Virus record (IMG/VR): IMGVR_UViG_3300043811_000032 | Coordinates: 34,692 to 98,691 of that record | Source of the DNA: a virus | Direction: 5' to 3' (one strand) | Length of the DNA: 64,000 bases | Shown: positions 1 to 64,000 of the stretch, in pieces | Position numbering within the stretch: position 1 is the stretch's first letter | Layout of the letters: each line of letters starts with the position of its first letter | Position numbers and translations under genes: made by a program | The notes under the pieces: generated by a model | Seen by the model: only the letters and a program-made list of their open reading frames with translations | Told to the model about the DNA's origin: nothing | The model's database searches: none

Positions 1-9
1 GTGCTTTGG

Positions 10-825
10 TCACTTCACCCTCCTCGCCCACTGCTGCGGCTTGTCGGCATCGGGGCTGATCGGTAACACAGCTTGCCTCGGTTCTCGCCACAGGTGCTTG
101 TACCGCTTCTCGTCTTCCTCGTAGGCACCTTGCAACGGCCCTCTCTCGGCCTTGGGTTCGTAGCCGAGGGCCTGCACGATGTGCTGCCAGACCATGAACT
201 TGGTCCCGTTAGCCTGGAGCCGTAGCCCGAGGTCGATCTGTGCCTGCGCCGCCGTCTCGTACCCTTCGTCGAAACCACCCACGCTCAGCACCAAGTCCCG
301 CTTGAGGATGCCAAGGAGGAGCAGATTCGCGTTGGGAGTCACACCGGAGACCCGAGCACCCTTGTGGTAGCCGATGGTCCAGAAGTCATCCGACGCCACC
401 ATGTCTGGGTTCAGACCGACGTCACCCCGAGCAAACGCGATGACGTCCATCCGCGTGACCGGATCGACACCCTGCCATCGCTGGTCACGCAGGTCCGGTC
501 TGCCCTCCATGTACTTGCACAGGATCGCGTCGTCGTCCCAGTCGCGGTCGAGGCTACCGGGGAGCCACACCCCGTCGTCCGCCGCCCAGGTGACGTACTC
601 GCCTCGACAGTGGAGCAGTGCCCGCTGCTGGCAGTGGCACGGGCTGCCATCGTCGGCGATGAATCGCCATCGGCCTCCCACCCACTCTGCCCCGCTCTCG
701 ACGTCTCGTGGACCTATCGCCGCCATCTCCCACGGGTAGCGGCCGTTGACTGCCTTCTCAGTGCTGGTCCACAGTTCGCGCAGGTTGTGGGGGCGGATGG
801 TCGGTACGATGATGCTGAGCTTCAC
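10..825 (-). CDS. Glycosyltransferase family 2 (GT-A)
   Basis: KLSIIVPT start, GEYVTWAADD (xDD), VGGFDEGY...IDLGLRL. Confidence 0.85.
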   Translation of the reverse strand: MKLSIIVPTIRPHNLRELWTSTEKAVNGRYPWEMAAIGPRDVESGAEWVGGRWRFIADDGSPCHCQQRALLHCRGEYVTWAADDGVWLPGSLDRDWDDDAILCKYMEGRPDLRDQRWQGVDPVTRMDVIAFARGDVGLNPDMVASDDFWTIGYHKGARVSGVTPNANLLLLGILKRDLVLSVGGFDEGYETAAQAQIDLGLRLQANGTKFMVWQHIVQALGYEPKAERGPLQGAYEEDEKRYKHLWREPRQAVLPISPDADKPQQWARRVK

Positions 826-1130
826 GATGGATCGAATCTCCGGTATGGCGCCATCAACTGCTCGTATGCCGCTCGGTCGCTAGCACGTAAAAAAGCGTAG
901 ATAGAACTTTCCGAGGCACCTACCAACTCCTTCGGGATCCCGAACGCCTTTAGAATCATGTTCCGCATTCGCCGCACAAAAGCATCAGGCGTATCGTCTA
1001 CAAGCAACGGCACCCGGTACAGTTCCGCCAACTCCGTCTCGCCGTCCTCCATCAAGGCGTCGACCAGAGCGAACCGACAATCGGCACCGGCGTCGAGGGC
1101 GTCACGGAGAGCGGTGCAAGTCGCGTTCAT
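822..1130 (-). CDS. Hypothetical protein, TIGR02996-like N-terminus
   Basis: RFALVDALMEDGETELAELYR resembles the RLvyADWLeE.Gd..RAE motif; coupled to both neighbours. Confidence 0.5.
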   Translation of the reverse strand: MNATCTALRDALDAGADCRFALVDALMEDGETELAELYRVPLLVDDTPDAFVRRMRNMILKAFGIPKELVGASESSIYAFLRASDRAAYEQLMAPYRRFDPS

Positions 1131-2005
1131 TCGCCCATCACCGTTGCCCAGAACTTCTGAGGCGGGTACTTGTCCCTGACCTTCTGCAGCATCCGCTTGG
1201 CGTACAGCGTACAGATGTCGTGGTAGCCACGGGACTGCACCACGTCAAGGATGTCCCGTGGCCGCTCCTCGTCGAACTCGAAGTAGTCCACGTTCGGCTC
1301 AAACCAGTGGGCCAGCGGGCTGCCCTTCGCCTCGAACAGGGCACTGCCGCCGAGCGCCGCCTCGATGCACCGGCCCTTCACGTGTCTAGCCATCGCCCGT
1401 CGCGGGTCGCCGATCCAGGCCGAGTTGAGCGTGGCCCAGCACCGCTTGACGAACCGAACGTACTCGGCGTCCGGTCCCGGTGGATTGCCTTTGTCACGCA
1501 CGGTCACGAAGTCGGCTAGCTGCCGGAAGAGCCTCGCACGCGGATGGTCGTCGCTGATGCCGCCGCCGAAGCCCAGCTCGATATTCTTAGCTTCCGATGG
1601 ACCTACCCACCTGTCCGGGTCATTAGGGCTCGGGAACACGAAGTCCACGTCCACTCCAGGTGTACCATCCACCGCCGTCGTCAGGTCGAACACCTGCTGC
1701 TCACGGTACGCTTTCAGGTGCGACCACCAATCGGGGCAGGCCGCGTCCCAGCAGATGAACACCGAGCGACACTGGGTGCGTACCCACTTGAGCGAGTTGA
1801 GCAGTGGCTGTCCCACTCCCAACGAACCGCTGAACACCGCCACGTCCGGCTTGTGCTTGGTTACCGCTTGGTGGATGCGTAGATCAGAGCAACCGGGCAG
1901 GAAGCCGTAGTGCTCGACGATGGCTCCTAGATGCCGCTCCGCCCAGCGCAGACACACGTCCCTTATCTGTGAGTCTTCTTGGATCAGCAGGAGCAGTTTC
2001 TTCAT
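1127..2005 (-). CDS. Glycosyltransferase, GT-B, CgeB/YkvP-like
   Basis: C-terminal KGRCIEAALGGSALF...WFEPNVDYFEF typical of Glyco_trans_1_2. Confidence 0.7.
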   Translation of the reverse strand: MKKLLLLIQEDSQIRDVCLRWAERHLGAIVEHYGFLPGCSDLRIHQAVTKHKPDVAVFSGSLGVGQPLLNSLKWVRTQCRSVFICWDAACPDWWSHLKAYREQQVFDLTTAVDGTPGVDVDFVFPSPNDPDRWVGPSEAKNIELGFGGGISDDHPRARLFRQLADFVTVRDKGNPPGPDAEYVRFVKRCWATLNSAWIGDPRRAMARHVKGRCIEAALGGSALFEAKGSPLAHWFEPNVDYFEFDEERPRDILDVVQSRGYHDICTLYAKRMLQKVRDKYPPQKFWATVMGE

Positions 2006-2871
2006 CGCGGTGTATGCTCAGGGCAACGCCAACCATTCGCAAACTGGGGATACTCACAGTGCCCAACCATCCAAGGTTCGGGTCTGCCTCCCTCTTGCCA
2101 CGGCTTCATTTCTCGCGGGCATACTCGACAATTACGACCGCCCACACCAACGAAGTTTCCTTTCACCTGGCAGCTCCAAGGCAACGCTTCTTGCCCTACC
2201 TTGAGACCGACCCCAAACCACGACTTGTCTTGATCATACTGCTCAACGAACTCCAACCACTCCTGATCCTTTGCAGTGATTTCGTTCCAGTGCCGGCCTA
2301 CGTCTGGATCAAGACACGAGCAAATATCATGGAACGCCACGTGCTTGCAATGTGGAGATACCAGCCGATGGTCTCGTCGCACGCTCGCGAGGTCGTGGCT
2401 GGCATCGATGAAGCACAGGTCCCATTTGGTATCCCGCAACTCGGCTCGCACTTCGTCGCTATCCGTATCGGCTTCGATGTAACTAAACCGTCGCATCGAG
2501 CCATACTCCTTCACGTTAGGATATGGCGGTCGGCGGTCGACCCCGCAGGCTCGCTTCACCTCCCAGAACTTGCCGAGGAACTCCACCGTCGCCACGAAGC
2601 TGCCGCCCGGCCCAACGCCCAGCTCCATGTAACTCTCGATGGGTCCGAGGTCCAGCAAGGCGAGCAAGTAGCGGGCAAACTGGTTCGGGTACTGGCACAG
2701 GTGCAGTCCACAGTCGGTCGGCATCCAGCGCGGGTAGACCCGGTCACTGTAGCCCTTGACCCACGTCCGCACGCCGCAGTGGCATAGCAACCCGTGCAGG
2801 TAGTCGTAGCAACGTAGTTCCCGCTGACTGCTGGCACGGAACAGCGACACGCACTCGGAGAAGCTGATCAC
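2002..2871 (-). CDS. Class I SAM-dependent methyltransferase (Methyltransf_24-like, probable sugar O-methyltransferase)
   Basis: YMELGVGPGGS motif I; DLCFIDASH...VRRD...VAFHDI. Confidence 0.8.
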   Translation of the reverse strand: MISFSECVSLFRASSQRELRCYDYLHGLLCHCGVRTWVKGYSDRVYPRWMPTDCGLHLCQYPNQFARYLLALLDLGPIESYMELGVGPGGSFVATVEFLGKFWEVKRACGVDRRPPYPNVKEYGSMRRFSYIEADTDSDEVRAELRDTKWDLCFIDASHDLASVRRDHRLVSPHCKHVAFHDICSCLDPDVGRHWNEITAKDQEWLEFVEQYDQDKSWFGVGLKVGQEALPWSCQVKGNFVGVGGRNCRVCPREMKPWQEGGRPEPWMVGHCEYPQFANGWRCPEHTPR

Positions 2872-3803
2872 AGCAGCTGCACCGCCTTCGCCACTTCTTT
2901 GATCCCGTCCTCCAACGACCGCTTGGCCTCGAAGCCGGTGGCACGGAGCCGAGCACTGCTCACCTCGTAGTCACGCTTATCGGGGTCATTACTGTGTATC
3001 GCTTCGTGAATGACGAACGGCTCGCCAACTATGTGGTACACTTTCCTAGCCATCTCCAGCTTCGTGCAATTCGCTGAGTCATTGCCGAGGTTCCACGGCT
3101 TGCCGACCATCTTCATGGTCACATCACACCAATTCATCTCACTGCTCCGAACCGCCCACGCAAAGCAGTCCGCCACGTCCTGCACGTGGACGTAGTTGCG
3201 GCGGGCGTGGCCCTCGAACAGCACTATGGCTCGGTCCTGGACGGCCCGACGGGTGAAGTCGTTCACCAGCAGGTCCCAGCGCATCGCCGGGCTGACGCCG
3301 AACACCGTGGCGAGCCGGAAGCTGACCGTGTTGGGTGAGTCGAGCACCATCTCCTCGGCCATCTTCTTGCTCTTGCCGTAGACGCTCACCGGTTCCAGTG
3401 GCGTGTCCTCGTCACAGACCTTACCCGGCGCCGTCCTACCGTAACCCGAGTTGGTCATCGGGAACAAGAGCAACTGACCCGTGCGGCGACGTGCCAGCAG
3501 CATGCGGATCGCCTGGCTGTTGACCTTCCAAGCGTTGTCAGGGTCACGGTCGCAGGCGGTCAGGCCAACCACACCGGCCAGCGGGATCACCGCATCAGCC
3601 TTGTCGAGCAACGGCTGCAAGACATCCTCATCGAAGCACTGGCCGCGAACGAACTCGAAGTTGGGATGCCCGCATACCGGCAGCAGACCGGCACCGCCCC
3701 GACTCAGGTTGTCGAGCACCGTCACCTCGTGCCCATCGGCCAGCAGCCGCGGCACCATGACGCTCCCGAGGAATCCGCAACCCCCGGTAATGAGGATCTT
3801 CAC
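2868..3803 (-). CDS. Extended SDR NDP-sugar enzyme, Cj1427-like GDP-heptose 4-dehydrogenase
   Basis: ITGGCGFLG, TNSGYG, YGKSK, FRLATVFGVSP.MR.DLLVNDF, DPDKRDY match my recollection of C. jejuni Cj1427. Confidence 0.8.
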   Translation of the reverse strand: MKILITGGCGFLGSVMVPRLLADGHEVTVLDNLSRGGAGLLPVCGHPNFEFVRGQCFDEDVLQPLLDKADAVIPLAGVVGLTACDRDPDNAWKVNSQAIRMLLARRRTGQLLLFPMTNSGYGRTAPGKVCDEDTPLEPVSVYGKSKKMAEEMVLDSPNTVSFRLATVFGVSPAMRWDLLVNDFTRRAVQDRAIVLFEGHARRNYVHVQDVADCFAWAVRSSEMNWCDVTMKMVGKPWNLGNDSANCTKLEMARKVYHIVGEPFVIHEAIHSNDPDKRDYEVSSARLRATGFEAKRSLEDGIKEVAKAVQLL

Positions 3804-3970
3804 TTGCAAGCCCTCGCAAGAAGGACTTGCAAAGCCGTCATGATGATTACTTGATTTGACATCACAAAGCTAAAGCATTCACCCGAGTTAGTATACTTAT
3901 CAGAGTTCGCGAACTTCTCCGTTAGTTTAATGGCCTCAGCTAGGATTCTGATCGCTTCTTCAATCTCCAT
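3800..3970 (-). CDS. Small hypothetical protein (56 aa, MEIEEAIRIL...)
   Basis: Translated by hand, below track cutoff; GGAG RBS; GTGA overlap with the next gene. Confidence 0.55.
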   Translation of the reverse strand: MEIEEAIRILAEAIKLTEKFANSDKYTNSGECFSFVMSNQVIIMTALQVLLARACK

Positions 3971-3983
3971 GTTTCATGCTCTC

Positions 3984-4907
3984 CTACAGTTGCTGCTCCA
4001 CCGTTGCACCTTCGTCGTCGAACTCTACCGCCTCGGGCCTGCAGTCCAGTCTCTCCATCGCCAGCATCACGTCCAGCCGCCGCTCCTCGGGAACGCACAG
4101 CAGCAGGTAGCCGCCGAGTCCCGCCCCGCACAGCTTGCCGCCCCAAGCACCAGTATCCATCGCGGCGGCGTACAGTATGTCCGCTCGCTCCGTCGTGCAG
4201 TTGCTAGAGCGCTTCTTCGCGTTCCAAGCATAGTGCAGATGCCTGCCGAACTTCTCAAGGTCGTCGTTGAGCAGTGCCGAAGTCATCACGAACGCTTGCC
4301 CCTTGAGGATCATCATCGTCTCGAACTGACTGCCAACGTTCTCCGCCAACCGCTTCTGTATCCCAGCATGCGTGCGGGCGGCACCGGTGTGGACCAGCAC
4401 CAGGCTACGTTGTAACGCCTCCCTGGTCTGGTCCGGCAGCACCACCGGCGAGACTTGGATCACCTCCTTAGTAAGAGAAGAGTCAGCTGCATTTGCATGC
4501 GGTGCCTCCTTCTTGCTAGGGAACTCGATCAGGTTCAGGCCGCCGAACGCCGCTGCATACTGGTCCTGCTTGCCGCCCGCTATCCGCAAGTGCTTCCGTT
4601 CCATCACATACGCGGCCTCAGCAAGATCGTGCTTGCTCCGCTCGATGCCGAGGCGGGCATCCATCGCCCTTATGATCGCCACGCACACACTGGAGCTGCC
4701 GCCAAGACCGCTGCCGGGAGGGGCGTCACACTTGACGTTGACGCTCAGCTCGCCGTTGTACGTCAGCTCGCAATGAGCATAGCGTTTGATGGTTGCGCTC
4801 AGCACCGCGCCGCCGTGGACGTCGCTGAACTCTGGCAGGTCCGTACCACCGCCGGCGAAGCTGACCCGCAACGGGGCTCGGGTACGGACGGTCGAGTGGT
4901 GAATCAC
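3984..4907 (-). CDS. hddA: GHMP kinase, D-glycero-alpha-D-manno-heptose-7-phosphate kinase-like
   Basis: RAPLRVSFAGGGTD, PPGSGLGGSS, GGKQDQYAAAFGG, GGKLCGAGLGG. Confidence 0.85.
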   Translation of the reverse strand: MIHHSTVRTRAPLRVSFAGGGTDLPEFSDVHGGAVLSATIKRYAHCELTYNGELSVNVKCDAPPGSGLGGSSSVCVAIIRAMDARLGIERSKHDLAEAAYVMERKHLRIAGGKQDQYAAAFGGLNLIEFPSKKEAPHANAADSSLTKEVIQVSPVVLPDQTREALQRSLVLVHTGAARTHAGIQKRLAENVGSQFETMMILKGQAFVMTSALLNDDLEKFGRHLHYAWNAKKRSSNCTTERADILYAAAMDTGAWGGKLCGAGLGGYLLLCVPEERRLDVMLAMERLDCRPEAVEFDDEGATVEQQL

Positions 4908-5128
4908 TTCTTCCGCACCCTCGTAACCTTGTACTTTTTACCGATATCTACGCCTGCTTCCAAGTCGTCCGCAAACTGTCGCAACCGACTGGCTATCTTC
5001 TCTACCACGGATGGCTTTGCCTTCTCTAAGCAGTCGCAGGGCATCATGTCAGCGAACCTGTTGCAGCATCCAATCGTGGCGTGGCTCCTCGCTTCCATCA
5101 CTTCTGCCCGCGTTCGTTGCTTCGCCAT
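4904..5128 (-). CDS. Small hypothetical protein
   Basis: Fills the gap, coupled overlap with hddA. Confidence 0.6.
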   Translation of the reverse strand: MAKQRTRAEVMEARSHATIGCCNRFADMMPCDCLEKAKPSVVEKIASRLRQFADDLEAGVDIGKKYKVTRVRKK

Positions 5129-5129
5129 G

Positions 5130-6095
5130 CTATATCCTCACGTTGGGGTACTCGGATGCGAACCAATCGTACGCACGATTGAGCGCCTCGCCCAGCGGCT
5201 CGAACCGGAAGTCGGGCAGCAGGGACCGCAGCAGGCTCGTGTCGGTCGGGCGGCGGCGCTGGCCGTTGGGCTTGTCGGTCTCGTACGTTGGAAACGGCTC
5301 GCGTCGTCCAACCGCCTTGTGGAGCTGGTCCACCAACTCACGGATCGTCACCGATTCACCGCTGCTCACGATCAGCCGCGGTGGTAGCTCGGGTAGGTCG
5401 ACCAGCCGCATCACGATCCTCGCCACGTCATCACTGCTCAAGAACTCTCGCTCGCTGCTGCCGTCGCCCCACACCCGCAGGGGCTCGCCGTTCTTGCGTG
5501 CCTGGTAGAGCTTATGGATCAAGGCGGGTACCACGTGGCAGGTGCCGAGGCGGTAGTTGTCGTGCGTACCGAAGATGTTGGCCGGGATGAGCGTGCATCC
5601 CTGGAGCCCGTGCTGCTTAGCCGCTCCGTCGATCAGCACGTCAATCATCCGCTTGGCGTGACCGTAGTGCCAGTTCTGGACCGGAGGCATTCCTCGGTGC
5701 AGATCGCCTTCCTCCAAGCCTCGTATGTTTGCACGTTCTGCGTCCAGAGCGACATAAGCAGGCATCGCACACACGCTGCTGAACGCGATCAACCGTGCCT
5801 TGTGACGGACGCAGGCATCGACCACGTTGCAGGCCATCAACAGGTTCTTGTGGCACAGGTCGTAGGGCGCCTCCGTCTGCTGGCCGATGCCGCCCACGAA
5901 GGCCGCGGCGTGGATGACAACGTCGGGCTTGACTGCATCAAAGGCTTCATCAATATGTGACGGATAGCACAGGTCACCGAACTTGCCAGCATAAGCACCC
6001 TTGACACGAACCGAGAACACCATCTCGTGCTTCGTCTCGACCCGCCGCAGGGCCTGTCCTACAAGTCCGTCGCTGCCCGTACAAAGTATCCTCAT
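5130..6095 (-). CDS. fcl: GDP-L-fucose synthase/ColC-like NDP-4-keto-sugar epimerase/reductase
   Basis: TGSDGLVG, HAAAFVGGI, YGHAKR, HVVPALIHK, VWGDGSSEREFL, KPNGQRRR. Confidence 0.85.
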   Translation of the reverse strand: MRILCTGSDGLVGQALRRVETKHEMVFSVRVKGAYAGKFGDLCYPSHIDEAFDAVKPDVVIHAAAFVGGIGQQTEAPYDLCHKNLLMACNVVDACVRHKARLIAFSSVCAMPAYVALDAERANIRGLEEGDLHRGMPPVQNWHYGHAKRMIDVLIDGAAKQHGLQGCTLIPANIFGTHDNYRLGTCHVVPALIHKLYQARKNGEPLRVWGDGSSEREFLSSDDVARIVMRLVDLPELPPRLIVSSGESVTIRELVDQLHKAVGRREPFPTYETDKPNGQRRRPTDTSLLRSLLPDFRFEPLGEALNRAYDWFASEYPNVRI

Positions 6096-6268
6096 GGCTG
6101 CTCTTCCGTAGAGATGGCGAACACTGTTCCAGACAACTTGGCCGTCTTGAAGTTCTCGATGAGCACTTGCTTCACTGCCTCTGTCTGCTTCAAGTCGCTG
6201 ATCTTAAACGGCCCCACCGACTGCAGACCGTGTTCCTGTGTCAGGATGCAGTACGTCACTAGTACCAT
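6092..6268 (-). CDS. Small hypothetical protein (58 aa, MVLVTYCILT...)
   Basis: Translated by hand; GGAGG RBS; ATGA overlap with the fcl start. Confidence 0.55.
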   Translation of the reverse strand: MVLVTYCILTQEHGLQSVGPFKISDLKQTEAVKQVLIENFKTAKLSGTVFAISTEEQP

Positions 6269-7892
6269 CACCGTTGCCCTCCAGCAGGTTGCGTTGCAGT
6301 CGCTTGCCGTTCATCGCCTCGACCTGTGCCTTCGCGTCGGTGCCGAACTCCCGCTCGACGAGTGCCAGGTACTCGGGACGGGAGAAGTAGAAATTGTGAG
6401 CGTAGTCCCGGAATCGCAGCACTTGTCCGCTGGTTAGATGCTTCGTGGCCATCGGAGTGCAGTCGCGGCTGTGCTGGCTGAACGCGCTCCACTCCAGACC
6501 ATGGTGGCTGGGTGTCTGCTTCCACAGGGCACTGCCTGGATATGGCATAGCGCTGTAGAAGTTGGCCCACGGCGTGTTCAACATCGTCGCCAACTTCAAC
6601 GTCTGATCCATCGACGTGTGGTCGTCCTCGGGTAGACCAAAGATGTAGTTGGCGAGCACGTGAATGCCAGCCGCTTGGATGCGGTCAACGCACTGACGGA
6701 TCTGATCATCGCCACCCTTGTAGTCTTTGTCCACGCCTGCTCGCACGTTGGTCGCTGCCGACTCGATGCCCAGCGCCAGCCAGCGGAAGCCGGCACGACG
6801 CATCCGTTCCAGCAGCCCACGGTCGTTGGCCGTATCCACCCGTGCGTACGCCCATACATTCAAAACTTCAGCTGGATCCTTGATCCGCTGCATGATGGCG
6901 TCGCACACGCCCTCGACGTGGCGCTTGTTCAGGACGAACATCTCGTCGGCGATCTTGATGTTGCCGACACCGTGATCGTAGTGGAGCTTGGCGATCTGCT
7001 GGCCAACGTGCTCGGGGCTCCAGGTGCGGTAGCTGTTGGGCACCTCAGCACCCGGCTTGAACTTGCCGGCCAGCTTCAGTGCGACCTTCTCGCCCTCCTT
7101 GAACGGCGATTGTATACAGCAGAAGCTGCAGGCGAACGGACAACCAAGACTGGTGTAGATGGCGGCGTAGGGCGAGCGGGTTCTTGTTGCCTTGTTGCCT
7201 TTGTACGTTATCCCACCAGCATCTTGAGCAAAGTACTCCAATCTATGAGCGACATCCCAAGTAGGTGAGGTCCAGCCGTGCCAATTGTGACAGCGATACT
7301 TACCGTAGCTCTCGATGCCGTGCATCGCCGGCATGTCCGCGTTCACGTCCGTCACGTTCGGGGCGCTGGTCGTCTCGAAGTAGGTCCGTGCGGCGAACGG
7401 GCTGGGACCGTAGAAGCCGATGCCACGGACGTCGTGATGGTTACGCCCTTGGAGCAACTCCGCGATGCTGGTGCAGCCCTCGCCCGTGCACACGTAGTCA
7501 GCACCTGACTCCCGCAGCGTGCGGTCGGGCAACGCGGCGACGTGTCCGCCTACCATCACCACCTTGGTCGCCTCGTCCCACGCCTTGGCTGAGTAGCTGA
7601 TCCGGTACGCCTCGGGCATCGTCTGCGTGCTGGCCGATGGGTTCTGGCCGTAGCACACAACGGCTGTGAGTCGGGGCTTGCGGTCCGCCGCCACCTTGCC
7701 GGCGTCACCAGCGTCCAGCCCCTCGGCGTTGGCATCGAGGATCTCCACGCTGAAGCCCTTGCGACGGACGTACTCGGCGATCAGACCGGCCCACACAGGC
7801 GGCTCTATCGCGGTCAGGTCTTCGGCGAGGTCTTGATAAACTTCTCGCCTGCCTCCCGGTGAGACTAACAACAAGTCGATTTGCTTGGTCAT
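6204..7892 (-). CDS. B12-binding radical SAM protein (class B methyltransferase-like)
   Basis: Cobalamin domain (EPPVWAGLIA...ILDANAE...VGGHVAALP); GCPFACSFC CxxxCxxC; LGIES, IFGLP, PYPGS. Confidence 0.9.
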   Translation of the reverse strand: MTKQIDLLLVSPGGRREVYQDLAEDLTAIEPPVWAGLIAEYVRRKGFSVEILDANAEGLDAGDAGKVAADRKPRLTAVVCYGQNPSASTQTMPEAYRISYSAKAWDEATKVVMVGGHVAALPDRTLRESGADYVCTGEGCTSIAELLQGRNHHDVRGIGFYGPSPFAARTYFETTSAPNVTDVNADMPAMHGIESYGKYRCHNWHGWTSPTWDVAHRLEYFAQDAGGITYKGNKATRTRSPYAAIYTSLGCPFACSFCCIQSPFKEGEKVALKLAGKFKPGAEVPNSYRTWSPEHVGQQIAKLHYDHGVGNIKIADEMFVLNKRHVEGVCDAIMQRIKDPAEVLNVWAYARVDTANDRGLLERMRRAGFRWLALGIESAATNVRAGVDKDYKGGDDQIRQCVDRIQAAGIHVLANYIFGLPEDDHTSMDQTLKLATMLNTPWANFYSAMPYPGSALWKQTPSHHGLEWSAFSQHSRDCTPMATKHLTSGQVLRFRDYAHNFYFSRPEYLALVEREFGTDAKAQVEAMNGKRLQRNLLEGNGDGTSDVLHPDTGTRSAVGGAV

Positions 7893-8137
7893 TCTGATGC
7901 TGGCCCGCCGCAAGAGTAGCGATGCACTTCTACGTCAACACCCAAAGCCTTCAACTCATCGGCTTGTTCCGTCGCCTGTTTCTCGTCGGTATAGGCATAA
8001 TCTTCCATCTTGATCGGGTTCTTCACCGTTGGCTGCATTGGTAGAAAAGCCAGTGCCTCACGACTCCACACCAAACTACCATAGCCGATGACGTAGATAT
8101 CTGGAGGTAGTTCCTCGCCAATCTTCTCCTCGCTCAC
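7889..8137 (-). CDS. Hypothetical protein
   Basis: Overlaps at both ends. Confidence 0.6.
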   Translation of the reverse strand: MSEEKIGEELPPDIYVIGYGSLVWSREALAFLPMQPTVKNPIKMEDYAYTDEKQATEQADELKALGVDVEVHRYSCGGPASE

Positions 8138-8625
8138 GTTACTACCCTCATAGACTTCTCGCCGGCCACCAGTTGCTCCGCCAGTCTGCGGGTCTCCTCC
8201 TTCACCTCTTCGGCGGTCCAGTAGTATTGCTGTCGACCGAACAGCCCACCTAGCCTCAATGAGTAAGACGGAGACATGTCATCGCAGTGGGCGCAGTCAA
8301 AACCGAACCACCAGACGTCGTCCGGCTCCCCTGGATTCGGCACATGACAAACGCAACCGGCACACTGGTGAGCGTAGGTGATACCACCGTGTGCTTCTAG
8401 GTGCTCAGTCTCCGGCTCGCTATATCCTTTGCCGTGTAGCGGATGCTCTGGCGGTATCCCAACGTAACCGCACCACGAACCTCCACCACCGCGATGGATG
8501 ATGCACGGGAAACCGGCGTGCTCGAACTGTTGTCGGTCCGGTCCCTCGTCCTGCCAAGGCCCGGGACCCCAGCTCGTCTTATCCGCATACTGTTCGCAAG
8601 AAGGACAAGAATGCTGCTCGCTCAT
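8134..8625 (-). CDS. Conserved phage hypothetical protein (CGYV...HGG.TY...WWFGFDCAH)
   Basis: Recognisable phage motif set; ATGA coupling. Confidence 0.7.
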   Translation of the reverse strand: MSEQHSCPSCEQYADKTSWGPGPWQDEGPDRQQFEHAGFPCIIHRGGGGSWCGYVGIPPEHPLHGKGYSEPETEHLEAHGGITYAHQCAGCVCHVPNPGEPDDVWWFGFDCAHCDDMSPSYSLRLGGLFGRQQYYWTAEEVKEETRRLAEQLVAGEKSMRVVT

Positions 8626-9851
8626 GATGCTACCCTCGCTGGTGCTAGTTCGTTCAACTCCTCGCACAGTCGCAATATCGCCTCTCGTTCCAGCCCCGGA
8701 TGATTGCCGACGTACCATCCGTAGTGGTGGATGTGCTCGGCGACCGGGAACCGCTCGTGGTAGTGCTCGCCGTAGATCCGCTTCAGGTACGGCTGCCTAA
8801 GTTGATTGCCACCACCGGCAACACCTCGCCTAAACTCAACACCGTGACGTCGCAGTAGTCCCTCCACCGCATCCCGCAGGGTTGTATCAGGGCGCTGGAG
8901 GACGAGGGTGAAGGCGTAACTAGAGCACCCTTCGATGGCAAAGTCCGTTTGGTAGACTTCCGGGTCGAGGTGCTGCAGGAACGTCTTGAGATTCTCGTTG
9001 CGTTTCGCATTGTTCTCGTCCAGTCGCTTGAGCTGCTCGATGCCCAGCACCGCGCCGATCTCAGTGTTGCGGCAGTTGAAGCCAGGCAGGGCGAACACAA
9101 ACTCGGGGTTGAGGTCGGGATGCTTGTGGTGCACGTGCCGCTTGTAGCCATCGCCGCCGCACTCGCGGGTCATGCCGTGGCCCCGCAGCATCCGCACCGT
9201 GCGGGCAAACTCGTCGTCGTCAGTCGCTACGATCCCACCCTCTATCGTCGTCATGTGATGGGCGTAGTACGTCGAGAAGTTCGATGCGAGTCCGAACGAG
9301 CCAACCTTCTTGCCCCAATATAGGGTCTCGGTGTTGATTGCACCGACAGCCTCACAGCAATCCTCAATGACCACCGGCCCCCAATCTTCCGGCGACTTGT
9401 TACAGACCACGTCCAGCGCCGCGTTGTTGAAGGCATTGTATCCCATGCAATGCGTTGGGAAAATTGCGAGCGGTCGCTCATCCTTGAGCGACTTCGCTAC
9501 CGACGATCCATCCATCCCCAGCGTCCGTCTGTCCACGTCCACGAACACCGGCTCCAGCCCGGCGTGCAACACGCTCGTGATGTCGCTACTCCACGTCAGC
9601 GTTGGCACCACCACCTTGCCCGGTCCGCGTAGCTCCTTGAGGGCGTGCATAGTCAGGAGGTTAGCGCTGCTGCCCGAGTTGACGAACACCGAGTGCTTGA
9701 CTCCCAGCCACTCGCTGAACTTGGCCTCGAACTCGCGGACCTTCGTGCCCTGCGTCAATCGCGGATCGTCCTGCGAGAGCAGCGCCTTCACCGCGTCGAG
9801 GTCCGAGCGGTGGAAGTTCTGTTGCATCAGGGGCCAGTTGAACTTGGTCAC
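8622..9851 (-). CDS. DegT/DnrJ-family PLP enzyme, ColD/E1-type NDP-4-keto-sugar 3-dehydratase
   Basis: VNSGSSANLL, IEDCCEA, STYYAHHMTTIEGG with His in place of the Schiff-base Lys. Confidence 0.85.
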   Translation of the reverse strand: MTKFNWPLMQQNFHRSDLDAVKALLSQDDPRLTQGTKVREFEAKFSEWLGVKHSVFVNSGSSANLLTMHALKELRGPGKVVVPTLTWSSDITSVLHAGLEPVFVDVDRRTLGMDGSSVAKSLKDERPLAIFPTHCMGYNAFNNAALDVVCNKSPEDWGPVVIEDCCEAVGAINTETLYWGKKVGSFGLASNFSTYYAHHMTTIEGGIVATDDDEFARTVRMLRGHGMTRECGGDGYKRHVHHKHPDLNPEFVFALPGFNCRNTEIGAVLGIEQLKRLDENNAKRNENLKTFLQHLDPEVYQTDFAIEGCSSYAFTLVLQRPDTTLRDAVEGLLRRHGVEFRRGVAGGGNQLRQPYLKRIYGEHYHERFPVAEHIHHYGWYVGNHPGLEREAILRLCEELNELAPARVAS

Positions 9852-10114
9852 TTGCTCAGCTTTCTCTTGAGTCGAGTGTCTGGTCCACCAGTTGGATAGC
9901 AACGATACCCACCGCCACACGCCTCCCGTCCCTGTTCCGGCTTGTCGATGCGGTTGTCACGTCGCACAGTAGCATTCTTCGGCAACCGAAAGTGCTTCTT
10001 CCTCACAGTGGTATCTCCGTTCAGCCAGTCGGGATCGTTGCGTGCATAGTAAGCATCCAACGACGACCACCGCTTCCAGGTCCCATCCTGCCAAACCGTG
10101 ATGCACTCATCCAT
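9848..10114 (-). CDS. Hypothetical protein
   Basis: Coupled ORF. Confidence 0.5.
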   Translation of the reverse strand: MDECITVWQDGTWKRWSSLDAYYARNDPDWLNGDTTVRKKHFRLPKNATVRRDNRIDKPEQGREACGGGYRCYPTGGPDTRLKRKLSK

Positions 10115-10445
10115 AAGTGATCGGACTCCTGATCTCACCCTTGCGCTTGGCGTCGCGGTGCCAGTCTTCGAGGATCACGTTCTCGCCGCTGCTGATGTCG
10201 GCCGTCGCCAGCCAGGCGCTGAACGCCTTGAGCTTGGCCTTGTTCGCAGGGTCACTGCTCTGCAGCACCTTGGCCACCGCCTCCTGCAACAGCCGCTTAT
10301 TCTCCTGCTCCTCGTCCGTTAGCTGCCGCTTCTGCTCCACTCGGAACCATCGGTGCAGAGCGATCAGGTTGCGGAAGGTCTGACTCATCAGCTCTCCGAA
10401 GAGCTTCTGGACGTGTGCCTTCTCGGCCCGTTGCTCCTGGTTCAC
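10107..10445 (-). CDS. Hypothetical protein
   Basis: Coupled ORF. Confidence 0.6.
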   Translation of the reverse strand: MNQEQRAEKAHVQKLFGELMSQTFRNLIALHRWFRVEQKRQLTDEEQENKRLLQEAVAKVLQSSDPANKAKLKAFSAWLATADISSGENVILEDWHRDAKRKGEIRSPITYG

Positions 10446-11074
10446 AACAGATCCCCCTGCTGCACCAGCACGGTCGAGCCATCGGACTCCACTGCGTCCA
10501 CAAACTCCTCGTAGACGGCGCCGTCACGACCCGGGCCACCGCACAAGTCGACGACCGGAATGTTGGTAAGCATCTGGTCCAAGGCATGACAGTAGTTGCC
10601 GCTGTGCTGCGGTCCCGGATCGAGCGGCTCGGTAGCACCGGTCTGCGTGACGATGATGACCTTGATCGGCTTGCCCGTCATCTGCTCGTACTTGTCGAGA
10701 TGGTTGACGAGCTGGTCGGTCGCACAGAGCAGGAAGTTGATCCGCGGCACCACGCAGATCGGCAGCATCCCCGCCATCGCCATGCCCATCGCCATGCCGA
10801 GCTGCGTGTTCTCGAACACCGGCAGCTCTAACTTGCGGTCGTCGGGCAGGCCCAGCTCCGCGATCTGCTTGCTGATGGCATGAGCAGGATAGCGAACGCC
10901 TTGGCCAAGAAAGATTGCGTTGGACTGCTCGGCCAGCAGCTTCATCCCGCGCATGATCTCGGTGCGGTAGTTCATCTTTGGTAGCTGAACTAGAGTCTCC
11001 CCGTGGGACATAGCCTCTTGCAGCCGCTTGATGCGACCGGCATCTTTCGACCGAGGGTCAGTACAGTCGTGCAT
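10442..11074 (-). CDS. TPP-dependent E1 beta-like subunit (pyrimidine-binding domain only)
   Basis: FLGQGV, ELPVFENTQLGMAMGMA, ATDQLVN, GPQHS; no C-terminal transketolase domain; start may be 10975. Confidence 0.8.
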   Translation of the reverse strand: MHDCTDPRSKDAGRIKRLQEAMSHGETLVQLPKMNYRTEIMRGMKLLAEQSNAIFLGQGVRYPAHAISKQIAELGLPDDRKLELPVFENTQLGMAMGMAMAGMLPICVVPRINFLLCATDQLVNHLDKYEQMTGKPIKVIIVTQTGATEPLDPGPQHSGNYCHALDQMLTNIPVVDLCGGPGRDGAVYEEFVDAVESDGSTVLVQQGDLL

Positions 11075-11083
11075 CGTTGCTCC

Positions 11084-11350
11084 TCACTGTTGCTCTTCTC
11101 GCTGTATGAGTTGGTCCAGCGGGCTCAGCTCCTCGCTCGCCAGCCAGTGCATCGTCATCCGTCGGAAGTTCCGCTGTCGCAACGTCGGTCGTCGCTCTGG
11201 CTCGTGCGGCCCCTCGTAAGTATCCCGCCTCAGTACCACCGGCTTGCCCATCACAAAGTTGGGCGGTCCTAGCAGATCATCGATTTCCCTGAGCGTCAGG
11301 CCCTGCATCCGCAACTGGAACCGGCTGCGGTCGCGTGCGTAGGCTGGCAT
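11084..11350 (-). CDS. Hypothetical protein
   Basis: ORF between the E1 alpha and beta genes. Confidence 0.55.
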   Translation of the reverse strand: MPAYARDRSRFQLRMQGLTLREIDDLLGPPNFVMGKPVVLRRDTYEGPHEPERRPTLRQRNFRRMTMHWLASEELSPLDQLIQREEQQ

Positions 11351-11368
11351 TCCGTTGCCCTCGTTAGT

Positions 11369-12052
11369 TTACATCCCGCCTGTAGGTTGAAGTTGCTTGG
11401 CGCCAAAGTCGATAAAGCGACCAGCACCCATGTGCGGCCAGCCGAGTTCGTAGCGGTAGCGCACGCTAGTCAGTCTTCTGCTGCCGTACATCGCCTCGAT
11501 GCCGGGGTCAGAAGACCTGGTCTTACCCCATACCTCCGCCGTCGGCGTGTTCACGCACTTGCCGTTATCCTCGACCACGTAGGTGATCGGCAGATCGTGG
11601 TTGGCGGCATAACGGGTGCACTCGGCGAACGCTCCCATCTCCGCGGCCATGTCGCCGACGAAACACCAAACGTGTCCTAGCTTGTAGACTCCGTCATTAT
11701 CTCGGCTCAGCAACTTCTCGTGTTTGATCGACCACGCCACACCTAGTGCGATGGGCAGGTTGCCGCCGCAGATGGCACTGCTGTAGAACCGCCGCTCGGG
11801 CACGCAGATCGTGATGGACTCGCCCTTGAGGATCTTCGCCATCAGCTCGTCGCGGGGGATGCCGTGGAGTAACGCATGGTAGTGACTTCTCCACGTTGAA
11901 AATACGTAGTCATGCGGCTTGACTCGCTTGAAGACCTCGATGAGCTGATCTTCGTTGCCAGCGCTCAGGTGCACTGGTGCGCGGATCTTACCGGCGTTGT
12001 AGGCCGTGGCGACCTCTTGCTCGAAGTCGATCAGTTCCTGCTTGGTGACCAC
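11369..12052 (-). CDS. TPP-dependent E1 alpha-like subunit (short)
   Basis: HLSAGNE, STWRSHYHAL, VGDMAAEMG...VEDN TPP-binding motif. Confidence 0.85.
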   Translation of the reverse strand: MVTKQELIDFEQEVATAYNAGKIRAPVHLSAGNEDQLIEVFKRVKPHDYVFSTWRSHYHALLHGIPRDELMAKILKGESITICVPERRFYSSAICGGNLPIALGVAWSIKHEKLLSRDNDGVYKLGHVWCFVGDMAAEMGAFAECTRYAANHDLPITYVVEDNGKCVNTPTAEVWGKTRSSDPGIEAMYGSRRLTSVRYRYELGWPHMGAGRFIDFGAKQLQPTGGM

Positions 12053-12057
12053 TGGTG

Positions 12058-12429
12058 CTAGTCCTCTTCGGGGATGCTGCGAAGCCTCGACATATCCATC
12101 ACGGGCACTGGTGCATGGGGCACAGCCAAGTCTGCTCGCTTGCGGGCTTCCCGTTCCCGCGTCTCGCGAGTCAACCGCTCCTCCGCCAGCTCCTGCAACA
12201 ACTCAGGGGGACCCGACAGCGTGCCGGTGTCGTCGAACTCCGCCACCCGGTCACCGATCTGCACCGAAATACTGCTGGTACCGCCGACGTGAATGCCTTG
12301 GCTACGACGGTCGAGTGGACGTGCCTGGCAAGCCATAATACCTTGCAGCAAGTCGCACTCCAAACCGGCGAACGCCTCGTTGAAGCCCTTGATGAAGTTG
12401 CGGACCCAACGCTCGGTAATCTGGCTCAT
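12058..12429 (-). CDS. Hypothetical protein
   Basis: GGAGG RBS, ATGA overlap. Confidence 0.55.
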   Translation of the reverse strand: MSQITERWVRNFIKGFNEAFAGLECDLLQGIMACQARPLDRRSQGIHVGGTSSISVQIGDRVAEFDDTGTLSGPPELLQELAEERLTRETREREARKRADLAVPHAPVPVMDMSRLRSIPEED

Positions 12430-12614
12430 CGATGCCTCCTCCGCTGTTGCTGCCGCCACTTGGTAACGGCGCAGGCGTTCTGGTGCTGGTCGTCGTCGAG
12501 TCCTTGCAGGCGGAACGTGCAAGTGCAGGCCGGCTCTTTGCCTAGATAGCGAGAACAGTCTTTGTCATGCTCTCCTCGCAGATCTCGTTCGCACTCGCTG
12601 CACTCAACACTCAT
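12426..12614 (-). CDS. Small Cys/His-rich protein
   Basis: CSEC...H...C, CTC...H...C. Confidence 0.55.
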   Translation of the reverse strand: MSVECSECERDLRGEHDKDCSRYLGKEPACTCTFRLQGLDDDQHQNACAVTKWRQQQRRRHR

Positions 12615-13696
12615 CACTTGCCTCCCACGTGCATCACCAGTCGCCTGTTGCCGATGCCAACATCGTACAGGGCGTTGGCACACGCCATCGTCAGGTCGCC
12701 GTGGTGCCGCACCCCACCGGCCGTGCCGCGGTGCTCCAAGTGAGTGTTGACCGCGTCGACCCCGCCCTTACGGATGTCCTGGAAGCTCTTCAGCTCCGCC
12801 ATGAAGTGCTGGTACTCGCCCTTGAAGTACCGCTGCTCATATTCGTCGTCTCCCTCGTAGCGGAACCGCAGCTTGCGGCAGGCGGTACAACCGAAAGCAT
12901 GCTGGCCGCTGACTCGGGTTAGCTCCGCTGCATCGTACTCCAGCCCCTCACCGTCGCTGAACTGCACACCCACACCATCGCTGCCAACGTAGACTACCGT
13001 GCCCGTCTCGCCCTCACGCTCGCCCTTCCACACCTTGGCCAGGTCCTTGATCTTCCAGTCCCGCAGGCCGACAGGGAAGTCGCAGTTGCGGCATGGGCTG
13101 GCGATGCGTGCCTGCTGGTACAGGTTGAGGATGTTAACCAGCTCCAGCTTCGGCACCGTCCTGCGCTGACGTCCCTTGCGGTCCGTGTGCATCATCGGGT
13201 TGGCGTTGCTCGTGATGCTGGTGATGGGGCTGACCCTACCGTGGAACCCCATCTGCTGGAGGAGCAGCCTGAGTTCGGCGCACCAACTCACCCCGCTGCC
13301 GTCGGGGACAACCGACACGTCGCCCGTGTTCTGCAATCCGACAGCGAGTGCCGCCACGTCGTTCTTGATATCGAGGTAGAAGTCCGGGTCACCGGTCGGC
13401 CAGCGCTGCAGCCAGATCACGTCCACGTGCGGATCGCGCGGCCCCATGAACCGCTCGTCGTAGATCCGGGTCCGCACCACCGCCATCGCCGCCGGATCGA
13501 CCATCGCCCCCAGGTCGACACCGATCACGAACAGCTGCCGCACTAGGTCGCCGCTGTCCTCGGCCCGCAGCCGCAGCTCGTGGCGATGCTGCCCGAGCCG
13601 GTAGTCACCATCGATAGGCCGGTCGCGCTGCTGCTGACCGGAGCGACCAAGTACTCCGGGGCGGCGCTGCGGCATCATGTGGCTGGGGAAGATCAT
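12614..13696 (-). CDS. Terminase large subunit nuclease (RNase H-fold) domain, stand-alone gene
   Basis: FVIGVDLG..D.AAMAVV, VVPDGSGV, AELKSF, HHGDLTMACANA; follows the ATPase gene. Confidence 0.75.
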   Translation of the reverse strand: MIFPSHMMPQRRPGVLGRSGQQQRDRPIDGDYRLGQHRHELRLRAEDSGDLVRQLFVIGVDLGAMVDPAAMAVVRTRIYDERFMGPRDPHVDVIWLQRWPTGDPDFYLDIKNDVAALAVGLQNTGDVSVVPDGSGVSWCAELRLLLQQMGFHGRVSPITSITSNANPMMHTDRKGRQRRTVPKLELVNILNLYQQARIASPCRNCDFPVGLRDWKIKDLAKVWKGEREGETGTVVYVGSDGVGVQFSDGEGLEYDAAELTRVSGQHAFGCTACRKLRFRYEGDDEYEQRYFKGEYQHFMAELKSFQDIRKGGVDAVNTHLEHRGTAGGVRHHGDLTMACANALYDVGIGNRRLVMHVGGK

Positions 13697-13803
13697 CGAT
13701 CCAACCCATAGAACCAACGACCAAGCGGGGACCACGATGGATCAAACAAAATACCCCATACAACCAACCCCATCGCTGCCCAGAAGAACCAAGGAGCATC
13801 CAT
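13693..13803 (-). CDS. 36-aa Trp-rich membrane peptide between the terminase halves
   Basis: MDAPWFFWAAMGLVVWGILF...; starts 1 nt after the ATPase stop; ATGA overlap with the nuclease gene. Confidence 0.5.
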   Translation of the reverse strand: MDAPWFFWAAMGLVVWGILFDPSWSPLGRWFYGLDR

Positions 13804-13804
13804 C

Positions 13805-14620
13805 TCAGTTGCTCTCGTACAGTCCACCCCAGCCGCGGTCCACGTCGCCGAAGAAGCTGTGGACCTCTGCCAGGAACTCGGTCTCGTACTCTTGCTTGAT
13901 CCACCAGTCACCATGCGACTGCCGCTCCGTCTCGATGAACTGCGGTGTGATACGTGGGCAGTCGCGCCACGTATACCTGTGCCGCATCCAGTCCTTGCGG
14001 CGATTACCTTGCCACTCCTCGTAGAAGAACCCCCGCTGCCCATATGGTGTGGATAGCAGTGCCAGCCTCGACTTGATGCCTGTAGTAGCCTCGCTCACTG
14101 CCAGCATGGGCGTCACCACCGCGTAGAACTCGTCCTTGATGCGGGCTGCCTCGTCGATGCCCAGCAGCGTCACGCCGTGCTCGCCGATGATCGTATCGCC
14201 CGAGCAGGGCAGCGCTACCATCCTGCCACCGTTGGCTAGCTCCAACTCGTGCATCGTGTCCCGTGCGATATCTACCAAGTTAAGCCGCTGTGCGTACCCC
14301 TTAGCTCGAGCGATCAACCGCATCGCTTGTCGATCCGAGCGGCTCAGAATCATGGCGAAGCCGCCCAGTGCCGCTTCCAAGTACGCCGCACACGCAAACG
14401 TCTCTGTCTTGCCTCCTCCACGAGTAGTGCACATAAGTACGTTGTCTTGGCGCGTGACCAGTTCAACCAGAGCCTTCCGCTGCCACGGGTCTGGAGTCGG
14501 CATCGCCCGCCACGGTTGCAACCACAACCGAGCGGCGGAATCTCCTCGCAACGCCCGGCTCAACAGTTGCTGCTGCCGGCTGCTCAAACGGGACAGTTGG
14601 CTTGTCCAATCCGCTGACAC
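13805..14620 (-). CDS. terL: Terminase large subunit ATPase domain
   Basis: PDPWQ, Walker A TRGGGKT, Walker B LGIDEAA, LLSTPYGQRGFFY, QEYETEF. Confidence 0.9.
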   Translation of the reverse strand: MSADWTSQLSRLSSRQQQLLSRALRGDSAARLWLQPWRAMPTPDPWQRKALVELVTRQDNVLMCTTRGGGKTETFACAAYLEAALGGFAMILSRSDRQAMRLIARAKGYAQRLNLVDIARDTMHELELANGGRMVALPCSGDTIIGEHGVTLLGIDEAARIKDEFYAVVTPMLAVSEATTGIKSRLALLSTPYGQRGFFYEEWQGNRRKDWMRHRYTWRDCPRITPQFIETERQSHGDWWIKQEYETEFLAEVHSFFGDVDRGWGGLYESN

Positions 14621-15149
14621 CGTTCACCTCTGGAGGAAGGGAGCCGAGCAAGCCGGCGACTGCCGTGGCCAAGTCCGCTCGGTCATCCTCGGCCTCAACC
14701 TTCTGTTCCGACCCCGATCCCAGTTGCACCGCCACCGCCGCTTTGAGGAAGTTCGCCTTGCGGTCCGACGCCCGCTTGTCCCACTCGCCCAGTGCCATCC
14801 GAGATAACCCACACAGCGGGCTCTCTGGGTCTAGCGCGTCTTCCAGCTCAGCCTCGATGATCGCTCGGCGTTCACTGGGAGTCAACCCATCATCAGGGTC
14901 GCTCAGCGTTACCAGCGTCTGCCGCAACCGCTCCTGCAAGTCTACCTGTGCCAGCGGGATAGCCTCAGCCAACAACCTCTCCGTCGTCGCTGCCCGTCGC
15001 TTACGTCGAGCTGCGTTCTTCTTGCTCCTCTTGGCCTGCTGCTCGGCCTTGGTGTGGGTCTTGAGAGGCTTCATCTGTGATCGGGTCCGTTTAGTCCCGT
15101 TACTACCCCGCCCGCTCGTTTTTCTGGTCCGTTTCTTACCTAAGCCCAT
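14463..15149 (-). CDS. Putative terminase small subunit
   Basis: Directly upstream of terL; basic N-terminus, helical; positional call only. Confidence 0.4.
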   Translation of the reverse strand: MGLGKKRTRKTSGRGSNGTKRTRSQMKPLKTHTKAEQQAKRSKKNAARRKRRAATTERLLAEAIPLAQVDLQERLRQTLVTLSDPDDGLTPSERRAIIEAELEDALDPESPLCGLSRMALGEWDKRASDRKANFLKAAVAVQLGSGSEQKVEAEDDRADLATAVAGLLGSLPPEVNGVSGLDKPTVPFEQPAAATVEPGVARRFRRSVVVATVAGDADSRPVAAEGSG

Positions 15150-15188
15150 GCGATGTATAGTATAATAGCCGAAAACAAGGGGCCGCTC

Positions 15189-15674
15189 ATGACCACCGCA
15201 TACGCCGCCGATGCCGCCCACCTCATCCGCGTAGCCCGCAAGGTATGCCGCCGTGCCGGCTTCCCCGTAGACGCCGACCCCGAGTACGATAGCGCCATCA
15301 ACTACGCCGTATGCCTCGCTGTGGCCAAGTACAAGCCAGGCAAGAAGTCCCTGTGCACCACTGCCTGCGACTACGCCATCCACAAGTGCATCCAGGCGAG
15401 GAAGACCATAGCCCGTTGGCGTCGTCAGGACGCTGCTGGGGCTAGCCGTCCGCAAGCCCTGGACCGTGGCCGTGCCCTGCTACCCGACCCCTTCCCCATC
15501 GCCATCCCGCTCCTCGACCGGCAAGTGCTGGACTTCGTTGCCGCCCAGATCGGCACCGGCTGTCCCAACCGCGGGCGGAGCCGTGCTGCTCGGCTGCTCC
15601 AAATGACCCGCCCCTCCCTCGACCGGTTGCTGGACGACATCTTCCTGCGCAACCCGAGCCTGCTCAGCCTTTGA
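15189..15674 (+). CDS. Sigma-70-like / HTH transcription factor
   Basis: AVAKYKPGKKSLCTTA resembles sigma region 2; C-terminal HTH AARLLQMTRPSL; TATAAT at 15161. Confidence 0.5.
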   Translation: MTTAYAADAAHLIRVARKVCRRAGFPVDADPEYDSAINYAVCLAVAKYKPGKKSLCTTACDYAIHKCIQARKTIARWRRQDAAGASRPQALDRGRALLPDPFPIAIPLLDRQVLDFVAAQIGTGCPNRGRSRAARLLQMTRPSLDRLLDDIFLRNPSLLSL

Positions 15675-16184
15675 CCTGTTTCGCCCGCTGCCCGATGGCG
15701 TGGTCGGCTTCACCACCACCCCTACGCCGTGCCCGTTCTTCTCCGCCTCGATCTTCGCCGCTCGGCCATTGCGGTACTCCTCGATCTGTGCCGCCCGCAG
15801 CTCCGCCGCCTTCGCCTTCGCCGCCTTGCGCAGCTCACGCCGGATCTCTTTCGCCTCCAGCTTGGCTCGTGCCTCGTCCTGCCGAGCCCGCCGCTTCTCC
15901 GCGATGCTGCGCAGGCGCTTGTCCTGCAGGTTCTGCGGCTCCTCCCAGTAGGCTGTCGCCGAGACCTGCGCGACGATCTCCCGCACCCGCAGGGCATCGT
16001 CGTTGAAGTACTCCACCACCTTGTCGCAGTGGGCGATCAGCCGATGCCCCGGTTGGTAGCAGCCGAGCAGGTAAGCCAGCAGCTCCGCCTCGTCCTCGGT
16101 CACCTGCAGCGGGCGCCACTGTGGCTGGAGGACGTAGCCCGTGGTCTGCTTCTTCTGGTGCTTGCGCTTCTTGCGTGGCATCAC
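15480..16184 (-). CDS. Hypothetical coiled-coil protein
   Basis: Coupled to the methylase; charged helical centre. Confidence 0.55.
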   Translation of the reverse strand: MMPRKKRKHQKKQTTGYVLQPQWRPLQVTEDEAELLAYLLGCYQPGHRLIAHCDKVVEYFNDDALRVREIVAQVSATAYWEEPQNLQDKRLRSIAEKRRARQDEARAKLEAKEIRRELRKAAKAKAAELRAAQIEEYRNGRAAKIEAEKNGHGVGVVVKPTTPSGSGRNRSKAEQARVAQEDVVQQPVEGGAGHLEQPSSTAPPAVGTAGADLGGNEVQHLPVEERDGDGEGVG

Positions 16185-18421
16185 TTCCTCTTGGGTATGA
16201 GGTGGCGATACGCAGGATACTTGTACAGGGCTCCCTCTATCCGTGGCACAGCGTTACAGCGCAGATATCGCTCCGATAGGTCGATCCCTACCGAATGTCG
16301 GCCGTGGTCGATACTGACCTCGCACGTAGTACCGCTCCCACAGAAGGGGTCCATAACTACGCACGGCACCACGTCGTAGTCGTAGCCGCAATGGCAACCC
16401 GGCTTCCAGCCCACCGTCTTCACCTCGACGCCGGCCACCGAGTTGGCGCAGCTGTTGCCCGTGCCCTCCTCGCCGGTCCGCTTGACGTAGTCGTTGGGTC
16501 GCTCCCGCTTCAGCTTCTTCTCCTCTGTCACCCGCTGCCACGGTGTGCCGCAGAAGCCGCAGGCGCCCTTCGCACTAGTGCCGGCGAGGATGCACGGCTC
16601 GATCAGTTTAGGTGGAAACGTGGCGAAGTGGGCACCAGGGTATCCGCCTGCACTAATAAGCCATACTGACCTCTTGTTCCGATTTGGTACACGGCCTAAT
16701 ACCGCTGAGGCGTGGTCTTCGTTGTGCGACACCTTCCCGTCGAACTCAGTGGACGCTTGCTTCGGAGCAAGCGTTCGAGGAGGTAAGTTAGCTGTGTCTG
16801 CCGGCTCCTTGATCGCCTCCGCGTCATAGAAGTAGTCCATCCCCTTCGTCAGCAGGAACACGTACTCATGCGCCTTGGTGCAACGGTTCCGCACGCTCTC
16901 GGGCATCGGCGACGGCTTGCTGTTATGGGTCAACACACCCGAAGCCAGTGCGAGCAGGTGTGGCTCGTCCTCAACGCCCAGTTCGTACACGTATCGCGAC
17001 TTCGCCTTGCGGACCTCCACAACCTCCAGCCGGTCCTTCTCGTTCCAGTGCCCGCTTCGTGCCTTCCTGATCTCCCCCTTGTATCCTTTCCGCGGTTTGC
17101 CTTTGTATATCCCGACACACGGATTCAATGTCAAGCAGTAGCCAAGCCGAGCGCAGACTGTCCGCAGATCCCTTTCCAAGTTAGCGTTCCTTGTGAACCC
17201 GAGTCGCCAGCGAACACCACCGTCGCTACCGTCTCCACTCAGGTAGCCGTCCAGCATCGCCTCCAAAAAGTCGTTGCCATACCGCCACACTACCGGCGAG
17301 AAGCCCTTGTCGTAAGCATCGACACCACTTACCAACTCCCTGATGACAGCACAGATTAACTTGCCATATACTCGGATGGTCTGATTGTTGCCGTCTACAG
17401 TCAACGTGGCAGAACCGCCGTAGTCCTCAGCAATCTTCTTTACAAACTCCCACCTGCTTACTTCGTTGACATGGCCCGACAGGCTGAACTTGTCCTTCCT
17501 ATCTCGCGTAACACCGCTGCCTTCGGCGATGTAGAGCCCTGCCAACCATGCCGCATCAAGCCCTACGTGTGACGGATCTCTTGGTTCCTTTGGTGCCGGC
17601 AGGCGACAGCCTTCCAGTACATCGCCAACCCTAATGTCTTTGGATTCAACAAGACCACGATCCTTTACTGGGAACCTATGCGTTGGCGTGCAAGAAATGC
17701 GCTCACCACTTCTAAGCACTAGCGTCCTCTCATCTCCGCACCGTGGCGACTTGCTCATCCCCTTGAGCTGTGTCCACTTATTGCCGTTCCATAGTTTGAC
17801 CGTGCTCGGTTTGAGCCGGTACAGATCCTTGAGTGTCATTGGCATGTCGCCCTTCTGCGTGCGAGCGTAGACCCACGTGCCACCACTCAGGCACCAAATT
17901 ATGTCCTGTCGCAGCACCCATCCATCAGCTTGCAACGCGAGGGCGACGCGCCACGGGACGCCGACGAGGTTGCCTGATCTTAAGCCGCTGGTGCCTCCGT
18001 CTTTTGGCCACGAGCCGGCCGATTCCGACTGCTTATCGTTCTCGAACTTCTTGCCAAAGTAGCGTTCGTTGAACCCGCTTTTCACGTCTCCACCACCTCC
18101 CGCTCCGCCGTAACTGTCACCTAAATTAAGCCATAGCACCCCGTCGTCCCGCAGCACCCGCCGCACCTCGCGAAACACCTCGACCATCGTGGCGACAAAC
18201 TCCTGCGGTGTCTTCTCACTGCCGATTTCCTGATGCTTGCTATCGTGCCCGTCCTCTAAGTACGAGCGGAGGCCCCAATAAGGCGGACTAGTCACGACAC
18301 AGTGAACGCTCTGGGTCTTGAGCCCGCGCAGGACGTCTGTGACGTTGCCGTGATATATCTTCACGGTCTCTTGGTCCGAGGTCATCCAGTAGGGCGGCAC
18401 TGCCCTGACGTGTATCGGCAT
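16181..18421 (-). CDS. DNA N4-C/N6-A methyltransferase (beta class) containing an intein
   Basis: VTSPPYW (motif IV), HFATFP, DPFCGSGTT (motif I). Confidence 0.92.
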   Translation of the reverse strand: MPIHVRAVPPYWMTSDQETVKIYHGNVTDVLRGLKTQSVHCVVTSPPYWGLRSYLEDGHDSKHQEIGSEKTPQEFVATMVEVFREVRRVLRDDGVLWLNLGDSYGGAGGGGDVKSGFNERYFGKKFENDKQSESAGSWPKDGGTSGLRSGNLVGVPWRVALALQADGWVLRQDIIWCLSGGTWVYARTQKGDMPMTLKDLYRLKPSTVKLWNGNKWTQLKGMSKSPRCGDERTLVLRSGERISCTPTHRFPVKDRGLVESKDIRVGDVLEGCRLPAPKEPRDPSHVGLDAAWLAGLYIAEGSGVTRDRKDKFSLSGHVNEVSRWEFVKKIAEDYGGSATLTVDGNNQTIRVYGKLICAVIRELVSGVDAYDKGFSPVVWRYGNDFLEAMLDGYLSGDGSDGGVRWRLGFTRNANLERDLRTVCARLGYCLTLNPCVGIYKGKPRKGYKGEIRKARSGHWNEKDRLEVVEVRKAKSRYVYELGVEDEPHLLALASGVLTHNSKPSPMPESVRNRCTKAHEYVFLLTKGMDYFYDAEAIKEPADTANLPPRTLAPKQASTEFDGKVSHNEDHASAVLGRVPNRNKRSVWLISAGGYPGAHFATFPPKLIEPCILAGTSAKGACGFCGTPWQRVTEEKKLKRERPNDYVKRTGEEGTGNSCANSVAGVEVKTVGWKPGCHCGYDYDVVPCVVMDPFCGSGTTCEVSIDHGRHSVGIDLSERYLRCNAVPRIEGALYKYPAYRHLIPKRK
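16922..17893 (-). mobile_element. Intein with LAGLIDADG endonuclease (324 aa) in the DNA methylase
   Basis: IIW|CLSGGT...CTPTHRF...WLAGLYIAEG...LDGYLSGDG...GVLTHN|S. Confidence 0.92.
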
Positions 18422-21400
18422 TAGCCTTCTCCCATTACTTCGCGGTACAACCCCGCCATCCTTCGGGTAAGTCTCCACCGAGTCCTCAGATTGACTCCGT
18501 TCTTCAGCGGCTGATGCGGCTCGCAGGCACCGATCCGCTTGAGGAACTTGAGCAGCCCGCGTTCCTTGTCCTCTCCTTCGTGAGTTAGGTGGATGAGTGC
18601 AGCCACCTCCAGTCCCATGTCCCCCGCCGCTGCCAAATGCCGGATGATCTCGTACGTGCGGCCCCGAGCCGTATCCATCGCCACCCGTCGCACGCGGACC
18701 ATCACCTCGCCGTCAATGGCGGTGCGGTTGAGTACGATGGCGAGGCAGTACGCCAGCTTGCCGATCTGGGACGTGAGCCGAGCACTCATCTCTCGGCTTG
18801 TCTCCTCGTCCTGCTTCTTGCTAGGGCGGGCACGCAGGTACGCCACGAACTTGGCGTAGGCCATGCAGAGCCTTGCCGCCTCGTCGGTCATCGTGATGTG
18901 GGGTAGTAACCTACCCACGTTCTGCCGCAGCCACTCGACGTAGCCGCCGGTGATGCGCTTGGCGGCGATCATTTCCGGCGTGTCGGTGGTCTCGACCTTG
19001 CCATCCACCTCGTATAGGTTCATGCGCACCTGGTTGATCTTCCGCCAGCTGATCTCGTCCTCCAGCGAGTCGTCGATCACGTCCATGATGCGGCAGCACA
19101 GGAACCGCTCGCCCAGCTCACTGGTGTCCAGCGCACGCAGCGCCCCCGTACCGCAGAGTATCCAGGCGAAGCGGATACCCTCGTAGTCGCGGGACATCTT
19201 GTTGTTGAAAGCCGACCTACCCACCGTGTCGTACAGGTCGCGGGCCTGCCCCAGCACCTGATCGCGGTTAGGTAATGTCAACACCGTGTCGCCATCTTTG
19301 ACAACGAACGCCTTGTCGCGGAGCTTGTTCACCAATCCGAGGTCCTCCGTGCCCTCCTTGTCCGTCTGGTAGCCGCTGTAGAAGCCGCGGAACGTGCTCT
19401 GGGCCTTGACGTACTCGCGAGCCACGCTAATCGCCTCGCACAGGATACTCTTGCCGGTAGACGGAGGCGACACCGCCATGATCCAGATCTGGTCCCCCAC
19501 CACCTTCACCGAGGCGACCGCCGCCATGATGATGCTGAAGCCGTAGTCCAGCCCGTCCGTCCACTTCATCGCCTTGCGCCACGCCTGCACGCAGTCCCGC
19601 CAGTTGTCGCAGGGCTGGGTCGTGAGTAGGTCGCGGTGTGGCCCGGCCTCGCTCTTGACCAGCCACTCGGCAGGCACCGGCTCGATCCGGTCGTTGAGCC
19701 TCTCCTGTAGTTCGATGCGCTCCTCCGCCGTCGAGCCCTGCGTGAGCCAGTCCCGCACGTCGTAGCCGCTCGGCAGCTCGGGGTCGTAGCCGTCCGCGCC
19801 CCAGCGAATGTACCTGATCTCCTTGGGTGGTGCCTCCTGGCTCGCCAACAGCCGGGCGACGCGCTCCATGCCGTCTAGTCCGGCCTTGGTGACTCGTCCC
19901 TGATGCTCGCGAGGATGGTCGTTGTCGAACAGTAGTACCACCGTCTTGCCTGCCAGCAGCGAGGCCCAGCTCGGGTTGAACACGCTACAGCCCGGCACCG
20001 CCAGCACGTTCGCCCGCTGGCCGAGTCCCGCACTGCGAGCCGCCTGTAGCGTCTCCCACCACGCCATCCCGTCCCACGGCCCTTCACAATTTCCAGACAC
20101 CACCGCCTTGCCGTTCCGGCGGACCACCACAAACCCAGTGGAGACAGTCACGCAGTAGACCTTACCTTTGTAGTGCTCTCTAGTCGGTTTATTGACAATC
20201 ACTCTCCAAGGTTTCTTGATCATACAGAGGACGTACTGGTCGTTGCAGTTCTCCTCCTCGGACGGTATGCGGTTGGTACCGCTGGAATAGCCGGAGATCA
20301 CAGCCATCCTTGAGATGACGTCTGCGTTGGCAGCGTTGGAGGTAAAATACCGGATACAGTTCTGGCCCTTGTCGCCGTCCCAATGAGGAATCTCCTCAAT
20401 GATAGTCTGGCGGGTCTTGAGCGGCCAAGCTAGCTCCTTGCCTGTCCATATCTTCTTAGGGCAGCATTCCAATAAGAATTGAGCCTCCGGCTGTCGCTTG
20501 TCTATGAGGATAGACTCAGACTCGTCCACGCTCCCCCAGTGGTGAGTCTTGAACTTTATGCCAAGTTCGTTGAGCAGGCTCTTTAGCCGCTCTTTCTTGC
20601 GATCCTTGTAGAAGCTGAACTCGATCTGGAATCCGCCTCGGATACAACCGTCGGCTACGAAAGCCGTCAACAACTTGGCTTGCGTTTCTGATGGACCTGC
20701 TTCTTCCCCCACCATAGTACCGCTGACTGGCAACTGGAAGCCGGCACCAACGTCTTGGGCCTTTCTGACTTGGCTCTTGGTAGCCTGCTGCCTTTTGCAC
20801 AGCATCCTGTGGTCTGGCGTAACCAACAGGTCACACCAGCGGCTGGCGAAGTTGACCATCTCTCCGTGGAAATCTAGGACCTGCTTGGCTCTAGGCCGCT
20901 CGAACCTTATGCTCTCGTTCTCTGGTTTGTAGGAGGCCACTCTGTCCTCCTCTCCCAATTCCTTGAACAACATCCATCCACGGTTAGTAAGGATCTCTGT
21001 GTCGTCCGAGTAGCAGACGTAACACATCTCCTTGCTCGCGTCGAACAGCGGCACGCCATGAAGCCCGTGTCCAACGTGCTCTCCGCCTGATAGAGTCGTA
21101 GGAAGCAACTTCATTCTCTTACTTGTATAGTCTCGCACGTAGCGGTACAGCTGGACGAGGTTGCCCTCGCGGTTGTACCCCGGCAGCGCGTAGTCAAGAG
21201 TGAGCGGATGCCGAATAGCTCCCCACTTGACGAGCGTGTCGACACTGAGCAGCTTGCGATCCTCGGCCAGCTCCTCCAGATCCGTCGGCGGTTGTGCCGC
21301 AGCCCACAGCTCGCGTAGGAACGTAACCTGGTTACCAGCACGTCCGCAGACCTTACAGTCCCAGAGCCCGCTCGCTGTTGCCACTCGCCATTTGAGCTTA

Positions 21401-21510
21401 CCGCAGAACGGACACTCTGCCTCCGACTGGTCCTGCCCCTCCCACGACAGGTCCATCCCGTGTTGGACGTATGCTTTCAATACCGCAGGAACGGTCTTGA
21501 CGACAGGCAT
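18421..21510 (-). CDS. Primase-helicase (Zn finger + TOPRIM + P-loop) containing an intein
   Basis: CPFC..CKVC, CEGPWDG, LLFDND, SPPSTGKS. Confidence 0.85.
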   Translation of the reverse strand: MPVVKTVPAVLKAYVQHGMDLSWEGQDQSEAECPFCGKLKWRVATASGLWDCKVCGRAGNQVTFLRELWAAAQPPTDLEELAEDRKLLSVDTLVKWGAIRHPLTLDYALPGYNREGNLVQLYRYVRDYTSKRMKLLPTTLSGGEHVGHGLHGVPLFDASKEMCYVCYSDDTEILTNRGWMLFKELGEEDRVASYKPENESIRFERPRAKQVLDFHGEMVNFASRWCDLLVTPDHRMLCKRQQATKSQVRKAQDVGAGFQLPVSGTMVGEEAGPSETQAKLLTAFVADGCIRGGFQIEFSFYKDRKKERLKSLLNELGIKFKTHHWGSVDESESILIDKRQPEAQFLLECCPKKIWTGKELAWPLKTRQTIIEEIPHWDGDKGQNCIRYFTSNAANADVISRMAVISGYSSGTNRIPSEEENCNDQYVLCMIKKPWRVIVNKPTREHYKGKVYCVTVSTGFVVVRRNGKAVVSGNCEGPWDGMAWWETLQAARSAGLGQRANVLAVPGCSVFNPSWASLLAGKTVVLLFDNDHPREHQGRVTKAGLDGMERVARLLASQEAPPKEIRYIRWGADGYDPELPSGYDVRDWLTQGSTAEERIELQERLNDRIEPVPAEWLVKSEAGPHRDLLTTQPCDNWRDCVQAWRKAMKWTDGLDYGFSIIMAAVASVKVVGDQIWIMAVSPPSTGKSILCEAISVAREYVKAQSTFRGFYSGYQTDKEGTEDLGLVNKLRDKAFVVKDGDTVLTLPNRDQVLGQARDLYDTVGRSAFNNKMSRDYEGIRFAWILCGTGALRALDTSELGERFLCCRIMDVIDDSLEDEISWRKINQVRMNLYEVDGKVETTDTPEMIAAKRITGGYVEWLRQNVGRLLPHITMTDEAARLCMAYAKFVAYLRARPSKKQDEETSREMSARLTSQIGKLAYCLAIVLNRTAIDGEVMVRVRRVAMDTARGRTYEIIRHLAAAGDMGLEVAALIHLTHEGEDKERGLLKFLKRIGACEPHQPLKNGVNLRTRWRLTRRMAGLYREVMGEG
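20089..21015 (-). mobile_element. Intein with LAGLIDADG-like endonuclease (309 aa) in the primase
   Basis: YV|CYSDDTEILT...VTPDHRM...AFVADG...HWDGD...VYCVTV...VSGN|CEG. Confidence 0.9.
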
Positions 21511-22058
21511 CAATAGCTCCTTACTTCCCACACGATCATCCGACGTTGGAGTACGCCACAGTGCACGCGATAGTGCGAGAACTCGACCACGTGGTCCTCG
21601 TAGGTATCCAGCAGCTCCATCAGCCAGTCGTAGTCGCCGGGGTCGAGCGTTGTCCGCAGTAACGAGGTAGCAATTATACCGTAAACCTCGGCCGAGCGGG
21701 TGGCTAAAGCGGGCCGCATCGGCATCGGCAACGTGCTGTAGAGCAAATAGAGCCCGCGATTGCTCTGCATCACCTCCCCTTGCAGCACCGTCGTCGCCGT
21801 GGGCGCCATCTCGCTGCAGTACCAGTCCTGCGGATCACTCATCCGTAGCCACAGTCCTCGCACCGCGGAGTAGCTCTGGTCATAGTACGTCGCCCCAGCC
21901 GCCACCCGATTGCGCAGGTGGTAGCTGCCCATCTGGTTAGCCCCACTCTCAAACGCAACGCGGTCGTGCCACGTGTTGGTGCGGTTGCCGAACTCCAGCG
22001 CTTGGTATCGCTGGGTGAAGTCCGTTTTACTTAGCACCGGCGGTCTGCTTGGCCACAT
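21510..22058 (-). CDS. Hypothetical protein in the DNA-modification module
   Basis: Between TS and primase; no motif recognised. Confidence 0.65.
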   Translation of the reverse strand: MWPSRPPVLSKTDFTQRYQALEFGNRTNTWHDRVAFESGANQMGSYHLRNRVAAGATYYDQSYSAVRGLWLRMSDPQDWYCSEMAPTATTVLQGEVMQSNRGLYLLYSTLPMPMRPALATRSAEVYGIIATSLLRTTLDPGDYDWLMELLDTYEDHVVEFSHYRVHCGVLQRRMIVWEVRSY

Positions 22059-23130
22059 AGTTCGCCTCCCGTCTACAGAGCCACTCTACCGCCGCCAGAC
22101 GCCAGTCATCTCCCCAACACATCTGCGCCGCCTTGAGTGCGTGGGTGTAGTTCCTGCTCTTGCGGTGATGGAACGCCATCATCAGCGGCTGGGCGACGTT
22201 CCGCAGGAAGCTGCAGTGGTACGAGCCTGCCAGTGCGTCCTTGCTGTGCCGCTCGACAAATTCACTACACTCCTTGTCGAAGATTTCCAGCTCGTTGGGC
22301 GAGAGCAGCGGCCACTTGAGGTCGCGGTCGGTGTAGAAGTCGTCGTGCTTGGTGTCGGCGAGCCAGACCTCCGGTTTCCAATTGCTTTCGTACACGTGGC
22401 CATTCGTCGTGATCTGGTGGTACTGCCCTACGGCGACGCCGAGGTGCGCGGCGACGTATTCAAGCAAGACGCTGAAGTGTACCGCATTCGCTCCCAGCAG
22501 CCCCCAAATCAAATCGTTAGAGCGATTGAACACCGTAAGGTTCAGCTGCCGCGGCTCGCCGTGCGTCCAACCCCCCGACATCTGGAACGTCGCGGCGAGG
22601 TTGCAGCAGACATCGCGGCTACGGTCGATAGCCAATAGGTCCTGATCCACCGTCCACATCTGGAGCACTGCCCGCCGGCTCTCCGGCTTCTCCTTCAAGT
22701 GTCGTATGATCTGGGCTATCTGGTCCCAAGGCTCTAGGGCGTACCTATCGCCGGCGCTGTCGATCTGGTCATCGGTCAAGGCGTAGCTCTTGCTGTGCCG
22801 CCATCGCTTTCCGTAGCCGCCATTGAACGTCTCGCCGTCGTCCGTGTACTCCTTGAACTGCTTAGCGTAGTAGACGAGCGGGCTTACATCGTTCCGCCCC
22901 GCCAACATGTATAACGCTTCGTAGAGCATCATGAATGGATTCGCGTCCCGAGCCCCATTCATCAAGACTCTTTCACATGGCCGCTCGTACGTCACCGTCA
23001 ACGGCTCCTCGATGACCAACACCGACCCGTTGCGGCTAGGGCTGGGTGTAGTTGGAATCGATCCGTCGTGTATGCCCTGCACTATCGTCCTGAAGGCGGT
23101 TCCGACGTTGCGTGTCTTGATCTGTGGCAC
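22027..23130 (-). CDS. Thymidylate synthase homolog, probable dUMP hydroxymethylase
   Basis: RDANPF, SRRAVLQMW, DVCCN, NRSNDLIWGLLGANAVHFS (Asn indicates dUMP specificity), HVY. Confidence 0.85.
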   Translation of the reverse strand: MPQIKTRNVGTAFRTIVQGIHDGSIPTTPSPSRNGSVLVIEEPLTVTYERPCERVLMNGARDANPFMMLYEALYMLAGRNDVSPLVYYAKQFKEYTDDGETFNGGYGKRWRHSKSYALTDDQIDSAGDRYALEPWDQIAQIIRHLKEKPESRRAVLQMWTVDQDLLAIDRSRDVCCNLAATFQMSGGWTHGEPRQLNLTVFNRSNDLIWGLLGANAVHFSVLLEYVAAHLGVAVGQYHQITTNGHVYESNWKPEVWLADTKHDDFYTDRDLKWPLLSPNELEIFDKECSEFVERHSKDALAGSYHCSFLRNVAQPLMMAFHHRKSRNYTHALKAAQMCWGDDWRLAAVEWLCRREANYVAKQTAGAK

Positions 23131-23701
23131 GGTGCTCTCCTTTGTAAAGTTGCTCGAACGCGGCCAAGAACTCTACCTCGCTCTTCTGCCACGTCCACGG
23201 TATCCAATACTTGACGCTGGCGATCTCCTCTGCCGTCAGCGGCGGGTAGTTCCGCTCCTGGTCTGGCTGCATCAGGGCGACGGTGCAGCCCGGTAGTAAC
23301 TTGCTCATCTCGTAGCGGACCAGCACCCGGTCGGCGCGTTCCACTACCTCCGCCGTCTCCTCCGCGCAACCATACTTGCGGTAGATCGTCCTCTGCAGCC
23401 GGTCCTCCGCCGCTCGGTAGCCAGCCATCTCGGGCGTCTTCTTCAGCCACTTCGTCACATCCCCGAGATAGGTCTCACTGGCGTCGTGGAGCAGAGCTTG
23501 GAGCGCGTGGGGCGTGTCCCAGCAGATCCGAGCCGCGTAGACGCTGTGCTGGGCGACGCTGAGCGGCACCTTGGTTGCGCCTGCGAAGCGGTTGCATAGG
23601 GCAAGATGGTGGGCGATGTCCTCGATGACGATGTCCGCCGGCTGGACGTCGAGGGGGTTGATCTTGCGGCCGGTGAACGAGTACATAAAGGGCTGAGTCA
23701 T
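23036..23701 (-). CDS. HD-domain 5'-deoxynucleotidase (YfbR/YfdR-like)
   Basis: IEDIAHHLA..NRFAG, SVAQHS, LLHDASETYLGD. Confidence 0.85.
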   Translation of the reverse strand: MTQPFMYSFTGRKINPLDVQPADIVIEDIAHHLALCNRFAGATKVPLSVAQHSVYAARICWDTPHALQALLHDASETYLGDVTKWLKKTPEMAGYRAAEDRLQRTIYRKYGCAEETAEVVERADRVLVRYEMSKLLPGCTVALMQPDQERNYPPLTAEEIASVKYWIPWTWQKSEVEFLAAFEQLYKGEHRATDQDTQRRNRLQDDSAGHTRRIDSNYTQP

Positions 23702-23759
23702 CCTGAACTCCTTATGGATCAACGGGATCGGAAAACTTGGTTCAATCTAGATATTTCGC

Positions 23760-23788
23760 CTTGCTTCAGGCTACAGTCGGCGTATACT
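23760..23788 (+). promoter_or_regulatory. Putative sigma70-type promoter
   Basis: TTGCTT-N16-TATACT upstream of the 23843 gene. Confidence 0.45.
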
Positions 23789-23842
23789 TTACCAAGGCGA
23801 CAGGGGGCACACCGCCACCCGGCCACCATCTGGAGAACCGCA

Positions 23843-24253
23843 ATGACCGCTACCATGACCGAAGCCCCCGTCAGCACCAATGGCCACACCAGCAGCACCA
23901 AGCCGGTTGCCAAGAAGACTCGCAAGGCCAAGCCTGCCGCCACCAAGACCGAGGCCCAGTACGGCATCGACCGCAGCCACGACCTGCCGTGGCACGACAA
24001 GAAGGTTGCCATCTTCAAGGCACTGAAGGCGCTGGGTGCCACCAAGAGCGGTGACGCCGTGTCGGCCGTGCAGGTTGCTGCCAAGGCCAAGGTGACCGCC
24101 CGCGACGTCCGCCACTACTGCTACCACGCCAAGGCGGCTGGGCTGGTTGACTTGGCCACCATCGAGGACGTTCGCGGCCACGCCTTCTACCTGACCGCCA
24201 AGGGCCGCAACATCGACCCCGTGCAGGCACAGAAGGCTGAACAGGCCGAGTAA
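23843..24253 (+). CDS. Basic winged-helix DNA-binding protein
   Basis: GGAG RBS; Lys/Ala-rich N-terminus; SAVQVAAKAKVTARDVRHY...GLV...FYLTAKG. Confidence 0.65.
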   Translation: MTATMTEAPVSTNGHTSSTKPVAKKTRKAKPAATKTEAQYGIDRSHDLPWHDKKVAIFKALKALGATKSGDAVSAVQVAAKAKVTARDVRHYCYHAKAAGLVDLATIEDVRGHAFYLTAKGRNIDPVQAQKAEQAE

Positions 24254-24280
24254 CGCTGCCACCATTACCAACCCCCTTAC

Positions 24281-24315
24281 AGGCCCGTACAATGGTGTGC
24301 GGGCCTTTATTGTTG
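24281..24315 (+). terminator. Intrinsic terminator overlapping a TTACCA-N17-TACAAT promoter
   Basis: aggcccgtac/gtgcgggcct stem followed by TTATTGTT. Confidence 0.55.
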
Positions 24316-24324
24316 GAGCCACTT

Positions 24325-24558
24325 ATGGAACTCAACCGCGCTCAGCTCTGCCTGCTCCGCAGTATCAAGTCCACCGGCTTCCCTGCCGAGTTACTGCAGA
24401 TCTTCCTCGGTCGCTGCGGTGCCACCGTTGCCGAGTGGCAAGCCCTGCTGGATGCCGACTTGGTTACTGCCGGCAAACGTGCCGAACGTGGTCGCTACGT
24501 GATTACCAAGGCTGGCACCACCGCTTACAACCACCGCCCGAAGCACATCTACTTCTAG
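24325..24558 (+). CDS. Small winged-helix-like protein
   Basis: GGAG RBS; LLDADLV...RYVITKAG. Confidence 0.5.
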   Translation: MELNRAQLCLLRSIKSTGFPAELLQIFLGRCGATVAEWQALLDADLVTAGKRAERGRYVITKAGTTAYNHRPKHIYF

Positions 24559-25520
24559 CCCATCTCCCACGGCTGCAGTACCGGCAAAGTATAACAACCT
24601 TTGCCGAGTGCTGTGGCTATCGCCCGCTCATCCTCTGCTGTTGGCAGCGGCAGGCTCTTCTTACCCTTCTTGTCCGGTAGCAGCCCCGGTCGATAGCTCA
24701 GTGCATCGCAGCCGGCACACGGACCGAAGTCACGCAGCCCGTGGTACAGCTTGCGCCGTGCCGCTCGCATTGCCGGCCCCTGCCAGATCTGCTCTAGTGT
24801 CTGTTGCACCACGTTGCCACACTGGTACTCACCGCGCCAGTCGTTGCAGCATACTGCCACGCTACCATCCCAGCGTATGCTCAGCTCCCTGAACGGTTTG
24901 GCACACCGCTTGCCCATCGCGTTGTCGTTCTTGGGGCTGCCGCAGCCCGCGTGGTTGTTCAGACTGGCGTGGGTGCCCTTGGTCGCCTCGGCGATGTCCT
25001 GCACGATGACCAGGTCGTGCTCGTCTGGCTTGCGGCGCCGGTGCGGGTTGCCCGACTTGTCTGCTGGGTACATCGTCGGCTCGTGCTTGCCGCTGTACCG
25101 CTGCAGGATCTTGGGCACGATTTGCACCCCTTCGTAGGCATCCAAGGCCAGCACGTTCAGGCTCTGCAGGGCAGTGTCGATTGTCTCCGTCGGTGTCCTC
25201 AGGAACCCCGCCCCGTTGCTGGTCATCATCAGGTGAGCACGCTTGGGCAGTCGTCGCCGGAACGTGCCAAGTATCTCCAGCATCTGTGGGTTAGCACTAG
25301 GCTCACCGTGCATAGCAAACTCGATGCGTGGCAGCCAATTGTCCTGCTTGAGCAAGTACACAATCCGCTCCGCTAGCAACACAGTCATGAACTTGTAGTC
25401 GTTGTCCTTACCGCGGATGCCGTTTAACCCACAGAACTGACAGCGTAGCTGACACCCTTCAGTGAGTTCTACTTGTAGGGCGAACGGCGGTTCCTGTCGC
25501 TCAGGATTGTGAAGAGGCAT
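24555..25520 (-). CDS. Radical SAM protein with SPASM/twitch domain
   Basis: CQLRCQFC, HGEP, TSNG, CAKPF...WDGSVAVCCND...PCAGCD. Confidence 0.9.
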   Translation of the reverse strand: MPLHNPERQEPPFALQVELTEGCQLRCQFCGLNGIRGKDNDYKFMTVLLAERIVYLLKQDNWLPRIEFAMHGEPSANPQMLEILGTFRRRLPKRAHLMMTSNGAGFLRTPTETIDTALQSLNVLALDAYEGVQIVPKILQRYSGKHEPTMYPADKSGNPHRRRKPDEHDLVIVQDIAEATKGTHASLNNHAGCGSPKNDNAMGKRCAKPFRELSIRWDGSVAVCCNDWRGEYQCGNVVQQTLEQIWQGPAMRAARRKLYHGLRDFGPCAGCDALSYRPGLLPDKKGKKSLPLPTAEDERAIATALGKGCYTLPVLQPWEMG

Positions 25521-26292
25521 ATGCTTTGCTCCAGTAGACAACCACGTCGGTACGCTCCTCCATCCCCTGCCAGTTCTTCGTCTGCTTCTTGACCACCTTG
25601 ACGAACCCGGGATGTAGCTCGGCCAGCCGCTCGGCTGCTTGGCTCTGCATCGCTGTTGTCCGGTACTGACTGCATCCGCCTGGCAGATTGCTGCCGCCTT
25701 GGTTCCAGCACCATCGGTAGATCATCGCGTTGGGCAAGCCCTTGCGCAGCATCTGCAGGGTCAGATCGAAGTCCTCCATAACCGGCAACCGCCCTGCCTC
25801 CACACCGGCTTGCCGCACCTGCTCCAAGTCATACATGTAGGTATTGAACATGCGACGACACTCGGCCACGTCTTCGGTCTCTCGGTTGTTCCCCTGCCGT
25901 GCCGACAGTCCCACATGAGCGTACTTGTCTAGCAACAATCGCCAGTACTCAAACAGCTCGGTGATCATCTTGCTCTGCGGTTCCAGACTTACCAGCTTGG
26001 GAGACGCCATATCCGGTCGGTACGCGAACGTCATGTCGTCGTCGATCATCGCTAGGTAGCGAGTCTGACACGTCTCCATCAAGTACTTCCTAGTGCCGCT
26101 GATGCCCTTGACGGTGCTTGGGACATACCACAACGGTGCCAGCGCTCCCCATGACCTGTACGACGGCGTCTCGTTGTTGGGAATAGCCAGCTTGGTGACC
26201 CTGAGCAGCTCATTGGGCAACTGCTCCAAGGTTGTCTGCTTGGACGATCTGCCCGAGCTGGGGATCACAATGGTAACGTCTTCAAGCCCCAT
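25501..26292 (-). CDS. TET-associated (TAGT/GREB1/base-J glucosyltransferase-like) DNA glycosyltransferase
   Basis: IVIPSSGR, MIDDD, EDFDLTLQML, GGCSQYRT, LAELHPGFV. Confidence 0.8.
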   Translation of the reverse strand: MGLEDVTIVIPSSGRSSKQTTLEQLPNELLRVTKLAIPNNETPSYRSWGALAPLWYVPSTVKGISGTRKYLMETCQTRYLAMIDDDMTFAYRPDMASPKLVSLEPQSKMITELFEYWRLLLDKYAHVGLSARQGNNRETEDVAECRRMFNTYMYDLEQVRQAGVEAGRLPVMEDFDLTLQMLRKGLPNAMIYRWCWNQGGSNLPGGCSQYRTTAMQSQAAERLAELHPGFVKVVKKQTKNWQGMEERTDVVVYWSKAYASSQS

Positions 26293-27145
26293 TGTACTTC
26301 CTCTTCAGGTGCCCATCCCTACTTAGTGCCCGCTCCATCTTATCGTACTCACATAATGAATGTTCAACCTCGCGGGCCTCGAACGGCGGCATCTTGGGCA
26401 GTTGCTTGGTCAACACGCGCAGCAACCGCTGGCTCTCCTCTTGCCACAGATCACGGGACACCGGTTCATTCAGCCCACGCCCTAGCAATCGGTTCAGCCC
26501 ACGCTTGGCACCTGGCCCTGGATTGGACCACGTCAGCTTGTCTGTGGCGTGCTCCAGCAGTGTCGTGTACCGCAGGTCGCACACCACTTCGTACGCCATG
26601 AAGCCGCTGCCGCCCAGCCCTAGATACTGTTTGAGTCGGCTGTGTGCCTGCTGCATCGTCCGCCACTTGGCAGCATCCGCCAGCAGGCTTGGCAGGTCAT
26701 CCCACACTGGCTGGATGTAGTCGTCACACACACGGTCGATCTTGGGCTTGGTGCTGCCGCTGTTGCTGATGTTGAACGCCCCCGTGAACACACGGTCCAA
26801 CTTGCGCAGGTGTTGCTTGGCGTAGCCGAGCCGCCAATTGGTCAGCAGATCGTGCTCCAGCAGCAGCTCGCCGGTCGGTATCCAGTTAAACCACCGGAAG
26901 CACACGGTAGCGAACAGCACCGCAGGGTCGTCCCGCATCGGCTCACGCACATGCTCTCTGAACCATGCCGTCACCTTGTCGTTCTCGCGGTATGGATTGG
27001 TGAAGAATGTCAAACGCAACACGGCATCATCTGTCCACGGCTTGGGCTTGCCGGCTCGCCGCTTAAGATAGATCTGGTGGCGTTCACGCACCCAGTAGAT
27101 GAACCGGTCGAGCGGGCTCAGCTTGATTACTTCTGACGTTATCAT
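26282..27145 (-). CDS. 5-hmdU DNA kinase family (aGPT-Pplase1) protein, copy 1
   Basis: ERHQIY..R..G...PWTDD..L....FTNPYREND; FRWFN; FMAYEVVCDL; GPGA.RGL; EHSLCEYDK. Confidence 0.8.
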   Translation of the reverse strand: MITSEVIKLSPLDRFIYWVRERHQIYLKRRAGKPKPWTDDAVLRLTFFTNPYRENDKVTAWFREHVREPMRDDPAVLFATVCFRWFNWIPTGELLLEHDLLTNWRLGYAKQHLRKLDRVFTGAFNISNSGSTKPKIDRVCDDYIQPVWDDLPSLLADAAKWRTMQQAHSRLKQYLGLGGSGFMAYEVVCDLRYTTLLEHATDKLTWSNPGPGAKRGLNRLLGRGLNEPVSRDLWQEESQRLLRVLTKQLPKMPPFEAREVEHSLCEYDKMERALSRDGHLKRKYNGA

Positions 27146-28014
27146 CTTTTGCCGCCATACTTCTTAGTAGTGCCTTGCTCCAAGCTGGCTCGTTCGTATT
27201 TGTCGAACTCACAGAGGCTGTGTTCTATGTCTCGCATCTCAAACCGCATCCGTAGCCGTTTGGTAGCTACACTGAGCAGACCCTCTATCTTGTCCAATGC
27301 ATTTGGAACGTCGTCTTGCTTTGCGTACATCCAACCGACCTTTCCAGTGCGATGGTCTACGCCTGCCACTACCGGCATACCAAGCACTCTGCGCAGCCCG
27401 CGAAGACATCCTGGTCCTACGTTGCACCATGTCATGGTGTCGTGTGCCTTATCTAGCAACGACGTGTGTCTGAGGTCACTCACAACTTCATAAGCCATGA
27501 AGTCCCCCAAGTATTTCTGCTGTCGTAGCTCCTTCCAAGCTCCTTGCAGGCTGTTAGATCTCAGAGTGACTGTCTTGAGCCATTCAATAGCTGTACATAC
27601 GCCCTCTATCTTAGACATCCCTGTCGGTGCTGCTATGACGAAGGCGCCAGTAAATACCGGACCATTTACAGTAGACAGCACGTGGATGGCCTTATTCTTG
27701 TCCCACGCATGTAGCAGCCCATTATCAAGTAGTATCTGTCCAGTGTCGATACGGTTGAACCAACGGAAAACTATAGTTCCTAAGAGCACCCGCACATCAC
27801 TCCTCATCGGCTCCCTGAACTGCGTTCTGAACCATGCTGTGGTTTTATCGTTCTCCCTATACGGGTTGGTAAACCAGAACTTTTGCATGACCGTATCGTC
27901 AGTCCAAGGTGGTAGCTTGCCTACCTTGCGCCTGCGGTATATCTGGTCTCTCTCTCTAATCCAGTAGAGAAACCTATCAACAGGGGATAGATTTCGCACG
28001 TCCTCGATCAGCAC
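27142..28014 (-). CDS. 5-hmdU DNA kinase family (aGPT-Pplase1) protein, copy 2
   Basis: Same motif set: PWTDD, FTNPYRENDK, FMAYEVVSDL, EHSLCEFDK. Confidence 0.8.
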   Translation of the reverse strand: MLIEDVRNLSPVDRFLYWIRERDQIYRRRKVGKLPPWTDDTVMQKFWFTNPYRENDKTTAWFRTQFREPMRSDVRVLLGTIVFRWFNRIDTGQILLDNGLLHAWDKNKAIHVLSTVNGPVFTGAFVIAAPTGMSKIEGVCTAIEWLKTVTLRSNSLQGAWKELRQQKYLGDFMAYEVVSDLRHTSLLDKAHDTMTWCNVGPGCLRGLRRVLGMPVVAGVDHRTGKVGWMYAKQDDVPNALDKIEGLLSVATKRLRMRFEMRDIEHSLCEFDKYERASLEQGTTKKYGGKR

Positions 28015-30140
28015 GCCTCCGCCTCCCCCCAGTTGCTCGGATGATAGTTAATCGCCACGCGGAGGGGCACGCCAATATCCACCCCCGACTCCTCCATCAG
28101 CTTTGCCAGCTTGCGCACCTTGGGCAGGTTCCGCTTGCCGCCGGCTGGGAAGTCGAAGTCGATCTCGTCGTGTACTTGCAGCACCATCCGCCCGTCGAAG
28201 CCGTCCTCGCGGCGCCACTTGTCCAGTTGCTCTCGGCAGCGGATCATAGCCTTGAGTGTGCACCACATCGCCCCGCCCTGCGTCCGGTAGTTCAGCGGGA
28301 TCGTCGGACTGATCTTACCCCACTCGGTCCGAGTGCACATCAGCGGATAACCGTGGTGCGGGTCCACCGTCTTGTCGGGCGGTGTCTCAATGTAGCCGTG
28401 CTTGTTGGCGAAGTCTATGCAGTGCTGGTTCCATCGCGTCAGTTCTTTGAGCTTGTCGCTTACCGCCTTGCGGGCACCCTGCTTGTGGGCAGCTCGGTCC
28501 GCCGTCTCGTCGCCGGCCCCGTATTCATAACTGAACCCGAAGTTCTTGCACCACTGGTACCAGGTCGTGCTATACTTCTTCTTGAACGCCCCCTTGGTAT
28601 CGGCTAGCGGCCAGAACAGGTCAGGGTAGATGATACTGGCATTCATCAAGTGGTAGCTGCCATAATACGGCGGCTCGTCTGGCTTCTCGAACAGGTCTAT
28701 CATTAGCCGCTCGCCAGATTCCCAGGCCGGGATTCTGAGTTCTATGTTTTCATAGTCCAGTGCCCACCATTCGCGCCCTTCGGCTGGACCGAACGCATAC
28801 CGCAGGCTCTGCGTCTCCAAGCCAGTTCCACAACACGCTGAGCAGCCTTCGCCCTCGCACTCGCTGCATTCAGCCTCCTGCTTCGACACGTTCTGGCTGT
28901 TAGGGTTGGATGACGACCAGCGGAGCGTATCCGTGCCAGTCGGTGAGAGCGATGGGTGGATATGATACCAGTCCTCCTTGATTGGTATCCAGAACCGGCG
29001 ATACGCCTCCATGTACGCGACCGACGTATCCCGCTTGCGCTTGCGTTGTATCGCCTTGACGAAGTCTAGTTGCTTACCTTCCAAGGTTAGTTCGTACTTA
29101 TCCATCGCCACCTTGTTCAGCGACGGGTTGCCAGTGTCCGTCCACTCCACCACCGGTAGCTTGAGGTATTGCTGCTTGGGACTACCCTCCTGCGGCTTAC
29201 CGAAGCAGAAGTTCAGCAGCGAGTTGTTGTTCCCGCTCTTGGGCAGTTTCAGGTCGTAGTCCAGCCCTTTGGCTATCGCCACGCACTTGGCCCCTGCCTC
29301 GGCACTCTCCGCCTTGTAGCGCGTCGTCAGCTCCTCCAGCCTCATGCGGTTCAGCGTCACCCCCCGCTGCTCCATCTCGTACGCTATCGGCATCGCCTTC
29401 AAGCGACACTGGTAGATGGCCCACAGCCCGCGCCGCCGTAGCTCCGCCTCCATCACCCGCCACAGGGCTACCGTGGTTGCACTATCGGCGTTGGCGTACT
29501 CGGTGGTGACTGTCCACCACTTGTGGTCCTCCGGTAACTTACGGTACTTAGCCATACACCGCGGCAACCACGTATCGTACTTCCACGTCTTAGCGCCAGC
29601 ACTCGGCATCATCTGGTTGCCGGCGTCGTCGAGCAGGTCCTCCTCGGCGATCCGCCACTTGGCCAGCTCCGAGGCCGGCTTGCCCCGCTTGACCTTGAGC
29701 CGTTCCTGTTGGACGATCCGCCGGCACTCCTTCACCGCGTCCTCCATCCGGTCCTCGTAGGGTTGGATGTCGATGCCGAGGTAGTGCAGCGCGAGGCTTG
29801 TCAAGTCGTGCGGTTGGTTCGATGCGAGCACGTGGGCAGCGATCAAGGTATCGTGCGTGTCCTCCCACCGCCAGTAGTCGCCAAACTGGCGGATTGTGCC
29901 CAGTGCCGACACATCGAATTTTCCGTTCTGCATTACCAAGCCGCCCGTCTCGTTAGGGCTCAGTAACTCCGCCAGCTCGTCTACGTCCTCCTCCGGTATC
30001 TGCGGCTTACGGGTCAGTGGATCTACCATCCATTCCCACCAGCGCTGCTCGCCGTCCTCATCACACGTAGTGATGAAGTAAGGCATCGCGCCATGTCTGA
30101 AATCCACGCCCGTCGTTTCCGAGTCAAGAGCACGTATCAT
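28008..30140 (-). CDS. polA: DNA polymerase family A with 3'-5' exonuclease
   Basis: ALDSETTG; LDYENIELR (motif A); K...F...YG (B); QVHDE (C). Confidence 0.93.
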   Translation of the reverse strand: MIRALDSETTGVDFRHGAMPYFITTCDEDGEQRWWEWMVDPLTRKPQIPEEDVDELAELLSPNETGGLVMQNGKFDVSALGTIRQFGDYWRWEDTHDTLIAAHVLASNQPHDLTSLALHYLGIDIQPYEDRMEDAVKECRRIVQQERLKVKRGKPASELAKWRIAEEDLLDDAGNQMMPSAGAKTWKYDTWLPRCMAKYRKLPEDHKWWTVTTEYANADSATTVALWRVMEAELRRRGLWAIYQCRLKAMPIAYEMEQRGVTLNRMRLEELTTRYKAESAEAGAKCVAIAKGLDYDLKLPKSGNNNSLLNFCFGKPQEGSPKQQYLKLPVVEWTDTGNPSLNKVAMDKYELTLEGKQLDFVKAIQRKRKRDTSVAYMEAYRRFWIPIKEDWYHIHPSLSPTGTDTLRWSSSNPNSQNVSKQEAECSECEGEGCSACCGTGLETQSLRYAFGPAEGREWWALDYENIELRIPAWESGERLMIDLFEKPDEPPYYGSYHLMNASIIYPDLFWPLADTKGAFKKKYSTTWYQWCKNFGFSYEYGAGDETADRAAHKQGARKAVSDKLKELTRWNQHCIDFANKHGYIETPPDKTVDPHHGYPLMCTRTEWGKISPTIPLNYRTQGGAMWCTLKAMIRCREQLDKWRREDGFDGRMVLQVHDEIDFDFPAGGKRNLPKVRKLAKLMEESGVDIGVPLRVAINYHPSNWGEAEAC

Positions 30141-30733
30141 GGATGTCTCCTTTGTTTGCCGGAGACAATCCTGTTTATAGAATGGTGCCCTACGCCGTAT
30201 TTCTCGGCCAACTCCTTGGCGTTGCTTTCAAGGTAACTCCATCTACGGTAGTCCCTACGGATCTCAGCTATCTGCTCGTTGGTTAACTTAAATCCCCCGT
30301 TCCCAGATTTTCTCTTTCTATCCCAATACGCTTTGCCTTTGGCGGATATAGTCGCACGGGTTTCAGACGAATGCACCATTCCTAGAGCGTGCTGGTTTCC
30401 TGGAAACCCAGGCTTCCTCCCTTTGGCCACTGCGTCCCGCACGTTATCTGAGATGGTGCCTAAAAATAGATGCTTAGGTCTAACACATGCCGGATTGTCA
30501 CACTTGTGTAGAACTTGCAGACCGTCGGGGATTTCTCCGCACTGAACTTGGTATGCAATCCTAGAATATCTACCTGTGCTTATGCCAGGTCCTCGCGCTG
30601 AATTCATAACCCAACATTTCCCGTGTACAGGATGAACAGGTCCGTCTATTCTATTCACCCTGTTATAGAACCTTACCGCCACCGGCGTAGGCTTACTACC
30701 TATATTGCTGTTTGGATGTCTTCGTCTAGCCAT
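30137..30733 (-). CDS. HNH homing endonuclease with NUMOD3-like and HTH C-terminus
   Basis: VLHKCDNPACVRPKHLFLGT..DN; HSSETRATIS; LAEKYGV. Confidence 0.9.
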   Translation of the reverse strand: MARRRHPNSNIGSKPTPVAVRFYNRVNRIDGPVHPVHGKCWVMNSARGPGISTGRYSRIAYQVQCGEIPDGLQVLHKCDNPACVRPKHLFLGTISDNVRDAVAKGRKPGFPGNQHALGMVHSSETRATISAKGKAYWDRKRKSGNGGFKLTNEQIAEIRRDYRRWSYLESNAKELAEKYGVGHHSINRIVSGKQRRHP

Positions 30734-30751
30734 CGTATCACCTCTCCATAC

Positions 30752-30818
30752 ACCCTAGAAATAGAGCGGCAGGCCAGTAGGGTTGCACCGGCTTTTCGGT
30801 AGCGAGCCTAGCCGCTCT
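30752..30818 (-). promoter_or_regulatory. Predicted structured (pseudoknotted) RNA leader of the HNH gene
   Basis: Stem 30763-30773/30807-30818; inner hairpin whose loop region (30778-83) can pair with 30752-57 beside the RBS. Confidence 0.5.
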
Positions 30819-30820
30819 TT

Positions 30821-30846
30821 AAGAAAGAGGGCATCCCTGCCCCCCG
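30821..30846 (-). terminator. Intrinsic terminator after ssb
   Basis: gggca-ggga-tgccc followed by TCTTTCTT on the minus strand. Confidence 0.5.
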
Positions 30847-30866
30847 AGGCGTCCTACCTCGTCCCG

Positions 30867-31919
30867 TTACTTGAGCAAGTCCCAGCTGATGCCGGCGTAC
30901 TTGGTCTTCTTGTCCTCGACCGACAGTAGATCCACGGTTTTGTTTTTCTGGAAGACCTTCTGCACCTCGACGTCGATTTTCTTCATCTTCTTGGACTTGG
31001 GATCGCGGACTTCATAGGTGTAGATTTCCTCCACCTTCGGAACCCACGGCGCCCCCTCCTTCGCCGCTGGGGCTGGCTCGCTGGCACCGCCCTGCGCCGC
31101 CTCGATCAGCCCCGCCACCTCCGTCCAGCTGCTGGCGCCGTCGACGTCCTTCAGGTCGACGCCTGCCTCTTGGGCCAGTGCCTTGAGCCGGTCGATGGCT
31201 GTGTCATCCGGTGGGGTCGCGTCCGCCGCCTCGGCCAGGGCGTTGACGTCGTCGCTGCTGCCCTCGTCGTGGGCGGCACCGTTGGCGCTGGGATCGGTCG
31301 CCGTACCCGTCTTGTCATCCACCGCGTTGGCAGCACCGTCGCCGGTGAACTCGCAACGGCCCTTGAAGCTGGTGAACACCATCTCAGTCGGGTTGGGCTT
31401 CTCCTTCGATGCCGGTGGCGTCCAGCCGCGCGTGTCGAACTTGGTGTGTGGCTTGTCCTCGTTCAGCGCTGCCACGATGGCGTCGGCGTCGGTTGCGTCG
31501 GGCAGCTCGGTGGTGCCCAGCAGCTTCTTGAACTCGTTGAGCAGCTCCTGCGTCCAGCCCTCGGTAGTGCCCTCCAGCTTCAGCTCGTAGGTCTTGCGCG
31601 TCTCCCAGCCCTTCGCCTGGTTGGTATCGCAGATGGGGATCATCAGGTTCACCTGCGTCCCCTCGACCGTGACGCCGTTGTGCGTGGCCGGGGCCTTGGC
31701 GACGAACTGGAAGCGGACGAATGGCTTGCCCTTGAGCGGTCCCTCCTTGTACTCGCCGAGCACCACCGCCGTCAGCTGGGCCACGCCGCCGCTGATGCCA
31801 GCCGGCAGGTTGGTGAAGCCCACGTTGACGTCGTCGGTCTTGTGCTCTTGCCAAGCCTTGCGGCCCTTGTCGCCGAGCACCTTGCTCAGCAGTAGACTCG
31901 TACCCTTACTTGCAGGCAT
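30867..31919 (-). CDS. Putative single-stranded DNA-binding protein
   Basis: Follows exonuclease and Sak4-like ATPase; beta-rich N-terminus, acidic Ala-rich linker. Confidence 0.55.
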   Translation of the reverse strand: MPASKGTSLLLSKVLGDKGRKAWQEHKTDDVNVGFTNLPAGISGGVAQLTAVVLGEYKEGPLKGKPFVRFQFVAKAPATHNGVTVEGTQVNLMIPICDTNQAKGWETRKTYELKLEGTTEGWTQELLNEFKKLLGTTELPDATDADAIVAALNEDKPHTKFDTRGWTPPASKEKPNPTEMVFTSFKGRCEFTGDGAANAVDDKTGTATDPSANGAAHDEGSSDDVNALAEAADATPPDDTAIDRLKALAQEAGVDLKDVDGASSWTEVAGLIEAAQGGASEPAPAAKEGAPWVPKVEEIYTYEVRDPKSKKMKKIDVEVQKVFQKNKTVDLLSVEDKKTKYAGISWDLLK

Positions 31920-31944
31920 TGCAGTCTCCTTCTGGTTGAAATAG

Positions 31945-32790
31945 TTAACCCTTGTACGTTCCAGCAATCACTTCGATCATCTTGTGATAATCCGGGTCCA
32001 CGATGCACTCCGGGATCTTGTACCCCTTCGGCACGCGGAATTTCGTCATGAAAGTATCGTGGGGCTCGCAGCGGGCACAGTACTCCACGCCCTTGCCGCG
32101 TGCCGTCGTCTCGATCTCCTGGTTGCCCAGCTTGGTCTTCTTCGTCACCATCACCGGCCGCTTGTACATTTGGAGCGTGTAGTCCACCGCTGGACAGAGC
32201 CATCCGCAGAGCGAGGGCGTCACCGCGGGTCCCACCGTAGGTCGGATCAGGTCAGGGTCGCCGCCGTCGTCTTTGCCACCGAACGTCCGCTCCTGACCGA
32301 TGATGACGATGTTGCCCGGCAGGTTGAGCAGTGCCCGCAGGTACTCCTTGCACTGGAGCGTACACTGTCCGTACTGCTGCTGGCTGGCGAGGCCCCACCC
32401 CTTCTGCGCCGGGATCTCCTCGATACCGAGGATCTCCTTGAGCACGAGGTCTTGGAAGCCGCTGATGTGGTCTAGTACCTTGTTGTCGTACTTAGCGCCG
32501 TCGTCCAGTGCCCGCCTCAGCTCGTCGGTGCTGTTGAGGATCACCGGCGTTATCCGCTTGCGGTTCTCCGGCGTGTTGATACTCCGCAGCTCGCCGGGTT
32601 TGGCACCGCCGCTGCAGAGTAGCCACAAGCACGTGCCAGGGAATGTAGCGGCGAATGTGGTCTTTCCAGATCCGCTCGCCCCGTACACGCAGGCACGGAT
32701 CGAGTCAATCAAGTCCCACGCCGAGGTCGCCGAGCCGTTGCTTGCCGGCTTGGGCGATGGCTTGGGGGTCTGTCGCTGTACTACTGGCAT
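31945..32790 (-). CDS. AAA_24 / Sak4-like recombination ATPase
   Basis: VYGASGSGKTT, VLDHIS, IIGQE. Confidence 0.8.
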   Translation of the reverse strand: MPVVQRQTPKPSPKPASNGSATSAWDLIDSIRACVYGASGSGKTTFAATFPGTCLWLLCSGGAKPGELRSINTPENRKRITPVILNSTDELRRALDDGAKYDNKVLDHISGFQDLVLKEILGIEEIPAQKGWGLASQQQYGQCTLQCKEYLRALLNLPGNIVIIGQERTFGGKDDGGDPDLIRPTVGPAVTPSLCGWLCPAVDYTLQMYKRPVMVTKKTKLGNQEIETTARGKGVEYCARCEPHDTFMTKFRVPKGYKIPECIVDPDYHKMIEVIAGTYKG

Positions 32791-33857
32791 TCCAACTCCT
32801 TGAAGAGAGAGGTTGCACGAGACAAACCGGCCATCGAGCCGGATAGGATGAACTCGTCGAGGTCACTCACGCCGCCCTCGGCCGTGATGTTGTATATTCC
32901 GAACGGCAGCAGGAAGTGGCGGTGTCGGTGTTCCGCGTAGGTCTGTTCACGCATCTGGTAGTCGAACGGGCTGTTACCGGTGCTCTTGCAGAACGCCCAC
33001 CACTCGTAGTCGTCGCACAGGTTCTCCAAGATCGGGTGCAGGCACTCGGTCTTGAACCGTTGCACGTCAGTGTTGGTGATCTCCACCAGCCAGCGAGCGA
33101 AGAACTCCTCCGGCTTCTCGGCCAACGCCTCCTGCAGGTTTTTGAGGATCTTGTGGCTGGGACGCTTCACCACGTTGTAGCGGACGCCGCGTACCTTGCC
33201 CGCGTATTTCTGCCACTTGGGCTCCAGCTTGGCAAAGTCCTCCCGCAGGGTGATAACGTAGATCATCGTCTGCAGGTCTCGTGTCAACTGGCGGGCGATG
33301 CGAGCGTCGTCCACTCTAGATTTGCTCTTGTTCTCCCCGACGTAGACACCTCCGTTGATCAGATCCACTGCGTCGCGCTTGCCTCGGATCCGTACCACCC
33401 GCTCGCTCGGCAATGTGTACTTGGTGTCGAACTGGTGCTCCTGGAACATCGGCACGCGATCCTTGACGTCTGGGTGCTGCTCCCAGTGCTTGATATAGAC
33501 TGGGAACTGTACCTTGGCCTTTTCGTACCAATCACTGATCTCGGCCTGCTGGAGCGGATAGGAGGCGCAGGCTTGCTTGGCACTCTGTAGCAACGCTCGC
33601 TGCCAGTTATCGTCCGAGCCCTTCGTGCGGGCGAACTCCTCCTCCGCCGCGTGCCACATGTCGCCGTAGCCGGTTGGGGCATTCCACCGCTCCTGACCGG
33701 TCAGCCCCTCGATGACCAGCAACCGGAATCGCTCCAAGTCGGCGAGGTATCGTCCCAGTAGGCTCTGCGTCACGCCGTCCTCGGTCGGTCCCTTCCACAG
33801 CGGCTCGGCAGATCGCTTGGGCTTGGGGGGCATCTTCAGGATCTTTACCAGTCTCAT
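32781..33857 (-). CDS. PD-(D/E)XK exonuclease
   Basis: IRGKRDAVD...VGENKS, Q...Y, RYNVV. Confidence 0.8.
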   Translation of the reverse strand: MRLVKILKMPPKPKRSAEPLWKGPTEDGVTQSLLGRYLADLERFRLLVIEGLTGQERWNAPTGYGDMWHAAEEEFARTKGSDDNWQRALLQSAKQACASYPLQQAEISDWYEKAKVQFPVYIKHWEQHPDVKDRVPMFQEHQFDTKYTLPSERVVRIRGKRDAVDLINGGVYVGENKSKSRVDDARIARQLTRDLQTMIYVITLREDFAKLEPKWQKYAGKVRGVRYNVVKRPSHKILKNLQEALAEKPEEFFARWLVEITNTDVQRFKTECLHPILENLCDDYEWWAFCKSTGNSPFDYQMREQTYAEHRHRHFLLPFGIYNITAEGGVSDLDEFILSGSMAGLSRATSLFKELECQ

Positions 33858-34165
33858 ATTCCATCTCCTAACCAGTCCTGTGGTCTGCTCGATGCGAGGC
33901 GGAAGTCCTCGAACAAGCGAGCTACTTCCCTTCGTACGTTGTATGGTGGCCGCTGCTTGGGGAACCGTATCTGTTTGCCACTCGCGTTCTCGAACACCCA
34001 CGCGTCGTCCGAGGAGCCGCCTAGGCTAACCAGTAGCCAAATCTCGGCCGTCTCCTTGTGTCTTACGCGAGTGTGTCCGATTCTAAATCCTCTCGGTAAT
34101 CCATCGCTCAGGACTACGTCCTTCTCTTGTTCCCAGCAGGACGGAGATCGTCTAGTCGGTATCAT
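33854..34165 (-). CDS. Hypothetical protein
   Basis: Coupled ORF. Confidence 0.5.
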   Translation of the reverse strand: MIPTRRSPSCWEQEKDVVLSDGLPRGFRIGHTRVRHKETAEIWLLVSLGGSSDDAWVFENASGKQIRFPKQRPPYNVRREVARLFEDFRLASSRPQDWLGDGI

Positions 34166-34341
34166 GCTTCACCTCCTACGTCCGCGTGCTTCTCCTGGGC
34201 GCCGTGGTACTCCAACTCCTCCACCGCGTGCCGGCAGCACGTCAGGCAGAAGTTGGCTTGGTCCAGGGCCTCGCCGAGGCCGAACCGCTTGGTCATGGTC
34301 AGGGTGCCGCACTGCTCGCAGCGTATCGCGTGATCAACCAT
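34162..34341 (-). CDS. Small zinc-ribbon protein
   Basis: CEQC...CLTC. Confidence 0.5.
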   Translation of the reverse strand: MVDHAIRCEQCGTLTMTKRFGLGEALDQANFCLTCCRHAVEELEYHGAQEKHADVGGEA

Positions 34342-34606
34342 CACTTTCGCTCCTTCGATTTGCAGTACGCTCGTTCGATCCGCTCCGCGATACGGTGGTT
34401 GTCGCGGTCGCCAAGGAACCCGTGGACAGCTAGCATGATCCTGCACCGCTGGAGCCGCTCGTAGAACGGTTCGGCCTTCCAAGCGTTATCTGGCTTCCGC
34501 TTCTTCATCGTCTTCATCGTAGTCCTCCACGCTGACGTCTTTGCAGCCGAGGTCGGCCACCCACTCCGCGAAGTCGAACGCCCGCTCCAGCGTTGCGTAC
34601 CACGGA

Positions 34607-35206
34607 CTAACGCGGAGTCGGCCGCGATTTAGCCACCGGACTCGGAACATTGAGCATCTCCTCTACCGCGTTGGCAACGGTCACTACGGCCCGTTGTATG
34701 AGCAGACCACGTTGAGCTAGGTTGGCACGGATAATCGCCGCAGGGTGCATGATCTCTACCGTCTTGGCGTCGTAGGTCAGGGTCGGCAGCCACTTGGCTG
34801 CGAGTGCTCCCACGGCGACTACCAGCTTGGGCTTGCACAGGTTGATGAACTGCTGAAGTCGGCTGCTGCACGCCTTGATATCAGCCGTCTCGGGCTCACC
34901 GATCTTCATCCCGTCCTCGCTGGTCGGCAAGCACGCCACGAGGTTCGTCAGGGCGTATGTCGGCTTGGGCTCGGGCAACCCTTCCCAGATGCGGTCGATT
35001 ACTGACACTTGAAGTAGCCTACCCGCCGGCCCGACGAATGGCTTGCCTACGGCGTCCTCGCTGGCTCCGGGAGCTTCGCCCGCGAACACTACGTCCGCCG
35101 GCACCGAGCCCCGAGCTAGGACTACGTGTTGCCGCCCCAGCGAGAGCGGGCACTTGGTACAGGCATGCCAGAGGTTCACGTGTTGCATCCACGGGCTAGT
35201 TGGCAT
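34607..35206 (-). CDS. Uracil-DNA glycosylase family 4 (Fe-S)
   Basis: CTKCPL, GEAPGASED..GKPFVGPAG, TNLVAC, HPAA. Confidence 0.9.
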   Translation of the reverse strand: MPTSPWMQHVNLWHACTKCPLSLGRQHVVLARGSVPADVVFAGEAPGASEDAVGKPFVGPAGRLLQVSVIDRIWEGLPEPKPTYALTNLVACLPTSEDGMKIGEPETADIKACSSRLQQFINLCKPKLVVAVGALAAKWLPTLTYDAKTVEIMHPAAIIRANLAQRGLLIQRAVVTVANAVEEMLNVPSPVAKSRPTPR

Positions 35207-35462
35207 AGGTCGCGTCCTCTGGGTGCCACAGCTCCTCGCGGTTCTCCAGCCGCTCGGCCAACACCGCCATCTTCTCAGGGCTACCGGGCAGGGCTCGCGT
35301 CGGCCTACTTGCAGGCTTCACCCGCCGAGTGACCCAGCCCTCGCGCCACGCCGGGCCGACCACGTACCGCGACTTGTAGCGGCTCCGTATGGCCGGTGAG
35401 CGGTAGCACCGCCAGCAGAGCCCCTTCCGGTAGTCCTGAGACGATGGGCAGTGTCGGCACAC
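35196..35462 (-). CDS. Small Zn-finger protein (CRHC...GLCWRCY...PGSPEK...LWHP.D)
   Basis: Motif set I recall from Gemmataceae hypothetical proteins (unverified). Confidence 0.65.
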   Translation of the reverse strand: MCRHCPSSQDYRKGLCWRCYRSPAIRSRYKSRYVVGPAWREGWVTRRVKPASRPTRALPGSPEKMAVLAERLENREELWHPEDATYAN

Positions 35463-35464
35463 GA

Positions 35465-35662
35465 CTAGCTCCCGCAGCAGGTCTCGTTCTCCTGGTACGC
35501 CCCTTTGCCGTTGGGCATCATGGTCAGTCCACCATTCAAGTAGTGAACCCGCTGCGCTGCCTCTGCCTGGTTGCAGTAGTCGCCGTCTGGATGCCACGCC
35601 CCTTTTGGGTCATAGTAGCCCACGGTGAACAATCTCGGCTCAGACTGTAAGTACACCCACAT
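35465..35662 (-). CDS. Conserved small phage protein
   Basis: TVGYYDP.G.W...AAQRVHYLNGG; GAGG RBS. Confidence 0.6.
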   Translation of the reverse strand: MWVYLQSEPRLFTVGYYDPKGAWHPDGDYCNQAEAAQRVHYLNGGLTMMPNGKGAYQENETCCGS

Positions 35663-35876
35663 CGCTGTACCTCCTCGATGGATTTTGGGACGGTCCTTTT
35701 CCTTTGCCTCGTCTCGGTCCCACCACTGTCGCGGGTGGAAGCTCTGGGCGAGCATGCTGCTCCATAGTTCCAACTGGTGCTGTGTCACTGGTGCTCTCCG
35801 GGTAAGTGTTACCGACCCAGAGCGTTCGACTGCCCTCACGCCCCTCCGTTGGTTCGCTAACGGTCTTCGTCCGCTC

Positions 35877-36347
35877 TTACAACTTGCCTTCTCGTTTCCG
35901 TCGGGCATACTCAGCTATCATCAATGCATCGCAGGTGCTGAGCGTCACCTTCTCGGCTGGAAAGATCGCCTGACACCGAGATTTCAGCCGGTTCTTGAAC
36001 GCCGTCTTGCTCTCAGTGCGCTTGCGTGGGGTCACGCCCATAGCCTTCTGCCAGACACGGGGCATGACTTCCTCGAAAGGGATCTGGGCGGCTATCAACG
36101 CCATGCGCAGTCCGCCGTAGCCGGCCCCAAACTTGAACATCGCACTACCGATGTTCCCAGCCGAGCCTGGCATGAACCCACCAACCTTCTCTATCACCGC
36201 GAACTTGGTGTCCACGGTCAGGAACCCCTCGACCCACTCCCACACGTCCGCCTCCGTCTTGGGCATGGCGACGGCAGTCACCTTGACCTCGCCGTAGCCG
36301 AGGGCAGCGAGCCCACCACTGGCCCCCGGATCAATTCCTAGATACAT
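35877..36347 (-). CDS. RuvC-like Holliday junction resolvase
   Basis: YLGIDPGASGG, VIEKV, FKFG..YG, P..WQK, DALMIA. Confidence 0.88.
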   Translation of the reverse strand: MYLGIDPGASGGLAALGYGEVKVTAVAMPKTEADVWEWVEGFLTVDTKFAVIEKVGGFMPGSAGNIGSAMFKFGAGYGGLRMALIAAQIPFEEVMPRVWQKAMGVTPRKRTESKTAFKNRLKSRCQAIFPAEKVTLSTCDALMIAEYARRKREGKL

Positions 36348-36828
36348 AGTAGTATCCTTTACAGATGCCCGACATCTGCGGCTGGCTAACACCAAACCAC
36401 GCCTGATTTTCCTGGATGCCTCCGTCTAATCTCTCTGCAAGCTGCCGCTTGTTTGTCAGTTAGTAGAGCTGCGTAATGCTTCTCACCACCGTTGTCAGTG
36501 CCGTGGATCTTTTTATCTGCTTCGTTCTCTTTCCTAGTGCCCCACAGCAAGTTTCCAAGGACGTTGTTAGTTCTGTTGTTGTCTAGATGCCGGCATTGCT
36601 GTCCTGGAGCCGGCAGACCTTTCCAAGCAAGCAATACAAAAATATGCACTCCAACCGATTTACTGCCGCCGCCTCCAACATAGAGATATCCGTCGCTGCC
36701 TTTCCAAGCAGCTTTTGGAATCCACACGTCCCATAACCTCTTGTGATCACCTTACCGCAGGCAGATACAGCCCACTTGGGACGGTTAGGCACGGGCCTGA
36801 ATACTATGCCGTTGTGGACTACTGGCAT
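36331..36828 (-). pseudogene. NUMOD4-HNH-HTH endonuclease with two frameshifts
   Basis: NUMOD4-like start (36828), HNH core RHLDNNRTNN..NL.WGT..EN in a second frame, HTH tail WFGVSQPQMSGICKG after another shift. Confidence 0.7.
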
Positions 36829-36873
36829 TGATTGCTCCCGATACCTATGAACATGCCGCCCCCGTGGTTTAAC

Positions 36874-36959
36874 ACCCGCACCGCTCGGCTTCGTTGCCCG
36901 GCAAGGAGAAGACGCGCGAGCGGCTGCGGGTGAGTTTATTTTGGTTGCCTTGCCGGGCA
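36874..36959 (-). promoter_or_regulatory. Interleaved inverted repeats (pseudoknot or switch) upstream of the HNH pseudogene
   Basis: 36895-906 pairs with 36948-59 (12 bp perfect); 36874-87 pairs with 36917-31 (14 bp, 1 bulge). Confidence 0.6.
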
Positions 36960-37021
36960 GCGAGATACCTTATACCTAATCGCAAAACAAAAAGGGGGCA
37001 AACGGAGGCGAAATCGTAAAT

Positions 37022-37435
37022 TTATTTTGCGTATGACTTGCTGAGCCGGTCGGCCTCGGCGTTACGCTCGCGGGGCACCCACTCCAGCGTCCAGCCCGCG
37101 TTCAGCTCGGCGAGTAGTTTGCGGATGTGATTGCGCATCCGAGCGAGGTGTGGCTTCTTGCACTTCCAGCGCATGCAGACCTGCTCGACCACGAGCCGGC
37201 TGTCGCCACGGCAGATGAGCGGGGCGGAGATGCCTAGCCCGAGGAAGTAGCGTAATGCCTCCCCCAGTGCCGCGTACTCGGCCACGTTGCAGGTCGCCTC
37301 GGGACCGCGGCAGTACTCGCCGTGATCCGATGCCACCTCGTAGCCGTTGCCGTTCAGCAACCGCCACCCGAAGCTAGCGATGCCGCCAGGGTTGAAGCTG
37401 CATGCCCCGTCAAAGTAGATTACCCAAGGTTCCAC
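37022..37435 (-). CDS. rnhA: Ribonuclease HI family protein
   Basis: IYFDGAC..NPG, TCNVAEY.AL, GDSRLVV.Q, WVPRERNAEADRLS. Confidence 0.92.
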   Translation of the reverse strand: MEPWVIYFDGACSFNPGGIASFGWRLLNGNGYEVASDHGEYCRGPEATCNVAEYAALGEALRYFLGLGISAPLICRGDSRLVVEQVCMRWKCKKPHLARMRNHIRKLLAELNAGWTLEWVPRERNAEADRLSKSYAK

Positions 37436-37437
37436 GA

Positions 37438-37560
37438 CTATCGCCCTCTCTTGTCTTGCCATTTGCGTTTGTGATGTAGACCTACCCACGGCTTACTCTT
37501 GCTCCGCTTGGTCCTGTTACCCTTACGCTTCTCTACCGGCTTGTCTACTCCCTTAGTCAT
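37438..37560 (-). CDS. Small very basic peptide (40 aa)
   Basis: AGGAG RBS; stop abuts the RNase H start. Confidence 0.4.
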   Translation of the reverse strand: MTKGVDKPVEKRKGNRTKRSKSKPWVGLHHKRKWQDKRGR

Positions 37561-37577
37561 TATACGTCTCCTATAAG

Positions 37578-38130
37578 CGCACCCTCCGCCGCCCCGTTTC
37601 CCTTCTCCCCTTACCAGTGCCGTCTCCGCTCGGGGTCGAGCTGCTCTCACCCATATCGGCCTCTCTTGGACTCGCTGGTCTACCGGAGCAGCCTAGCAGA
37701 ACCAGCCACACAGAGAGATCCGAGCGTCTGACGTATACCGTATAAGTACGAGTTTAGGTTTCCGGTCGCCTGTCGAAAAGGAGCGGTTTCCACACGCTGG
37801 CCGTGGCCAGAAGGATCAACGGTCGGTCAAGCCCTTGCCTTCCCGCCGTCCTACGTTACCCTCGGGTGCGTCGCCCGGCTCGCCGGGTCGCACATTTTCT
37901 GGATACGCTTTTGATTCCCCGCGGCACCATACACCTTGTTATCGGTGTCCAGACCTCAGTCGGGTTCCTGTGCCGCCTCCCAGACCCTCGGGAACTGCCT
38001 CCCGACGGTACGCCCTATCTCACCACGTTCGGCCCGAGGTGGTTTGCCAAATACAGGCTAGTGAGCGAGTTACGTGGACCATCGCCCGCCTCGGTTGCAG
38101 CTGCTCGCTGCGCTAACAGTCGCCTACTAT
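37578..38130 (-). other. Non-coding, hairpin-dense region at the divergence point (candidate ncRNA or origin)
   Basis: No credible ORF; at least six nested stems; followed by an AT-rich tract at 38130-38300. Confidence 0.4.
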
Positions 38131-38262
38131 AAACTAGCTCGCCGAAAAAAGGGCGGGGAACACGACAAAAATCGAGGTAAAATTTCGTATTACTTGCGTT
38201 TCGTTAGTAATGGAACGTAACAAACTATTCGGCAAAATCCGACGCCCGCCCCGCGTTTGCTA

Positions 38263-38292
38263 TTTACTTAGCCGCCACCGCCGCATTAAAAT
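38263..38292 (+). promoter_or_regulatory. Putative early promoter
   Basis: TTTACT-N18-TAAAAT, same architecture as the 40163 promoter. Confidence 0.55.
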
Positions 38293-38388
38293 TGCCCGCT
38301 CGGACCCGGCAAGGTCAACCCGTTAACCACCGAACAGAGCAGCGGTACGTTTTCACCAACCCGTAACCTACTTGTAAGGAGACGTAAG

Positions 38389-40029
38389 ATGCCTACCCCG
38401 CGTAAGCCGAAGACCGAGCCCGAGGTCAAGTACCCCAACCTGCAGCTGGTCGCCTGCGTCCACGACTCGACGCCGACCGCCCCCGGCGTGGAGCGCTGGC
38501 CGGCGATGACGGCGGAGCGGATGAAGGAGCTGCTGGGCTGGGAGGCCGAGACCAGCGGTGAGGGCAGCGACAAGGTCACGTTCAAGGACTCGCTGTTCAC
38601 CGACTACGAGGGCCACGGCGTGCGGCTGCTCAATAACGCCCACAACCGCGACTTCGACGAGCCGCTGGCCAAGCGATACGCTCACGAGCACCTCAATAAG
38701 CACTGGAAGATGAACGGCGAGACGATCATCTTCTCCCGTTACGGTAACGTGGTAAGCGGTCAGCACCGCGGTGTAAGCATCATTCTCGCCGAGCAGCTCC
38801 GCACCAGCGACGCCCTCGAAGGTATGCCCAACAAGGCCAAGAGCCAGAAGCACCACTGGGAGGACGAGGGCTGGACCGGGCCGGTGACGATGGAGTGCCT
38901 GCTGGTATTCGGTGTTGACGAGGCGTCGGAGACCCTGCAGACCCTCGACAACGGGAAGCCGCGGTCGGTCTACGACGTGCTTTGTACGCTAGGGCACTTC
39001 CCGACCCTCAAGCCCAAGCCGCGCAAGGTAGCGGTGAAGGCCCTGGACTTCGCGTTGAAGCTGTTGTGGGAGCGAGCCGGCTACGACGACGCGGCTTGGA
39101 ATCTCTACCACCACGACCGCACCCACGCCGAGACGCTTGACCTGTTCAAGCGGCACAAGCGGATCGAGGCGGCGGTCAAGCACATAGTCAATACCGAGGG
39201 CGATGATGGCCGGCTGATATCCACCTACATCCCGCTGGGCACCGCCGCAGGAGTTATGTACTTGATGGCCGCTAGCGGGACCGCCGACGCCGAGACCAAG
39301 TACCGCCACGGTGACCCGCCCAACGAGCGGATGATCAACTTCGACCACTGGGATAAGGCCGAGCAGTTCTGGACCGACCTCGCGAGCAAGGGTGGCGAGG
39401 CACTGAAGGCGTTGCGGCAGTACATCACGGAGCTGCAGAAGGAGCGGGGCGAGGCGGGCATCACTCGCAAGGAGCGTATCGCCATCTTCGCCAAGGCATG
39501 GGTCGCATACTTGGGCGGCTCGGTGTCCAAGAAGGACTTGCACCTGGAGTACGGCACCAACGAGGCGGGCGAGCCGGTACTGACCGAGCACCCGACGTTC
39601 GGTGGCATCGACTGCGAGGAGGACGCCGACGTACCGAAGCTCAGCCCCGAGGAGCAGGCAGCGGCCAAGGAGCAGCAGAAGCAGGAGCGCATCCAGCGGC
39701 TCAAGGATGCCAACGACAAGAAGAAGGCGGAGAAGGCCACTGCCAAGGAGCAGGCTAACGATGCGGAGAAGGCCAAGCCCCAGACGCGCAAGGAGCTGGA
39801 GGAGTGGAACCGCAAGCAAGCGGAGATGGCTGACCAACAGGCAGCGAACATGATCGAGCAGGCCAATAAGACCGTCCCCACCAACGGCACCAGCGCCCCG
39901 CCGATCCCCCGCGTCAAGGGTGAAGTGCCTGCCCCTGAGCCGGTTCAGTACGACGCGGACGGGAAACCCCCTACACCAGCCAAGAAGCCGCCCGTGCCGC
40001 GGCGGAAGGCGGAGGCGGTGAAGTCGTAG
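38389..40029 (+). CDS. ParB/Srx-like (DGQHR-type) domain protein with long charged tail
   Basis: HNR...W..NGETIIF...G.VVSGQHR; strong AAGGAG RBS. Confidence 0.65.
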   Translation: MPTPRKPKTEPEVKYPNLQLVACVHDSTPTAPGVERWPAMTAERMKELLGWEAETSGEGSDKVTFKDSLFTDYEGHGVRLLNNAHNRDFDEPLAKRYAHEHLNKHWKMNGETIIFSRYGNVVSGQHRGVSIILAEQLRTSDALEGMPNKAKSQKHHWEDEGWTGPVTMECLLVFGVDEASETLQTLDNGKPRSVYDVLCTLGHFPTLKPKPRKVAVKALDFALKLLWERAGYDDAAWNLYHHDRTHAETLDLFKRHKRIEAAVKHIVNTEGDDGRLISTYIPLGTAAGVMYLMAASGTADAETKYRHGDPPNERMINFDHWDKAEQFWTDLASKGGEALKALRQYITELQKERGEAGITRKERIAIFAKAWVAYLGGSVSKKDLHLEYGTNEAGEPVLTEHPTFGGIDCEEDADVPKLSPEEQAAAKEQQKQERIQRLKDANDKKKAEKATAKEQANDAEKAKPQTRKELEEWNRKQAEMADQQAANMIEQANKTVPTNGTSAPPIPRVKGEVPAPEPVQYDADGKPPTPAKKPPVPRRKAEAVKS

Positions 40030-40082
40030 GATTGCCCGCAAACCGCTCTAGGGCTTTTCCTATCGTCGCGGCGCCCATAAAT

Positions 40083-40117
40083 ACGGCCCCTGCCCTAGCC
40101 CAGCAGGGGTCGTTTTG
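40083..40117 (+). terminator. Intrinsic terminator
   Basis: acggcccctgc/gcaggggtcgt stem followed by T tract. Confidence 0.65.
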
Positions 40118-40162
40118 CGTAACTACCTTACCTAATTGGGGTTAGGTAAATCGGATTAGTGC

Positions 40163-40192
40163 TTTACTTTCGGTAGCCGCCGCGACTATAAT
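40163..40192 (+). promoter_or_regulatory. Putative early promoter, leaderless transcript
   Basis: TTTACT-N18-TATAAT; ATG 6 nt downstream, no RBS. Confidence 0.6.
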
Positions 40193-40198
40193 AACGCC

Positions 40199-40426
40199 AT
40201 GAGATGCGAACACAAAGGCTGCGGCAACGAAGTACCCAAGCGGCGCCGCGGGCGTCCTCGCAAGTACTGCGACACCTGCCAAGCCCTGATGCTCAGGGAG
40301 AAGTCAGAGTCGCAGGCCGCTACCAGACGCGAGCTACGCCGCAAGCGTTGGAAGCAAGAAGGCAGGCAGACCTGCCCCACGTGCGAACAGTTACTACCCA
40401 AGTCCCGGCAAGGAGTACAGCGATGA
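40199..40426 (+). CDS. Small basic Zn-finger protein
   Basis: CEHKGC...GRPRKYCDTC...CPTC. Confidence 0.65.
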   Translation: MRCEHKGCGNEVPKRRRGRPRKYCDTCQALMLREKSESQAATRRELRRKRWKQEGRQTCPTCEQLLPKSRQGVQR

Positions 40427-42588
40427 AGAAGGCAGACGTAAAGGTTGGCGGTTTGTACCGAGCCAAAGTCAACGACCGGCTCACTACCGTCCGCGTAGAC
40501 AGCCTCAGCAACAGCGGCGGCTATAACGTCACGAACCTAACCACCGGCAAGCGGATTTTCTTCCGCTCAGCGATGAGGTTCCGCGAGGAGGCCAAGCAGT
40601 GCCTCAAGGGCGGGGTAGTGGTCGGGTTGGAGGAGCAGACCAAAGCCAACCTCGCTCGTGCCGACTCTCACAAGTACAGCAAGCCAGTTGAGGAGGTCGC
40701 CGTCGAGCAGCCCCCTTTCGAGCAGACCCTTGGTGGCTCGCAACTGCAGTCGCCCACGGCCGCTTCCGCCGCCACGGCAACCACCCCCGCACCGGCGAAC
40801 TCCCAACCGGATACGAGCCCAACCTGCTCACCGGACGCTGCCGCTGCAAAGCCTGCGTCGCCGCCCGCCTCGCCCTCTGGCAAGGCTGCTGAGCACGAGT
40901 GCTGCAGCCTGCCTACGAAGCGGACCTACATCGGCGGACGTCCGGCGACTCGGTGCTCCAAGTGCGGTACGCACTGGTACACCGACATCGCGGTCAAGGA
41001 CGGCGACACCCTGCTCAAGACGCCCCGTCCCGGCTTGGCCGCGATGCTCAAGGGCAGTATCCAGCAGGCGACCAACGGCAAGCACCCGCCCCACGTAATC
41101 GTTGAGGCACGTGCTGGCACCGGCAAGACTACCACGCTGGTCGAGGGGTTGAAGAAGGTCAAGGGCTTGCCCGTCTCCATCACGCCCTCGCCCCAGCAGG
41201 CGGCGGTATGGGAGGCGATGGAGCAGAGCAAGGACGCCAAGAGCATCGCCTTCGTGGCGTTCAACAAGTCCATCGCTACCGAGCTGCAGCGCCGCGTGCC
41301 GCAGGGCTGCGACGCCAGCACGATGCACTCGATGGGCTTCAAGGCGGTTCAGCGGGCGTTCGGTCGCTGTCAGGTGGAGAGCTACCGCGTCAGCAACATC
41401 ATCAGCGAGCTGCTGGAGCGGGACATTCGCGAGCTGCGCAAGTACGAGCCCGACCTCGTCAAGGCGACGGAGCAGCTGGTGGGTCTCTGCAAGATGAACC
41501 TGCTCGGCGGTAATCCCGAGGAGCTGGACGAGCTGGCCCGCTACTACGACGTGGAGATGAACGGTTCGCGGGCGAAGGTCTTCGACCTGGTGCCCCGCGT
41601 GCTGGAGCGGTGCAAGGACGTGGCTAAGGACGGCTGCGTGGACTTCGACGACATGATCTGGGCTCCCGTCGCCCTCGACCTGCCGGTATTCAAGTACGAC
41701 CTGCTACTGGTCGACGAGGCACAGGACCTCAACAGGTGCCAGCAGGCCCTCGCCAAGAAGGCGGGCAAGCGGCTGATCTTCGTCGGTGACCCGAAGCAGG
41801 CCATCTACGGCTTCGCTGGGGCCGACGCCAAGAGCATGCACCGCCTCCACGAGGAGCTGAGCCAGCAACCCACCGGCTGCATCAAGCTGCCACTGACCGT
41901 CACCCGCCGCTGCGGCAAGGCCATCGTCGCCGAGGCCCAACGGTTCGTACCGGACTTCGAGGCGCACGAGAGCAACGGTGCCGGCAAGATTAGCCAGGCC
42001 CAGTACCCGAAGGAAGGCCAGACGGCCCCAGACTACACCGGTAGTGTGCTGGACGGCGACATGATCCTGTGCCGCGTCAACGCACCGCTCGTCAGCCAGT
42101 GCTTCCGGTTCCTCAAGGTCGGTCTCAAGGCTAACATCCAGGGACGGGACATCGGGCAGGGACTCATCAGTACGGTCAAGAAGCTCAAGGCCCAGAGCAT
42201 ACCCGACCTGACCGGCAAGGTGGACGACTGGCTGTACAAGGAGCAGAGCAAGGAGCGGGCCAAGCGGAACCCGAACGACGCCCGCCTGATCGCCCTGCAG
42301 GACCGAGCCGACTGCCTGCACTGCTTCACCAAGGGTTGCGAGACGGTGGACGACGTGATCCGCAAGATCGAGAGCGTGTTCACCGACAACAAGGACATCA
42401 CCGGCATCCGCCTGAGCAGCTGTCACAAGGCGAAGGGTCTCGAAGCCAAGCGGGTGTTCTTCATCAACACCAAGGACGCCCCGTGCCCGCATCCTATGGC
42501 CAAGCAGGCGTGGGAGCGGGAGCAGGAACACAACATCCTGTACGTGGGCATCACGCGGGCCATCGAAGAGTTGATCTGGGTTTCTTAA
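40423..42588 (+). CDS. UvrD/Rep superfamily I helicase
   Basis: ARAGTGKTT, AFNK, VDEAQD, VGDPKQAIYGF, HKAKGLE, YVGITRA. Confidence 0.93.
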   Translation: MKKADVKVGGLYRAKVNDRLTTVRVDSLSNSGGYNVTNLTTGKRIFFRSAMRFREEAKQCLKGGVVVGLEEQTKANLARADSHKYSKPVEEVAVEQPPFEQTLGGSQLQSPTAASAATATTPAPANSQPDTSPTCSPDAAAAKPASPPASPSGKAAEHECCSLPTKRTYIGGRPATRCSKCGTHWYTDIAVKDGDTLLKTPRPGLAAMLKGSIQQATNGKHPPHVIVEARAGTGKTTTLVEGLKKVKGLPVSITPSPQQAAVWEAMEQSKDAKSIAFVAFNKSIATELQRRVPQGCDASTMHSMGFKAVQRAFGRCQVESYRVSNIISELLERDIRELRKYEPDLVKATEQLVGLCKMNLLGGNPEELDELARYYDVEMNGSRAKVFDLVPRVLERCKDVAKDGCVDFDDMIWAPVALDLPVFKYDLLLVDEAQDLNRCQQALAKKAGKRLIFVGDPKQAIYGFAGADAKSMHRLHEELSQQPTGCIKLPLTVTRRCGKAIVAEAQRFVPDFEAHESNGAGKISQAQYPKEGQTAPDYTGSVLDGDMILCRVNAPLVSQCFRFLKVGLKANIQGRDIGQGLISTVKKLKAQSIPDLTGKVDDWLYKEQSKERAKRNPNDARLIALQDRADCLHCFTKGCETVDDVIRKIESVFTDNKDITGIRLSSCHKAKGLEAKRVFFINTKDAPCPHPMAKQAWEREQEHNILYVGITRAIEELIWVS

Positions 42589-42607
42589 CCAACGAAAGGA
42601 GTCTGAG

Positions 42608-42910
42608 GTGCTTGTTTTATCGAGACGTAAGGGTGAACGCATCGTCATCGGCACTGCTGATAACCCCATCACCGTCGAGGTGGTGGAAATCCGCGGCGAC
42701 CGCGTCAGGCTCGGAGTTGTTGCCAGCAAGCAGGTGCCGGTACACCGCGAGGAGGTCTGGACCGCGATCCACGGTCCTCGTCTCCGCCGCGTCTGCAGCT
42801 GGTGCGAGACCGTGATGGACGAGGGCACCGAGGGCGCCGGAACCACCCACGGCATCTGCGGCGGCTGCAAGGACCGGGAGCTAGCGGCGATGCCGAGGGC
42901 GAACGAGTAA
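42608..42910 (+). CDS. csrA: CsrA/RsmA translational regulator fused to a Zn ribbon
   Basis: MLVLSRRKGERIVIG...VRLGV...VPVHREE plus CSWC...THGICGGC. Confidence 0.9.
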   Translation: MLVLSRRKGERIVIGTADNPITVEVVEIRGDRVRLGVVASKQVPVHREEVWTAIHGPRLRRVCSWCETVMDEGTEGAGTTHGICGGCKDRELAAMPRANE

Positions 42911-43023
42911 CTGGGGTTGGCGGGGATCGTAGCCTGGAAGCCGCGAAACGGTCTAAAAGTGGTTCGACGTAAGGGGCCATAAAGGCGCTTAGAACCTGCC
43001 CCACCAACCCGAGGAGGACAACC

Positions 43024-43380
43024 ATGACCGCCGCACGTATCGACGACGTGTTCTATCCGAAGGGTCACGACCTCACCGCGTATCAGGCACTCCGCGCCTT
43101 GGGAGAGAGCGTGCAGGCCCTGCGCAAGATAGGCGACGCTATCGACGAGGGTGGCAAGCGGCGGGAGCGGATGGCGGTGGCTAGCTGGGCGTTCGAGGAG
43201 GCTGGCTGCCCCTATGAACGGTTCGACGTCGCCGCGTGGGGCTACATCCGCGAGGGGGACGTCTACCTCGACTCCCTCCGCGACTTGGCCAGGGAGTTCG
43301 GCGTCAAGTTCTCGATCCGTCGCGGCACCGCCAGCGCCGAGGCGGAAGCGTGGCTCGTGCTGGCGATGACGGGGGGTTGA
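43024..43380 (+). CDS. Hypothetical protein
   Basis: GGAGGA RBS. Confidence 0.65.
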   Translation: MTAARIDDVFYPKGHDLTAYQALRALGESVQALRKIGDAIDEGGKRRERMAVASWAFEEAGCPYERFDVAAWGYIREGDVYLDSLRDLAREFGVKFSIRRGTASAEAEAWLVLAMTGG

Positions 43381-43381
43381 G

Positions 43382-43564
43382 ATGAAAGCGATGACACCGA
43401 AGGAGTTCAAGGAGGAAATGCGGAAGATATTCCCCGTCAATGAATCGGAGGACACCGAGAGTGCCCACGGCTCTGGGGACGCCTTGCTCTGCGAAGTGTT
43501 ACGGAGCCTCGGCTACGGCGACGGGGTCAAGATATTCGAGGAGGCCGACAAGTGGTACGGGTGA
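43382..43564 (+). CDS. Small conserved phage protein (H...D.LLC.VL.SLGY...F...KWY)
   Basis: Coupled; familiar phage motif. Confidence 0.6.
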   Translation: MKAMTPKEFKEEMRKIFPVNESEDTESAHGSGDALLCEVLRSLGYGDGVKIFEEADKWYG

Positions 43565-43950
43565 CCGACTGCCCGATGCTGGAGGCCGTTCGCCAGTGCG
43601 ACGGCGACCTGACCACACTGCTGGTGGCCTGCGACTGGCTCGACGAGCATGGCAACCCGTCGCTGGCGGAGGAGTGCCGCGACGCGCTGACGAATAAGGA
43701 GCCCAACGTCTGGGAAGAGGTCAAGGACGCTCAGGACTGTCAGTGGTGGAGGGGAGGCCTCGCTGGAGAAAGGGAAGATAGCAACCTAGCGGATTACCTG
43801 TTCTCGCTGCTGGATGGCAAAGACAGGGAAGATTACTACGTCCGCTTTGGCACACGCGATGGTCTCAATAGAGAACGGGCACGCGACGCCGCCCTCCACG
43901 CTCTGCGACGGGCGGTGGCCAGACTAATGGAGGCACGATGGACGAGTTGA
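43561..43950 (+). CDS. TIGR02996-like domain protein
   Basis: LLVACDWLDEHGNPSLAE. Confidence 0.6.
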   Translation: MTDCPMLEAVRQCDGDLTTLLVACDWLDEHGNPSLAEECRDALTNKEPNVWEEVKDAQDCQWWRGGLAGEREDSNLADYLFSLLDGKDREDYYVRFGTRDGLNRERARDAALHALRRAVARLMEARWTS

Positions 43951-43998
43951 TGATCTTGTGGCTGGTAGCGATCTACCTGTTACTGAGGAGGGCATGAG

Positions 43999-44187
43999 AT
44001 GAGCAAGCGAGTGAGCTTTGTCGTGAGCGTCGAGCAACCCGATGACGTGTCCGTGCCGGAGCTGCGGGAGTACATCAGGGAAGCCGTCGGTGCCTGGTGC
44101 AAGGGAACCTGCCCTGACGACCCGATCTTCGACTTGGATGCCGACAAGGTGAGGGTCCGTAGGCAGCGGAAGGTGGTGCAGAAGTGA
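43999..44187 (+). CDS. Hypothetical protein
   Basis: GAGGAGG RBS. Confidence 0.55.
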   Translation: MSKRVSFVVSVEQPDDVSVPELREYIREAVGAWCKGTCPDDPIFDLDADKVRVRRQRKVVQK

Positions 44188-44564
44188 CGTTCGATCCGAT
44201 GAAGTGGTTCGAGTCGTTCCAGAAGGAGCGGCCCGTGTACGGCACCATGGGTGGCGAGCCCACGCTGCCGGCTATTAAGCCCAGCGACACGCTAGACGCG
44301 GCCGAGTACATCAACGGACCGGTGGAGGCTCCGCCCCGTCCCCGCTACGAGGGGCCACTGTTCAGCGTGGTGGAGATGGCGGACGGCAGGGGCGGGTCGG
44401 CGTTCGGCATCCGCCGCAACGACGGGCTGGGCCGCTGGCACCCGACCCGCTACCTGCATCTGGAGGAGGCGGAGAGCTGGAAGGATTGGCTCGTGCTGGA
44501 ATGGCTAGAGGGGCGGGAGACGGTGCTGATAGAGGGGTTCAGATGCACCAAGCTGGAGGAGTGA
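44184..44564 (+). CDS. Hypothetical protein
   Basis: GTGA overlap. Confidence 0.55.
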   Translation: MTFDPMKWFESFQKERPVYGTMGGEPTLPAIKPSDTLDAAEYINGPVEAPPRPRYEGPLFSVVEMADGRGGSAFGIRRNDGLGRWHPTRYLHLEEAESWKDWLVLEWLEGRETVLIEGFRCTKLEE

Positions 44565-44670
44565 TCATCATGTCGCCAGAAGACAACCCGGCAGACGATC
44601 AAGAAATGTCTCGGGAAGAGTACGAGGAATGGGAGCGACGGCGAGACGAGCCTACGCCTGTTCTTGGGCG

Positions 44671-45087
44671 TCAAGGATCGCGAGACCCCAACTCGAACAG
44701 AATGTCGCCGATGGGGAACGTGGGCGGTGGGGAGCCGACGCCGATCAGCCCCAGCGACGCCAGCCCGGCAATGTAGGCGTTGCCGCCGTTGCTGGCGTCG
44801 GTCAGTGCCACGCCCACGACCGTGTTCCAGCTACCGGTGGGGGTCGGCCACTGCACGGCGGTATTGTTCCAGCTGACACCGCCCGACGCCCCAGCGTAGT
44901 TGATAGGGGACGGGTTCAGCTGGGCACGCTGGTAGCCGCCGCCACTGGGCTCGCTGATGGTGCTGCCAGTGGCGTCAGGGTCCGGCCACGCAGTCAGCAG
45001 CGCGAAGTAAATGTTGCTGGGGAACGTGAACGTCGTGCCCTGGAGCAGGTTGTTCAGGACCCCGTTGCGGAAGTAATCAAACAACAT
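44671..45087 (-). CDS. Minor tail / fibre-associated structural protein
   Basis: YFALLTA.P...[10 protein letters not shown]...N...[20 protein letters not shown]. Confidence 0.75.
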
Positions 45088-45124
45088 GGGAGTTCAGTTC
45101 TTCTCTTCTTATAAGGAGTTTGTC

Positions 45125-45871
45125 ATGCGTCGCAAGGGGTTCACTCTGATCGAGCTGCTGGTGGTGATTGCCATCATTGGCGTGCTGGTTGCCATGTTGA
45201 TGGTAGCCGTGCAGAAGGCGAGGGAGGCAGCGAATCGCATCAGCTGCGTCAACAATCTGAAGCAGATCGGTCTGGCCTGCCACGTCTACCACGACGCGGT
45301 GCTGACCATGCCGACGGAGCAACCGACTACGGGCACCGCGACATCGCTGTACACGACCTTGTTGCCTAATATTGAGCAGCAGAATCTGTACAACCAGATC
45401 GTCGGAGGCAGCGGCACTCCGGTCGGGCTGAAGATTTACACGTGCCCGAGCCGACGCACTCCCACCCAACCCTTCCGGGACTATGTCTACTACAACCCGA
45501 CCGGCTTGGGGCAATCGAGCGTCTTCGGTGCCAAGGGCGGCGTGTCGCTGGGCATCCTGACGAACGCTAACGGAGCGAGCAACACGGCCCTGCTGGCCCA
45601 CGTGTTCTTAGCACCGTCTTCCTATGGTCAACTGGACCCGAGCGGCGGGGGCTGGAACACTATGAACAACACAGCGTCCTCGGCCACGCAACAGCAGGAT
45701 AGTAACTCAAGCGGGTCAGCGGGTCTTGGCGGGCCACACCCCAACACCGATCCGATGCTTTTCGCGGACGGCCACGCGCAGAACATCGCCTTCCAGTGGT
45801 GCACCGCCAACCCGAACCCGGCACAGTATATGTGGAACTACCTCAACACCAACCCCTACGCGCTGCCATGA
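45125..45871 (+). CDS. DUF1559 prepilin-type N-terminal cleavage/methylation protein (H-X9-DG)
   Basis: RKG|[13 protein letters not shown]...[24 protein letters not shown]; CPSR; [12 protein letters not shown]. Confidence 0.95.
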
Positions 45872-45993
45872 AGATGCTGGTCGTGCTGCTAATCGTCTTC
45901 CTGATTTGCATCGTCATCGGGACGCTGATGCCCTGCAACGAGCAGCTGGACAAGCTCGCTCAGGACATCGTCGACTCGGTAACTCCGAAGTAA
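45868..45993 (+). CDS. Small membrane protein (41 aa)
   Basis: [18 protein letters not shown]; ATGA overlap with the pilin gene. Confidence 0.5.
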
Positions 45994-46802
45994 GCCCGGT
46001 CCACCGACTCGCTGCCCCAGCAGGCGAGGCTCCCATCTGCGCCGCCGGTCACGTGGGGACGGAGCCCCACGTGGCTGGTCTTTACCTTCGTCGTGCCCAA
46101 CACCCGCAGCCCCATCTCCGCCGCCCAGTGCCCCAACAGCCAGTCCTCGGGCACGAACTCTGCTCGCACCTTGCCATCGACCACCCGCACCCTGCTAAGG
46201 ATCTGGAAGCCAGGGAACTCGCCGCACCACGGCCCGAGCTTGATCACCATGCAGCCGGTGTTCGGACACAGGCACTTGGGTCTTCCGTCGAAGCCGCGAT
46301 CCGGTTCCTGCCACGCCGACAGCAGTCCCTCCAGGTCGAACGTCGGCTCCTTCATCCAGCGTAGCTCGCTGAGCGTTGCCTTGCGGTGTAGTCCCCACGG
46401 GTCGCCCAGTGTACCTACCGAAGTGCTCAGCGTGCCGGCGTCGCTCTTGAGTACCACGCAAGCGTGGATTATATCGCCGCCGCTCTCCTCCAACTCGTCG
46501 ATCAGCACGTCTAGCCAGTGCTTCGTCAGCGGCACCACGTCGGCGTGCAGCATGCAGAAGTAACTGTAGTGCAGTCCCGGCGGTATCGCCCCCTCGTTGT
46601 TCAGGCAACGAGCCCACAGCTCGTTGAAGGCATGGGGCAGCACCGAACAGGGTACTGGGTCAAGCACGGCGCCGTGAGCCTGCCGTTGCGGGTCTACGCT
46701 GTACTGGTAGACTGACTGCACGGTCTGGTAGTGGATGTTCTGATCAAACGGGATGCCTAGGTAGACTACTTTGGGTGTCCTGTTTTGCTGCAGATTCTGC
46801 AC
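45960..46802 (-). CDS. GT-A glycosyltransferase-like protein, virion-module paralog 3
   Basis: YFCMLHADV, TLSTSVG, PNTGC, FPGF, VPEDW. Confidence 0.7.
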   Translation of the reverse strand: MQNLQQNRTPKVVYLGIPFDQNIHYQTVQSVYQYSVDPQRQAHGAVLDPVPCSVLPHAFNELWARCLNNEGAIPPGLHYSYFCMLHADVVPLTKHWLDVLIDELEESGGDIIHACVVLKSDAGTLSTSVGTLGDPWGLHRKATLSELRWMKEPTFDLEGLLSAWQEPDRGFDGRPKCLCPNTGCMVIKLGPWCGEFPGFQILSRVRVVDGKVRAEFVPEDWLLGHWAAEMGLRVLGTTKVKTSHVGLRPHVTGGADGSLACWGSESVDRAYFGVTESTMS

Positions 46803-47146
46803 GGTTGCACTCCGGGATAGAGGTGGGCTGCTTCAGGATGCGGACCCAGTTGCACGGGCAATCGCTCGATGATTCGGCCGTCTGGCAAGTTCTCCCACCA
46901 GAACGTGTGAATACGGCACAGCCAGATGCCCTGATCGACGATGTGGTGCATGCCATAGTTGCCACACCAGCATACACCGTCGTGGTGGATGTGCTGCCAG
47001 CCGTGGCCTGTGCCTTCGCAGTTCCAACCTTTGCACTTCTTACAATCGATGTCAGCGCCGCCGCACTTGGAGCACGGTAGACAACCGGCTCCCTTGCAGA
47101 ATGGGCACTCTGAGTTTGCGAAGTAGTAGCGGCGTGGGTTCATCAA
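46766..47146 (-). CDS. Cys-rich (DnaJ-type CxxCxG) protein
   Basis: CPFCKGAG, CSKCGG, CKKCKG. Confidence 0.55.
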   Translation of the reverse strand: MMNPRRYYFANSECPFCKGAGCLPCSKCGGADIDCKKCKGWNCEGTGHGWQHIHHDGVCWCGNYGMHHIVDQGIWLCRIHTFWWENLPDGRIIERLPVQLGPHPEAAHLYPGVQPCRICSKTGHPK

Positions 47147-49302
47147 TGCACGTCGTTGAGGGTGTAAGTCTGGCTGACAACAGCATCGGCCGACTGTCCT
47201 TGGATGACTATGGTCGTGAACGGGGGCACGGCTACGGAGGCACCGATGTTGTTCGAGTTGCCATGCACAGCGGTCATGTAGTCGTAGCTGGCCTTGTCGG
47301 TCGAGTTCGGGAACGAGATGCCGTTGTTTGTCGGTCCCTGTCCGAACAAGTCACTGCATTGCCACTGTCCGTTCAGACCCGCGTTAGTTGCTCCGGTGTT
47401 CGTGTTCTCGATGGACATGCCGCCAATGATGCCACCGCCGTTCGAGACCGTGGTGATGGTCTGGAACCCGAAGGACGTGTTGAGCAGCGTGCCGGAGAAC
47501 TGGTGGTTAGTGAAGCCACTAGTACCTCCGCTTCCGCCGCTTGTCGTGTTGCTCAGGCACGTCGTCGTGTTCTGGCACATGAAGCACATCTGGCAGGTCT
47601 GCGAGTTGATGTAAACGCTGCCGTTGACCAGCCCCTGCGGTACCGTGTTCGAGTACTGGATGTAGGTATTGCTCTGCGAGCTGTTGCCCATCTTTTCCGG
47701 CACCCAGCCGCCGGTGTTGTTCAAGTTGCTCGCTTTATACTCCACCCACACGCTCTCCTGTGCCTGCAGGATCGTGTTCTGAGCGGCGGAGAATTGCGTG
47801 CCCGGCGAAGTGCCCGACGACTGGTTCGGCAGAGTGATGGTGATGCCGCTGCCGACGCCCGTGTCGTTCTTCATCAGGATGCGGCGACCATCCTGCGGGA
47901 TGTTGCCATCGTACTCGGTCATGCCGAGGATCTTGGAGTTGCCACCCGGCGTGATGTACCAACTGCTCGTCGGCGGGATAGCGACGGTGTTGTTGACCCC
48001 TGCCGTGTTGCTCAGCGCCTGCGAGCTAATATCCTTGCGGTGTTGCCGCAGAGTCTGGCCGGGGCACAGGCCCCAGTACCACGTCCACTTGGAGGTTGTA
48101 GTGTTGTATTTCCAGCTGACCGTATCTCCTGGGTTCAGGTAGACCGTTTTACCATCGATGGTGCTGAGCTGGTTCTGGGATGCCGACGTGCTTTGGTGTG
48201 GCATGGCCATGATCGCCGTGCCGACGTTAATCATCACGACCTGCGTGCCGTCGACTGCGTTTGTCGAGGATATGCCGGACATGACCATGTTGCTGGTCAC
48301 GTTCATCTTGTTGTAGAGCGCCGGTGTCGTGACCCCACCCGTGGTCTGATCGACGTTGTAATTGTTGACGTTACTGGATAGGTTCCGAGCAACGCCCTGC
48401 TGCACGAGAGAGCGGACGTAGAGCGGGGCGAAGAAGCTGGCGGTGTTGTAAGCCGGGCTCTGCGGTTTCATCCGCCCGACGCCGGACATGGTGACGCTAG
48501 AGAACTTCGGCCCCCACTGGAACCGGAACTCCATGTCCATGTTCGGGTCGATGTCATAATTACAGCGCAGACGAGGGTACATCCGCACCACGGCACCTAC
48601 TGGTACCCCGGTGTTGCCATTCTCCTCGTAGGCGGCGCGGAAGTTGACGTCGCCCGTGTTCCAGAAGCAGACGTTGCCGCCAAAAACGTACGGAGGTGGA
48701 GAGTCGCAGAGCACTATCTGGAACACCGAGCCACCGTTGACGTTCGGTAGCACTGCAGAGACCTTGAACAGTCCGTTGTAGCCATCACATGAGTAGCCCC
48801 CCTGTGGCCACACTCCGCCAGAGAAGGCGTAGGTCTGCCCAGTAGAGGGGTTGGTGCCGGTGGCGCCGCTGTAGTAGCCACCATACTCGGTAGGGTTGAT
48901 GCCGGCGATGACGACCGTTTGCCCCACCGCGATGAAGGAGGACAGATCCTCGATCAGGTAGATGGTGGCAGTGTTGCCGACGGCAGTAGCGTTGACTACG
49001 GTGCCTGTGGATTGGTTGGCGCAGTGGCCGATGAGCGGACCGTCCGCGTTCTCGCCAAACCACTCGCCTAGGTTGTCGGGCGTGAGCTTGGCGAAGCTAT
49101 ACGGTTGGTTGCCACCCATGATGATCCCGAGGAACTCGGGAGGGGGTGGCACGGCGCCGTACATGGATCCCTCGGCCTGCTGGACCTGGAGGGAGCCGTC
49201 GGTCCGCCAGTTGAGGGCGGTCTCGATGGCTTGTGCCAAGCGGTTGAGAGCTGGCCAGGCAGAAGGGTGGATGCCGGGCCAGTTGCGTGGGAATCTTGTC
49301 AT
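47143..49302 (-). CDS. Tail tip / fibre (receptor-binding) protein
   Basis: Asn/Thr/Gly/Ser-rich; tandem beta-domain repeat (VDGTQVVMIN / QDGRRILMKN); downstream of TMP. Confidence 0.65.
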   Translation of the reverse strand: MTRFPRNWPGIHPSAWPALNRLAQAIETALNWRTDGSLQVQQAEGSMYGAVPPPPEFLGIIMGGNQPYSFAKLTPDNLGEWFGENADGPLIGHCANQSTGTVVNATAVGNTATIYLIEDLSSFIAVGQTVVIAGINPTEYGGYYSGATGTNPSTGQTYAFSGGVWPQGGYSCDGYNGLFKVSAVLPNVNGGSVFQIVLCDSPPPYVFGGNVCFWNTGDVNFRAAYEENGNTGVPVGAVVRMYPRLRCNYDIDPNMDMEFRFQWGPKFSSVTMSGVGRMKPQSPAYNTASFFAPLYVRSLVQQGVARNLSSNVNNYNVDQTTGGVTTPALYNKMNVTSNMVMSGISSTNAVDGTQVVMINVGTAIMAMPHQSTSASQNQLSTIDGKTVYLNPGDTVSWKYNTTTSKWTWYWGLCPGQTLRQHRKDISSQALSNTAGVNNTVAIPPTSSWYITPGGNSKILGMTEYDGNIPQDGRRILMKNDTGVGSGITITLPNQSSGTSPGTQFSAAQNTILQAQESVWVEYKASNLNNTGGWVPEKMGNSSQSNTYIQYSNTVPQGLVNGSVYINSQTCQMCFMCQNTTTCLSNTTSGGSGGTSGFTNHQFSGTLLNTSFGFQTITTVSNGGGIIGGMSIENTNTGATNAGLNGQWQCSDLFGQGPTNNGISFPNSTDKASYDYMTAVHGNSNNIGASVAVPPFTTIVIQGQSADAVVSQTYTLNDVH

Positions 49303-50477
49303 CAGTTGAAAATGCTGTTCTTTGCGGGTTGCAAGACCGGGGTCAGGGCGTTGCAGTAGTAGCTCTGCACCTTGCTGGGCTGCTTGAAGATGAAGCTGTG
49401 ATCTTGCTCGTTGTAACGCCAGAACTGGCTGGAGTCGTTGGCGTGGTTCTTGGTGCCCAGCAGGGGCCGCCACCAGCGTTGCGTCGGGATGCTGAACACG
49501 AGGTTATGTCCGTAGCGGAAACCGCCGTCGTTCGCTTGCACGGCACCGACGGGGCACGGGTTGAAGTAGAGCCACTGCAGGTGGATGTCCCAACAGCGTG
49601 GTACCGTGCCGCTGTTGCTCTGGTTGCCGGTTCGTATCCGCACCGGCATGGTCCGCGGCGTGGCTCGGTAGCCCTCGAATAACATCGTGCCAGGTGGCAT
49701 GCTCATGAACTCGTTCTGGTTCACGGTGCCGATACACAGGTCGATGTACGGGAAGCTGACCGAACCGTTTCGCACCCAGTCGTCGCACACCTGCAACCAG
49801 TCGCAACTGACCCGGAATTTGGCCAGTAACAGAGCAAGGCCCTTACTGCCCTGCACTTGCTGCCCTGCACTCGGAGTAGGTCCGTAGGGCTTGTCCTGCC
49901 AGCGGAAGGCGTCTTGCTCTTGCTGTACAAATTCGTTTGCGGGCTCTCGACCCCATACACAATAGCGTTGCGCTTCGGCGGGGAAGTAAACACTGTCAGC
50001 ACCTGCGACAGCCGCATCGGTCAGGATGTCGTAGGGTGGGGTTTCGTACTCGACCGAGAACCGCAGCTGCCGCCACTTGTTGACAGTGCCACCGGCCGCT
50101 CCGTTGCCACCGCCGATGGGCAGCTGACCGCGGGAGCCGACTCCCTGCGGGTTGGAGACACTGACGCCCCACAGCCACGGAAAGAACGGATGCTGAACCG
50201 GCAGGGTGCGGTGCATCACGGCGTTGCCGATGCCCGCTGCTGTCGCTGGCCCACCCGCCTCGGAGTAGCCGATGATGCCGCTGATGACCTTGTCGCTGGC
50301 ATCGTCGAATGGGATCTGCCACTCCTCGGACCACGTGCTGACCCCGTAAGCGAACCGTCCGCCGAGCTGACCGAAGCCCTTGCCGATGTACTGCTGCGAT
50401 GGCTTGACGCCGGATATCTGCGGGTAGATCGTCCCCGGCAGCGGACCACCTGCGACGATGTTCGGCTGGTTAGCCAT
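49302..50477 (-). CDS. Distal tail / hub protein
   Basis: Directly after the tape measure gene; HPFFPWL, GTVN...F...PPGTMLF. Confidence 0.6.
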   Translation of the reverse strand: MANQPNIVAGGPLPGTIYPQISGVKPSQQYIGKGFGQLGGRFAYGVSTWSEEWQIPFDDASDKVISGIIGYSEAGGPATAAGIGNAVMHRTLPVQHPFFPWLWGVSVSNPQGVGSRGQLPIGGGNGAAGGTVNKWRQLRFSVEYETPPYDILTDAAVAGADSVYFPAEAQRYCVWGREPANEFVQQEQDAFRWQDKPYGPTPSAGQQVQGSKGLALLLAKFRVSCDWLQVCDDWVRNGSVSFPYIDLCIGTVNQNEFMSMPPGTMLFEGYRATPRTMPVRIRTGNQSNSGTVPRCWDIHLQWLYFNPCPVGAVQANDGGFRYGHNLVFSIPTQRWWRPLLGTKNHANDSSQFWRYNEQDHSFIFKQPSKVQSYYCNALTPVLQPAKNSIFN

Positions 50478-51378
50478 TGGCCGGGTTCCTCGGCTGGTCG
50501 TCGTTCTTACGCTTGGTGTTGTTGGCCGTGGCGCCGGTGTTCTCGGCGATCATCTTCAGGTAATGCTCTTGGCTGAACCCGCGGTTAAGTCCTGCGGTCT
50601 GGAATGACTTGCCCAGCTCCTCGATGCCAACGAGCCCGGTGCCTTGATGAGACTTGCCACGGGCCGATTCACCACCGCCCAGCCACTTGATGATGCCAAA
50701 CAGCAGGCGAGGGAAGAAGTTCATGATCTTGTAGAGGATGACGAACACTTGGGCCAGCAACTTGATGATCGGTGACAGCGCCTGTATGGCATCGCCGAAC
50801 TCCTGAACGACCGGGATCATCGCCTCCAGGATCGGTTGCAGTGCCTCGCCCAGCACCGCCATGATGTCCGACCATGCTCGGTTGAGCTGTTCGACCAGCG
50901 CTGGGTTGAACGCCCCCACGAAGCGCACGGCCATGTCAATGATCATGCCGATAGGGCCGAGGATCTTCGACAGTGCTCCGGCTGCTGCGGAAGCAGCTCC
51001 GCCCAGCTTGGCGATGCCACCGATGCCAGGTAATGCTCCCAGCACTCTACCGCCAGCAGCACCTACGCCCGCCCCAGCTCGGCTGACCATCGCCTGCCCG
51101 GCCTCGAACGACTTCGCCACCGGCGACATGCCCATGCTGCGACGCTGAGCCGACAACGCTTGGTTCATGGCATTGTTGGTGGCGTCCTGTATGATCTTCT
51201 CGAAGTTGGCCACAGCTGACGGCGACATCTTCGGGGCTAGCGTCTGCAGCGACTTCTTCATCGCCTCGATGGGTGCCATGTTCGGCACGATCATCACGTC
51301 GCCAAGCATCTTCTTCATCTGCTTGGTAGCTTCGCTCTGCGCCTTCGGGAATATTTCGATCTCGACCAGTTCTGCCAT
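50470..51378 (-). CDS. Short tape measure protein
   Basis: After the frameshifted chaperones; Ala/Gly-rich with amphipathic helical repeats. Confidence 0.65.
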   Translation of the reverse strand: MAELVEIEIFPKAQSEATKQMKKMLGDVMIVPNMAPIEAMKKSLQTLAPKMSPSAVANFEKIIQDATNNAMNQALSAQRRSMGMSPVAKSFEAGQAMVSRAGAGVGAAGGRVLGALPGIGGIAKLGGAASAAAGALSKILGPIGMIIDMAVRFVGAFNPALVEQLNRAWSDIMAVLGEALQPILEAMIPVVQEFGDAIQALSPIIKLLAQVFVILYKIMNFFPRLLFGIIKWLGGGESARGKSHQGTGLVGIEELGKSFQTAGLNRGFSQEHYLKMIAENTGATANNTKRKNDDQPRNPANG

Positions 51379-51381
51379 TGG

Positions 51382-51726
51382 TCACCTGTTGTAGCCTCGG
51401 AACCACTGAGCGAACGCTGCGTCCATCTCGTCTTGACTGGAGCCGAGCGTCTTCATCGCCTTGGCGTTGGCGCCCATCTCCCACAGTTGCCGGTAGCTCA
51501 GCGGGCCGGTCTCAGGGTTGTCGGGGTCGTTGTGCGGCTTGGGCCAGTAGGGCTTGGTCGGGTCGTCATGCATGCTGGGCCGGGCGTACACGTTGACGAT
51601 CAACCCGTCATGAAAGTTCTCCCAGTAGTCACTGAAGCTGACGTTGAACGGCTCGCGCACCAGTAGAGACAGGACCCGGTCCGGTTCTAGTCCCCCGCTC
51701 CCGTCATCGGGGGAGCTAGAAAATTT
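51382..51726 (-). CDS. Tail assembly chaperone, -1 frameshift extension (GT part)
   Basis: A AAT TTT slippery heptamer at 51720-26; the -1 frame is open into ORF 51382-51660. Confidence 0.75.
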   Translation of the reverse strand, partial: KFSSSPDDGSGGLEPDRVLSLLVREPFNVSFSDYWENFHDGLIVNVYARPSMHDDPTKPYWPKPHNDPDNPETGPLSYRQLWEMGANAKAMKTLGSSQDEMDAAFAQWFRGYNR

Positions 51727-52193
51727 GGCGTGCTGTCGAAGACGCCCTTCAACACCTCGCAGACCATCAACCAGACCGGACCGCCCTTCTCCTGCGATGA
51801 GTCGATCCAGCTGAGCACCTTCTCCTCATTCAGCTTCTGGTCGATCTTCATCACGCGATCAGCACTGCGGGACAGCAGCACGGTCAACTTGGTGAGGGCT
51901 GGCACCTGGTTGATCGATTGCAGGAAGGCGTCTCCGCCCCAGCGGAACGTGCCAGCACCGACTGCCTCGGTCACAGCCCGCATCGACTCTTTGTACTCGT
52001 CTGGCTGTAGCTGTTCCTCCTCCAGCGCCTGCCCACCGGGGCGAAGGTAGAATACCTTCCGGCGGGCTGTGCTCTCCATCCATGTCTCAAACTCAGCCTT
52101 GACCCTTGGCGGGATATGTCCGCGCAGGTACACGTTCCCTTCCGGCAGCGGCAGCTCCACGCAGCTGTCCAGTTTGTTGTAATTCGCTGACAT
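51687..52193 (-). CDS. Tail assembly chaperone (G)
   Basis: Upstream of TMP; ends ...PNF at the slippery site. Confidence 0.7.
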   Translation of the reverse strand: MSANYNKLDSCVELPLPEGNVYLRGHIPPRVKAEFETWMESTARRKVFYLRPGGQALEEEQLQPDEYKESMRAVTEAVGAGTFRWGGDAFLQSINQVPALTKLTVLLSRSADRVMKIDQKLNEEKVLSWIDSSQEKGGPVWLMVCEVLKGVFDSTPNFLAPPMTGAGD

Positions 52194-52194
52194 C

Positions 52195-53031
52195 TTAGAT
52201 GCACCCCTTCAGTTGAAAGTAACTCTCGTCTCGTTCCTGTCCCCACGCTGTTGCCGACTGCCAGCATCCCACACCCCAGTGGTTCGTCGCCACCTTCTTC
52301 GTACCGCCCACCCGCACTCCGTGCCTGGCACACCACAGCCCAAAGTTCCAGTCCTCGGGCACGGTCAACGGCACGATGTCGCCGGGGATGTCGTCGGGCA
52401 GCAGACAATCAACTCGGTTCTTCTCGTCAAACTCTGCTAGTATGTGTCGCCCGTCTTCGGTACGGATTGCCAACCGGTCCACCTGTGAGAAGCCTGGAAA
52501 CGTTCGCCACCGCATGTCCCAGCGTAGCGCCATGCAACCGGTGTTGGGGAGAAGGCAAGGATTTCCACAGTGACCGCCGAAAGCTGTGAGCGCGTCTTGT
52601 GCCTCGAACGTGTCCGGCAGTCCTTGCATCTCCTTGGTCGTTATCTTCCGCACCCACTGATGCTGAACGTCTGCATCGCCGATAGCCGTGCTCGTGTGGC
52701 CCTTCTCATCTTTGATCGCCGTAACCGCGTGCATCACGTCGTAGCCGGAATCCAGCTCGTCGAGGAGTACATCGAGCCAGCTGCCCGTCTGAACCGTCGG
52801 CTGCACGTCCGCGTGGAGCATGCAGAAGTAGTCGAACTTCCCCGGCTGGTTGATCCACTGCGACCAGCAACAGTTGAAGTTGTACGCCAAGCAGCCGCTG
52901 GCCAGGTCGTACTCGAAGACGTCAGTGCGGTTGCTGGGTGCCAGCACCAGCGCCGCCTTGATCGTCTCGTGGCGAATCCCTGAATGGTTCGGGATCGCTA
53001 GGAAGCAGACTCTTTTCTTTGTATCGTTCAT
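52195..53031 (-). CDS. GT-A glycosyltransferase-like protein, virion-module paralog 2
   Basis: DYFCMLHADV, IKD.KG.TSTAIG, LPNTGC, FPGF, VPEDWNFG. Confidence 0.72.
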   Translation of the reverse strand: MNDTKKRVCFLAIPNHSGIRHETIKAALVLAPSNRTDVFEYDLASGCLAYNFNCCWSQWINQPGKFDYFCMLHADVQPTVQTGSWLDVLLDELDSGYDVMHAVTAIKDEKGHTSTAIGDADVQHQWVRKITTKEMQGLPDTFEAQDALTAFGGHCGNPCLLPNTGCMALRWDMRWRTFPGFSQVDRLAIRTEDGRHILAEFDEKNRVDCLLPDDIPGDIVPLTVPEDWNFGLWCARHGVRVGGTKKVATNHWGVGCWQSATAWGQERDESYFQLKGCI

Positions 53032-53272
53032 AGCTGTCCTCCATCTTGGTGGTGAAAACGTTCAGTCGGTTCAGGATGTGGTCGATGCGGTCGTGCAGCT
53101 TCTCCAGGCAGGGTAGGCAGTGCTTGCACGGGTTGCGGATCACGTCGCTCCGCAGATCGTTGGCCCTCCTCTGCAGCTCGTGCAGCTTGTCCCGCAGTTC
53201 AGCCTCCCTCGGGGTCAACGGCGAACTAGGAGGCGGCGGCTGGATCGGTACTTGGCCCGGGCAGCAGCCCAT
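52922..53272 (-). CDS. Hypothetical coiled-coil protein
   Basis: TGATG coupling. Confidence 0.5.
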   Translation of the reverse strand: MGCCPGQVPIQPPPPSSPLTPREAELRDKLHELQRRANDLRSDVIRNPCKHCLPCLEKLHDRIDHILNRLNVFTTKMEDSYERYKEKSLLPSDPEPFRDSPRDDQGGAGAGTQQPH

Positions 53273-53745
53273 CAGACAGCCCCTCCCGTTGGCACGCTCC
53301 GACGACGCAGCACTAGTGAGTCGAGGAAGGGAGTGTTTCGCAGGTACGCCAGCCACTTCTCGTTGACGGTCTTCTTGTCCACCTTGCGGATGTCCTGCCA
53401 CACGGTGATGTACACGTCCTTGTAGAGTTCGAGCCCGGCCACCTTCTCGTCCTTGCTGAGCGGTTGCACGGTCTGGTGGACCTTCTTTGGAGGCACCTTG
53501 AACTGGCCGAGGTTGGCAGCTTGGTCGAGCGGGATCAGCTCCAGCTTGCCCACGGCGCTGCCGCGGCGGATGATGGGCTGGGCGAACTCGTCCATCAGCA
53601 CGTCATGACCGTTCGGTGCCGGCACGTGGCACTCGTAGTCGCCAGTGGTGACGTCGAACCAGATGACCTTCGGCACACGCTTGCCGGTGCCGGTATCGAT
53701 CACCACGCCGGACGTGTCCTTCTGCTTGCGGCTATCGAGGATCAT
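53272..53745 (-). CDS. Hypothetical protein
   Basis: ATGA coupling, GGAG RBS. Confidence 0.6.
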   Translation of the reverse strand: MILDSRKQKDTSGVVIDTGTGKRVPKVIWFDVTTGDYECHVPAPNGHDVLMDEFAQPIIRRGSAVGKLELIPLDQAANLGQFKVPPKKVHQTVQPLSKDEKVAGLELYKDVYITVWQDIRKVDKKTVNEKWLAYLRNTPFLDSLVLRRRSVPTGGAV

Positions 53746-54065
53746 TGTTGCTCTCCGTTCTTGACATGCGGCATGAAGTTCTCGATGGCCTCTCCCCTTG
53801 CTTGCTTCATGAAGGCTGCTGTAGCACCGTAGAACGTCTGCCTTTCCTCCGGTGCCTTCTGCTCCACGTGAGCTTCCTGCACGTCCATCGCAGCGTCTTC
53901 GATGGCTTCCAGCTGGGACTCGTCGACGGTCACAGTGATGGTGGCGGTGACGGCCCCGTTCTTGGGGAAGTGAAAATGCAGGTCGTGTACGGTCCTCGGG
54001 TCGATGCCGAACGAGCTGATGACCTGCTGCAGGCGCAGCGAGTATCCTCGCGGTGCTTGAAACAT
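53742..54065 (-). CDS. Hypothetical protein
   Basis: AAGGAG RBS. Confidence 0.6.
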   Translation of the reverse strand: MFQAPRGYSLRLQQVISSFGIDPRTVHDLHFHFPKNGAVTATITVTVDESQLEAIEDAAMDVQEAHVEQKAPEERQTFYGATAAFMKQARGEAIENFMPHVKNGEQQ

Positions 54066-54074
54066 CGGTGCTCC

Positions 54075-54569
54075 TTACGTGATGGCCGGTATCTTCTGGT
54101 TGCCGGACGGGTCGGTATACGGACCCTGACTCCAGCAATCTGCTTCGAAGTTGACTGTGCCCCGCGCCGTGCTGCTGACCTTGGCGGACGAGCAGCCCCA
54201 GAATGGGAATATGTAGAACGACTTCACGGCGTCGAGCTGACTGGTGTAGACCGTAGTAGCGTCGTTGTTCGTGCCGCCGTCGTCGCGAGGGAACAGGCCC
54301 GGCGGATCGTTGGCGTACGGATTATTAGCGGCGTCCCATACGCCCTTGAGGCTGTACTCCGCCTCGCGGATGCCGGAGATGGCCTCGCCGTAGCTGTTGT
54401 CCTCGAAGTTGGTCGTGTCGAGCTTCTCGCCCTTGTCGGTGACAGTGTACTCATTCTGAAAGAGCTTGTTGCCGCCGATCTGCACGCGGCTGGTGCGCCC
54501 TGCGCGAAACGTGCCGGTGATGACACCAAGGCAGCCACACCAGAGCAGCAGCGATAGCAAAGTGGTCAT
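54075..54569 (-). CDS. Major tail (tube) protein with hydrophobic N-terminal leader
   Basis: LDTTNFED..YGE.ISGIREA..S..G.WD; AAGGAG RBS. Confidence 0.7.
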   Translation of the reverse strand: MTTLLSLLLWCGCLGVITGTFRAGRTSRVQIGGNKLFQNEYTVTDKGEKLDTTNFEDNSYGEAISGIREAEYSLKGVWDAANNPYANDPPGLFPRDDGGTNNDATTVYTSQLDAVKSFYIFPFWGCSSAKVSSTARGTVNFEADCWSQGPYTDPSGNQKIPAIT

Positions 54570-54577
54570 GGTACTCC

Positions 54578-55072
54578 TTAGGCGTGCTGGACGCCGGTTG
54601 CTTGGATGCCACCGCTGGTGTTCTGGAGCTGAGTAGCGCTGATAGCCACGCCCAGCACGGTGACGTAGAGCCCGGTGGCGAGGTCGCTGACCGGTGCGAT
54701 GTTGCCGGCATTGGCCGAGATGACGTAGGTCTGACCCACGACCATAGCCGTGTTGCCGGTGAAGATCGTGCCGGACTTCCAACCTTGGAACGGTTGGCCA
54801 CCGCCGGGGCAACTGCTCAACGCGACGCAGGCTCCGGTCGTGCCGCTGTTCTGCTGGACACTGTTGCTCTGGGCTGGTGCCCATAGTCCGGTAGTGCTAC
54901 TCTGGTAGAGTGTCTGCCCGGCGGTGAAGGCTTGTGCCGACGTGCCACTGATGTACTGATTGCCACTGATGAGTCCGTTGACATTCGCCGCGTTGATGGT
55001 CAGGTCAGCCCGTAGCCAACTGAGCAGCCACAGGACCGCCGCTGCACCGAGCAGCAGTAGAATCACGGTCAT
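54578..55072 (-). CDS. Decoration/cement-like structural protein with hydrophobic N-terminal leader
   Basis: ADLTINAANV...TAGQTLY...GQTYVISANAGNIAP..DL..G; GGAGG RBS. Confidence 0.65.
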   Translation of the reverse strand: MTVILLLLGAAAVLWLLSWLRADLTINAANVNGLISGNQYISGTSAQAFTAGQTLYQSSTTGLWAPAQSNSVQQNSGTTGACVALSSCPGGGQPFQGWKSGTIFTGNTAMVVGQTYVISANAGNIAPVSDLATGLYVTVLGVAISATQLQNTSGGIQATGVQHA

Positions 55073-55085
55073 TTCTCTATTCCTC

Positions 55086-55628
55086 CTATGGGGTGTTGAT
55101 TTGGTAGCCGACGCCCGCCGTGTACTTCGCCATGCCGACCCACACGCGCCCGCCGGTCGGATCGCGGATCTCCTCCTTGAGAATCTCGTAGCTCTCCCGC
55201 TGCCAATGGTGCATGTAAAACGTGCCCACGTCGCCATTGAGCCGGTCACACTGGATACTAAACGAGTCAAGATAAGCGATGATGCTGTTCTTCTTGAGCT
55301 GGTACGGACTGGTGACGAGCCCCACCATCGGCGGTGCGAACGGACTGTTCACGCTGCCACAGTAGACCTTGACCGTGACCTCGTAGACCTCGATGTCGCT
55401 GCCCTCGAAGTTGGGCTCGATCTTTGACTCAGCTACGTCGAATAGGACGTAGGGAAACACGGGTCCGCCCGAGTTAGGCGCTCCCGGCACCGGCTCGGGG
55501 ATCTCTCGATACCACGGGCTACCTGGTTGGGGCTGCGTGGGCGACGCCGAACCCCACTGGATCAGGCCGGCACCGCTGCCGCTGTTCTGCATCAAGACTA
55601 CCAGTCGGGCGTGCAGGGTGTCGATCAC
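55086..55628 (-). CDS. Tail terminator/completion protein
   Basis: Position; FPYVLF...VTVKVY. Confidence 0.5.
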   Translation of the reverse strand: MIDTLHARLVVLMQNSGSGAGLIQWGSASPTQPQPGSPWYREIPEPVPGAPNSGGPVFPYVLFDVAESKIEPNFEGSDIEVYEVTVKVYCGSVNSPFAPPMVGLVTSPYQLKKNSIIAYLDSFSIQCDRLNGDVGTFYMHHWQRESYEILKEEIRDPTGGRVWVGMAKYTAGVGYQINTP

Positions 55629-55930
55629 TTGAGCTTGATCCCCAGCTTCTTCGCGGCGATCTGTAGAGCAGGTCGAGCCTTCATGTTCTTGGTGCCGTAG
55701 ATCAAAAACTTACTGTGGGCAGCGTAGAACCGTACCAACGCACCATTGACCGTGCGGATCACGTGGACGCCACTGACGAACCGGCCACTGCGCCTGTGTG
55801 GAGGTCTGCCCGGTCTGCTGGCCGGTGGGTACGGCTCGCTGGAGATGCTCTTGATCTCCTTGGCGAGCTTGTCGGCCATCGTCACGCCACGCTTGCGGAC
55901 GTACTTCTCGAAGAACTGGTTCAGGTTCAC
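55625..55930 (-). CDS. HK97 gp10-like neck protein
   Basis: SRPGRPP..RSG, LIYGTKNMKARP. Confidence 0.75.
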   Translation of the reverse strand: MNLNQFFEKYVRKRGVTMADKLAKEIKSISSEPYPPASRPGRPPHRRSGRFVSGVHVIRTVNGALVRFYAAHSKFLIYGTKNMKARPALQIAAKKLGIKLK

Positions 55931-56592
55931 GCGCTTACCTCGTTCGACTTGGCTGTCCCATACTGGTTCTGAGCGTATACCACGTAGAAGTTCGGGCCGG
56001 GCAATGGTGCCACGATGTCGTTGTAAGTTCCAACCCCAGCTCCCACCGTTGCTAGGTACGCCTCAGCCCCGCTAGCCGTACCACGCCAAACGTTGTACCA
56101 AGCAACTCCAAACCGAGTGCCCCAAGTCAACGTCACGTTCGGGGTAGCACCGGACACGACCACTGACGGTGGGGATGGGGCGGACCCGAGTGGAGGCAGC
56201 AGCGGCTTGGAAGGCAACTGGTCAGTGAACGTGCTCGGGATGACCTGGCTCGTGTCCTCCTGCACTGGGTAGGCCCAGAACGTGCTGAGTCCACCGTCGC
56301 TATAGCTCTTGTTGCGTGGACCTATGACGCGGAACAACCGGTTGTCCTGATCGTTGAACAGGAACATGCCGTTGTCGATGTCGCCGTCGTAGGTGTAGCA
56401 GGCATACTCGCCGGAGATGCCCTGTGTGCCCCATGCCGCTTCCTGCTTGAACGACGGACGCGACAACCGAGCGGCAATCCAGCGCACGCCGGTCAGGTTG
56501 TGGACAGCCATGCCCATCGCATCAGCTTGGTACTGGAATTTCTGCGTCATCACGCAGAGCAGCGGTTGGGTGTCAGCATCGAGTAGCGGCAT
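55927..56592 (-). CDS. Head closure protein with C-terminal FN3/Ig-like domain
   Basis: VTLTW...YNVWRGTASGAE...TYND...YVVYAQN.YG...SNEVSA. Confidence 0.6.
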   Translation of the reverse strand: MPLLDADTQPLLCVMTQKFQYQADAMGMAVHNLTGVRWIAARLSRPSFKQEAAWGTQGISGEYACYTYDGDIDNGMFLFNDQDNRLFRVIGPRNKSYSDGGLSTFWAYPVQEDTSQVIPSTFTDQLPSKPLLPPLGSAPSPPSVVVSGATPNVTLTWGTRFGVAWYNVWRGTASGAEAYLATVGAGVGTYNDIVAPLPGPNFYVVYAQNQYGTAKSNEVSA

Positions 56593-57530
56593 CAGAGTGC
56601 AATCCCTACTGCCAGATCACGGTAGCCGGCTAGCAGCTCGCGGATGCCTCCCCACTGGCGCTCGCGGAAGTTGAGCCCATACCCGTAGTCGCCCAAGTTC
56701 TCGTTCCCCACCTGCCCGCCGTAGGGCACCATCGTCCGCATCATGCCGCACGCCTCAGCGATGGCCAACTTGACGTCGTAGGGGATGCAATCGAACGTGC
56801 CGCCGGTGCTCGGGCCGTAGTTGGTCGCACTGTTGAACGTGATCGACTGGTTGTTGCTGCCGACGCTCACCACTGCCCAGTCGCCATTCCAGCCCACCGC
56901 GTCGTTCGTGATGGCGAAGGGCTCGGCCGGGAACACCACCACCGTACCGGGGAACGTCATCGTAGCCACGCCGTTAGCCCACGTGATGCTGCTGTAGAGC
57001 GTGGGGGGTTGGAAGCCGTAGTCGTACTGGACCTTGACGTTCCCGGCGCCGGCTGGCCACACCGGACCCTTGCTGTAGCTCAGTCCCTGGTTGCTAGACG
57101 GCGACATCCACTGGCTCGGCCATAGGAACAGGTTGTCCCTCATCCGTCGCAGGATGGCGCTCTTGCACAGCCCCGTCTGCTCCCACACCATCGAGTAGTC
57201 CACGCCGTTGGTCAGGAGCGTCTGCGGTCCGAACGGAGTGTAGTTGCTGTTGTTCTGCCCATAGGCGGCGAGCGGATCCCACCAGACGTTGATGACGTTG
57301 GTGATCCAGTTCTTCCGCAGGACGATGTCGCCGTAGTTCTTGCCGTCATAGTACTCAAAGAAGTTGCCCTGACCGAACCCCTCATTGGCAGTCAGGCCCC
57401 ACTTGAGCCAGCGCACCACCGCCCGCTCGACGAAGCTGCGCAGACGATCTATCTGCTGGTAAAGGGCACTACCGGGCTGGGCATTGCTCTTCATCGCAAT
57501 CAGGACATCTTGGGTCGTCATAAGACTCAT
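56592..57530 (-). CDS. Head-tail adaptor (gp6/gp15-like) with inserted beta domain
   Basis: EYYDG, GNVKVQYDYGF...IPYDVKLA, ENLGDYGY, ELLAGYR. Confidence 0.7.
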   Translation of the reverse strand: MSLMTTQDVLIAMKSNAQPGSALYQQIDRLRSFVERAVVRWLKWGLTANEGFGQGNFFEYYDGKNYGDIVLRKNWITNVINVWWDPLAAYGQNNSNYTPFGPQTLLTNGVDYSMVWEQTGLCKSAILRRMRDNLFLWPSQWMSPSSNQGLSYSKGPVWPAGAGNVKVQYDYGFQPPTLYSSITWANGVATMTFPGTVVVFPAEPFAITNDAVGWNGDWAVVSVGSNNQSITFNSATNYGPSTGGTFDCIPYDVKLAIAEACGMMRTMVPYGGQVGNENLGDYGYGLNFRERQWGGIRELLAGYRDLAVGIAL

Positions 57531-58774
57531 AGCAACTTCCCGTTCTCGATTCGACCACACCAGCCGCAGCCGCCCTCGATGGCGATGGCCGGCGACAGCG
57601 TCAGGTCCTCGATCCCCGTTCCCCTCGGCTCCCAGCAGCCCGGTCGTACCTTGCCGTGGAGCCCGCCCACCCACTGGCCGTTCTGCCCCGGAATGAACCA
57701 GCAGATGATCGGATGCCGCAGGTCCCCCTTACACTTGGGGCAGTCGAACATCACACCTTCGGCTTTGGTCAGTGACTGATGTCCTTGGATCGCGTTGGCG
57801 GGCAGGCGGGTCACGAACCTGCCGTTAAGCTTGTCCAGCGGCAGTGGCTCCTGCCCGATGATGTCCCTCGACCCCGCCCAACCGTGGTCGAACTTCTCGC
57901 CGCCCCACGCGCTATCGTTGCCGAACTTCTGTACTCCGTAGTGGTAAGTACGAACCTTGCTGGTGGCACCGACCCGCAGTCCCATCCGCGCCATCCAGCG
58001 GCCGAAGTTCCAGTCCTCGGGTACGCAGCTGCACTTCCGCGGCGTCTTCGCCTTGCTCAGCTCCGTGTGGTCGGGGTAGTGCGGCTTCTCCATAAACATC
58101 GGCCGCGGCGGTAGCCACCGGTCGTCGTGCCACTCGTAGAACTGGTCGCGGATCTCGAAGCCGGGAAACTCCCAGCACCAGTCCGCCATCTTGATCAGCA
58201 GGCACCCCGTGTTCGGCAGCAGGCACAGGTCGCACTGCCACCTCGGCTCGGGATGGGCCAGCAGCTTCTCGAAGCAGTTGCCTTGCTTCCACTCCAGGAA
58301 CTGCAGGCACTCCTCGACGCCGAACGTAAGCGGCAGCTGGTCCACCTCGGTCATCGTTAGCTTCCGCGCCTCGGTCCAGCGGTTGGATATCTGACCGACC
58401 GCCGTGCTGGTCATGCCACGATTGTCCTTGATCGCCACCACGCAACCCAACGCCGCGTACTTGTGTAACTCCAGCTCCTCGACCATCAGGTGCATGAAAT
58501 TGTCATTCGGCTCAACGTCGCTGGCGATCAGCAGGAAGTAGTCGTAAGGCCCTCCGTTCGCCTCGTTCGGGTCGGCCGTCGCATTGACGAACCCCTGCCA
58601 GCCGAGGTTGAAGCTATTCGCCAGCAGCGACTGCCCGGTGCGGTGGTCGAAGTTGATGAAGTAGTCGGCCCAGTGCTCAGCGTCAGCTCGCTTGTACTGG
58701 ACCGCTGTCAGCATGTTATCATTGTGATGCGTGTACGCGGGCGAGTGGACGTAGATGCGCTTCTGCTTCTTCAT
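57527..58774 (-). CDS. GT-A glycosyltransferase-like protein, virion-module paralog 1, with C-terminal DUF6527-like Zn domain
   Basis: YDYFLLIASDV, IKD.RG.TSTAVG, LPNTGC, VPEDWNFG; FDCPKC...LTLSPAI...CGWCG.I.NG. Confidence 0.72.
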   Translation of the reverse strand: MKKQKRIYVHSPAYTHHNDNMLTAVQYKRADAEHWADYFINFDHRTGQSLLANSFNLGWQGFVNATADPNEANGGPYDYFLLIASDVEPNDNFMHLMVEELELHKYAALGCVVAIKDNRGMTSTAVGQISNRWTEARKLTMTEVDQLPLTFGVEECLQFLEWKQGNCFEKLLAHPEPRWQCDLCLLPNTGCLLIKMADWCWEFPGFEIRDQFYEWHDDRWLPPRPMFMEKPHYPDHTELSKAKTPRKCSCVPEDWNFGRWMARMGLRVGATSKVRTYHYGVQKFGNDSAWGGEKFDHGWAGSRDIIGQEPLPLDKLNGRFVTRLPANAIQGHQSLTKAEGVMFDCPKCKGDLRHPIICWFIPGQNGQWVGGLHGKVRPGCWEPRGTGIEDLTLSPAIAIEGGCGWCGRIENGKLL

Positions 58775-59118
58775 CGATGCTCTCCTATGGTGATGGTTTC
58801 GACTGGATAGAGTGGACCGAGACCGGCCCGACCTCTTGCCCACTGACAGCCAGTCTGCCCCGGCTCGTAGTCGGCACAGCACTTGGGCTTGTCCATCTGG
58901 ATGCTGCACTGTCCGAACTCGGTCAGCAATCTGCAGGCTCCACTGCCGTCTATCCCGTTCTCATGACCGTTCGGGTACAGATAATTGTCTTCAACTTCGT
59001 TCGGCAGCAGGATCAGGCTCAGTCGTCGCTTGTCCTCCTCGTTCAGGTTGACCCAGTAACCGGCACAGCAGCACGCACCGCACTGGTCGCATTCGTAGAC
59101 GTAGCGTTTGGTCGCCAT
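58771..59118 (-). CDS. YkgJ/FliB-like CxxCxxCC Fe-S cluster protein
   Basis: CDQCGACC...C.LL...CSI..KP.CC.DY. Confidence 0.85.
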   Translation of the reverse strand: MATKRYVYECDQCGACCCAGYWVNLNEEDKRRLSLILLPNEVEDNYLYPNGHENGIDGSGACRLLTEFGQCSIQMDKPKCCADYEPGQTGCQWARGRAGLGPLYPVETITIGEHR

Positions 59119-59199
59119 TGATGCTCTCCGTTTGATGGTAAAGAAAGTCCCGCTTCACCGACGGGATGCGATAGTCCGGTCGACCTGCATGAGTCGATG

Positions 59200-59790
59200 T
59201 CAAGCGTAGACGCGGTTGGTGGCTGGGATGCTATTGTCATCCCCACCGCTGTTGGACTGCGTGGTGCCGCCGGCCGGATGCTGGCGTGCCTCGGATGCCA
59301 TCGGCACGACCGAGAACGTGGCAGGACCGTTGCCGACCACCGCCGCCAGCTGGCAGTAGCGGAACGGCGAACCGGCCGGGTTGCCTGGGACTACCAGCTG
59401 GTCGGCGCGGGCCTCGATGGTCGCTCCCTGCGAGCTGTTGTTGATGGCCACGCTCGTGCCCGTGCCGCTGTTGGTCGCGGCGACGTTGGTGTTGCTGGCG
59501 CCGTTGGCATTGTTCGTCATCTGGAGCTGGAACAGCGTGTTGCCGCTTGCCCCCATGACGCCGCAGGCGATGGCGAACTGGATGCGATTGTACTTGCTCA
59601 TGTCAACCGTGCCGGTGTAGACCGTCGCGTTGGCCTGAGCAGCGGGGTAGATGGGCGTCCCGGCCCAAGTGTGATCTTCCTTGAGCAACTCCGTCTCGTA
59701 GCGAACCCGCGCGGCCCACGGGCGACGGAACCGGGCACGCCTGCCCTGATCCCACTCGACCATCAGCGGGTTGATGAAGTCGGACTTCAC
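59200..59790 (-). CDS. Capsid decoration / head accessory protein
   Basis: After MCP; TGTVDMSKYNRIQF...FRYCQL; Arg-rich N-terminal extension. Confidence 0.6.
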   Translation of the reverse strand: MKSDFINPLMVEWDQGRRARFRRPWAARVRYETELLKEDHTWAGTPIYPAAQANATVYTGTVDMSKYNRIQFAIACGVMGASGNTLFQLQMTNNANGASNTNVAATNSGTGTSVAINNSSQGATIEARADQLVVPGNPAGSPFRYCQLAAVVGNGPATFSVVPMASEARQHPAGGTTQSNSGGDDNSIPATNRVYA

Positions 59791-59945
59791 TTGCCATTCT
59801 CCTTCTTCTTGGATTCGAGTATCTTCCGGCCTGCGACGCTCGCGGCCGGGATCATCTGCTCGCTGCAATAGTTGCACGTCGCCGGCATACCCTTCGGTAT
59901 CGGTCGCTCATGCTTGCAGACTGGGCAGACGTGGGTTGTTGTCAC
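59787..59945 (-). CDS. 52-aa Zn-ribbon protein
   Basis: Translated by hand: CPVC...CNYC; starts right after the MCP stop; GTGA overlap downstream. Confidence 0.55.
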   Translation of the reverse strand: MTTTHVCPVCKHERPIPKGMPATCNYCSEQMIPAASVAGRKILESKKKENGK

Positions 59946-61343
59946 TTACTTGAGGATGACCATCGGGCTGACCTGCCAGCTCTGGTCCGCCAAGGTGATC
60001 GGGGCGTCCTGCCACGGCGTGCCGTCCCAGCGGACGATGACGCGCCACATCATCTGGTTCTGGGTGAACCGAACGTGCGGCGACACCTCGATCTGGATGG
60101 CGAGTCGATCGCCTAGCAGATACTTGCTGTAGTCGGCCAGCACCAGGTCGCCCTGTTGCCCGAGGAACGACGCTTTCTCCGACCAGAAGATCGGCAAGCC
60201 GGTGAGGATGGCCGGGAACTTCTGAGCCAGAGGGCCTTCGTTGCTCTGCTGGTTCGGCGTCGGATTCAACCACGCGAAGAAGTTGCCGCCGGTGCCGGTG
60301 GTCAGCGTCGCGATGGTCGGGATGGTCGACGGGTTGGCGATCCAGCAGGCGTTGTCCCAGCTCTGGGTGTACAGGTGAGCGAGCATCGTGATGATGTCCG
60401 TCACCGTGATCGAGCCGTTGTTCTGCCGCGGGTAGATGTACGAACCCGGAGCGTTGATGACGCCCTGTGGCTCGTTCGCCAGCTTGCCCTGCAGGATGTA
60501 ATAGTCGTAGCTCCAGGCGACCGCTTCCTGGAACAGCGTGGTGAGCAGCGTGTCGAGCGCCACAGCGTTGTCCTGTAGCAACTGGTTGCTCGCCACCGTG
60601 ACGAACGTCAGGTCGCGGGCCACGAGCTCCACTTCGCGGAACACCGGGTCGGACTCGTTGAGCACGACTTGCTCAGGAGTCCAGCTCATCACGATGCCGC
60701 CGAAGAACTGCGACTGACCGCGTGCGAACACGGTCGAGGACTGCTTCAGCGCCGGCACCAGCAGCGAGCGGGACTGCATGGGCAGGACGGTGCAGCGGTC
60801 CCGAACGAACGCCTTCTCGGCCATCAGCCGGAGCAGGTCGGCGTAGAACTGCGTCGGCACGGTGTAGCCACCGCTGAAGCCGGCGCCTTCCGCCAGACTC
60901 GCCTTCTGTTTGCCCCATGCCTTGTCTACGGGGAGAAACTCGGACTTCGGCCCGTACTGTGGCTTCATCAGCCATTCGCGCGGATCGCCATCTTTGCCTC
61001 GGTCCCACTGATGGCCGAACAGGCCCTTGGTTCGTTCATCGGCGGCCACCATCGCCCGCCAGCTCTTGTCAAGCCGGCTTCGACGACGACCGCTTCGCCC
61101 GGTGTCCAGGCTGGGCATGTCTAGCACGCCCAGAGTGTCGGCGCCGTCCACGCCGACGATGACATTGCGATTGCCTCGGCCGTCGCCGAAGACCTTCTCG
61201 ACGACGCCACCAGGCAGGAACTGCCCAGGACGCGTCTCCCCTCGCGGGTTCGAGATGACACCTTCCATCTTCGTGACACGGCTGACCATGTCGGAGATGG
61301 AGTTCGCCATCTGGCTCAGCAGAGCCTTTTCCTTCGTTTCCAA
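59946..61343 (-). CDS. Major capsid protein (HK97 fold)
   Basis: KASLAEG..SGGYTVP, SNQLLQD, EPQGVINA, GDLVLADYSKY, R.DG.P; GGAGGAG RBS. Confidence 0.95.
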   Translation of the reverse strand: METKEKALLSQMANSISDMVSRVTKMEGVISNPRGETRPGQFLPGGVVEKVFGDGRGNRNVIVGVDGADTLGVLDMPSLDTGRSGRRRSRLDKSWRAMVAADERTKGLFGHQWDRGKDGDPREWLMKPQYGPKSEFLPVDKAWGKQKASLAEGAGFSGGYTVPTQFYADLLRLMAEKAFVRDRCTVLPMQSRSLLVPALKQSSTVFARGQSQFFGGIVMSWTPEQVVLNESDPVFREVELVARDLTFVTVASNQLLQDNAVALDTLLTTLFQEAVAWSYDYYILQGKLANEPQGVINAPGSYIYPRQNNGSITVTDIITMLAHLYTQSWDNACWIANPSTIPTIATLTTGTGGNFFAWLNPTPNQQSNEGPLAQKFPAILTGLPIFWSEKASFLGQQGDLVLADYSKYLLGDRLAIQIEVSPHVRFTQNQMMWRVIVRWDGTPWQDAPITLADQSWQVSPMVILK

Positions 61344-61411
61344 CTGACACTCCTCCTAATAAGAGAACTGAACCGACACGGTCGCTGGTGCTGAGCCACT
61401 GATGGATTGAG

Positions 61412-62290
61412 TTACTTGATTGCGAGCTTGGCGGGGTATTTCCGGCAGACCGGGCATGCCTCGTAGTTCACTGTTTGCGTCTCGTTGCGTAGCCGCCGCT
61501 CGTCGGCGAAAATCTGCCGCGGCTTGCCTACACCGCCCGGCACGTCGTACGTCTTGGGGATGTTGGAGCCAACCCTCGGAGCGTTGTTGGCCTTCTCCGC
61601 TGCCGGCAGCATGTTTTGAATTTGCTCCTCGGTCCACTTGGGCTCCTCGCGTCGGATCACGGGCGTCGGACCGACTGACAGGTTCAGCTCATGCCGCACC
61701 GCCGTATGCTCATCGCAGCGCCCCTGCTCGCGGACCTTGACCAGCCCGCCCGCCTCCTTGATCGCCAGCAGACGGTCGAGTTCCTCCTCGGCCTTGCGCA
61801 GGTGCTCGACCGCCTCCGCCTGCGGATCGCGGTAGTCGCCGTCCCTGACCTTGGCCTGTCCACCACTGTCCTGGTGGCCGTCGTGGAGCAGTTCGTTCCC
61901 CTTCGGCATCCGCTTCAGGGTCTCGGAAGCGATCCACCGCCGCTCGGCCAGCACCTTCGCCTCGGCATCCTCGATCATGCCGGCGACACGGGCCATCGGC
62001 TCGGATGGGATCTCGTTGCCTGTCGGACCGCGGTAGTACTTCCACGACTGCCCCAGATGCACGCCCTCGGGGATCGGTCCCATGCACCGGCTGAGCGGCT
62101 CCAGCCACACGTTAGGCTCGGGCTGGGTCCAACCGCGATGCATCAGGAACAGCTCCGGCGCCTGCGGCCAGTCCTCCATCGGTCGTTGGCAGGCCCAGCA
62201 CTTTGGGTGCTCCGGTGCCACCAGCCCACAGTGACCGCACTGCTCCTTTGGTGCGAGCTTGGGGTGCTCGCTGCACTTGATCGTCGTCAT
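61412..62290 (-). CDS. Hypothetical protein with Zn-finger motifs
   Basis: CGHC, CWAC, CPVC; ATGA coupling. Confidence 0.55.
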   Translation of the reverse strand: MTTIKCSEHPKLAPKEQCGHCGLVAPEHPKCWACQRPMEDWPQAPELFLMHRGWTQPEPNVWLEPLSRCMGPIPEGVHLGQSWKYYRGPTGNEIPSEPMARVAGMIEDAEAKVLAERRWIASETLKRMPKGNELLHDGHQDSGGQAKVRDGDYRDPQAEAVEHLRKAEEELDRLLAIKEAGGLVKVREQGRCDEHTAVRHELNLSVGPTPVIRREEPKWTEEQIQNMLPAAEKANNAPRVGSNIPKTYDVPGGVGKPRQIFADERRLRNETQTVNYEACPVCRKYPAKLAIK

Positions 62291-62604
62291 TGCTTTCTCT
62301 CCTTGAAGTCCTTGGCAAGTAACATCTTCGTCTTGCCAAACTCGATGTAACCCTTCCTGTGAACAACGGTGATCTCCTTGCCTTCTAGATCGCTGAGTTG
62401 CCTGAGTAAATCTTTGTAGAAGGGCTGCATATTGTCGAAGGCTAGCGACCACACAGTACCGTCCTTGTCGATCAAATCAAAGTTAGCCTCGTTCTTCTTG
62501 ACCTTACCCTTCGTCTCTACCCATATGACCTTCGGCTTCTCCTTCGGCGGCGGCAGTTGCTCAGGCTCTTGCATCGCTGCTGCTATTACAATTGCTAGAA
62601 ACAT
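62287..62604 (-). CDS. Small protein with hydrophobic N-terminus
   Basis: MFLAIVIAAA followed by a Pro-rich linker. Confidence 0.55.
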   Translation of the reverse strand: MFLAIVIAAAMQEPEQLPPPKEKPKVIWVETKGKVKKNEANFDLIDKDGTVWSLAFDNMQPFYKDLLRQLSDLEGKEITVVHRKGYIEFGKTKMLLAKDFKERKQ

Positions 62605-62606
62605 AG

Positions 62607-64000
62607 TTAGATCCTCATTGCTGTTTGTTGGTAAACCTTCTTGCCGAAGCCGTCGATAGCCTTGGCCGCAGCGTCGAGCTGCTTCTGCAAGTCTTTGAGC
62701 GCCTTGTCGTCGGCGTCATCGTCGTCCGCCTTGGTCAGCAGCTTGTTGCCACGCTTCTGGACCTTGTCGTCATCGTCGTCCGCCTTCAATTCCATCGTGC
62801 CGCCACCCGTAGGGCTGCCCTCCAGGTTGCTGATGGTGGACTGCGGCTTCAGGTCCATCGTGCCGGCGTCCTTCTGCAGCGACTTCGACAGCGCCTCGCT
62901 GGCCGCGTCGTAGCTCGGATACGGCCCGTCGACGCACTGCCCCGTGCTGGTGTTCCAGGTCTCGAACTGACCGTCAGGGGTCGCCCGCACCTGCACGCCC
63001 TGCGTGGTGCCGAGTGGCAGTGGGCTCTCGACCGCGGCGTTGGTCATCATGCTGCCATCGGCCTTCCGCACCAGCCGCTTGACACACTTCTTGCACAGCC
63101 AGCCCTTGCGGCACTTGGGACTCTTGCCGCAGCCACCAGGGAACTTCTTCGAAAGCTTCTTGTCGCCCCGCGCGCAGCAGGCACCGAGCATGCCCCGCTC
63201 GACCGAGGTCAGCTCGCCGTTGTCGTCCTTGAGCTTGGCACAGGCGGCGCCAGGGCTCATGTTCTCGGGAGCAGCCTTGCTGACCCACTTGACGATGAAC
63301 TTCGATGCTCGCTTGGCAATGGTTCGCTGCAGCTTCGGTGCGTGGCTCTTGGCGACCTTCGCGGCGACGTGCTTGGCGTATGCCTTAAGTTCCTTGCGTG
63401 GGAACGCTTTGCCGGGGTTGCTGTTCGGCAGCTTGCCCTGCGGCACGGTGCTCAGATCGTTGCCCGGCTTGTCGGGGCTGGCGTTGCTGCCGATGGCCAG
63501 CGACATGTCCGGCGAGTTGCTGCCTGGCACGTCATCCTGCGGCACGATGGAGTCGGAGGTCTTGTCCTTCTTGTCATCGTCGTCCGCCTTCCGTGCGGGA
63601 GCAGGTGGCGGCTGGGCCATGAAGCCCTTGAGGTCGAGGTCGTCCGCCGCTTTCATGAACGCTTCGTCGACCGCGTCCTCTACATCCTTCTGCTCCTCGC
63701 CTGTCAGGTCGGCGTTCTTGAGCGCGGGCAGGCCCTTGACCATGCCGACCAGGTTGCCGTACCAGTTGGTCAGCTTCGCCTGCATGTCGCCCCACGCGGT
63801 GATCTTCGACGGCAGGCCCCAGTCAGCCGACTTCTTGATCGTCTTCAGCTCCTTCGCCTTGACCTCCTCCTCGTCGCCGTTGACCTTGACCACGCGGGCG
63901 ATTTTGCCTTCGACCGACTTGACGACGCACAGGTTGCCCCGCTTGGTGCGGACGAGTTTGCCGGCGGCGACGGACTTCTTCTTGTCCTTGTCGTCATCGT
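62607..64000 (-). CDS. Prohead protease/scaffold C-terminal region (partial; continues beyond the window)
   Basis: Frame open to the window edge; Lys/Asp-rich with repeated KADDDD; C-terminal coiled coil; upstream of MCP. Confidence 0.55.
   Translation of the reverse strand, partial: DDDKDKKKSVAAGKLVRTKRGNLCVVKSVEGKIARVVKVNGDEEEVKAKELKTIKKSADWGLPSKITAWGDMQAKLTNWYGNLVGMVKGLPALKNADLTGEEQKDVEDAVDEAFMKAADDLDLKGFMAQPPPAPARKADDDDKKDKTSDSIVPQDDVPGSNSPDMSLAIGSNASPDKPGNDLSTVPQGKLPNSNPGKAFPRKELKAYAKHVAAKVAKSHAPKLQRTIAKRASKFIVKWVSKAAPENMSPGAACAKLKDDNGELTSVERGMLGACCARGDKKLSKKFPGGCGKSPKCRKGWLCKKCVKRLVRKADGSMMTNAAVESPLPLGTTQGVQVRATPDGQFETWNTSTGQCVDGPYPSYDAASEALSKSLQKDAGTMDLKPQSTISNLEGSPTGGGTMELKADDDDDKVQKRGNKLLTKADDDDADDKALKDLQKQLDAAAKAIDGFGKKVYQQTAMRI

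What the first reader, a model, noticed from the sequence alone, without database searches (positions are those of the whole stretch)
10..12052. Phage-encoded GDP-heptose-type sugar tailoring pathway directly downstream of terminase
Seen: an HddA-like kinase, a Cj1427-like SDR, a His-type (ColD/E1) PLP dehydratase, an Fcl-like reductase, TPP E1 alpha/beta, a B12 radical SAM enzyme, a SAM methyltransferase, a GT2 and a GT-B, all co-oriented with terL. Known: HddA, Cj1427 and Fcl homologs build modified GDP-heptoses for the Campylobacter capsule, and ColD-type enzymes remove the C3-OH of 4-keto sugars. Inference: the product is a 3-deoxy, possibly C-branched and methylated heptose or hexose. Its position in the late operon, likely between terminase and portal if the genome closes beyond the window ends, favours virion decoration over DNA modification. 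No GmhA, nucleotidyltransferase or Gmd is visible, so these must come from the host or lie outside the window.
Basis: partly seen in the sequence, partly recalled or inferred. Interest (0 to 1): 0.85.

Follow-up and report, generated by a model that had tools for sequence, protein, structure and literature searches.

The report
Phage glycan island for branched deoxy-heptose
A complete, apparently lytic phage genome (probably of a planctomycete) spends about a fifth of its DNA, between its packaging and portal genes, on enzymes that most likely turn a host seven-carbon sugar into a 3-deoxy, carbon-branched, methylated sugar and attach it to an acceptor that is still unknown, most plausibly the virus particle.

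Summary
All ten named enzymes are present, intact and co-oriented with terL.

The cluster is larger than reported. It runs 6.8 kb past the window start, for 18.8 kb and about 23 genes in total. The extra part holds four more GT-B glycosyltransferases, a methyltransferase and a second B12-radical-SAM gene.

The contig is a complete 98.6-kb virus. The island lies between terL and the portal. No GmhA, nucleotidyltransferase or 4,6-dehydratase occurs anywhere in the genome.

A sister phage (TerL 65%, portal 54%, capsid 52% identity) carries the same island at 50-64% identity. It has a different replication module and no hmU-DNA modification genes. So the island is ancestral, not a chimera, and travels with the structural genes.

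The core set is a Cj1427-like C4-dehydrogenase, a ColD-type 3-dehydratase, a minimal ThDP E1 alpha/beta pair, a B12-rSAM, an Fcl-like SDR and an HddA-like kinase. It recurs in many bacterial and archaeal surface-glycan loci and in cyanophages S-SM2 and P-TIM68.

The pathway reading is well supported. The virion as acceptor is plausible but unproven; host envelope remodelling is the main rival.

The scan met related cassettes before on other DNA (e1-1194746, e1-1187270).

Verdict: a new variant of a known kind.

The parts
13805..14620 (-). terL, ATPase half (271-aa ORF; homology starts near residue 40)
   Evidence: PHROG 7579 at 2.8e-30 and PHROG 2 at 1.2e-27. 38% identity to Thermus phage Riverbug TerL. 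65% identity to the sister phage G006.
12614..13735 (-). Probable terL nuclease half in a separate ORF, with an inserted Zn-ribbon/SH3-like segment
   Evidence: A GVDLG..DPAA motif and a C-terminal HHGD motif are shared with the ORF that follows terL in G006 (E 5e-8). The motif aligns to the start of the Riverbug TerL nuclease domain only at E 0.21. The AF2 model failed. Assignment is tentative.
12058..12522 (-). Unknown 154-aa ORF between terL and the island
   Evidence: No Pfam or PHROG hit. No homolog in G006.
11369..12052 (-). Minimal ThDP enzyme, E1 alpha-like PP-domain subunit (227 aa)
   Evidence: E1_dh 2.9e-13; TIGR03182 1.9e-24. An invariant GDM-x26-EDN ThDP motif occurs in six viral homologs. 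80 cellular homologs were found.
10442..11074 (-). Minimal ThDP enzyme, E1 beta-like Pyr-domain subunit (210 aa)
   Evidence: Transket_pyr 1.3e-5; PRK09212 1.4e-10. It is adjacent to E1a in 74 of 80 cellular loci. It is fused to E1a in cyanophage S-SM2.
8622..9920 (-). ColD-type PMP/PLP-dependent sugar 3-dehydratase (His in place of the Schiff-base Lys)
   Evidence: DegT 1.5e-62. ColD 2gms 1.3e-47, with His aligned to ColD His188.
6204..7913 (-). Cobalamin-dependent radical SAM enzyme 1 (probable C-methyltransferase)
   Evidence: B12-binding 2.4e-14 and Radical_SAM 4e-11. CxxxCxxC at residue 258. 53% identity to G006. It co-occurs with E1a in 20 of 80 cellular loci.
5130..6095 (-). Fcl/GDP-fucose-synthase-like SDR (3,5-epimerase/4-reductase type)
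   Evidence: NF047922 7e-44, below its cutoff. Human GFS 4e5y 2.6e-47. The motifs SSVC, YGHAK and CHVVPA are present.
3984..4907 (-). HddA/WcbL-like GHMP sugar kinase
   Evidence: GHMP_kinases_N and _C. NF049969 1.8e-50 (172 bits, cutoff 600). WcbL 4usk 1e-47. GHMP motifs I-III are present.
2868..3809 (-). Cj1427-like GDP-heptose C4-dehydrogenase
   Evidence: PDB 6vo6 2.3e-82, aligned over residues 2-312 of 313. It is one of only two extended SDRs in the genome.
2002..2871 (-). SAM-dependent methyltransferase (Methyltransf_24-like)
   Evidence: PF13578 2.5e-5, just under its cutoff. Absent from G006.
1127..2005 (-). GT-B glycosyltransferase, distant paralog of three further GTs beyond the window start
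   Evidence: BLASTP 24-28% identity to GT_316, GT_359 and GT_313, which hit Pfam Glyco_trans_1_2. AF2 pLDDT 86.7. Foldseek finds BshA, MshA, Gtf3 and PimA at 1e-7 to 1e-8.
10..825 (-). GT-A (GT2-like) glycosyltransferase
   Evidence: N-terminal IIVPT and DDG motifs. Atlas look-alikes score 0.97-0.99 and include clusters that carry PF00535. There is only a weak NCBIfam EpsD hit. Pfam is negative at 0.01.
1..10 (-). First codons of the next gene (a GT-B of about 332 aa). The island continues to contig position 27917, which is L002 10917.
   Evidence: Features beyond the window start, in L002 coordinates:
- 16703-17701, 15512-16462 and 13969-14910: Glyco_trans_1_2 paralogs at 39-48% identity to each other.
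- 12946-13881: Glycos_transf_1 type.
- 14898-15515: methyltransferase.
- 12131-12718 plus 10917-12182: second B12-rSAM, split in two ORFs.

Best explanation
This is an 18.8-kb island of about 23 genes for nucleotide-sugar tailoring and glycosylation. It sits in a complete, apparently virulent 98.6-kb tailed-phage genome whose host is probably a member of the Planctomycetota. The island was fixed between terL and the portal gene in the common ancestor of at least two phages.

Inferred pathway:
1. The host supplies sedoheptulose-7-P isomerase, a phosphatase and a guanylyltransferase. [quoted passage not shown]
2. The Cj1427-like enzyme oxidises C4 without removing the 6-OH, since the phage has no 4,6-dehydratase.
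3. The His-type ColD-like enzyme removes the 3-OH, giving a GDP-3-deoxy-4-keto-heptose.
4. The minimal E1 alpha/beta ThDP enzyme adds a two-carbon unit from pyruvate to the C4 carbonyl.
5. The Fcl-like SDR reduces and/or epimerises the product.
6. One or two B12-radical-SAM enzymes and two SAM methyltransferases methylate it.
7. Six soluble glycosyltransferases (one GT-A, five GT-B) build or attach the glycan in the cytoplasm.

The acceptor I think most likely is the virion (capsid, tail or decoration proteins). If so, the particle would carry a coat of an unusual sugar.

Shown: the gene identities, catalytic motifs, genome position, conservation and recurrence of the cassette. Inferred: the substrate, the order of steps, the product and the acceptor. 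My confidence in the pathway part is about 0.65. My confidence in the virion as acceptor is about 0.45.
For: Enzyme identities and motifs:
- Only two extended SDRs occur in the genome and there is no 4,6-dehydratase.
- NTP_transferase, NTP_transf_3, SIS and transketolase are absent from the 100%-complete genome.

Published chemistry:
- E1 alpha/beta-like pairs (Plm8/Plm9, and the avilamycin system) add a pyruvate-derived two-carbon branch at C4 of NDP-4-keto-deoxysugars (PMC4802897).
- 4-keto-3-deoxy sugars are the acceptors of ThDP carboligases, followed by reduction (PMC9306805).

Heptose context elsewhere:
- The sister phage adds a split transketolase, which would supply sedoheptulose-7-P.
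- In a Planctomycetales MAG the cassette has an NTP_transferase directly after the kinase and a GT9 heptosyltransferase.
- In cyanophage S-SM2 a fused E1ab lies near a phosphoheptose isomerase, a carbohydrate kinase and nucleotidyltransferases.

The island is real and selected:
- Sister phage G006 is a complete genome with TerL 65%, portal 54% and MCP 52% identity.
- It has orthologs of ColD, the kinase, the Cj1427-like enzyme, the rSAM, E1a, E1b, Fcl, the methyltransferase and four GT-Bs at 50-64% identity between terL and portal. The gene order is shuffled.

Virion as acceptor:
- The island lies in the packaging/morphogenesis arm, with terL, then the island, then the portal.
- No intergenic terminator-like site was found.
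- G006 shares the structural genes and the island but none of the replication or hmU-modification genes.
- Three GT-A-like paralogs are interleaved with head and tail genes and conserved in G006.
- Neither phage has an integrase or a resolvase.
- No island protein has a TM segment, and there is no Wzx, Wzy or priming transferase.
- Phage-encoded GTs glycosylate mycobacteriophage capsid and tail-tube subunits (Freeman 2023, as cited in PMC12619734).
Against: - No enzyme reaches an NCBIfam equivalog cutoff. HddA scores 172 against 600, Fcl 150 against 500 and RfbH 179 against 423. Substrate assignments are therefore extrapolations.
- The E1 alpha/beta pair is much shorter than characterised E1 enzymes and has never been assayed. 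Its donor and acceptor are unknown.
- The role of the Fcl-like enzyme after C4 branching is unclear. It may serve a second, unbranched sugar.
- Cellular copies of the cassette sit in envelope-glycan loci. Soluble GT-B enzymes also act on lipid-linked LPS cores.
- Foldseek neighbours include small-molecule, lipid, protein and DNA glycosyltransferases.
- Virion proteins show no Ser/Thr-rich tails.
- There are no expression or proteomic data.
- The host assignment rests on one DUF1559 gene.
Confidence: 0.5

Rival explanations
1. Same pathway, different acceptor. The phage remodels the host cell envelope (LPS or outer-membrane glycan) during infection, for example to block superinfection or adsorption of progeny to lysing cells. 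This is what has been supposed for the 'LPS gene clusters' of large cyanophages.
For: - The cassette occurs in cellular surface-glycan loci in 80 loci, including SAR11, Prochlorococcus, Patescibacteria, Planctomycetales and Phycisphaerales.
- In the Planctomycetales MAG it lies beside LptD, a GT9 heptosyltransferase and GT2s.
- Lytic cyanomyoviruses S-SM2 and P-TIM68 carry homologs in clusters annotated as LPS or capsular genes (PMC3037559).
- LPS core glycosyltransferases are also soluble or peripheral GT-B enzymes.
Against: - No GT9, Wzx, Wzy, ligase or lipid-carrier priming enzyme is present, and there are no membrane segments.
- There is no integrase, so no lysogenic seroconversion.
- The island is placed inside the packaging/structural arm and is inherited with it, not with early genes.
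- Five of the six island GTs belong to families with no match in the 80 cellular cassettes. Only GT2_271 has one weak match, 25% identity in L049.
Confidence: 0.25
2. The island supplies an unusual sugar for glycosylation of the phage DNA, as a hypermodified 5-hydroxymethyl-uracil carrying a glycan. It would work together with the TS-like, HMUDK, TAGT and rSAM-SPASM module further upstream.
For: - The genome encodes a thymidylate-synthase homolog, two 5-hmdU DNA kinases, a TET-associated glycosyltransferase and an rSAM-SPASM enzyme at window 22027-28014 on the same strand.
- Virus-encoded GTs can put diverse glycans on DNA (Pyle 2024, cited in PMC12619734).
- T4 alpha-glucosyltransferase is among the structural neighbours of the GT-B.
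Against: - Sister phage G006 keeps the whole sugar island but has neither HMUDK nor TAGT, nor any other gene of that module.
- The island is separated from the DNA module by the primase, a DNA methyltransferase and terL.
- Six GTs would be an unprecedented chain on DNA.
Confidence: 0.1
3. Artefact or dead cargo: a chimeric assembly with a host polysaccharide locus, or non-functional stuffer DNA.
For: - The genome is a metagenomic assembly.
- One gene, the second B12-rSAM, is interrupted inside its CxxxCxxC motif.
- Sullivan et al. raised the stuffer idea for cyanophage LPS clusters.
Against: - G+C content and strand skew are uniform across the junctions.
- The contig closes with a 127-bp overlap and CheckV rates it 100% complete.
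- An independently assembled sister phage from another sample has the island in the same place, at 50-64% protein identity with intact ORFs. This is a sign of purifying selection.
- Catalytic motifs are intact.
Confidence: 0.03

Closest known systems
Campylobacter jejuni capsular GDP-heptose modification pathways (HddA; Cj1427 C4-dehydrogenase; HS:5 PLP-dependent C3-dehydratase; C4-reductases)
   Same: - It has an HddA/WcbL-like kinase.
- It has a full-length Cj1427 homolog (6vo6, 2.3e-82).
- It has a ColD-type His dehydratase and an Fcl-family SDR.
- The Cj1427 plus C3-dehydratase combination is the one shown in vitro to give GDP-D-glycero-3-deoxy-4-keto-heptose (PMC10680097).
   Different: - There is no GmhA, GmhB, HddC, 4,6-dehydratase or cupin epimerase.
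- It adds a ThDP E1 alpha/beta pair, B12-rSAMs and methyltransferases.
- The reductase is closer to true GDP-fucose synthases (165 bits) than to the C. jejuni heptose reductases (48 bits).
- It is encoded by a phage.
Acyl-branched sugar pathways: YerE/YerF (yersiniose A) and the E1 alpha/beta-like pairs AviB1/AviB2 (avilamycin eurekanate) and Plm8/Plm9 (paulomycose)
   Same: The logic matches: a 3-dehydratase makes a 4-keto-3-deoxy NDP-sugar, a ThDP enzyme adds a pyruvate-derived C2 unit at C4, and an NAD(P)H reductase follows. The two-subunit E1-type architecture is like Plm8/9 and AviB1/B2.
   Different: - The subunits are minimal (about 215 aa and 175-210 aa, PP and Pyr domains only).
- The probable carrier is GDP and the sugar a heptose, rather than a CDP- or dTDP-hexose.
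- There is no YerE-type flavoenzyme.
- The pair is untested biochemically.
'LPS'/heptose gene clusters of T4-like cyanophages (S-SM2, P-TIM68, P-SSM2, S-SSM7)
   Same: These are phage-borne nucleotide-sugar islands of unknown role. S-SM2 and P-TIM68 carry an E1ab homolog (38-39% identity) next to heptose-pathway genes.
   Different: - The cyanophage clusters encode their own isomerase and nucleotidyltransferases.
- They lie near tRNAs and hli genes, not between terL and portal.
- They have a fused E1ab.
- No Cj1427-like (best phage hits were 31% or lower) or GT-B paralog family was detected in cultured phages.
Mycobacteriophage virion glycosylation (Che8, Corndog, Myrna; Freeman et al. 2023)
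   Same: Phage-encoded glycosyltransferases act in the cytoplasm on capsid and tail-tube subunits. This is the only experimentally shown precedent for the proposed acceptor.
   Different: - Those phages carry a few GTs and methyltransferases and use host sugar nucleotides.
- Here a full tailoring pathway plus six GTs is present.
- There is no sequence relationship, since the GT-B family has no match in 50,697 phage records.
- Glycosylation is not demonstrated here.
Uncharacterised cellular 'GDP-heptose tailoring with branching enzyme' cassette
   Same: It has the same core set: E1a with E1b in 74 of 80 loci, Fcl-like in 47, Cj1427-like in 37, ColD-like in 33, the kinase in 27 and B12-rSAM in 20, all within 10 kb.
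   Different: - The cellular copies include a nucleotidyltransferase and envelope GTs (GT9, GT2) and sit in LPS-type loci.
- The phage copy swaps these for its own GT-B paralog family and sits in the morphogenesis arm.

Membership tests
C. jejuni-type GDP-heptose modification pathway | D-glycero-D-manno-heptose 7-phosphate kinase (HddA) | tested here: inconclusive
   Best NCBIfam model is NF049969 at 1.8e-50, but 172 bits against a cutoff of 600. Best PDB hits are WcbL and HddA. GHMP motifs are intact. There is an internal deletion of about 40 aa relative to HddA.
C. jejuni-type GDP-heptose modification pathway | GmhA isomerase, GmhB phosphatase and HddC guanylyltransferase in the locus | tested here: not met
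   No SIS_2, NTP_transferase or NTP_transf_3 match anywhere in the complete genome. These must be host functions.
C. jejuni-type GDP-heptose modification pathway | Cj1427-type C4-dehydrogenase | tested here: met
   PDB 6vo6 at 2.3e-82 and 280 bits, aligned end to end. Activity not tested.
C. jejuni-type GDP-heptose modification pathway | PLP/PMP C3-dehydratase with catalytic His replacing Lys | tested here: met
   ColD 2gms at 1.3e-47. The query His aligns with ColD His188, the position changed in the H188N and H188K mutant entries.
C. jejuni-type GDP-heptose modification pathway | GDP-heptose 4,6-dehydratase (needed for the 6-deoxy and 3,6-dideoxy series) | tested here: not met
   The genome has only two extended SDRs, the Cj1427-like and the Fcl-like.
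E1 alpha/beta-type two-carbon branching system (AviB1/B2, Plm8/9) | Paired E1 alpha-like and E1 beta-like subunits with a ThDP-binding motif, encoded beside NDP-4-keto-sugar genes | tested here: met
   E1_dh and Transket_pyr hits. An invariant GDM-x26-EDN motif. Adjacent E1b in 74 of 80 loci and ColD within 10 kb in 33 of 80. No direct sequence comparison with AviB or Plm proteins was possible.
E1 alpha/beta-type two-carbon branching system (AviB1/B2, Plm8/9) | Transfer of a pyruvate-derived C2 unit to C4 of the keto-sugar | not testable with these tools
   Needs an enzyme assay.
Phage virion glycosylation system (mycobacteriophage type) | Phage-encoded glycosyltransferases | tested here: met
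   Six GTs in the island. Three further GT-A-like paralogs lie in the head/tail module.
Phage virion glycosylation system (mycobacteriophage type) | Glycan attached to capsid or tail subunits | not testable with these tools
   No virions are available. Virion ORFs show no obvious Ser/Thr-rich tails, which neither supports nor excludes it.
Cyanophage 'LPS'/heptose gene cluster | Phage-borne heptose genes including an E1ab homolog | tested here: met
   38-39% identity to S-SM2 and P-TIM68 'transketolase central region' proteins. S-SM2 neighbours include a phosphoheptose isomerase.
Phage DNA glycosylation (TAGT / hmU hypermodification) | Dependence on a DNA-base hydroxymethylation, kinase and GT module | tested here: not met
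   The module is present in this genome. It is absent from the sister phage that retains the island.

The most novel reading that the evidence does not exclude
The phage coats its own capsid and/or tail with an oligosaccharide built around a sugar not yet described in nature. That sugar would be a D-glycero-3-deoxy-heptose carrying a C4 two-carbon branch and C- and O-methyl groups. It would be made by a pathway whose core is a minimal two-subunit ThDP carboligase working with a Cj1427-type oxidase, a ColD-type dehydratase and a B12-radical-SAM enzyme. This core is also a widespread but unstudied surface-glycan cassette of uncultured bacteria and archaea. If so, this would be the first virion glycosylation system outside actinophages, and the first in which the phage encodes the sugar chemistry itself.
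Probability: 0.3. Interest if true: 0.8.

Novelty: new variant of a known kind. Interest (0 to 1): 0.62.

Why it matters
- Scale: about 19% of a complete phage genome is devoted to making and transferring a sugar. The investment is conserved in a sister phage, so it must pay for itself.
- Virion biology: if the acceptor is the virion, phage particle glycosylation extends from mycobacteriophages to an unrelated lineage. It would also show that phages can encode the tailoring chemistry and not only the transferases.
- Enzymology: the genes define a compact, testable pathway. The first two steps match reactions already demonstrated with C. jejuni enzymes. The next enzyme is a minimal E1 alpha/beta ThDP enzyme of unknown function.
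- Reach: that ThDP enzyme recurs in SAR11, Prochlorococcus, Patescibacteria, Planctomycetes, DPANN archaea and cyanophages. Characterising it would annotate a common piece of the hypervariable surface-glycan islands of environmental microbes.

Tried and rejected
- The 74-aa ORF 4904-5128 was tested as a split-off N-terminus of the kinase. It has no PDB similarity, and the kinase has its own motif I.
- ORFs 10107-10445 and 11084-11350 were considered as missing C-terminal parts of E1 beta and E1 alpha. This was rejected. The short subunit lengths are conserved in all viral and cellular homologs. The G006 homolog of the 112-aa ORF lies elsewhere.
- PHROGs gave nothing for the ORFs between the island and the portal. 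Pfam found only HNH endonucleases there.
- Searches for close relatives by TerL or portal found only one phage. A 305-kb metagenome contig proved to be a concatemer of that same phage.
- In 34 loci with TerL at 36-43% identity, no island gene lies within 10 kb.
- S-SM2 isomerase and nucleotidyltransferase queries were too divergent to profile the cellular loci.
- The AF2 model of the putative TerL nuclease ORF was unusable (pLDDT 32). BLASTP to Riverbug TerL gave only a motif-level match.
- A scan for Ser/Thr-rich acceptor tails in virion ORFs found nothing distinctive.
- The promoter and terminator scan was uninformative: 3 terminator-like sites against 10.5 expected, none intergenic.
- Freeman et al. 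2023 could not be read and is cited second-hand.

Full report
**1. What the sequence is**

The window is bases 34692-98691 of a single 98,691-bp IMG/VR virus record. The record's ends overlap by exactly 127 bp, and CheckV rates it 100% complete. G+C content (0.55-0.64) and a negative GC skew are uniform over the first 38 kb of the window. There are no tRNAs in the window.

All genes discussed lie on the minus strand, so transcription runs from high to low coordinates.

**2. Check of the observation**

- **terL ATPase ORF, 13805-14620.** PHROG 7579 at 2.8e-30; 38% identity to Thermus and Meiothermus phage TerL.
- **E1 alpha-like, 11369-12052, and E1 beta-like, 10442-11074**.
- **DegT-family enzyme, 8622-9920.** Its best solved relative is ColD (2gms, 1.3e-47). 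In the HMMER alignment the query His pairs with ColD His188, the residue replaced in the mutant entries 3b8x (H188N) and 2r0t (H188K). It is therefore a His-type 3-dehydratase and not an aminotransferase.
- **B12-binding/radical-SAM protein, 6204-7913,** with CPFACSFC at residue 258.
- **Fcl-like SDR, 5130-6095.** Human GDP-fucose synthase scores 2.6e-47 and E. coli Fcl 2.6e-27. The motifs SSVC, YGHAK and CHVVPA correspond, from my knowledge of E. coli GFS, to Ser107/Cys109, Tyr136/Lys140 and His179.
- **GHMP kinase, 3984-4907.** Best hits are the heptose-7-phosphate kinases WcbL (4usk, 1e-47) and HddA (4n3o, 4e-40), and all three GHMP motifs are present.
- **SDR, 2868-3809.** It aligns end to end with Cj1427 (6vo6, 2.3e-82, 280 bits).
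- **Methyltransf_24-like protein, 2002-2871**.
- **GT-B, 1127-2005.** The AF2 model has pLDDT 86.7, and the top Foldseek hits are the GT4 enzymes BshA, MshA, Gtf3 and PimA.
- **GT-A-like protein, 10-825.** It has IIVPT and DDG motifs, and its Atlas look-alikes include GT2-bearing clusters. Pfam is negative, so this is the weakest assignment.

No enzyme reaches an NCBIfam equivalog cutoff. Family membership is secure, but exact substrates are not.

**3. The island is larger than reported**

In the 6.8 kb below window position 1 (locus L002) there are further genes:
- Three tandem Glyco_trans_1_2 GT-B paralogs, 39-48% identical to each other and 24-28% identical to the in-window GT-B.
- One Glycos_transf_1-type GT-B.
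- A second SAM methyltransferase.
- A second B12-rSAM, split into two ORFs.

The island therefore spans contig positions 27917-46743. That is 18.8 kb, about 23 genes and 19% of the genome. None of its proteins has a membrane-spanning segment. There is no Wzx, Wzy or priming transferase.

**4. Position in the genome**

The portal is at contig 10012-12036 (Phage_portal 9.5e-42). The HK97-type major capsid protein is at window 59946-61343 (4.1e-36).

Reading along the minus strand, the order is:
1. The replication and DNA-modification genes.
2. terL.
3. The island.
4. About 15 kb of unknown ORFs and HNH endonucleases.
5. The portal.
6. After closing the circle, the capsid and tail genes.

In the nearest cultured TerL relative, Thermus phage Riverbug, terS and the portal follow terL within 0.5 kb. 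The portal, however, lies in the part of the contig that precedes the window.

**5. What is missing**

The complete genome has no NTP_transferase, NTP_transf_3, SIS (GmhA) or transketolase match. It has only two extended SDRs, so it has no 4,6-dehydratase. The activation steps must be done by the host.

The lack of a 4,6-dehydratase, together with a Cj1427-type C4-oxidase, points to a heptose that keeps its 6-OH.

**6. Comparative evidence**

a) *A sister phage.* IMGVR_UViG_3300025536_000013 (G006) is 90,921 bp, also closed by a 127-bp overlap and rated complete.
- It shares TerL (65%), portal (54%), capsid (52%) and most head and tail genes.
- Between its terL and portal it carries orthologs of ColD (54%), the kinase (50%), the Cj1427-like enzyme (61%), B12-rSAM (53%), E1a (64%), E1b (53%), Fcl (53%), the 205-aa methyltransferase (56%) and four GT-B paralogs. 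The gene order is different.
- It also has a split transketolase and a GIY-YIG endonuclease.
- It lacks the GT-A, the MT24, the Glycos_transf_1 GT and the second rSAM.
- It shares none of the replication or DNA-modification genes, and it has no HMUDK or TAGT.

This rules out a chimera and shows purifying selection. It also shows that the island is inherited with the packaging and structural arm.

b) *More distant TerL relatives.* In 34 metagenomic loci with TerL at 36-43% identity, no island gene lies within 10 kb. The insertion is therefore specific to this lineage.

c) *Other viral contigs.* The E1a-E1b-ColD(-SDR) core recurs in otherwise unrelated viral contigs. In one of these it sits beside a 4,6-dehydratase, an RmlC-like epimerase, a PfkB kinase and a GT10.

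d) *Cultured cyanophages.* S-SM2 and P-TIM68 carry an E1ab homolog (38-39% identity). In S-SM2 it is a fused gene next to a carbohydrate kinase, nucleotidyltransferases and a phosphoheptose isomerase. These clusters were noted in 2010 as "LPS genes" of unknown function (PMC3037559).

e) *Cellular genomes.* A scan of species-representative genomes found 80 loci with the short E1a. Within 10 kb of E1a:

| Gene | Loci out of 80 |
|---|---|
| E1b | 74 |
| Fcl-like | 47 |
| Cj1427-like (most at 37-48% identity) | 37 |
| ColD-like | 33 |
| Kinase | 27 |
| B12-rSAM | 20 |

In a Planctomycetales MAG the gene order is: LptD, sugar dehydrogenases, Fcl-like, Cj1427-like, E1a, E1b, B12-rSAM, kinase, NTP_transferase, GT2, GT9 heptosyltransferase, ColD-like, GT2.

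The phage core is thus a viral copy of a widespread, uncharacterised cellular heptose-tailoring cassette. Earlier reports of this scan reached the same view on a Verrucomicrobiae operon (e1-1194746) and an Omnitrophota prophage (e1-1187270).

**7. Mechanism**

Steps supported by homology plus published chemistry:
[quoted passage not shown] With the HS:5 C3-dehydratase the product is GDP-D-glycero-3-deoxy-4-keto-heptose. That compound has so far been made only in vitro (PMC10680097; PMC10440746).
- 4-keto-3-deoxy NDP-sugars are the acceptors of ThDP carboligases in acyl-branched sugar biosynthesis, followed by reduction (PMC9306805).
- E1 alpha/beta-like pairs perform this C2 addition in paulomycin and avilamycin biosynthesis (PMC4802897).

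The phage E1 alpha/beta keeps the GDM-x26-EDN ThDP motif. It also keeps the Pyr-domain glutamate context (the assignment is from my own knowledge). However, it consists of the PP and Pyr domains only. This length is conserved in every homolog, so it is a distinct minimal subfamily.

Inferred steps are reduction and/or epimerisation by the Fcl-like SDR, C-methylation by the B12-rSAM(s), O-methylation by the SAM methyltransferases, and glycan assembly by the six GTs.

Heptose as the substrate is further supported by three observations:
- The transketolase in the sister phage.
- The GT9 and the kinase-NTP_transferase pair in the planctomycete locus.
- The GmhA in S-SM2.

**8. Acceptor**

For the virion:
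- The position of the island and its co-inheritance with the structural genes.
- Three GT-A-like paralogs interleaved with head and tail genes and conserved in the sister phage.
- No integrase or resolvase.
- No membrane or lipid-carrier machinery.
- The precedent of mycobacteriophage capsid and tail-tube glycosylation (cited in PMC12619734).

For the host envelope:
- The cellular context of the cassette.
- The cyanophage precedent.

For DNA:
- This genome has a TS-like gene, two HMUDK genes, a TAGT and an rSAM-SPASM. The sister phage does not.

I put the virion at about 0.45, the envelope at 0.25, DNA at 0.1 and other acceptors at 0.2.

**9. Host**

A DUF1559/SBP_bac_10 gene (2.8e-19) points to Planctomycetota, since that family is, from my own knowledge, greatly expanded there. 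The cassette also occurs in Planctomycetales and Phycisphaerales MAGs. This is suggestive only.

**10. Verdict**

The pathway reading is supported and the virion reading is unproven.

This is not categorically new. Phage sugar islands, phage virion glycosylation and the cellular cassette are each known or previously noted.

It is a distinct variant. It is the largest and most complete combination of tailoring chemistry and transferases seen here in a phage. It is fixed in the morphogenesis arm and conserved between two complete genomes. It also predicts a sugar not yet found in nature.

Noticed in passing
window 12614-14620; L039 10628-12389: TerL appears to be encoded as two ORFs, an ATPase and then a nuclease-like ORF in another frame. 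This holds in both this phage and its sister. In this phage the two ORFs do not overlap; the stretch between the ATPase stop and the nuclease-like homology is about 70 nt of gap plus an N-terminal extension. In G006 the two ORFs overlap by 44 nt. This phage's nuclease ORF carries an extra insertion of about 80 aa, a Cys4-flanked, SH3-like segment. This could be a split terminase or programmed frameshifting.
   Followed up: partly
L002 12120-12190 (contig 29120-29190), minus strand: The second B12-radical-SAM gene is interrupted inside its cluster motif. Frame 1 reads ...RGCPFACT then a stop, and frame 0 resumes ...FCDWG. Removing 11 nt would restore CPFACTFC. This gene is absent from the sister phage. 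It could be a pseudogene, a recoding site or a bypass.
   Followed up: partly
window 22027-28014: A DNA hypermodification module is present: a thymidylate-synthase homolog, an rSAM-SPASM enzyme, a TAGT glycosyltransferase and two tandem 5-hmdU DNA kinases. It is absent from the sister phage.
   Followed up: partly
window 45960-46802, 52195-53031, 57527-58909: Three paralogous proteins (30-34% identity) are interleaved with head and tail genes and conserved as three copies in the sister phage. Atlas features and structure place them with virus-dominated GT-A/GT2-like clusters. Pfam was run only on 57527-58909 and found nothing.
   Followed up: partly
contig 6768-8012 (L001) and window 59946-61343: There are two HK97-capsid-like paralogs per genome. 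The 414-aa protein downstream of the portal matches both capsid-like genes of the sister phage at 44% and 29%.
   Followed up: no
contig 1701-4982 (L001): A 1093-aa protein in the morphogenesis arm has a ribosome-modulation-factor (RMF) domain hit (3e-7, above the cutoff) and a DnaJ-type zinc-finger hint.
   Followed up: no
window 45086-45871 (plus strand): A DUF1559/SBP_bac_10 pilin-like gene (2.8e-19) lies on the opposite strand inside the tail region. It is absent from the sister phage. It is a possible marker of a planctomycete host.
   Followed up: partly
L040 6817-7704 and 7909-8850 (sister phage G006): The sister phage's island contains a split transketolase (N and Pyr/C subunits) and a GIY-YIG/NUMOD3 homing endonuclease. 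This phage has neither.
   Followed up: partly
L127-L129 (JGI24126J20157_1000003): A 305,596-bp metagenome contig holds the sister phage's terL three times at a spacing of exactly 90,794 bp. That equals the genome length minus the 127-bp overlap, so the contig is an assembled concatemer.
   Followed up: no
contig 16966-17637 and 22133-22870 (L001/L002): Two HNH endonuclease genes lie among the unknown ORFs between the island and the portal.
   Followed up: no

What the first reader, a model, noticed from the sequence alone, without database searches (positions are those of the whole stretch)
21510..30140. hmU hypermodification module combining a base-J-type glycosyltransferase, two 5-hmdU kinases and a radical SAM enzyme
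Seen: polA - HMUDK - HMUDK - TAGT - rSAM/SPASM - (two plus-strand genes) - HD nucleotidase - TS homolog with the dUMP-specifying Asn - unknown ORF - primase. Known: phages such as ViI and M6 incorporate hmdU, phosphorylate it with this kinase family and then use an amino acid:DNA transferase; kinetoplastid JGT glucosylates hmU to base J. Here no amino acid:DNA transferase is recognisable, and a JGT/TAGT-like GT takes its place. Inference: thymine is replaced by a glycosylated and/or phospho-sugar hmU, further altered by the radical SAM enzyme, possibly an undescribed base.
Basis: partly seen in the sequence, partly recalled or inferred. Interest (0 to 1): 0.85.

Follow-up and report, generated by a model that had tools for sequence, protein, structure and literature searches.

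The report
Kinase-less sugar-on-thymine phage DNA cassette
This uncultured phage has an operon that most likely replaces thymine with hydroxymethyluracil, hangs a sugar on it and reworks that sugar with a radical enzyme; the two genes read as "DNA kinases" are not kinases, so the proposed phospho-sugar route has no basis.

Summary

Supported parts:
- **TS homolog:** carries the dUMP-hydroxymethylase signature (D143, C146, D169, N177) and is 39% identical to M6 gp58.
- **TAGT:** passes the Pfam cut-off and has an invariant DDD motif.
- **Radical SAM enzyme:** a BtrN-like "twitch" enzyme (Foldseek E 9e-15, TM 0.82), not a two-cluster SPASM.

Corrected part: the two "5-hmdU kinases" match only PF18723 (HMUDK_hel).
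- They have no Walker A motif and are homologs of M6 gp55, not of the proven kinase gp54.
- They fold like the amino acid:DNA transferase PUGT (Z 11.3).
- They keep an invariant Cys-Glu pair.

No P-loop kinase and no PF18724 transferase was found in the genome.

The core set (dUMP hydroxymethylase, PF18723, glycosyltransferase, BtrN-like rSAM) recurs in about 40 of 64 related IMG/VR loci. A natural TAGT-rSAM fusion protein exists. No GenBank phage carries this rSAM, and I found no paper describing the combination.

Best reading (0.55): kinase-free glycosyl-hmU whose sugar is tailored by the radical enzyme. The role of PF18723 is unresolved.

Earlier agents of this scan reached the same "kinase-less" reading on at least seven other genomes.

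The parts
28008..30140 (-). Family A DNA polymerase with 3'-5' exonuclease; first gene of the coupled operon, expected to incorporate hmdUTP
   Evidence: PF00476 7.5e-26 and PF01612. Its end overlaps the next gene by 7 nt.
27142..28014 (-). PF18723 ('HMUDK_hel') protein a. An M6 gp55-like, HhH-glycosylase-fold paralog of the amino acid:DNA transferases; not a kinase. This is the extra, more diverged copy.
   Evidence: PF18723 4e-45 over residues 12-280 of 290. No Walker A motif; 33% identity to M6 gp55, E 7e-37. All family-invariant residues are kept, including the C-E dyad.
26282..27145 (-). PF18723 protein b. Best match, so probably the ortholog, of the single copy found in related cassettes.
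   Evidence: 35% identity to M6 gp55, E 6e-45; 64% to the L008 copy. AF2 model pLDDT 93.7. Top fold match is PaMx11 gp46/PUGT at Z 11.3, within the HhH glycosylase superfamily. C265, E266 and K269 are invariant.
25501..26292 (-). TAGT-family GT-A DNA glycosyltransferase; predicted to put a sugar on the 5-hydroxymethyl group of hmU in DNA
   Evidence: PF20691 8.8e-13, above the cut-off; phrog_842 4e-48. D84-D85-D86 is invariant in 34 homologs. Homologs sit beside pyrimidine hydroxymethylases in PhiJL001, LuckyBarnes, MW202897 and T-even-like phages.
24555..25541 (-). BtrN-like twitch radical SAM enzyme; predicted tailoring enzyme for the DNA-linked sugar
   Evidence: C30/C34/C37 plus invariant C213, C231, C232, C275 and C278. 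BtrN is the only PDB sequence hit, 7e-5. AF2 pLDDT 92.3. Foldseek to BtrN 4m7t: E 9.3e-15, TM 0.82; the next hit is 9e-9. Fused to a TAGT domain in P0012.
23840..24253 (+). Small plus-strand gene of unknown function that interrupts the operon. The start is approximate; the conserved part is 23951-24223.
   Evidence: Residues 116-206 of ORF 23606-24253 are 59% and 51% identical to antisense-oriented ORFs beside the rSAM in L008 and L010. No Pfam or PHROG hit.
24281..24306 (+). Terminator-like hairpin just after the plus-strand gene
   Evidence: 11-bp stem with 7 GC pairs and a T-rich tail; a consensus match only.
23036..23722 (-). HD-domain deoxynucleoside 5'-monophosphate phosphatase; predicted to deplete dTMP/dUMP-type competitors
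   Evidence: phrog_318 8.7e-47. An HD phosphatase of another subfamily (YfbR-like) sits next to the TS in 28 related loci. M6 gp59 is the analogous gene.
22027..23130 (-). dUMP hydroxymethylase (thymidylate synthase homolog)
   Evidence: 38.6% identity over 99% of its length to M6 gp58. In E. coli ThyA numbering: D143, C146, R166, S167, D169, N177. This matches M6 gp58 and the dUMP hydroxymethylase of SH-Ab 15599. The diagnostic residues are taken from PMC13326640.
21510..22058 (-). Conserved ORF of unknown function downstream of the TS
   Evidence: 40-51% identical ORFs at the same position in L008-L011 and L042. No family hit and no Walker A motif.
18421..21531 (-). Primase-helicase (context)
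   Evidence: Weak phrog_47 primase hit; Walker A motif at residue 523; syntenic in L008, L010, L011 and L042.

Best explanation
This is a kinase-free thymine hypermodification cassette.

**Before replication**
- The TS homolog converts dUMP to 5-hydroxymethyl-dUMP.
- The HD phosphatase drains competing dNMPs.
- The adjacent PolA builds hmU into phage DNA. This step is inferred from family signatures.

**After replication**
- The TAGT GT-A enzyme transfers a sugar from an NDP-sugar to the 5-CH2OH of hmU, giving a base-J-like O-glycoside (inferred).
- The BtrN-like twitch radical SAM enzyme then acts on that DNA-linked sugar. The most likely reaction is abstraction of a carbinol hydrogen and a two-electron oxidation to a keto-sugar; a related radical rearrangement is also possible (inferred from fold and cluster ligands only).

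**The two PF18723 proteins**
- They are not kinases. They are HhH-glycosylase-fold relatives of the amino acid:DNA transferase.
- They have an invariant Cys-Glu dyad, so they most likely flip out a 5-substituted uracil and attack C6.
- Their reaction is unknown. They travel with the dUMP hydroxymethylase in phages with and without a kinase, so they appear to belong to the common hmU core and not to the sugar branch.
For: **dUMP hydroxymethylase**
- It carries the hydroxymethylase, uracil-specific signature, as do all 45 TS homologs of the cassette.
- Its best hits are M6/YuA-type enzymes of phages proven to use hmU (PMC8989533).

**TAGT**
- Over the Pfam cut-off, with an invariant DDD motif.
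- The T6 family member adds glucose to DNA-linked glucosyl-5hmC (PMC13390438).

**Coupling of the rSAM and the GT**
- Of 64 IMG/VR loci with a homolog of the rSAM, 44 have a TAGT by tblastn and others have a ~340-aa GT-B-like protein. These are mostly directly adjacent.
- P0012 (588 aa) is a fusion: a TAGT domain (hhalign probability 97%, E 1e-10) followed by this rSAM (50% identity).

**BtrN likeness of the rSAM**
-.

**No kinase found**
- No Walker A motif outside helicases and ATPases in any ORF of 60 aa or more.
- PF18748 absent from the genome.
- M6 gp54 and ViI gp67 find nothing in the genome, although ViI gp67 finds M6 gp54 at 6e-13 as a control.
- PF18748 is absent from five related genomes that CheckV rates complete.

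**PF18723 is related to the AADT**
- Fold match: Z 11.3, rmsd 4.1 over 219 residues to PUGT. The top 29 rows are all HhH glycosylases, then Z drops to 2.8.
- The E261-H-x-L-C265-E266 motif parallels PUGT E243-T244-x-x-C247.
- Residues invariant across all 35 sequences, among them the kinase-associated (M6 gp55, SH-Ab 15599 Orf49) and most kinase-less members; LuckyBarnes gp38 alone differs, at two otherwise conserved positions (R84K, D202N).
Against: - There is no chemical evidence. The phage is uncultured, and no GenBank phage carries this rSAM.
- The sugar donor and the acceptor are not shown.
- The one characterised TAGT cited here (T6) is a secondary GT acting on a sugar, not on the base.
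- BtrN-like folds also carry out other chemistry.
- The role of PF18723 is unexplained, yet it is present twice.
- PF18748 failed to detect the experimentally proven kinase of SH-Ab 15599, so profile searches alone cannot exclude a divergent kinase.
- Two GT-less relatives (L054, L058) have a weakly ViI gp67-like region beside the rSAM (E 7e-4 and 0.02).
Confidence: 0.55

Rival explanations
1. The PF18723 proteins are the main group-transfer enzymes. Cys265 attacks C6 of hmU (or of glycosyl-hmU). With Glu266 as general acid, the 5-substituent leaves without prior phosphorylation, and a nucleophile such as an amine, an amino acid or a sugar hydroxyl is added. The TAGT and the rSAM then decorate that adduct or supply the leaving group. 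As a variant, the rSAM oxidises hmU to 5-formyl-U, which would be an alternative way to activate it.
For: - AADT-like fold and a conserved E..C-E motif.
- SP10 matches PF18723 only in its kinase-fusion gene gp186 and has no clade-2 transferase listed (PMC5889632 Table 3). That fits PF18723 being a transferase there.
- Two paralogs are kept intact here.
- BtrN and anSME relatives are alcohol dehydrogenases.
Against: - M6 gp55 was dispensable for glycinyl-T formation in lysates (PMC8989533).
- No kinase-independent displacement has been shown for this superfamily.
- hhalign between PF18723 and M6 gp51 gives only 0.7% probability.
- The rSAM tracks the GT, not PF18723. It is fused to a TAGT domain, and it occurs with two TAGTs in a complete genome without any TS.
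Confidence: 0.2
2. One reading: hmU in DNA is phosphorylated by two 5-hmdU kinases, and a JGT/TAGT-like enzyme replaces the AADT, giving a phospho-sugar or sugar-substituted base that the rSAM then alters.
For: The Pfam name of PF18723 is '5-hmdU DNA kinase, helical domain'. In SP10 this domain is fused to a real kinase.
Against: - The proteins consist of the helical domain alone and lack a Walker A motif.
- The validated kinase M6 gp54 belongs to PF18748.
- PF18748, gp54-like and gp67-like sequences are absent from the genome and from five complete relatives.
Confidence: 0.04
3. The TAGT and the rSAM do not act on DNA. They belong to the phage's large glycan machinery, which would glycosylate virion proteins or host envelope. 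The DNA would then carry only hmU, or hmU processed by PF18723.
For: The genome holds a roughly 20-kb sugar pathway and many other glycosyltransferases near the structural genes (earlier notes).
Against: - The pair sits inside the replication operon, between PolA and the dUMP hydroxymethylase, and overlaps its neighbours.
- That placement recurs in dozens of unrelated phage backbones.
- TAGT is a DNA-glycosylating family.
Confidence: 0.08

Closest known systems
Thymidine hypermodification clusters of Pseudomonas phages M6/YuA and PaMx11 (also ViI, PhiW-14, SP10, SH-Ab 15599): dUMP hydroxymethylase, P-loop 5-HMUDK, amino acid/diamine:DNA transferase (PF18724), then PLP, rSAM or FAD tailoring
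   Same: - dUMP hydroxymethylase of the same subfamily (39% identity to M6 gp58).
- An HD phosphatase next to it.
- A PF18723 (gp55-like) gene.
- Placement in the replication module.
- Modification of the DNA polymer after replication.
   Different: - No P-loop kinase and no PF18724 transferase were found.
- The rSAM is BtrN-like and unrelated to the M6 gp53 isomerase (no hit).
- A TAGT glycosyltransferase is present instead.
- PF18723 is duplicated.
Phage DNA glycosylation by TAGT-family GT-A enzymes (T2/T6 second glucosylation of glucosyl-5hmC; TET-associated 5hmC glycosylation)
   Same: Same Pfam family (PF20691), with a DxD motif, sitting next to a pyrimidine hydroxymethylase.
   Different: - The predicted acceptor base is hmU (N177 enzyme), not hmC.
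- The GT is coupled to, and in some relatives fused with, a radical SAM enzyme. I found no report of that coupling.
Base J of kinetoplastids (JBP1/2 thymidine hydroxylase plus JGT glucosyltransferase)
   Same: The predicted product class is a sugar O-linked to 5-hydroxymethyluracil in DNA.
   Different: - hmU is made before replication by a TS homolog, not by a Tet/JBP dioxygenase (PF12851 absent).
- Kinship of JGT with TAGT is from my recollection of Iyer et al. 2013 and was not tested here.
- Base J has no rSAM step.
BtrN (2-deoxy-scyllo-inosamine dehydrogenase, butirosin pathway), a twitch radical SAM dehydrogenase
   Same: Best sequence and fold match. The CxxxCxxC motif and all four auxiliary-cluster cysteines are aligned and invariant. 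BtrN's substrate is a sugar-like polyol.
   Different: Only about 18% identity. The window protein has roughly 60 extra residues. Its predicted substrate is a sugar attached to DNA, not a free aminocyclitol.
Cultured phages PhiJL001, LuckyBarnes and phiRSL1, each carrying TS + PF18723 + TAGT
   Same: Same three-gene core. In PhiJL001 and LuckyBarnes no PF18748 kinase was found; phiRSL1 was not tested for a kinase.
   Different: They lack the BtrN-like rSAM. I found no report of their DNA chemistry.

Membership tests
5-hmdU DNA kinase (5-HMUDK; PF18748, M6 gp54 / ViI gp67 type) | P-loop (Walker A) kinase domain | tested here: not met
   Neither PF18723 protein has a Walker A motif. In the whole genome the motif occurs only in helicases, ATPases and short spurious ORFs.
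5-hmdU DNA kinase (5-HMUDK; PF18748, M6 gp54 / ViI gp67 type) | Sequence homology to a validated kinase | tested here: not met
   PF18748 has no match in the genome at E<=1. tblastn with M6 gp54 and ViI gp67 gives best E values of 2.0 and 0.26. Controls: M6 gp54 hits PF18748 at 8e-18, and ViI gp67 finds M6 gp54 at 6e-13. Caveat: PF18748 misses the kinase of SH-Ab 15599.
Amino acid:DNA transferase (ADDT / aGPT-Pplase2, PF18724) | Match to the family profile or to M6 gp51 | tested here: not met
   PF18724 has no match in the genome. M6 gp51 tblastn gives a best E of 0.78. hhalign of the PF18723 alignment against gp51 gives 0.7% probability.
Amino acid:DNA transferase (ADDT / aGPT-Pplase2, PF18724) | HhH-containing fold with a metal-binding Glu and a C6-attacking Cys (PUGT E243, T244, C247) | tested here: inconclusive
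   The fold match to PUGT is Z 11.3, tied with other HhH glycosylases. E261-H-x-L-C265 is at the equivalent C-terminal position, and C265 and E266 are invariant. No residue-level superposition was available.
PF18723 (HMUDK_hel; M6 gp55-like) | Full-length match above the Pfam cut-off, with the family-invariant residues | tested here: met
   154 bits each against a cut-off of 25. All 17 invariant positions are kept in both copies.
dUMP hydroxymethylase (TS superfamily) | Catalytic Cys146; Asn177 (uracil); acidic residue at 143 (water access); Asp169 (not a 5-hydroxy-dCMP synthase) | tested here: met
   Alignment with E. coli ThyA gives C146, N177, D143 and D169. This is identical to M6 gp58 and the SH-Ab 15599 enzyme. 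The criteria are from PMC13326640.
TAGT (PF20691) GT-A DNA glycosyltransferases | Profile match above the cut-off, with a DxD motif | tested here: met
   49.1 bits against 27.5. D84-D85-D86 is invariant in 34 sequences.
TAGT (PF20691) GT-A DNA glycosylTransferases | Glycosyl transfer to a hydroxymethylpyrimidine, or to a sugar on it, in DNA | not testable with these tools
   Only context is available: it lies between PolA and the dUMP hydroxymethylase, and homologs sit beside hydroxymethylases.
Twitch radical SAM dehydrogenases (BtrN type) | CxxxCxxC motif plus one auxiliary 4Fe-4S cluster with four Cys ligands, and a BtrN-like fold | tested here: met
   C30/C34/C37 are present. C213, C231, C275 and C278 align with the four aligned cysteines of BtrN's C-terminal domain, which I take from memory to be its auxiliary-cluster ligands, and are invariant. 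Foldseek E 9.3e-15, TM 0.82.
SPASM radical SAM enzymes (two auxiliary clusters) | Seven- or eight-cysteine motif, including CxxCx5Cx3C | tested here: not met
   Pfam SPASM does hit (52.7 bits). However, there are only five invariant C-terminal Cys, and only a CxxC is present.
Base J pathway | Tet/JBP dioxygenase that makes hmU in DNA | tested here: not met
   PF12851 has no match in the genome.

The most novel reading that the evidence does not exclude
Thymine in this phage's DNA is replaced by an undescribed base: a glycosyl-hydroxymethyluracil whose sugar is oxidised or rearranged on the polymer by a BtrN-like radical SAM enzyme. That would be the first radical SAM enzyme known to act on a DNA-linked glycan. 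In the same reading, the PF18723 enzymes carry out kinase-independent covalent (Cys-C6) chemistry at the 5-methylene group. The pathway would be shared by at least dozens of uncultured phage lineages.
Probability: 0.4. Interest if true: 0.85.

Novelty: new variant of a known kind. Interest (0 to 1): 0.7.

Why it matters
- Every thymidine hypermodification pathway described in the papers read here starts with a P-loop kinase and an amino acid or diamine transferase. This cassette points to a second, kinase-free, sugar-based branch. It is widespread in uncultured phages: 163 cluster representatives of the rSAM at E<=1e-30.
- It predicts a new DNA base and a new substrate class for twitch radical SAM enzymes.
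- It gives the uncharacterised PF18723 family, which is present in the characterised hmU-hypermodifying phages examined here (M6, PaMx11, SP10, SH-Ab 15599), a context in which its function can be separated from the kinase route.
- Such bases determine resistance to restriction and other nucleic-acid-targeting defences. They are also useful as enzymatic DNA-labelling chemistries.
- The finding also shows that the Pfam name 'HMUDK_hel' misleads annotation.

Tried and rejected
- **Nucleotide search:** megablast of the region against GenBank phages found no match.
- **Guessed Pfam accessions:** PF18745 and PF18744 turned out to be SNAD families and are irrelevant.
- **Literature:** searches for 5-HMUDK or 5-hmdU DNA kinase together with glycosyltransferase returned zero papers. 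Iyer et al. 2013 could not be fetched under the PMC id I tried (recalled from memory) and did not appear in a title search of the library, so what I say about it is from memory.
- **PDB sequence searches:** nothing meaningful for the TAGT or for PF18723, as single sequences or as profiles.
- **Foldseek on the PF18723 model:** no hit at E<=0.001. The fold assignment rests on VIA-align, whose Z of about 11 is not far above the background quoted for helical proteins.
- **M6 homologs:** the rSAM gp53 and the PLP enzyme gp52 have no homolog here, so an M6-type isomerase/decarboxylase route is rejected.
- **The ~340-aa partner protein (alignment A7):** no profile similarity to TAGT. Its GT-B nature rests on motif inspection only. 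Its similarity to the N-terminus of P0044 is weak (22% probability).
- **P0016:** its extra region is not PF18723.
- **Not attempted:** sequencing-run and read-laying tools were not used, because short reads cannot show base modification. No complex prediction was run, because I make no binding claim.

Full report
**Setting**

The window is the last 64 kb of a 98,691-bp IMG/VR virus record. The record has 127-bp direct terminal repeats and is rated 100% complete. GC content is about 60%. The finding lies in the replication module. From PolA to the rSAM the genes overlap by 4-41 nt.

**Checking the observation**

Pfam and PHROG scans confirm the following:
- PolA, 28008-30140.
- Two PF18723 proteins, 27142-28014 and 26282-27145.
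- A TAGT, 25501-26292.
- A Radical_SAM/SPASM protein, 24555-25541.
- An HD dNMP phosphatase, 23036-23722.
- A TS homolog, 22027-23130.
- An unknown ORF, 21510-22058.
- A primase-helicase, 18421-21531.

Of the two plus-strand ORFs in the gap, only the one ending at 24253 is conserved in close relatives. Residues 116-206 are 51-59% identical in L008 and L010, and a terminator-like hairpin follows.

**The TS homolog**

I aligned it with E. coli ThyA and applied the diagnostic positions given in PMC13326640. It has C146, D143, D169 and N177.
- N177 indicates a uracil substrate.
- D143 is the hydroxymethylase-type residue.
- D169 excludes the 5-hydroxy-dCMP synthase type.

This signature is identical to that of M6 gp58 and of the dUMP hydroxymethylase of SH-Ab 15599. 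All 45 TS homologs of related cassettes share N177 and D169. Its best GenBank-phage hits are M6/YuA-type enzymes, at 38.6% identity over 99% of the length.

**The 'kinases'**

This is where the reading changes. Both proteins match PF18723 ('HMUDK_hel') along their whole length and nothing else. They have no Walker A motif.

Their homolog in M6 is gp55 (35% and 33% identity, E 6e-45 and 7e-37). It is not gp54, the enzyme shown experimentally to be the 5-hmdU DNA kinase (PMC8989533). A Pfam scan of the M6 proteins makes the assignments explicit:
- gp54 is PF18748 (HMUDK_HMUD1).
- gp51 is PF18724 (ADDT).
- gp55 is PF18723.

In lysate reconstitutions gp55 was dispensable.

The complete genome has no match to PF18748, PF18724 or PF18746. 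M6 gp54 and ViI gp67 find no tblastn hit, although ViI gp67 finds M6 gp54 at 6e-13 as a control. No ORF of 60 aa or more has a Walker A motif apart from helicases and ATPases. Five related genomes rated complete also lack PF18748.

There is one caveat. PF18748 did not detect the proven kinase of SH-Ab 15599, so the motif and tblastn evidence matters more than the profile search.

**What PF18723 is**

An AlphaFold model of the 26282-27145 protein was built from 31 homologs and has pLDDT 93.7. It aligns best with PaMx11 gp46/PUGT, the 5-PmdU glycinyltransferase: Z 11.3, rmsd 4.1 Å over 219 residues. That is essentially tied with QNG1 and MjOgg. The top 29 rows are all HhH-glycosylase-superfamily proteins, after which Z falls to 2.8.

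The family has invariant C265, E266, K269, a GPG..RG motif and several Arg and Asp residues. These are invariant across all 35 sequences compared, which include kinase-associated members (M6 gp55, SH-Ab 15599 Orf49) and kinase-less ones (this window, PhiJL001 gp19). LuckyBarnes gp38 alone differs, at two otherwise conserved positions (R84K, D202N).

The motif E261-H-x-L-C265 sits where PUGT has E243-T244-x-x-C247, the metal ligands and the C6 nucleophile (PMC11472151). hhalign aligns exactly that stretch, but without statistical support.

I conclude that these are catalytic, AADT-like base-flipping enzymes of unknown reaction. The copy at 26282-27145 is the best match to the single copy found in relatives, so it is probably the ortholog.

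**The radical SAM enzyme**

- It has the CxxxCxxC motif (C30/C34/C37) and five invariant C-terminal cysteines. Four of them align with four cysteines of BtrN's C-terminal domain, which I take from memory to be the ligands of its single auxiliary cluster.
- The model (pLDDT 92.3) matches BtrN at E 9.3e-15 and TM 0.82. That is six orders of magnitude better than the next hit. Other sugar-modifying rSAMs (SpeY, DesII, AbmM, BlsE) appear further down the list.
- It is unrelated to the M6 isomerase gp53.
- No GenBank phage has a homolog.
- In the 1.84-billion-protein library there are 163 cluster representatives at E<=1e-30 and 715 at E<=1e-10.

**Recurrence and coupling**

64 IMG/VR loci encode a relative of the rSAM at 33-72% identity. 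By clustering, these genes lie within 7 kb of it:
- a TAGT in 42 loci (44 by tblastn);
- the dUMP hydroxymethylase in 40;
- PF18723 in 38;
- an HD phosphatase in 28.

They are usually directly adjacent, yet the backbones differ, with UvrD-DUF932, SNF2 or PolB neighbourhoods.

A further ~340-aa protein with GT-B-like motifs partners the rSAM in 15 loci. None of these loci has a clear gp54 or gp51 homolog. The only exceptions are weak ViI gp67-like regions next to the rSAM in two GT-less loci.

Protein P0012 (588 aa) is a natural fusion of a TAGT domain (hhalign 97%, E 1e-10, 230 columns) with this rSAM. This Rosetta-stone link ties the rSAM to the glycosyltransferase and not to PF18723. In line with that, one complete 95-kb genome has two TAGTs and two rSAMs but no TS.

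The cultured phages PhiJL001, LuckyBarnes and phiRSL1 carry TS + PF18723 + TAGT without the rSAM. PhiJL001 and LuckyBarnes also lack PF18748; phiRSL1 was not tested for it.

**Mechanism**

The steps are as follows:
1. Pre-replicative synthesis of hmdUMP. This is supported by the active-site signature.
2. Depletion of competing dNMPs by the HD enzyme. This is inferred by analogy.
3. Incorporation by PolA. This is inferred.
4. O-glycosylation of hmU in DNA by the TAGT. This is inferred from family and context.
5. Radical tailoring of that sugar, most simply a BtrN-type oxidation of a carbinol. This is inferred from the fold, the cluster ligands and the fusion.

PF18723 travels with the dUMP hydroxymethylase whether or not a kinase is present, so it belongs to the shared hmU core. 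Its Cys-Glu dyad suggests C6 addition chemistry on a 5-substituted uracil, but the reaction is open.

The rival in which PF18723 is the principal, kinase-independent transferase cannot be excluded (0.2).

**Literature**

The held library has no paper that combines 5-HMUDK or thymidine-hypermodification terms with a glycosyltransferase.

A 2023 preprint mined GT-A and GT-B contigs next to ThyS or 5mYOX. It lists 'viperins' among the neighbouring genes but describes no rSAM tailoring step. Those 'viperin' annotations may include this rSAM family; that is my inference and it is untested.

T6 TAGT adds the second glucose to glucosyl-5hmC.

**Earlier notes of this scan**

Another first-stage note on the same stretch called the pair 'amino acid:DNA transferases'. 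My tests show that they are fold relatives but not members of PF18724.

Follow-up agents reported the same kinase-less sugar cluster on at least seven other genomes. My results agree with theirs and were obtained independently here.

**Verdict**

The cassette is real, conserved and coherent. It is a new variant of hmU-based hypermodification, and its chemistry is undetermined. The kinase part of the finding is an annotation artefact.

Noticed in passing
window 2002-12052 (minus strand), continuing upstream of the window: A sugar-nucleotide pathway lies beside the terminase. It comprises a SAM methyltransferase, two SDR epimerase/dehydratases, a B12-binding radical SAM enzyme, a DegT-type aminotransferase and split TPP E1-like alpha/beta subunits. 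The part of the genome upstream of the window adds three Glyco_trans_1_2 proteins, another rSAM and a methyltransferase. Other first readers take this as virion glycosylation. It could also supply an unusual donor sugar for the DNA glycosyltransferase.
   Followed up: partly
window 16181-18478 (-): An N6/N4 DNA methyltransferase (PF01555, three stretches) has an intein-like insert (PF14890, 26.8 bits, below the cut-off), directly downstream of the primase. This is a second DNA-modifying activity in the same module.
   Followed up: no
window 34607-35206 (-): A UDG-superfamily protein (PF03167, 1e-19) is encoded in the replication region of a phage predicted to carry hmU instead of T. Its specificity would be worth knowing.
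   Followed up: no
window 45086-45871 (+): A DUF1559 / N-terminal-methylation pilin-like gene lies among the tail genes. This family is typical of Planctomycetota, which hints at the host.
   Followed up: no
window 30137-30733 (-) and 36386-36727 (-): Two HNH_3 homing-endonuclease-like genes, one of them immediately upstream of PolA. Relatives have similar insertions at varying places (cluster c22).
   Followed up: no
L045-L048, L051, L053 and L062 (L045: 6939-11565): One lineage carries a second rSAM, a TAGT, an unknown 260-aa protein, the BtrN-like rSAM and, in most of these loci (cluster c36; not seen in L051 or L053), an APS kinase (PF01583, 2e-57). This set sits next to a PolB, clamp loader and gp32, and no TS or PF18723 lies nearby. 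It suggests a sulfated sugar on a different base.
   Followed up: partly
L054:11020-11529 and L058:11431-11811: In two GT-less relatives, the region just after the rSAM (fused to it in L054, where the ORF is 608 aa) is weakly similar to the ViI gp67 kinase (E 7e-4 and 0.02). If real, the kinase and the glycosyltransferase may be alternative partners of this rSAM.
   Followed up: no
L049 record (95.4 kb, rated complete): This genome has two TAGTs and two BtrN-like rSAMs in tandem, but no thymidylate-synthase homolog anywhere. The acceptor base must be made another way.
   Followed up: partly
SH-Ab 15599 record (L073 / W02): The Pfam kinase profile PF18748 does not detect the experimentally used 5-HMUDK of this phage. 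Pfam therefore covers the kinase family incompletely. The PF18723 gene of this phage (Orf49) sits beside its dUMP hydroxymethylase and is not discussed in PMC13458397.
   Followed up: partly
window 21510-22058 (-): A 182-aa ORF with no family match is conserved (40-51% identity) directly downstream of the dUMP hydroxymethylase in the five closest relatives. It may be an unrecognised member of the module.
   Followed up: partly

Follow-up and report, generated by a model that had tools for sequence, protein, structure and literature searches.

Why does a phage carry a gene of a cellular pilin-like family on the strand opposite to its own tail genes, and what could the encoded protein do in the infected cell? 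This question is raised by a DUF1559 gene in a 98,691-bp virus record of IMG/VR, of which we analysed bases 34692-98691 (64,000 nucleotides, here called the window; positions are window positions and the features of the locus are collected in Table 1). The record belongs to the direct-terminal-repeat class with a CheckV estimate of 100% completeness, and the contig is closed by an exact terminal repeat of 127 bp. Almost all of the approximately 128 phage ORFs lie on the minus strand; the DUF1559 gene forms a plus-strand cassette together with a small coupled ORF and comes after the only sizeable plus-strand block of the genome (37803-44564). The phage genome contains no tyrosine integrase, serine recombinase or resolvase, and the phage is therefore probably virulent.

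Table 1. The DUF1559 cassette and the features that surround it, in window positions.
Feature	Position	Strand	Evidence or remarks
Sole sizeable plus-strand block	37803-44564	+	UvrD-type helicase, CsrA homologue, small ORFs
Gp80-like virion fibre/structural gene	44671-45087	-	PF23140 (E 2.7e-24); phrog_240 (E 4e-11)
37-nt spacer between divergent starts	45088-45124	+	CT-rich leader, AAGGAG; on the other strand, RBS region of the Gp80-like gene
DUF1559/SBP_bac_10 prepilin-type gene, 248 aa	45125-45871	+	Pfam, NCBIfam, alignment, AF2 model
Single-pass membrane peptide, 41 aa	45868-45993	+	ATGA overlap with DUF1559 stop; ORF also called by the source's gene caller
GT-A-like gene	45960-46802	-	Atlas score 0.97 to viral clusters, one with GT2 on 14% of members
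GC-rich hairpin, 15 bp, then CTTTACCTTC	46044-46079	+	51 nt past the peptide stop, inside the GT-like gene
Putative tail fibre/baseplate gene	47143-49302	-	Atlas leads, all <0.9: T4 gp9/10 N, Phage_fiber_rpt, Phage_tail_fib
Tape-measure-fragment-like gene	50470-51378	-	PHROG tape-measure families (E 1e-6 to 9e-5)

The initial annotation let the cassette begin at position 45086, as does the ORF as first called (45086-45871, plus strand): the gene itself proved to be real, but its start had to be moved. Because an AAGGAG Shine-Dalgarno sequence lies 6 nt upstream of the ATG at 45125, this codon was taken as the likely translation start, giving a protein of 248 aa with a 5-residue leader. The ATG at 45086 was rejected: it has no RBS, it would produce an atypical, non-basic leader, and its A and T lie within the codon from which the Gp80-like gene is started on the opposite strand. 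Read from 45125, the precursor begins MRRKG/FTLIE, with MRRKG as leader, cleavage before F6 and E10 as E+5 of the mature protein. The class III signal that had been proposed from the letters alone is thus present, with matches to the N_methyl profile PF07963 (34.9 bits, cut-off 21.2) and to TIGR02532 of NCBIfam (33.6 bits, cut-off 16.3); TIGR04294 was absent from the NCBIfam output for this protein. The SBP_bac_10/DUF1559 profile PF07596 was matched with 71.8 bits (cut-off 23.3; 66.1 bits in the whole-genome scan), a match limited to profile positions 1-126 of 268, as is expected for the short subclass of the family. In an alignment of 38 sequences, both the G/FTLIE motif, which falls in invariant columns, and the H-X9-DG end (H205-X9-D215-G216; residues 205-216, 45737-45772), which occupies invariant or near-invariant columns, could be followed, and close homologues carry the JGI name 'prepilin-type processing-associated H-X9-DG'. 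A scan for a sigma-70-like promoter of the cassette found none, and no k-mer motif was found that is common to the region upstream of the cassette and the promoter regions of the plus-strand block.

A confident AlphaFold2 model of the DUF1559 protein (pLDDT 91.3, pTM 0.86) consists of a helix spanning residues 8-59 and a beta-sheet domain, so that the SBP_bac_10-type domain with its long N-terminal helix, likewise part of the initial annotation, is recovered here as a PF07596 match and a helix of 52 residues. Exhaustive structural alignment with VIA-align returned type IV pilins or pseudopilins in each of the first 22 rows, PilA4, EpsG, CofA, PilV, ComP, PulG and FimU among them, with low Z scores of 2.4-4.9; a Foldseek search of the PDB gave no match at E <= 0.001. 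By sequence, solved pilins match the DUF1559 protein in the N-terminal helix only.

The second ORF of the cassette is joined to the first by an ATGA overlap, in which the TGA stop of the DUF1559 gene (45869-45871) shares bases with the ATG of the peptide (45868-45870). Residues 3-21 of the predicted 41-aa product are strongly hydrophobic and its tail is acidic; the ORF for a coupled membrane peptide is thus present as first described. With a GC3 of 0.86 and a GC2 of 0.21, the ORF displays the GC3-high/GC2-low pattern of real genes in this phage genome; over its final 34 nt it runs into the 3' end of the GT-like gene, which converges on it. It is an orphan: no relatives were found in 5.8 billion clusters nor in 1.84 billion representatives. 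Beyond the peptide, positions 46044-46079 form a perfect-core palindrome (CACGTGGGG..CCCCACGTG) that is unique in the window and is the sole terminator-like site that was found, with a weak U-tract. It lies in frame in the GT-like gene, at an insertion of a few residues relative to the two paralogues of this gene, and may, as judged from its sequence, be a candidate terminator of the plus-strand cassette.

Concerning gene pairs of this kind in cells, a lipoprotein gene of 130-160 aa is commonly found 3' of long-class cellular DUF1559 genes, in some cases with an ATGA-type overlap, and the mature part of these lipoproteins starts with a shared motif of the type V-x-G-x-V-x-x-x-G-x-P (loci L148, L089, L162, L151, L153, L194, L009 and L193), which suggests that long-class DUF1559 and lipoprotein gene form a conserved two-gene unit. 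Could the 41-aa peptide have arisen from such a lipoprotein gene by truncation? This possibility was set aside: the nearest short-class homologues have no such partner, and the peptide exhibits neither a canonical lipobox nor detectable relatives.

Both genes flanking the cassette, Gp80-like and GT-like, are encoded on the minus strand, which places it antisense within the tail or late structural module, in keeping with the initial annotation. The minus-strand late block ends, downstream of the antisense cassette, with the Gp80-like gene (PF23140, the family of the Gp80 fibre of podophage GP4), which starts 37 nt away from the DUF1559 gene and in divergent orientation; the cassette is thus separated by one gene from the boundary of the plus-strand block. 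The GT-like gene is the upstream neighbour of the cassette in the late operon and belongs to a trio within the structural operon, being 40% and 34% identical to the genes at 52195-53031 and 57527-58774, respectively; the three paralogues (34-40% identity) have approximately 60 invariant columns. Farther structural genes comprise the fibre-like gene at 47143-49302, an unassigned 391-aa gene, the tape-measure-like gene and an HK97-type capsid gene. For the fibre-like gene, the start of which was set at residue 58 of a long ORF, there is no Pfam or PHROG match, and its Atlas leads come almost all from viruses; the 391-aa protein has only two relatives in the 5.8 billion clusters searched. IMG/VR single-protein scans with the Gp80-like or the fibre protein found no relatives of the phage. 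At the other side of the boundary, no terminator was found between the plus-strand block and the block of the Gp80-like gene.

As the source is a metagenome assembly, such an isolated plus-strand gene could in principle be host DNA misjoined into the phage contig. This would need two junctions only 870 bp apart, each of them falling exactly between or overlapping phage genes, in a contig that closes with its terminal repeat. Moreover, composition and codon usage of the cassette are no different from those of the phage: the GC3 of the DUF1559 gene is 0.80 (phage mean 0.75 +/- 0.09) and its codon adaptation 0.68 (phage mean 0.66 +/- 0.08). With an insert of 870 bp, phage genes on both sides and phage-like codons, an assembly chimera is very unlikely, to the point of being nearly negligible. 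No flanking direct or inverted repeats that would mark an insertion scar were found.

In order to trace the origin of the gene, we compared it with its cellular relatives, of which the family search, with 8,000 candidates scored, returned at least 7,924. The best relatives (72% and 71% identical) are both found on a single 8.5-kb JGI contig, with others at 59-68% identity. In a maximum-likelihood tree, the phage copy falls into a 13-row group without internal resolution (SH-aLRT 88) within a 15-row clade (SH-aLRT 98), all members of which are short DUF1559 proteins from metagenomes. Proteins from named Gemmatales and Gemmataceae are placed farther out in the same large clade, and the named Gemmatales relatives are 38-46% identical to the phage protein. 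In the comparison with Gemmataceae paralogues that the initial annotation called for, the large clade is thus shared and the closest relatives are metagenomic. The gene also points to the host lineage. Of five planctomycete genomes searched in full, two Gemmataceae MAGs matched best, and by sequence the host is probably a Gemmatales-like planctomycete, but the donor lies outside the reference genomes: across 267 genomes of the order Gemmatales, the best match is only 46% identical, and the donor lineage is therefore unsampled.

The phage copy shares with the short (approximately 250 aa) cellular DUF1559 proteins of Planctomycetota a signal peptide of class III, a long helix at the N-terminus, conserved Cys, His and Asp positions and an H-X9-DG terminus. 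It differs in having the shortest leader peptide (5 residues, as opposed to 7-26), in being phage-encoded and in its coupling to the orphan peptide. The design of the spacer ahead of the gene, a pyrimidine tract followed by GGAG, 6-9 nt and the ATG, is shared with the cellular homologues L082, L084 and L085, which suggests that the gene was captured together with its own translation signals. The contigs of L082 and L084 look cellular, with long non-coding flanks in L082 and a downstream ORF in L084 that, on inspection by eye, looks like a Ser/Thr protein kinase; a further homologue contig (L086) has an ORF with an undecaprenyl-diphosphatase-like N-terminus, also judged by eye. Taken together, the position within a metagenomic clade of cellular type and the cellular-like leader and RBS identify the gene as a captured prepilin gene of cellular type.

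Is this capture unique? The initial annotation had suggested that the prevalence of the family in other phages be determined. There was no match to the DUF1559 protein in GenBank phages, PHROGs has no DUF1559 family and returned N-terminal pilin matches only, an IMG/VR single-protein scan with the protein found nothing, and the searchable literature yielded no report of DUF1559 in phages. However, 230 loci with relatives could be collected from IMG/VR, not all of them phage-borne. Among them, three other phage lineages were confirmed to carry DUF1559, near replication genes or near rIIA/rIIB, so that the present phage is not the only one with such a gene. The first lineage is represented by a 171-kb record estimated to be complete that carries two DUF1559 genes (L051, 10001-11074, and L056, 2902-10981). 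One of them, flanked by genes for a dNMP kinase and for a PD-(D/E)XK nuclease, belongs to a module with RecA, DnaB, primase and split Pol III-alpha, and the other is found approximately 3.3 kb downstream of PSCyt1-PSCyt2-PSD1 and DUF1501 genes, which are planctomycete-specific families. In a relative of this phage with approximately 79% DNA identity, the copy of the replication module is kept at 89% protein identity. In the second lineage (L034, 9989-18751, standing for 8 contigs), the co-oriented gene lies approximately 5.7 kb upstream of rIIA, the only one of the two rII genes that was matched, and in the third (L065, 9992-15763, standing for 4 contigs) it lies approximately 1.3 kb upstream of rIIA and rIIB, again co-oriented. 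One further candidate, L027, was rejected as a host flank beside a prophage end.

These genes resemble the present one in combining intact N_methyl and DUF1559 regions in genuine phage neighbourhoods. They differ in belonging to the long class (310-357 aa) and in being co-oriented with replication genes or near rIIA/rIIB. Their similarity to the present copy is mainly N-terminal (approximately 43-68% over residues 1-63 to 1-111), the best match of the present copy to any IMG/VR locus being 40% over 168 residues; as long-class genes with mainly N-terminal matches, they therefore represent independent captures. Because these copies lie in early or replication regions, the linkage to receptor-binding genes in the present phage may be accidental. 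This also bears on the notion that the pilin-like protein works together with the fibre genes, be it as a membrane-anchored factor for tail assembly or exit or as a part of the particle. The position between the Gp80-like and fibre-like genes would fit such a role, yet the gene lies on the strand opposite to the structural operon, its class III signal peptide directs the product to the inner membrane, its orthologues in cells are close and the other phage copies are found in replication or early regions, all of which make a virion function highly improbable.

Has the gene remained functional since its capture? The alignment with 37 homologues has 74 columns with a conservation of 85% or more, and in 73 of them the phage copy keeps the consensus residue, the sole departure being a conservative V-to-A change. 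Measured to the outgroup, its distance of 0.425 falls mid-range for the clade (0.408-0.474), and its terminal branch of 0.24 is near the median of 0.19. The DUF1559 copy thus looks intact, constrained like its cellular relatives and fully functional, and very probably represents a functional captured envelope gene. Against the initial proposal of a captured pilin acting as a decoy, there is no sequence mark of a defective or dominant-negative subunit: almost all conserved columns are kept and the rate of change is normal.

These data also allow us to weigh whether the gene is simply a recently captured passenger of no benefit to the phage, picked up because the hosts carry 60-150 or more copies. 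Copy numbers in planctomycete genomes are indeed very high (PMC10632474; PMC8567305), the cassette is found near a module boundary, and no phage relatives were found that would show retention at the site. Nevertheless, an intact gene with phage-like codons and no acceleration of rate is hardly what a passenger would look like; in addition, the cassette leaves little room on either side (37 nt to one neighbour, -34 nt to the other), and other phage lineages hold DUF1559 at a protein identity above that of the surrounding DNA. We thus consider a passenger improbable.

If the gene is functional, the question becomes what benefit it confers. The planctomycete expansion of the family that was stated in the initial annotation is well documented, DUF1559 being the paralogue family with the most members in planctomycetes: it forms the largest paralogue group in P. 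limnophila, with 68 genes, two of them essential (PMC10632474), and T. immobilis, a member of the Gemmataceae, encodes 91 proteins with both domains, 25 of which were detected, mostly in membrane fractions (PMC8567305). In T. immobilis, genes encoding signal peptides are frequent neighbours of the DUF1559 genes (PMC8567305), and in R. baltica the DUF1559 genes respond to stress (PMC2754498). A demonstration of DUF1559 proteins as filament subunits or as phage receptors was not found in the literature searched.

The stress response in R. baltica (PMC2754498) would suit an alternative in which DUF1559 serves the uptake of substrates at the envelope, for instance under phosphate starvation, and is boosted by the phage in the way of the cyanophage pstS. 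A copy that looks like a normal working orthologue is compatible with this, as is the second copy of the 171-kb phage, which adjoins the planctomycete envelope families PSCyt/PSD1 and DUF1501. The regulatory context, however, offers little for such a role: no Pho box with <=3 mismatches was found in the 220 nt upstream, using consensus sequences of the E. coli and B. subtilis type (the planctomycete box being undefined), the nearest cellular homologues likewise have no box of either type upstream, and the upstream DNA of the phage gene is coding sequence of the Gp80-like gene. The neighbours of the cellular homologues, by eye the kinase-like ORF of L084 and the undecaprenyl-diphosphatase-like ORF of L086, are also unrelated to phosphate. 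A nutrient-scavenging helper is therefore fairly unlikely, if less far-fetched than a mere passenger.

The reading that we prefer treats the DUF1559 prepilin-type gene, the coupled peptide and the probable hairpin terminator as a captured accessory cassette that acts on the envelope of the host. The phage genome contains neither a prepilin peptidase (Peptidase_A24) nor a second N_methyl pilin gene, and the DUF1559 protein would therefore depend on host factors for processing and assembly. Because the phage encodes no peptidase of its own, it would be the host prepilin peptidase that cuts and methylates the precursor in the infected cell. The processed protein would then join the inner-membrane pilin pool and be used by a type IV filament or type II secretion-like machinery of the host, as a working subunit and not as a defective decoy, and the most likely benefit would be that the altered surface fibres or envelope stop further phages from adsorbing to or entering the infected cell. 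Late transcription could silence the antisense cassette, such that early expression would be favoured. For the 41-aa peptide, an action on the same membrane machinery may be envisaged.

Precedents for both components come from other phages. P-FimU of F10-like Pseudomonas phages is a minor pilin encoded inside the tail cluster that is built into the pilus and blocks the adsorption of competing phages, P-PilA is found in Xylella prophages and in several virulent phages, and PilA-like genes occur in non-temperate phages (PMC12952977). The DUF1559 gene is likewise a phage gene for a pilin-type protein that resembles a host envelope protein and, as for P-FimU, is found within a tail gene cluster; it differs in its antisense orientation and coupled peptide. 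Furthermore, protein family and host phylum are others than those of P-FimU and P-PilA, and DUF1559 proteins are putative pilus subunits at most. For the peptide, a counterpart is PfsE, with which Pf filamentous phages block type IV pili: this small protein of the inner membrane binds PilC (PMC8764522). Both are very small phage-encoded inner-membrane proteins (for the 41-aa peptide by prediction), but the peptide has no sequence similarity to PfsE and lacks its aromatic YAWGW motif; the shared role is one that we infer. The analogy to P-FimU, with its gene likewise located among tail genes (PMC12952977), makes it plausible that the DUF1559 protein serves to exclude superinfecting phages or to mask the receptor. 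As a whole, a functional host-derived envelope cassette with an exclusion pay-off is a tentative statement to which we would give slightly less than an even chance, and superinfection exclusion as the specific mechanism, being argued from analogy, appears possible but rather doubtful.

Since phages keep only genes that pay, a DUF1559 copy selected by a phage narrows the search for the function of the family, and such a single copy lends itself to expression in a tractable planctomycete in order to probe the role of DUF1559. The gene also hints at the host of a 99-kb phage that is otherwise an orphan. If our reading is true, phage-encoded pilus components would extend to a new protein family and a new phylum. 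A far broader scenario can be drawn, although we regard it as unlikely to hold: DUF1559 proteins would supply the variable subunits in type IV filaments of planctomycetes, which phages exploit or which shield the structures that phages exploit, the expansion of the family would be driven by phage pressure, and phages would repeatedly capture copies so as to rewire the infected cell's surface, in the present case as a two-part pilus-control cassette (working subunit and PfsE-like micro-peptide) linked to the fibre genes of the phage.

Three further observations concern the remainder of the genome. The CsrA homologue of the plus-strand block (42608-42910, plus strand; PF02599, E 5e-19) exhibits a Cys-rich C-terminal extension. 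Directly after the last gene of this block, an acidic 68-aa ORF without a family match (44570-44776, plus strand) extends by approximately 105 nt into the Gp80-like gene, which converges on it, at the 3' end of that gene. Finally, an int-alpA RNA motif of Rfam was identified on the minus strand at 30751-30818, with 42.1 bits (E 2.5e-5) and thus above the gathering score.
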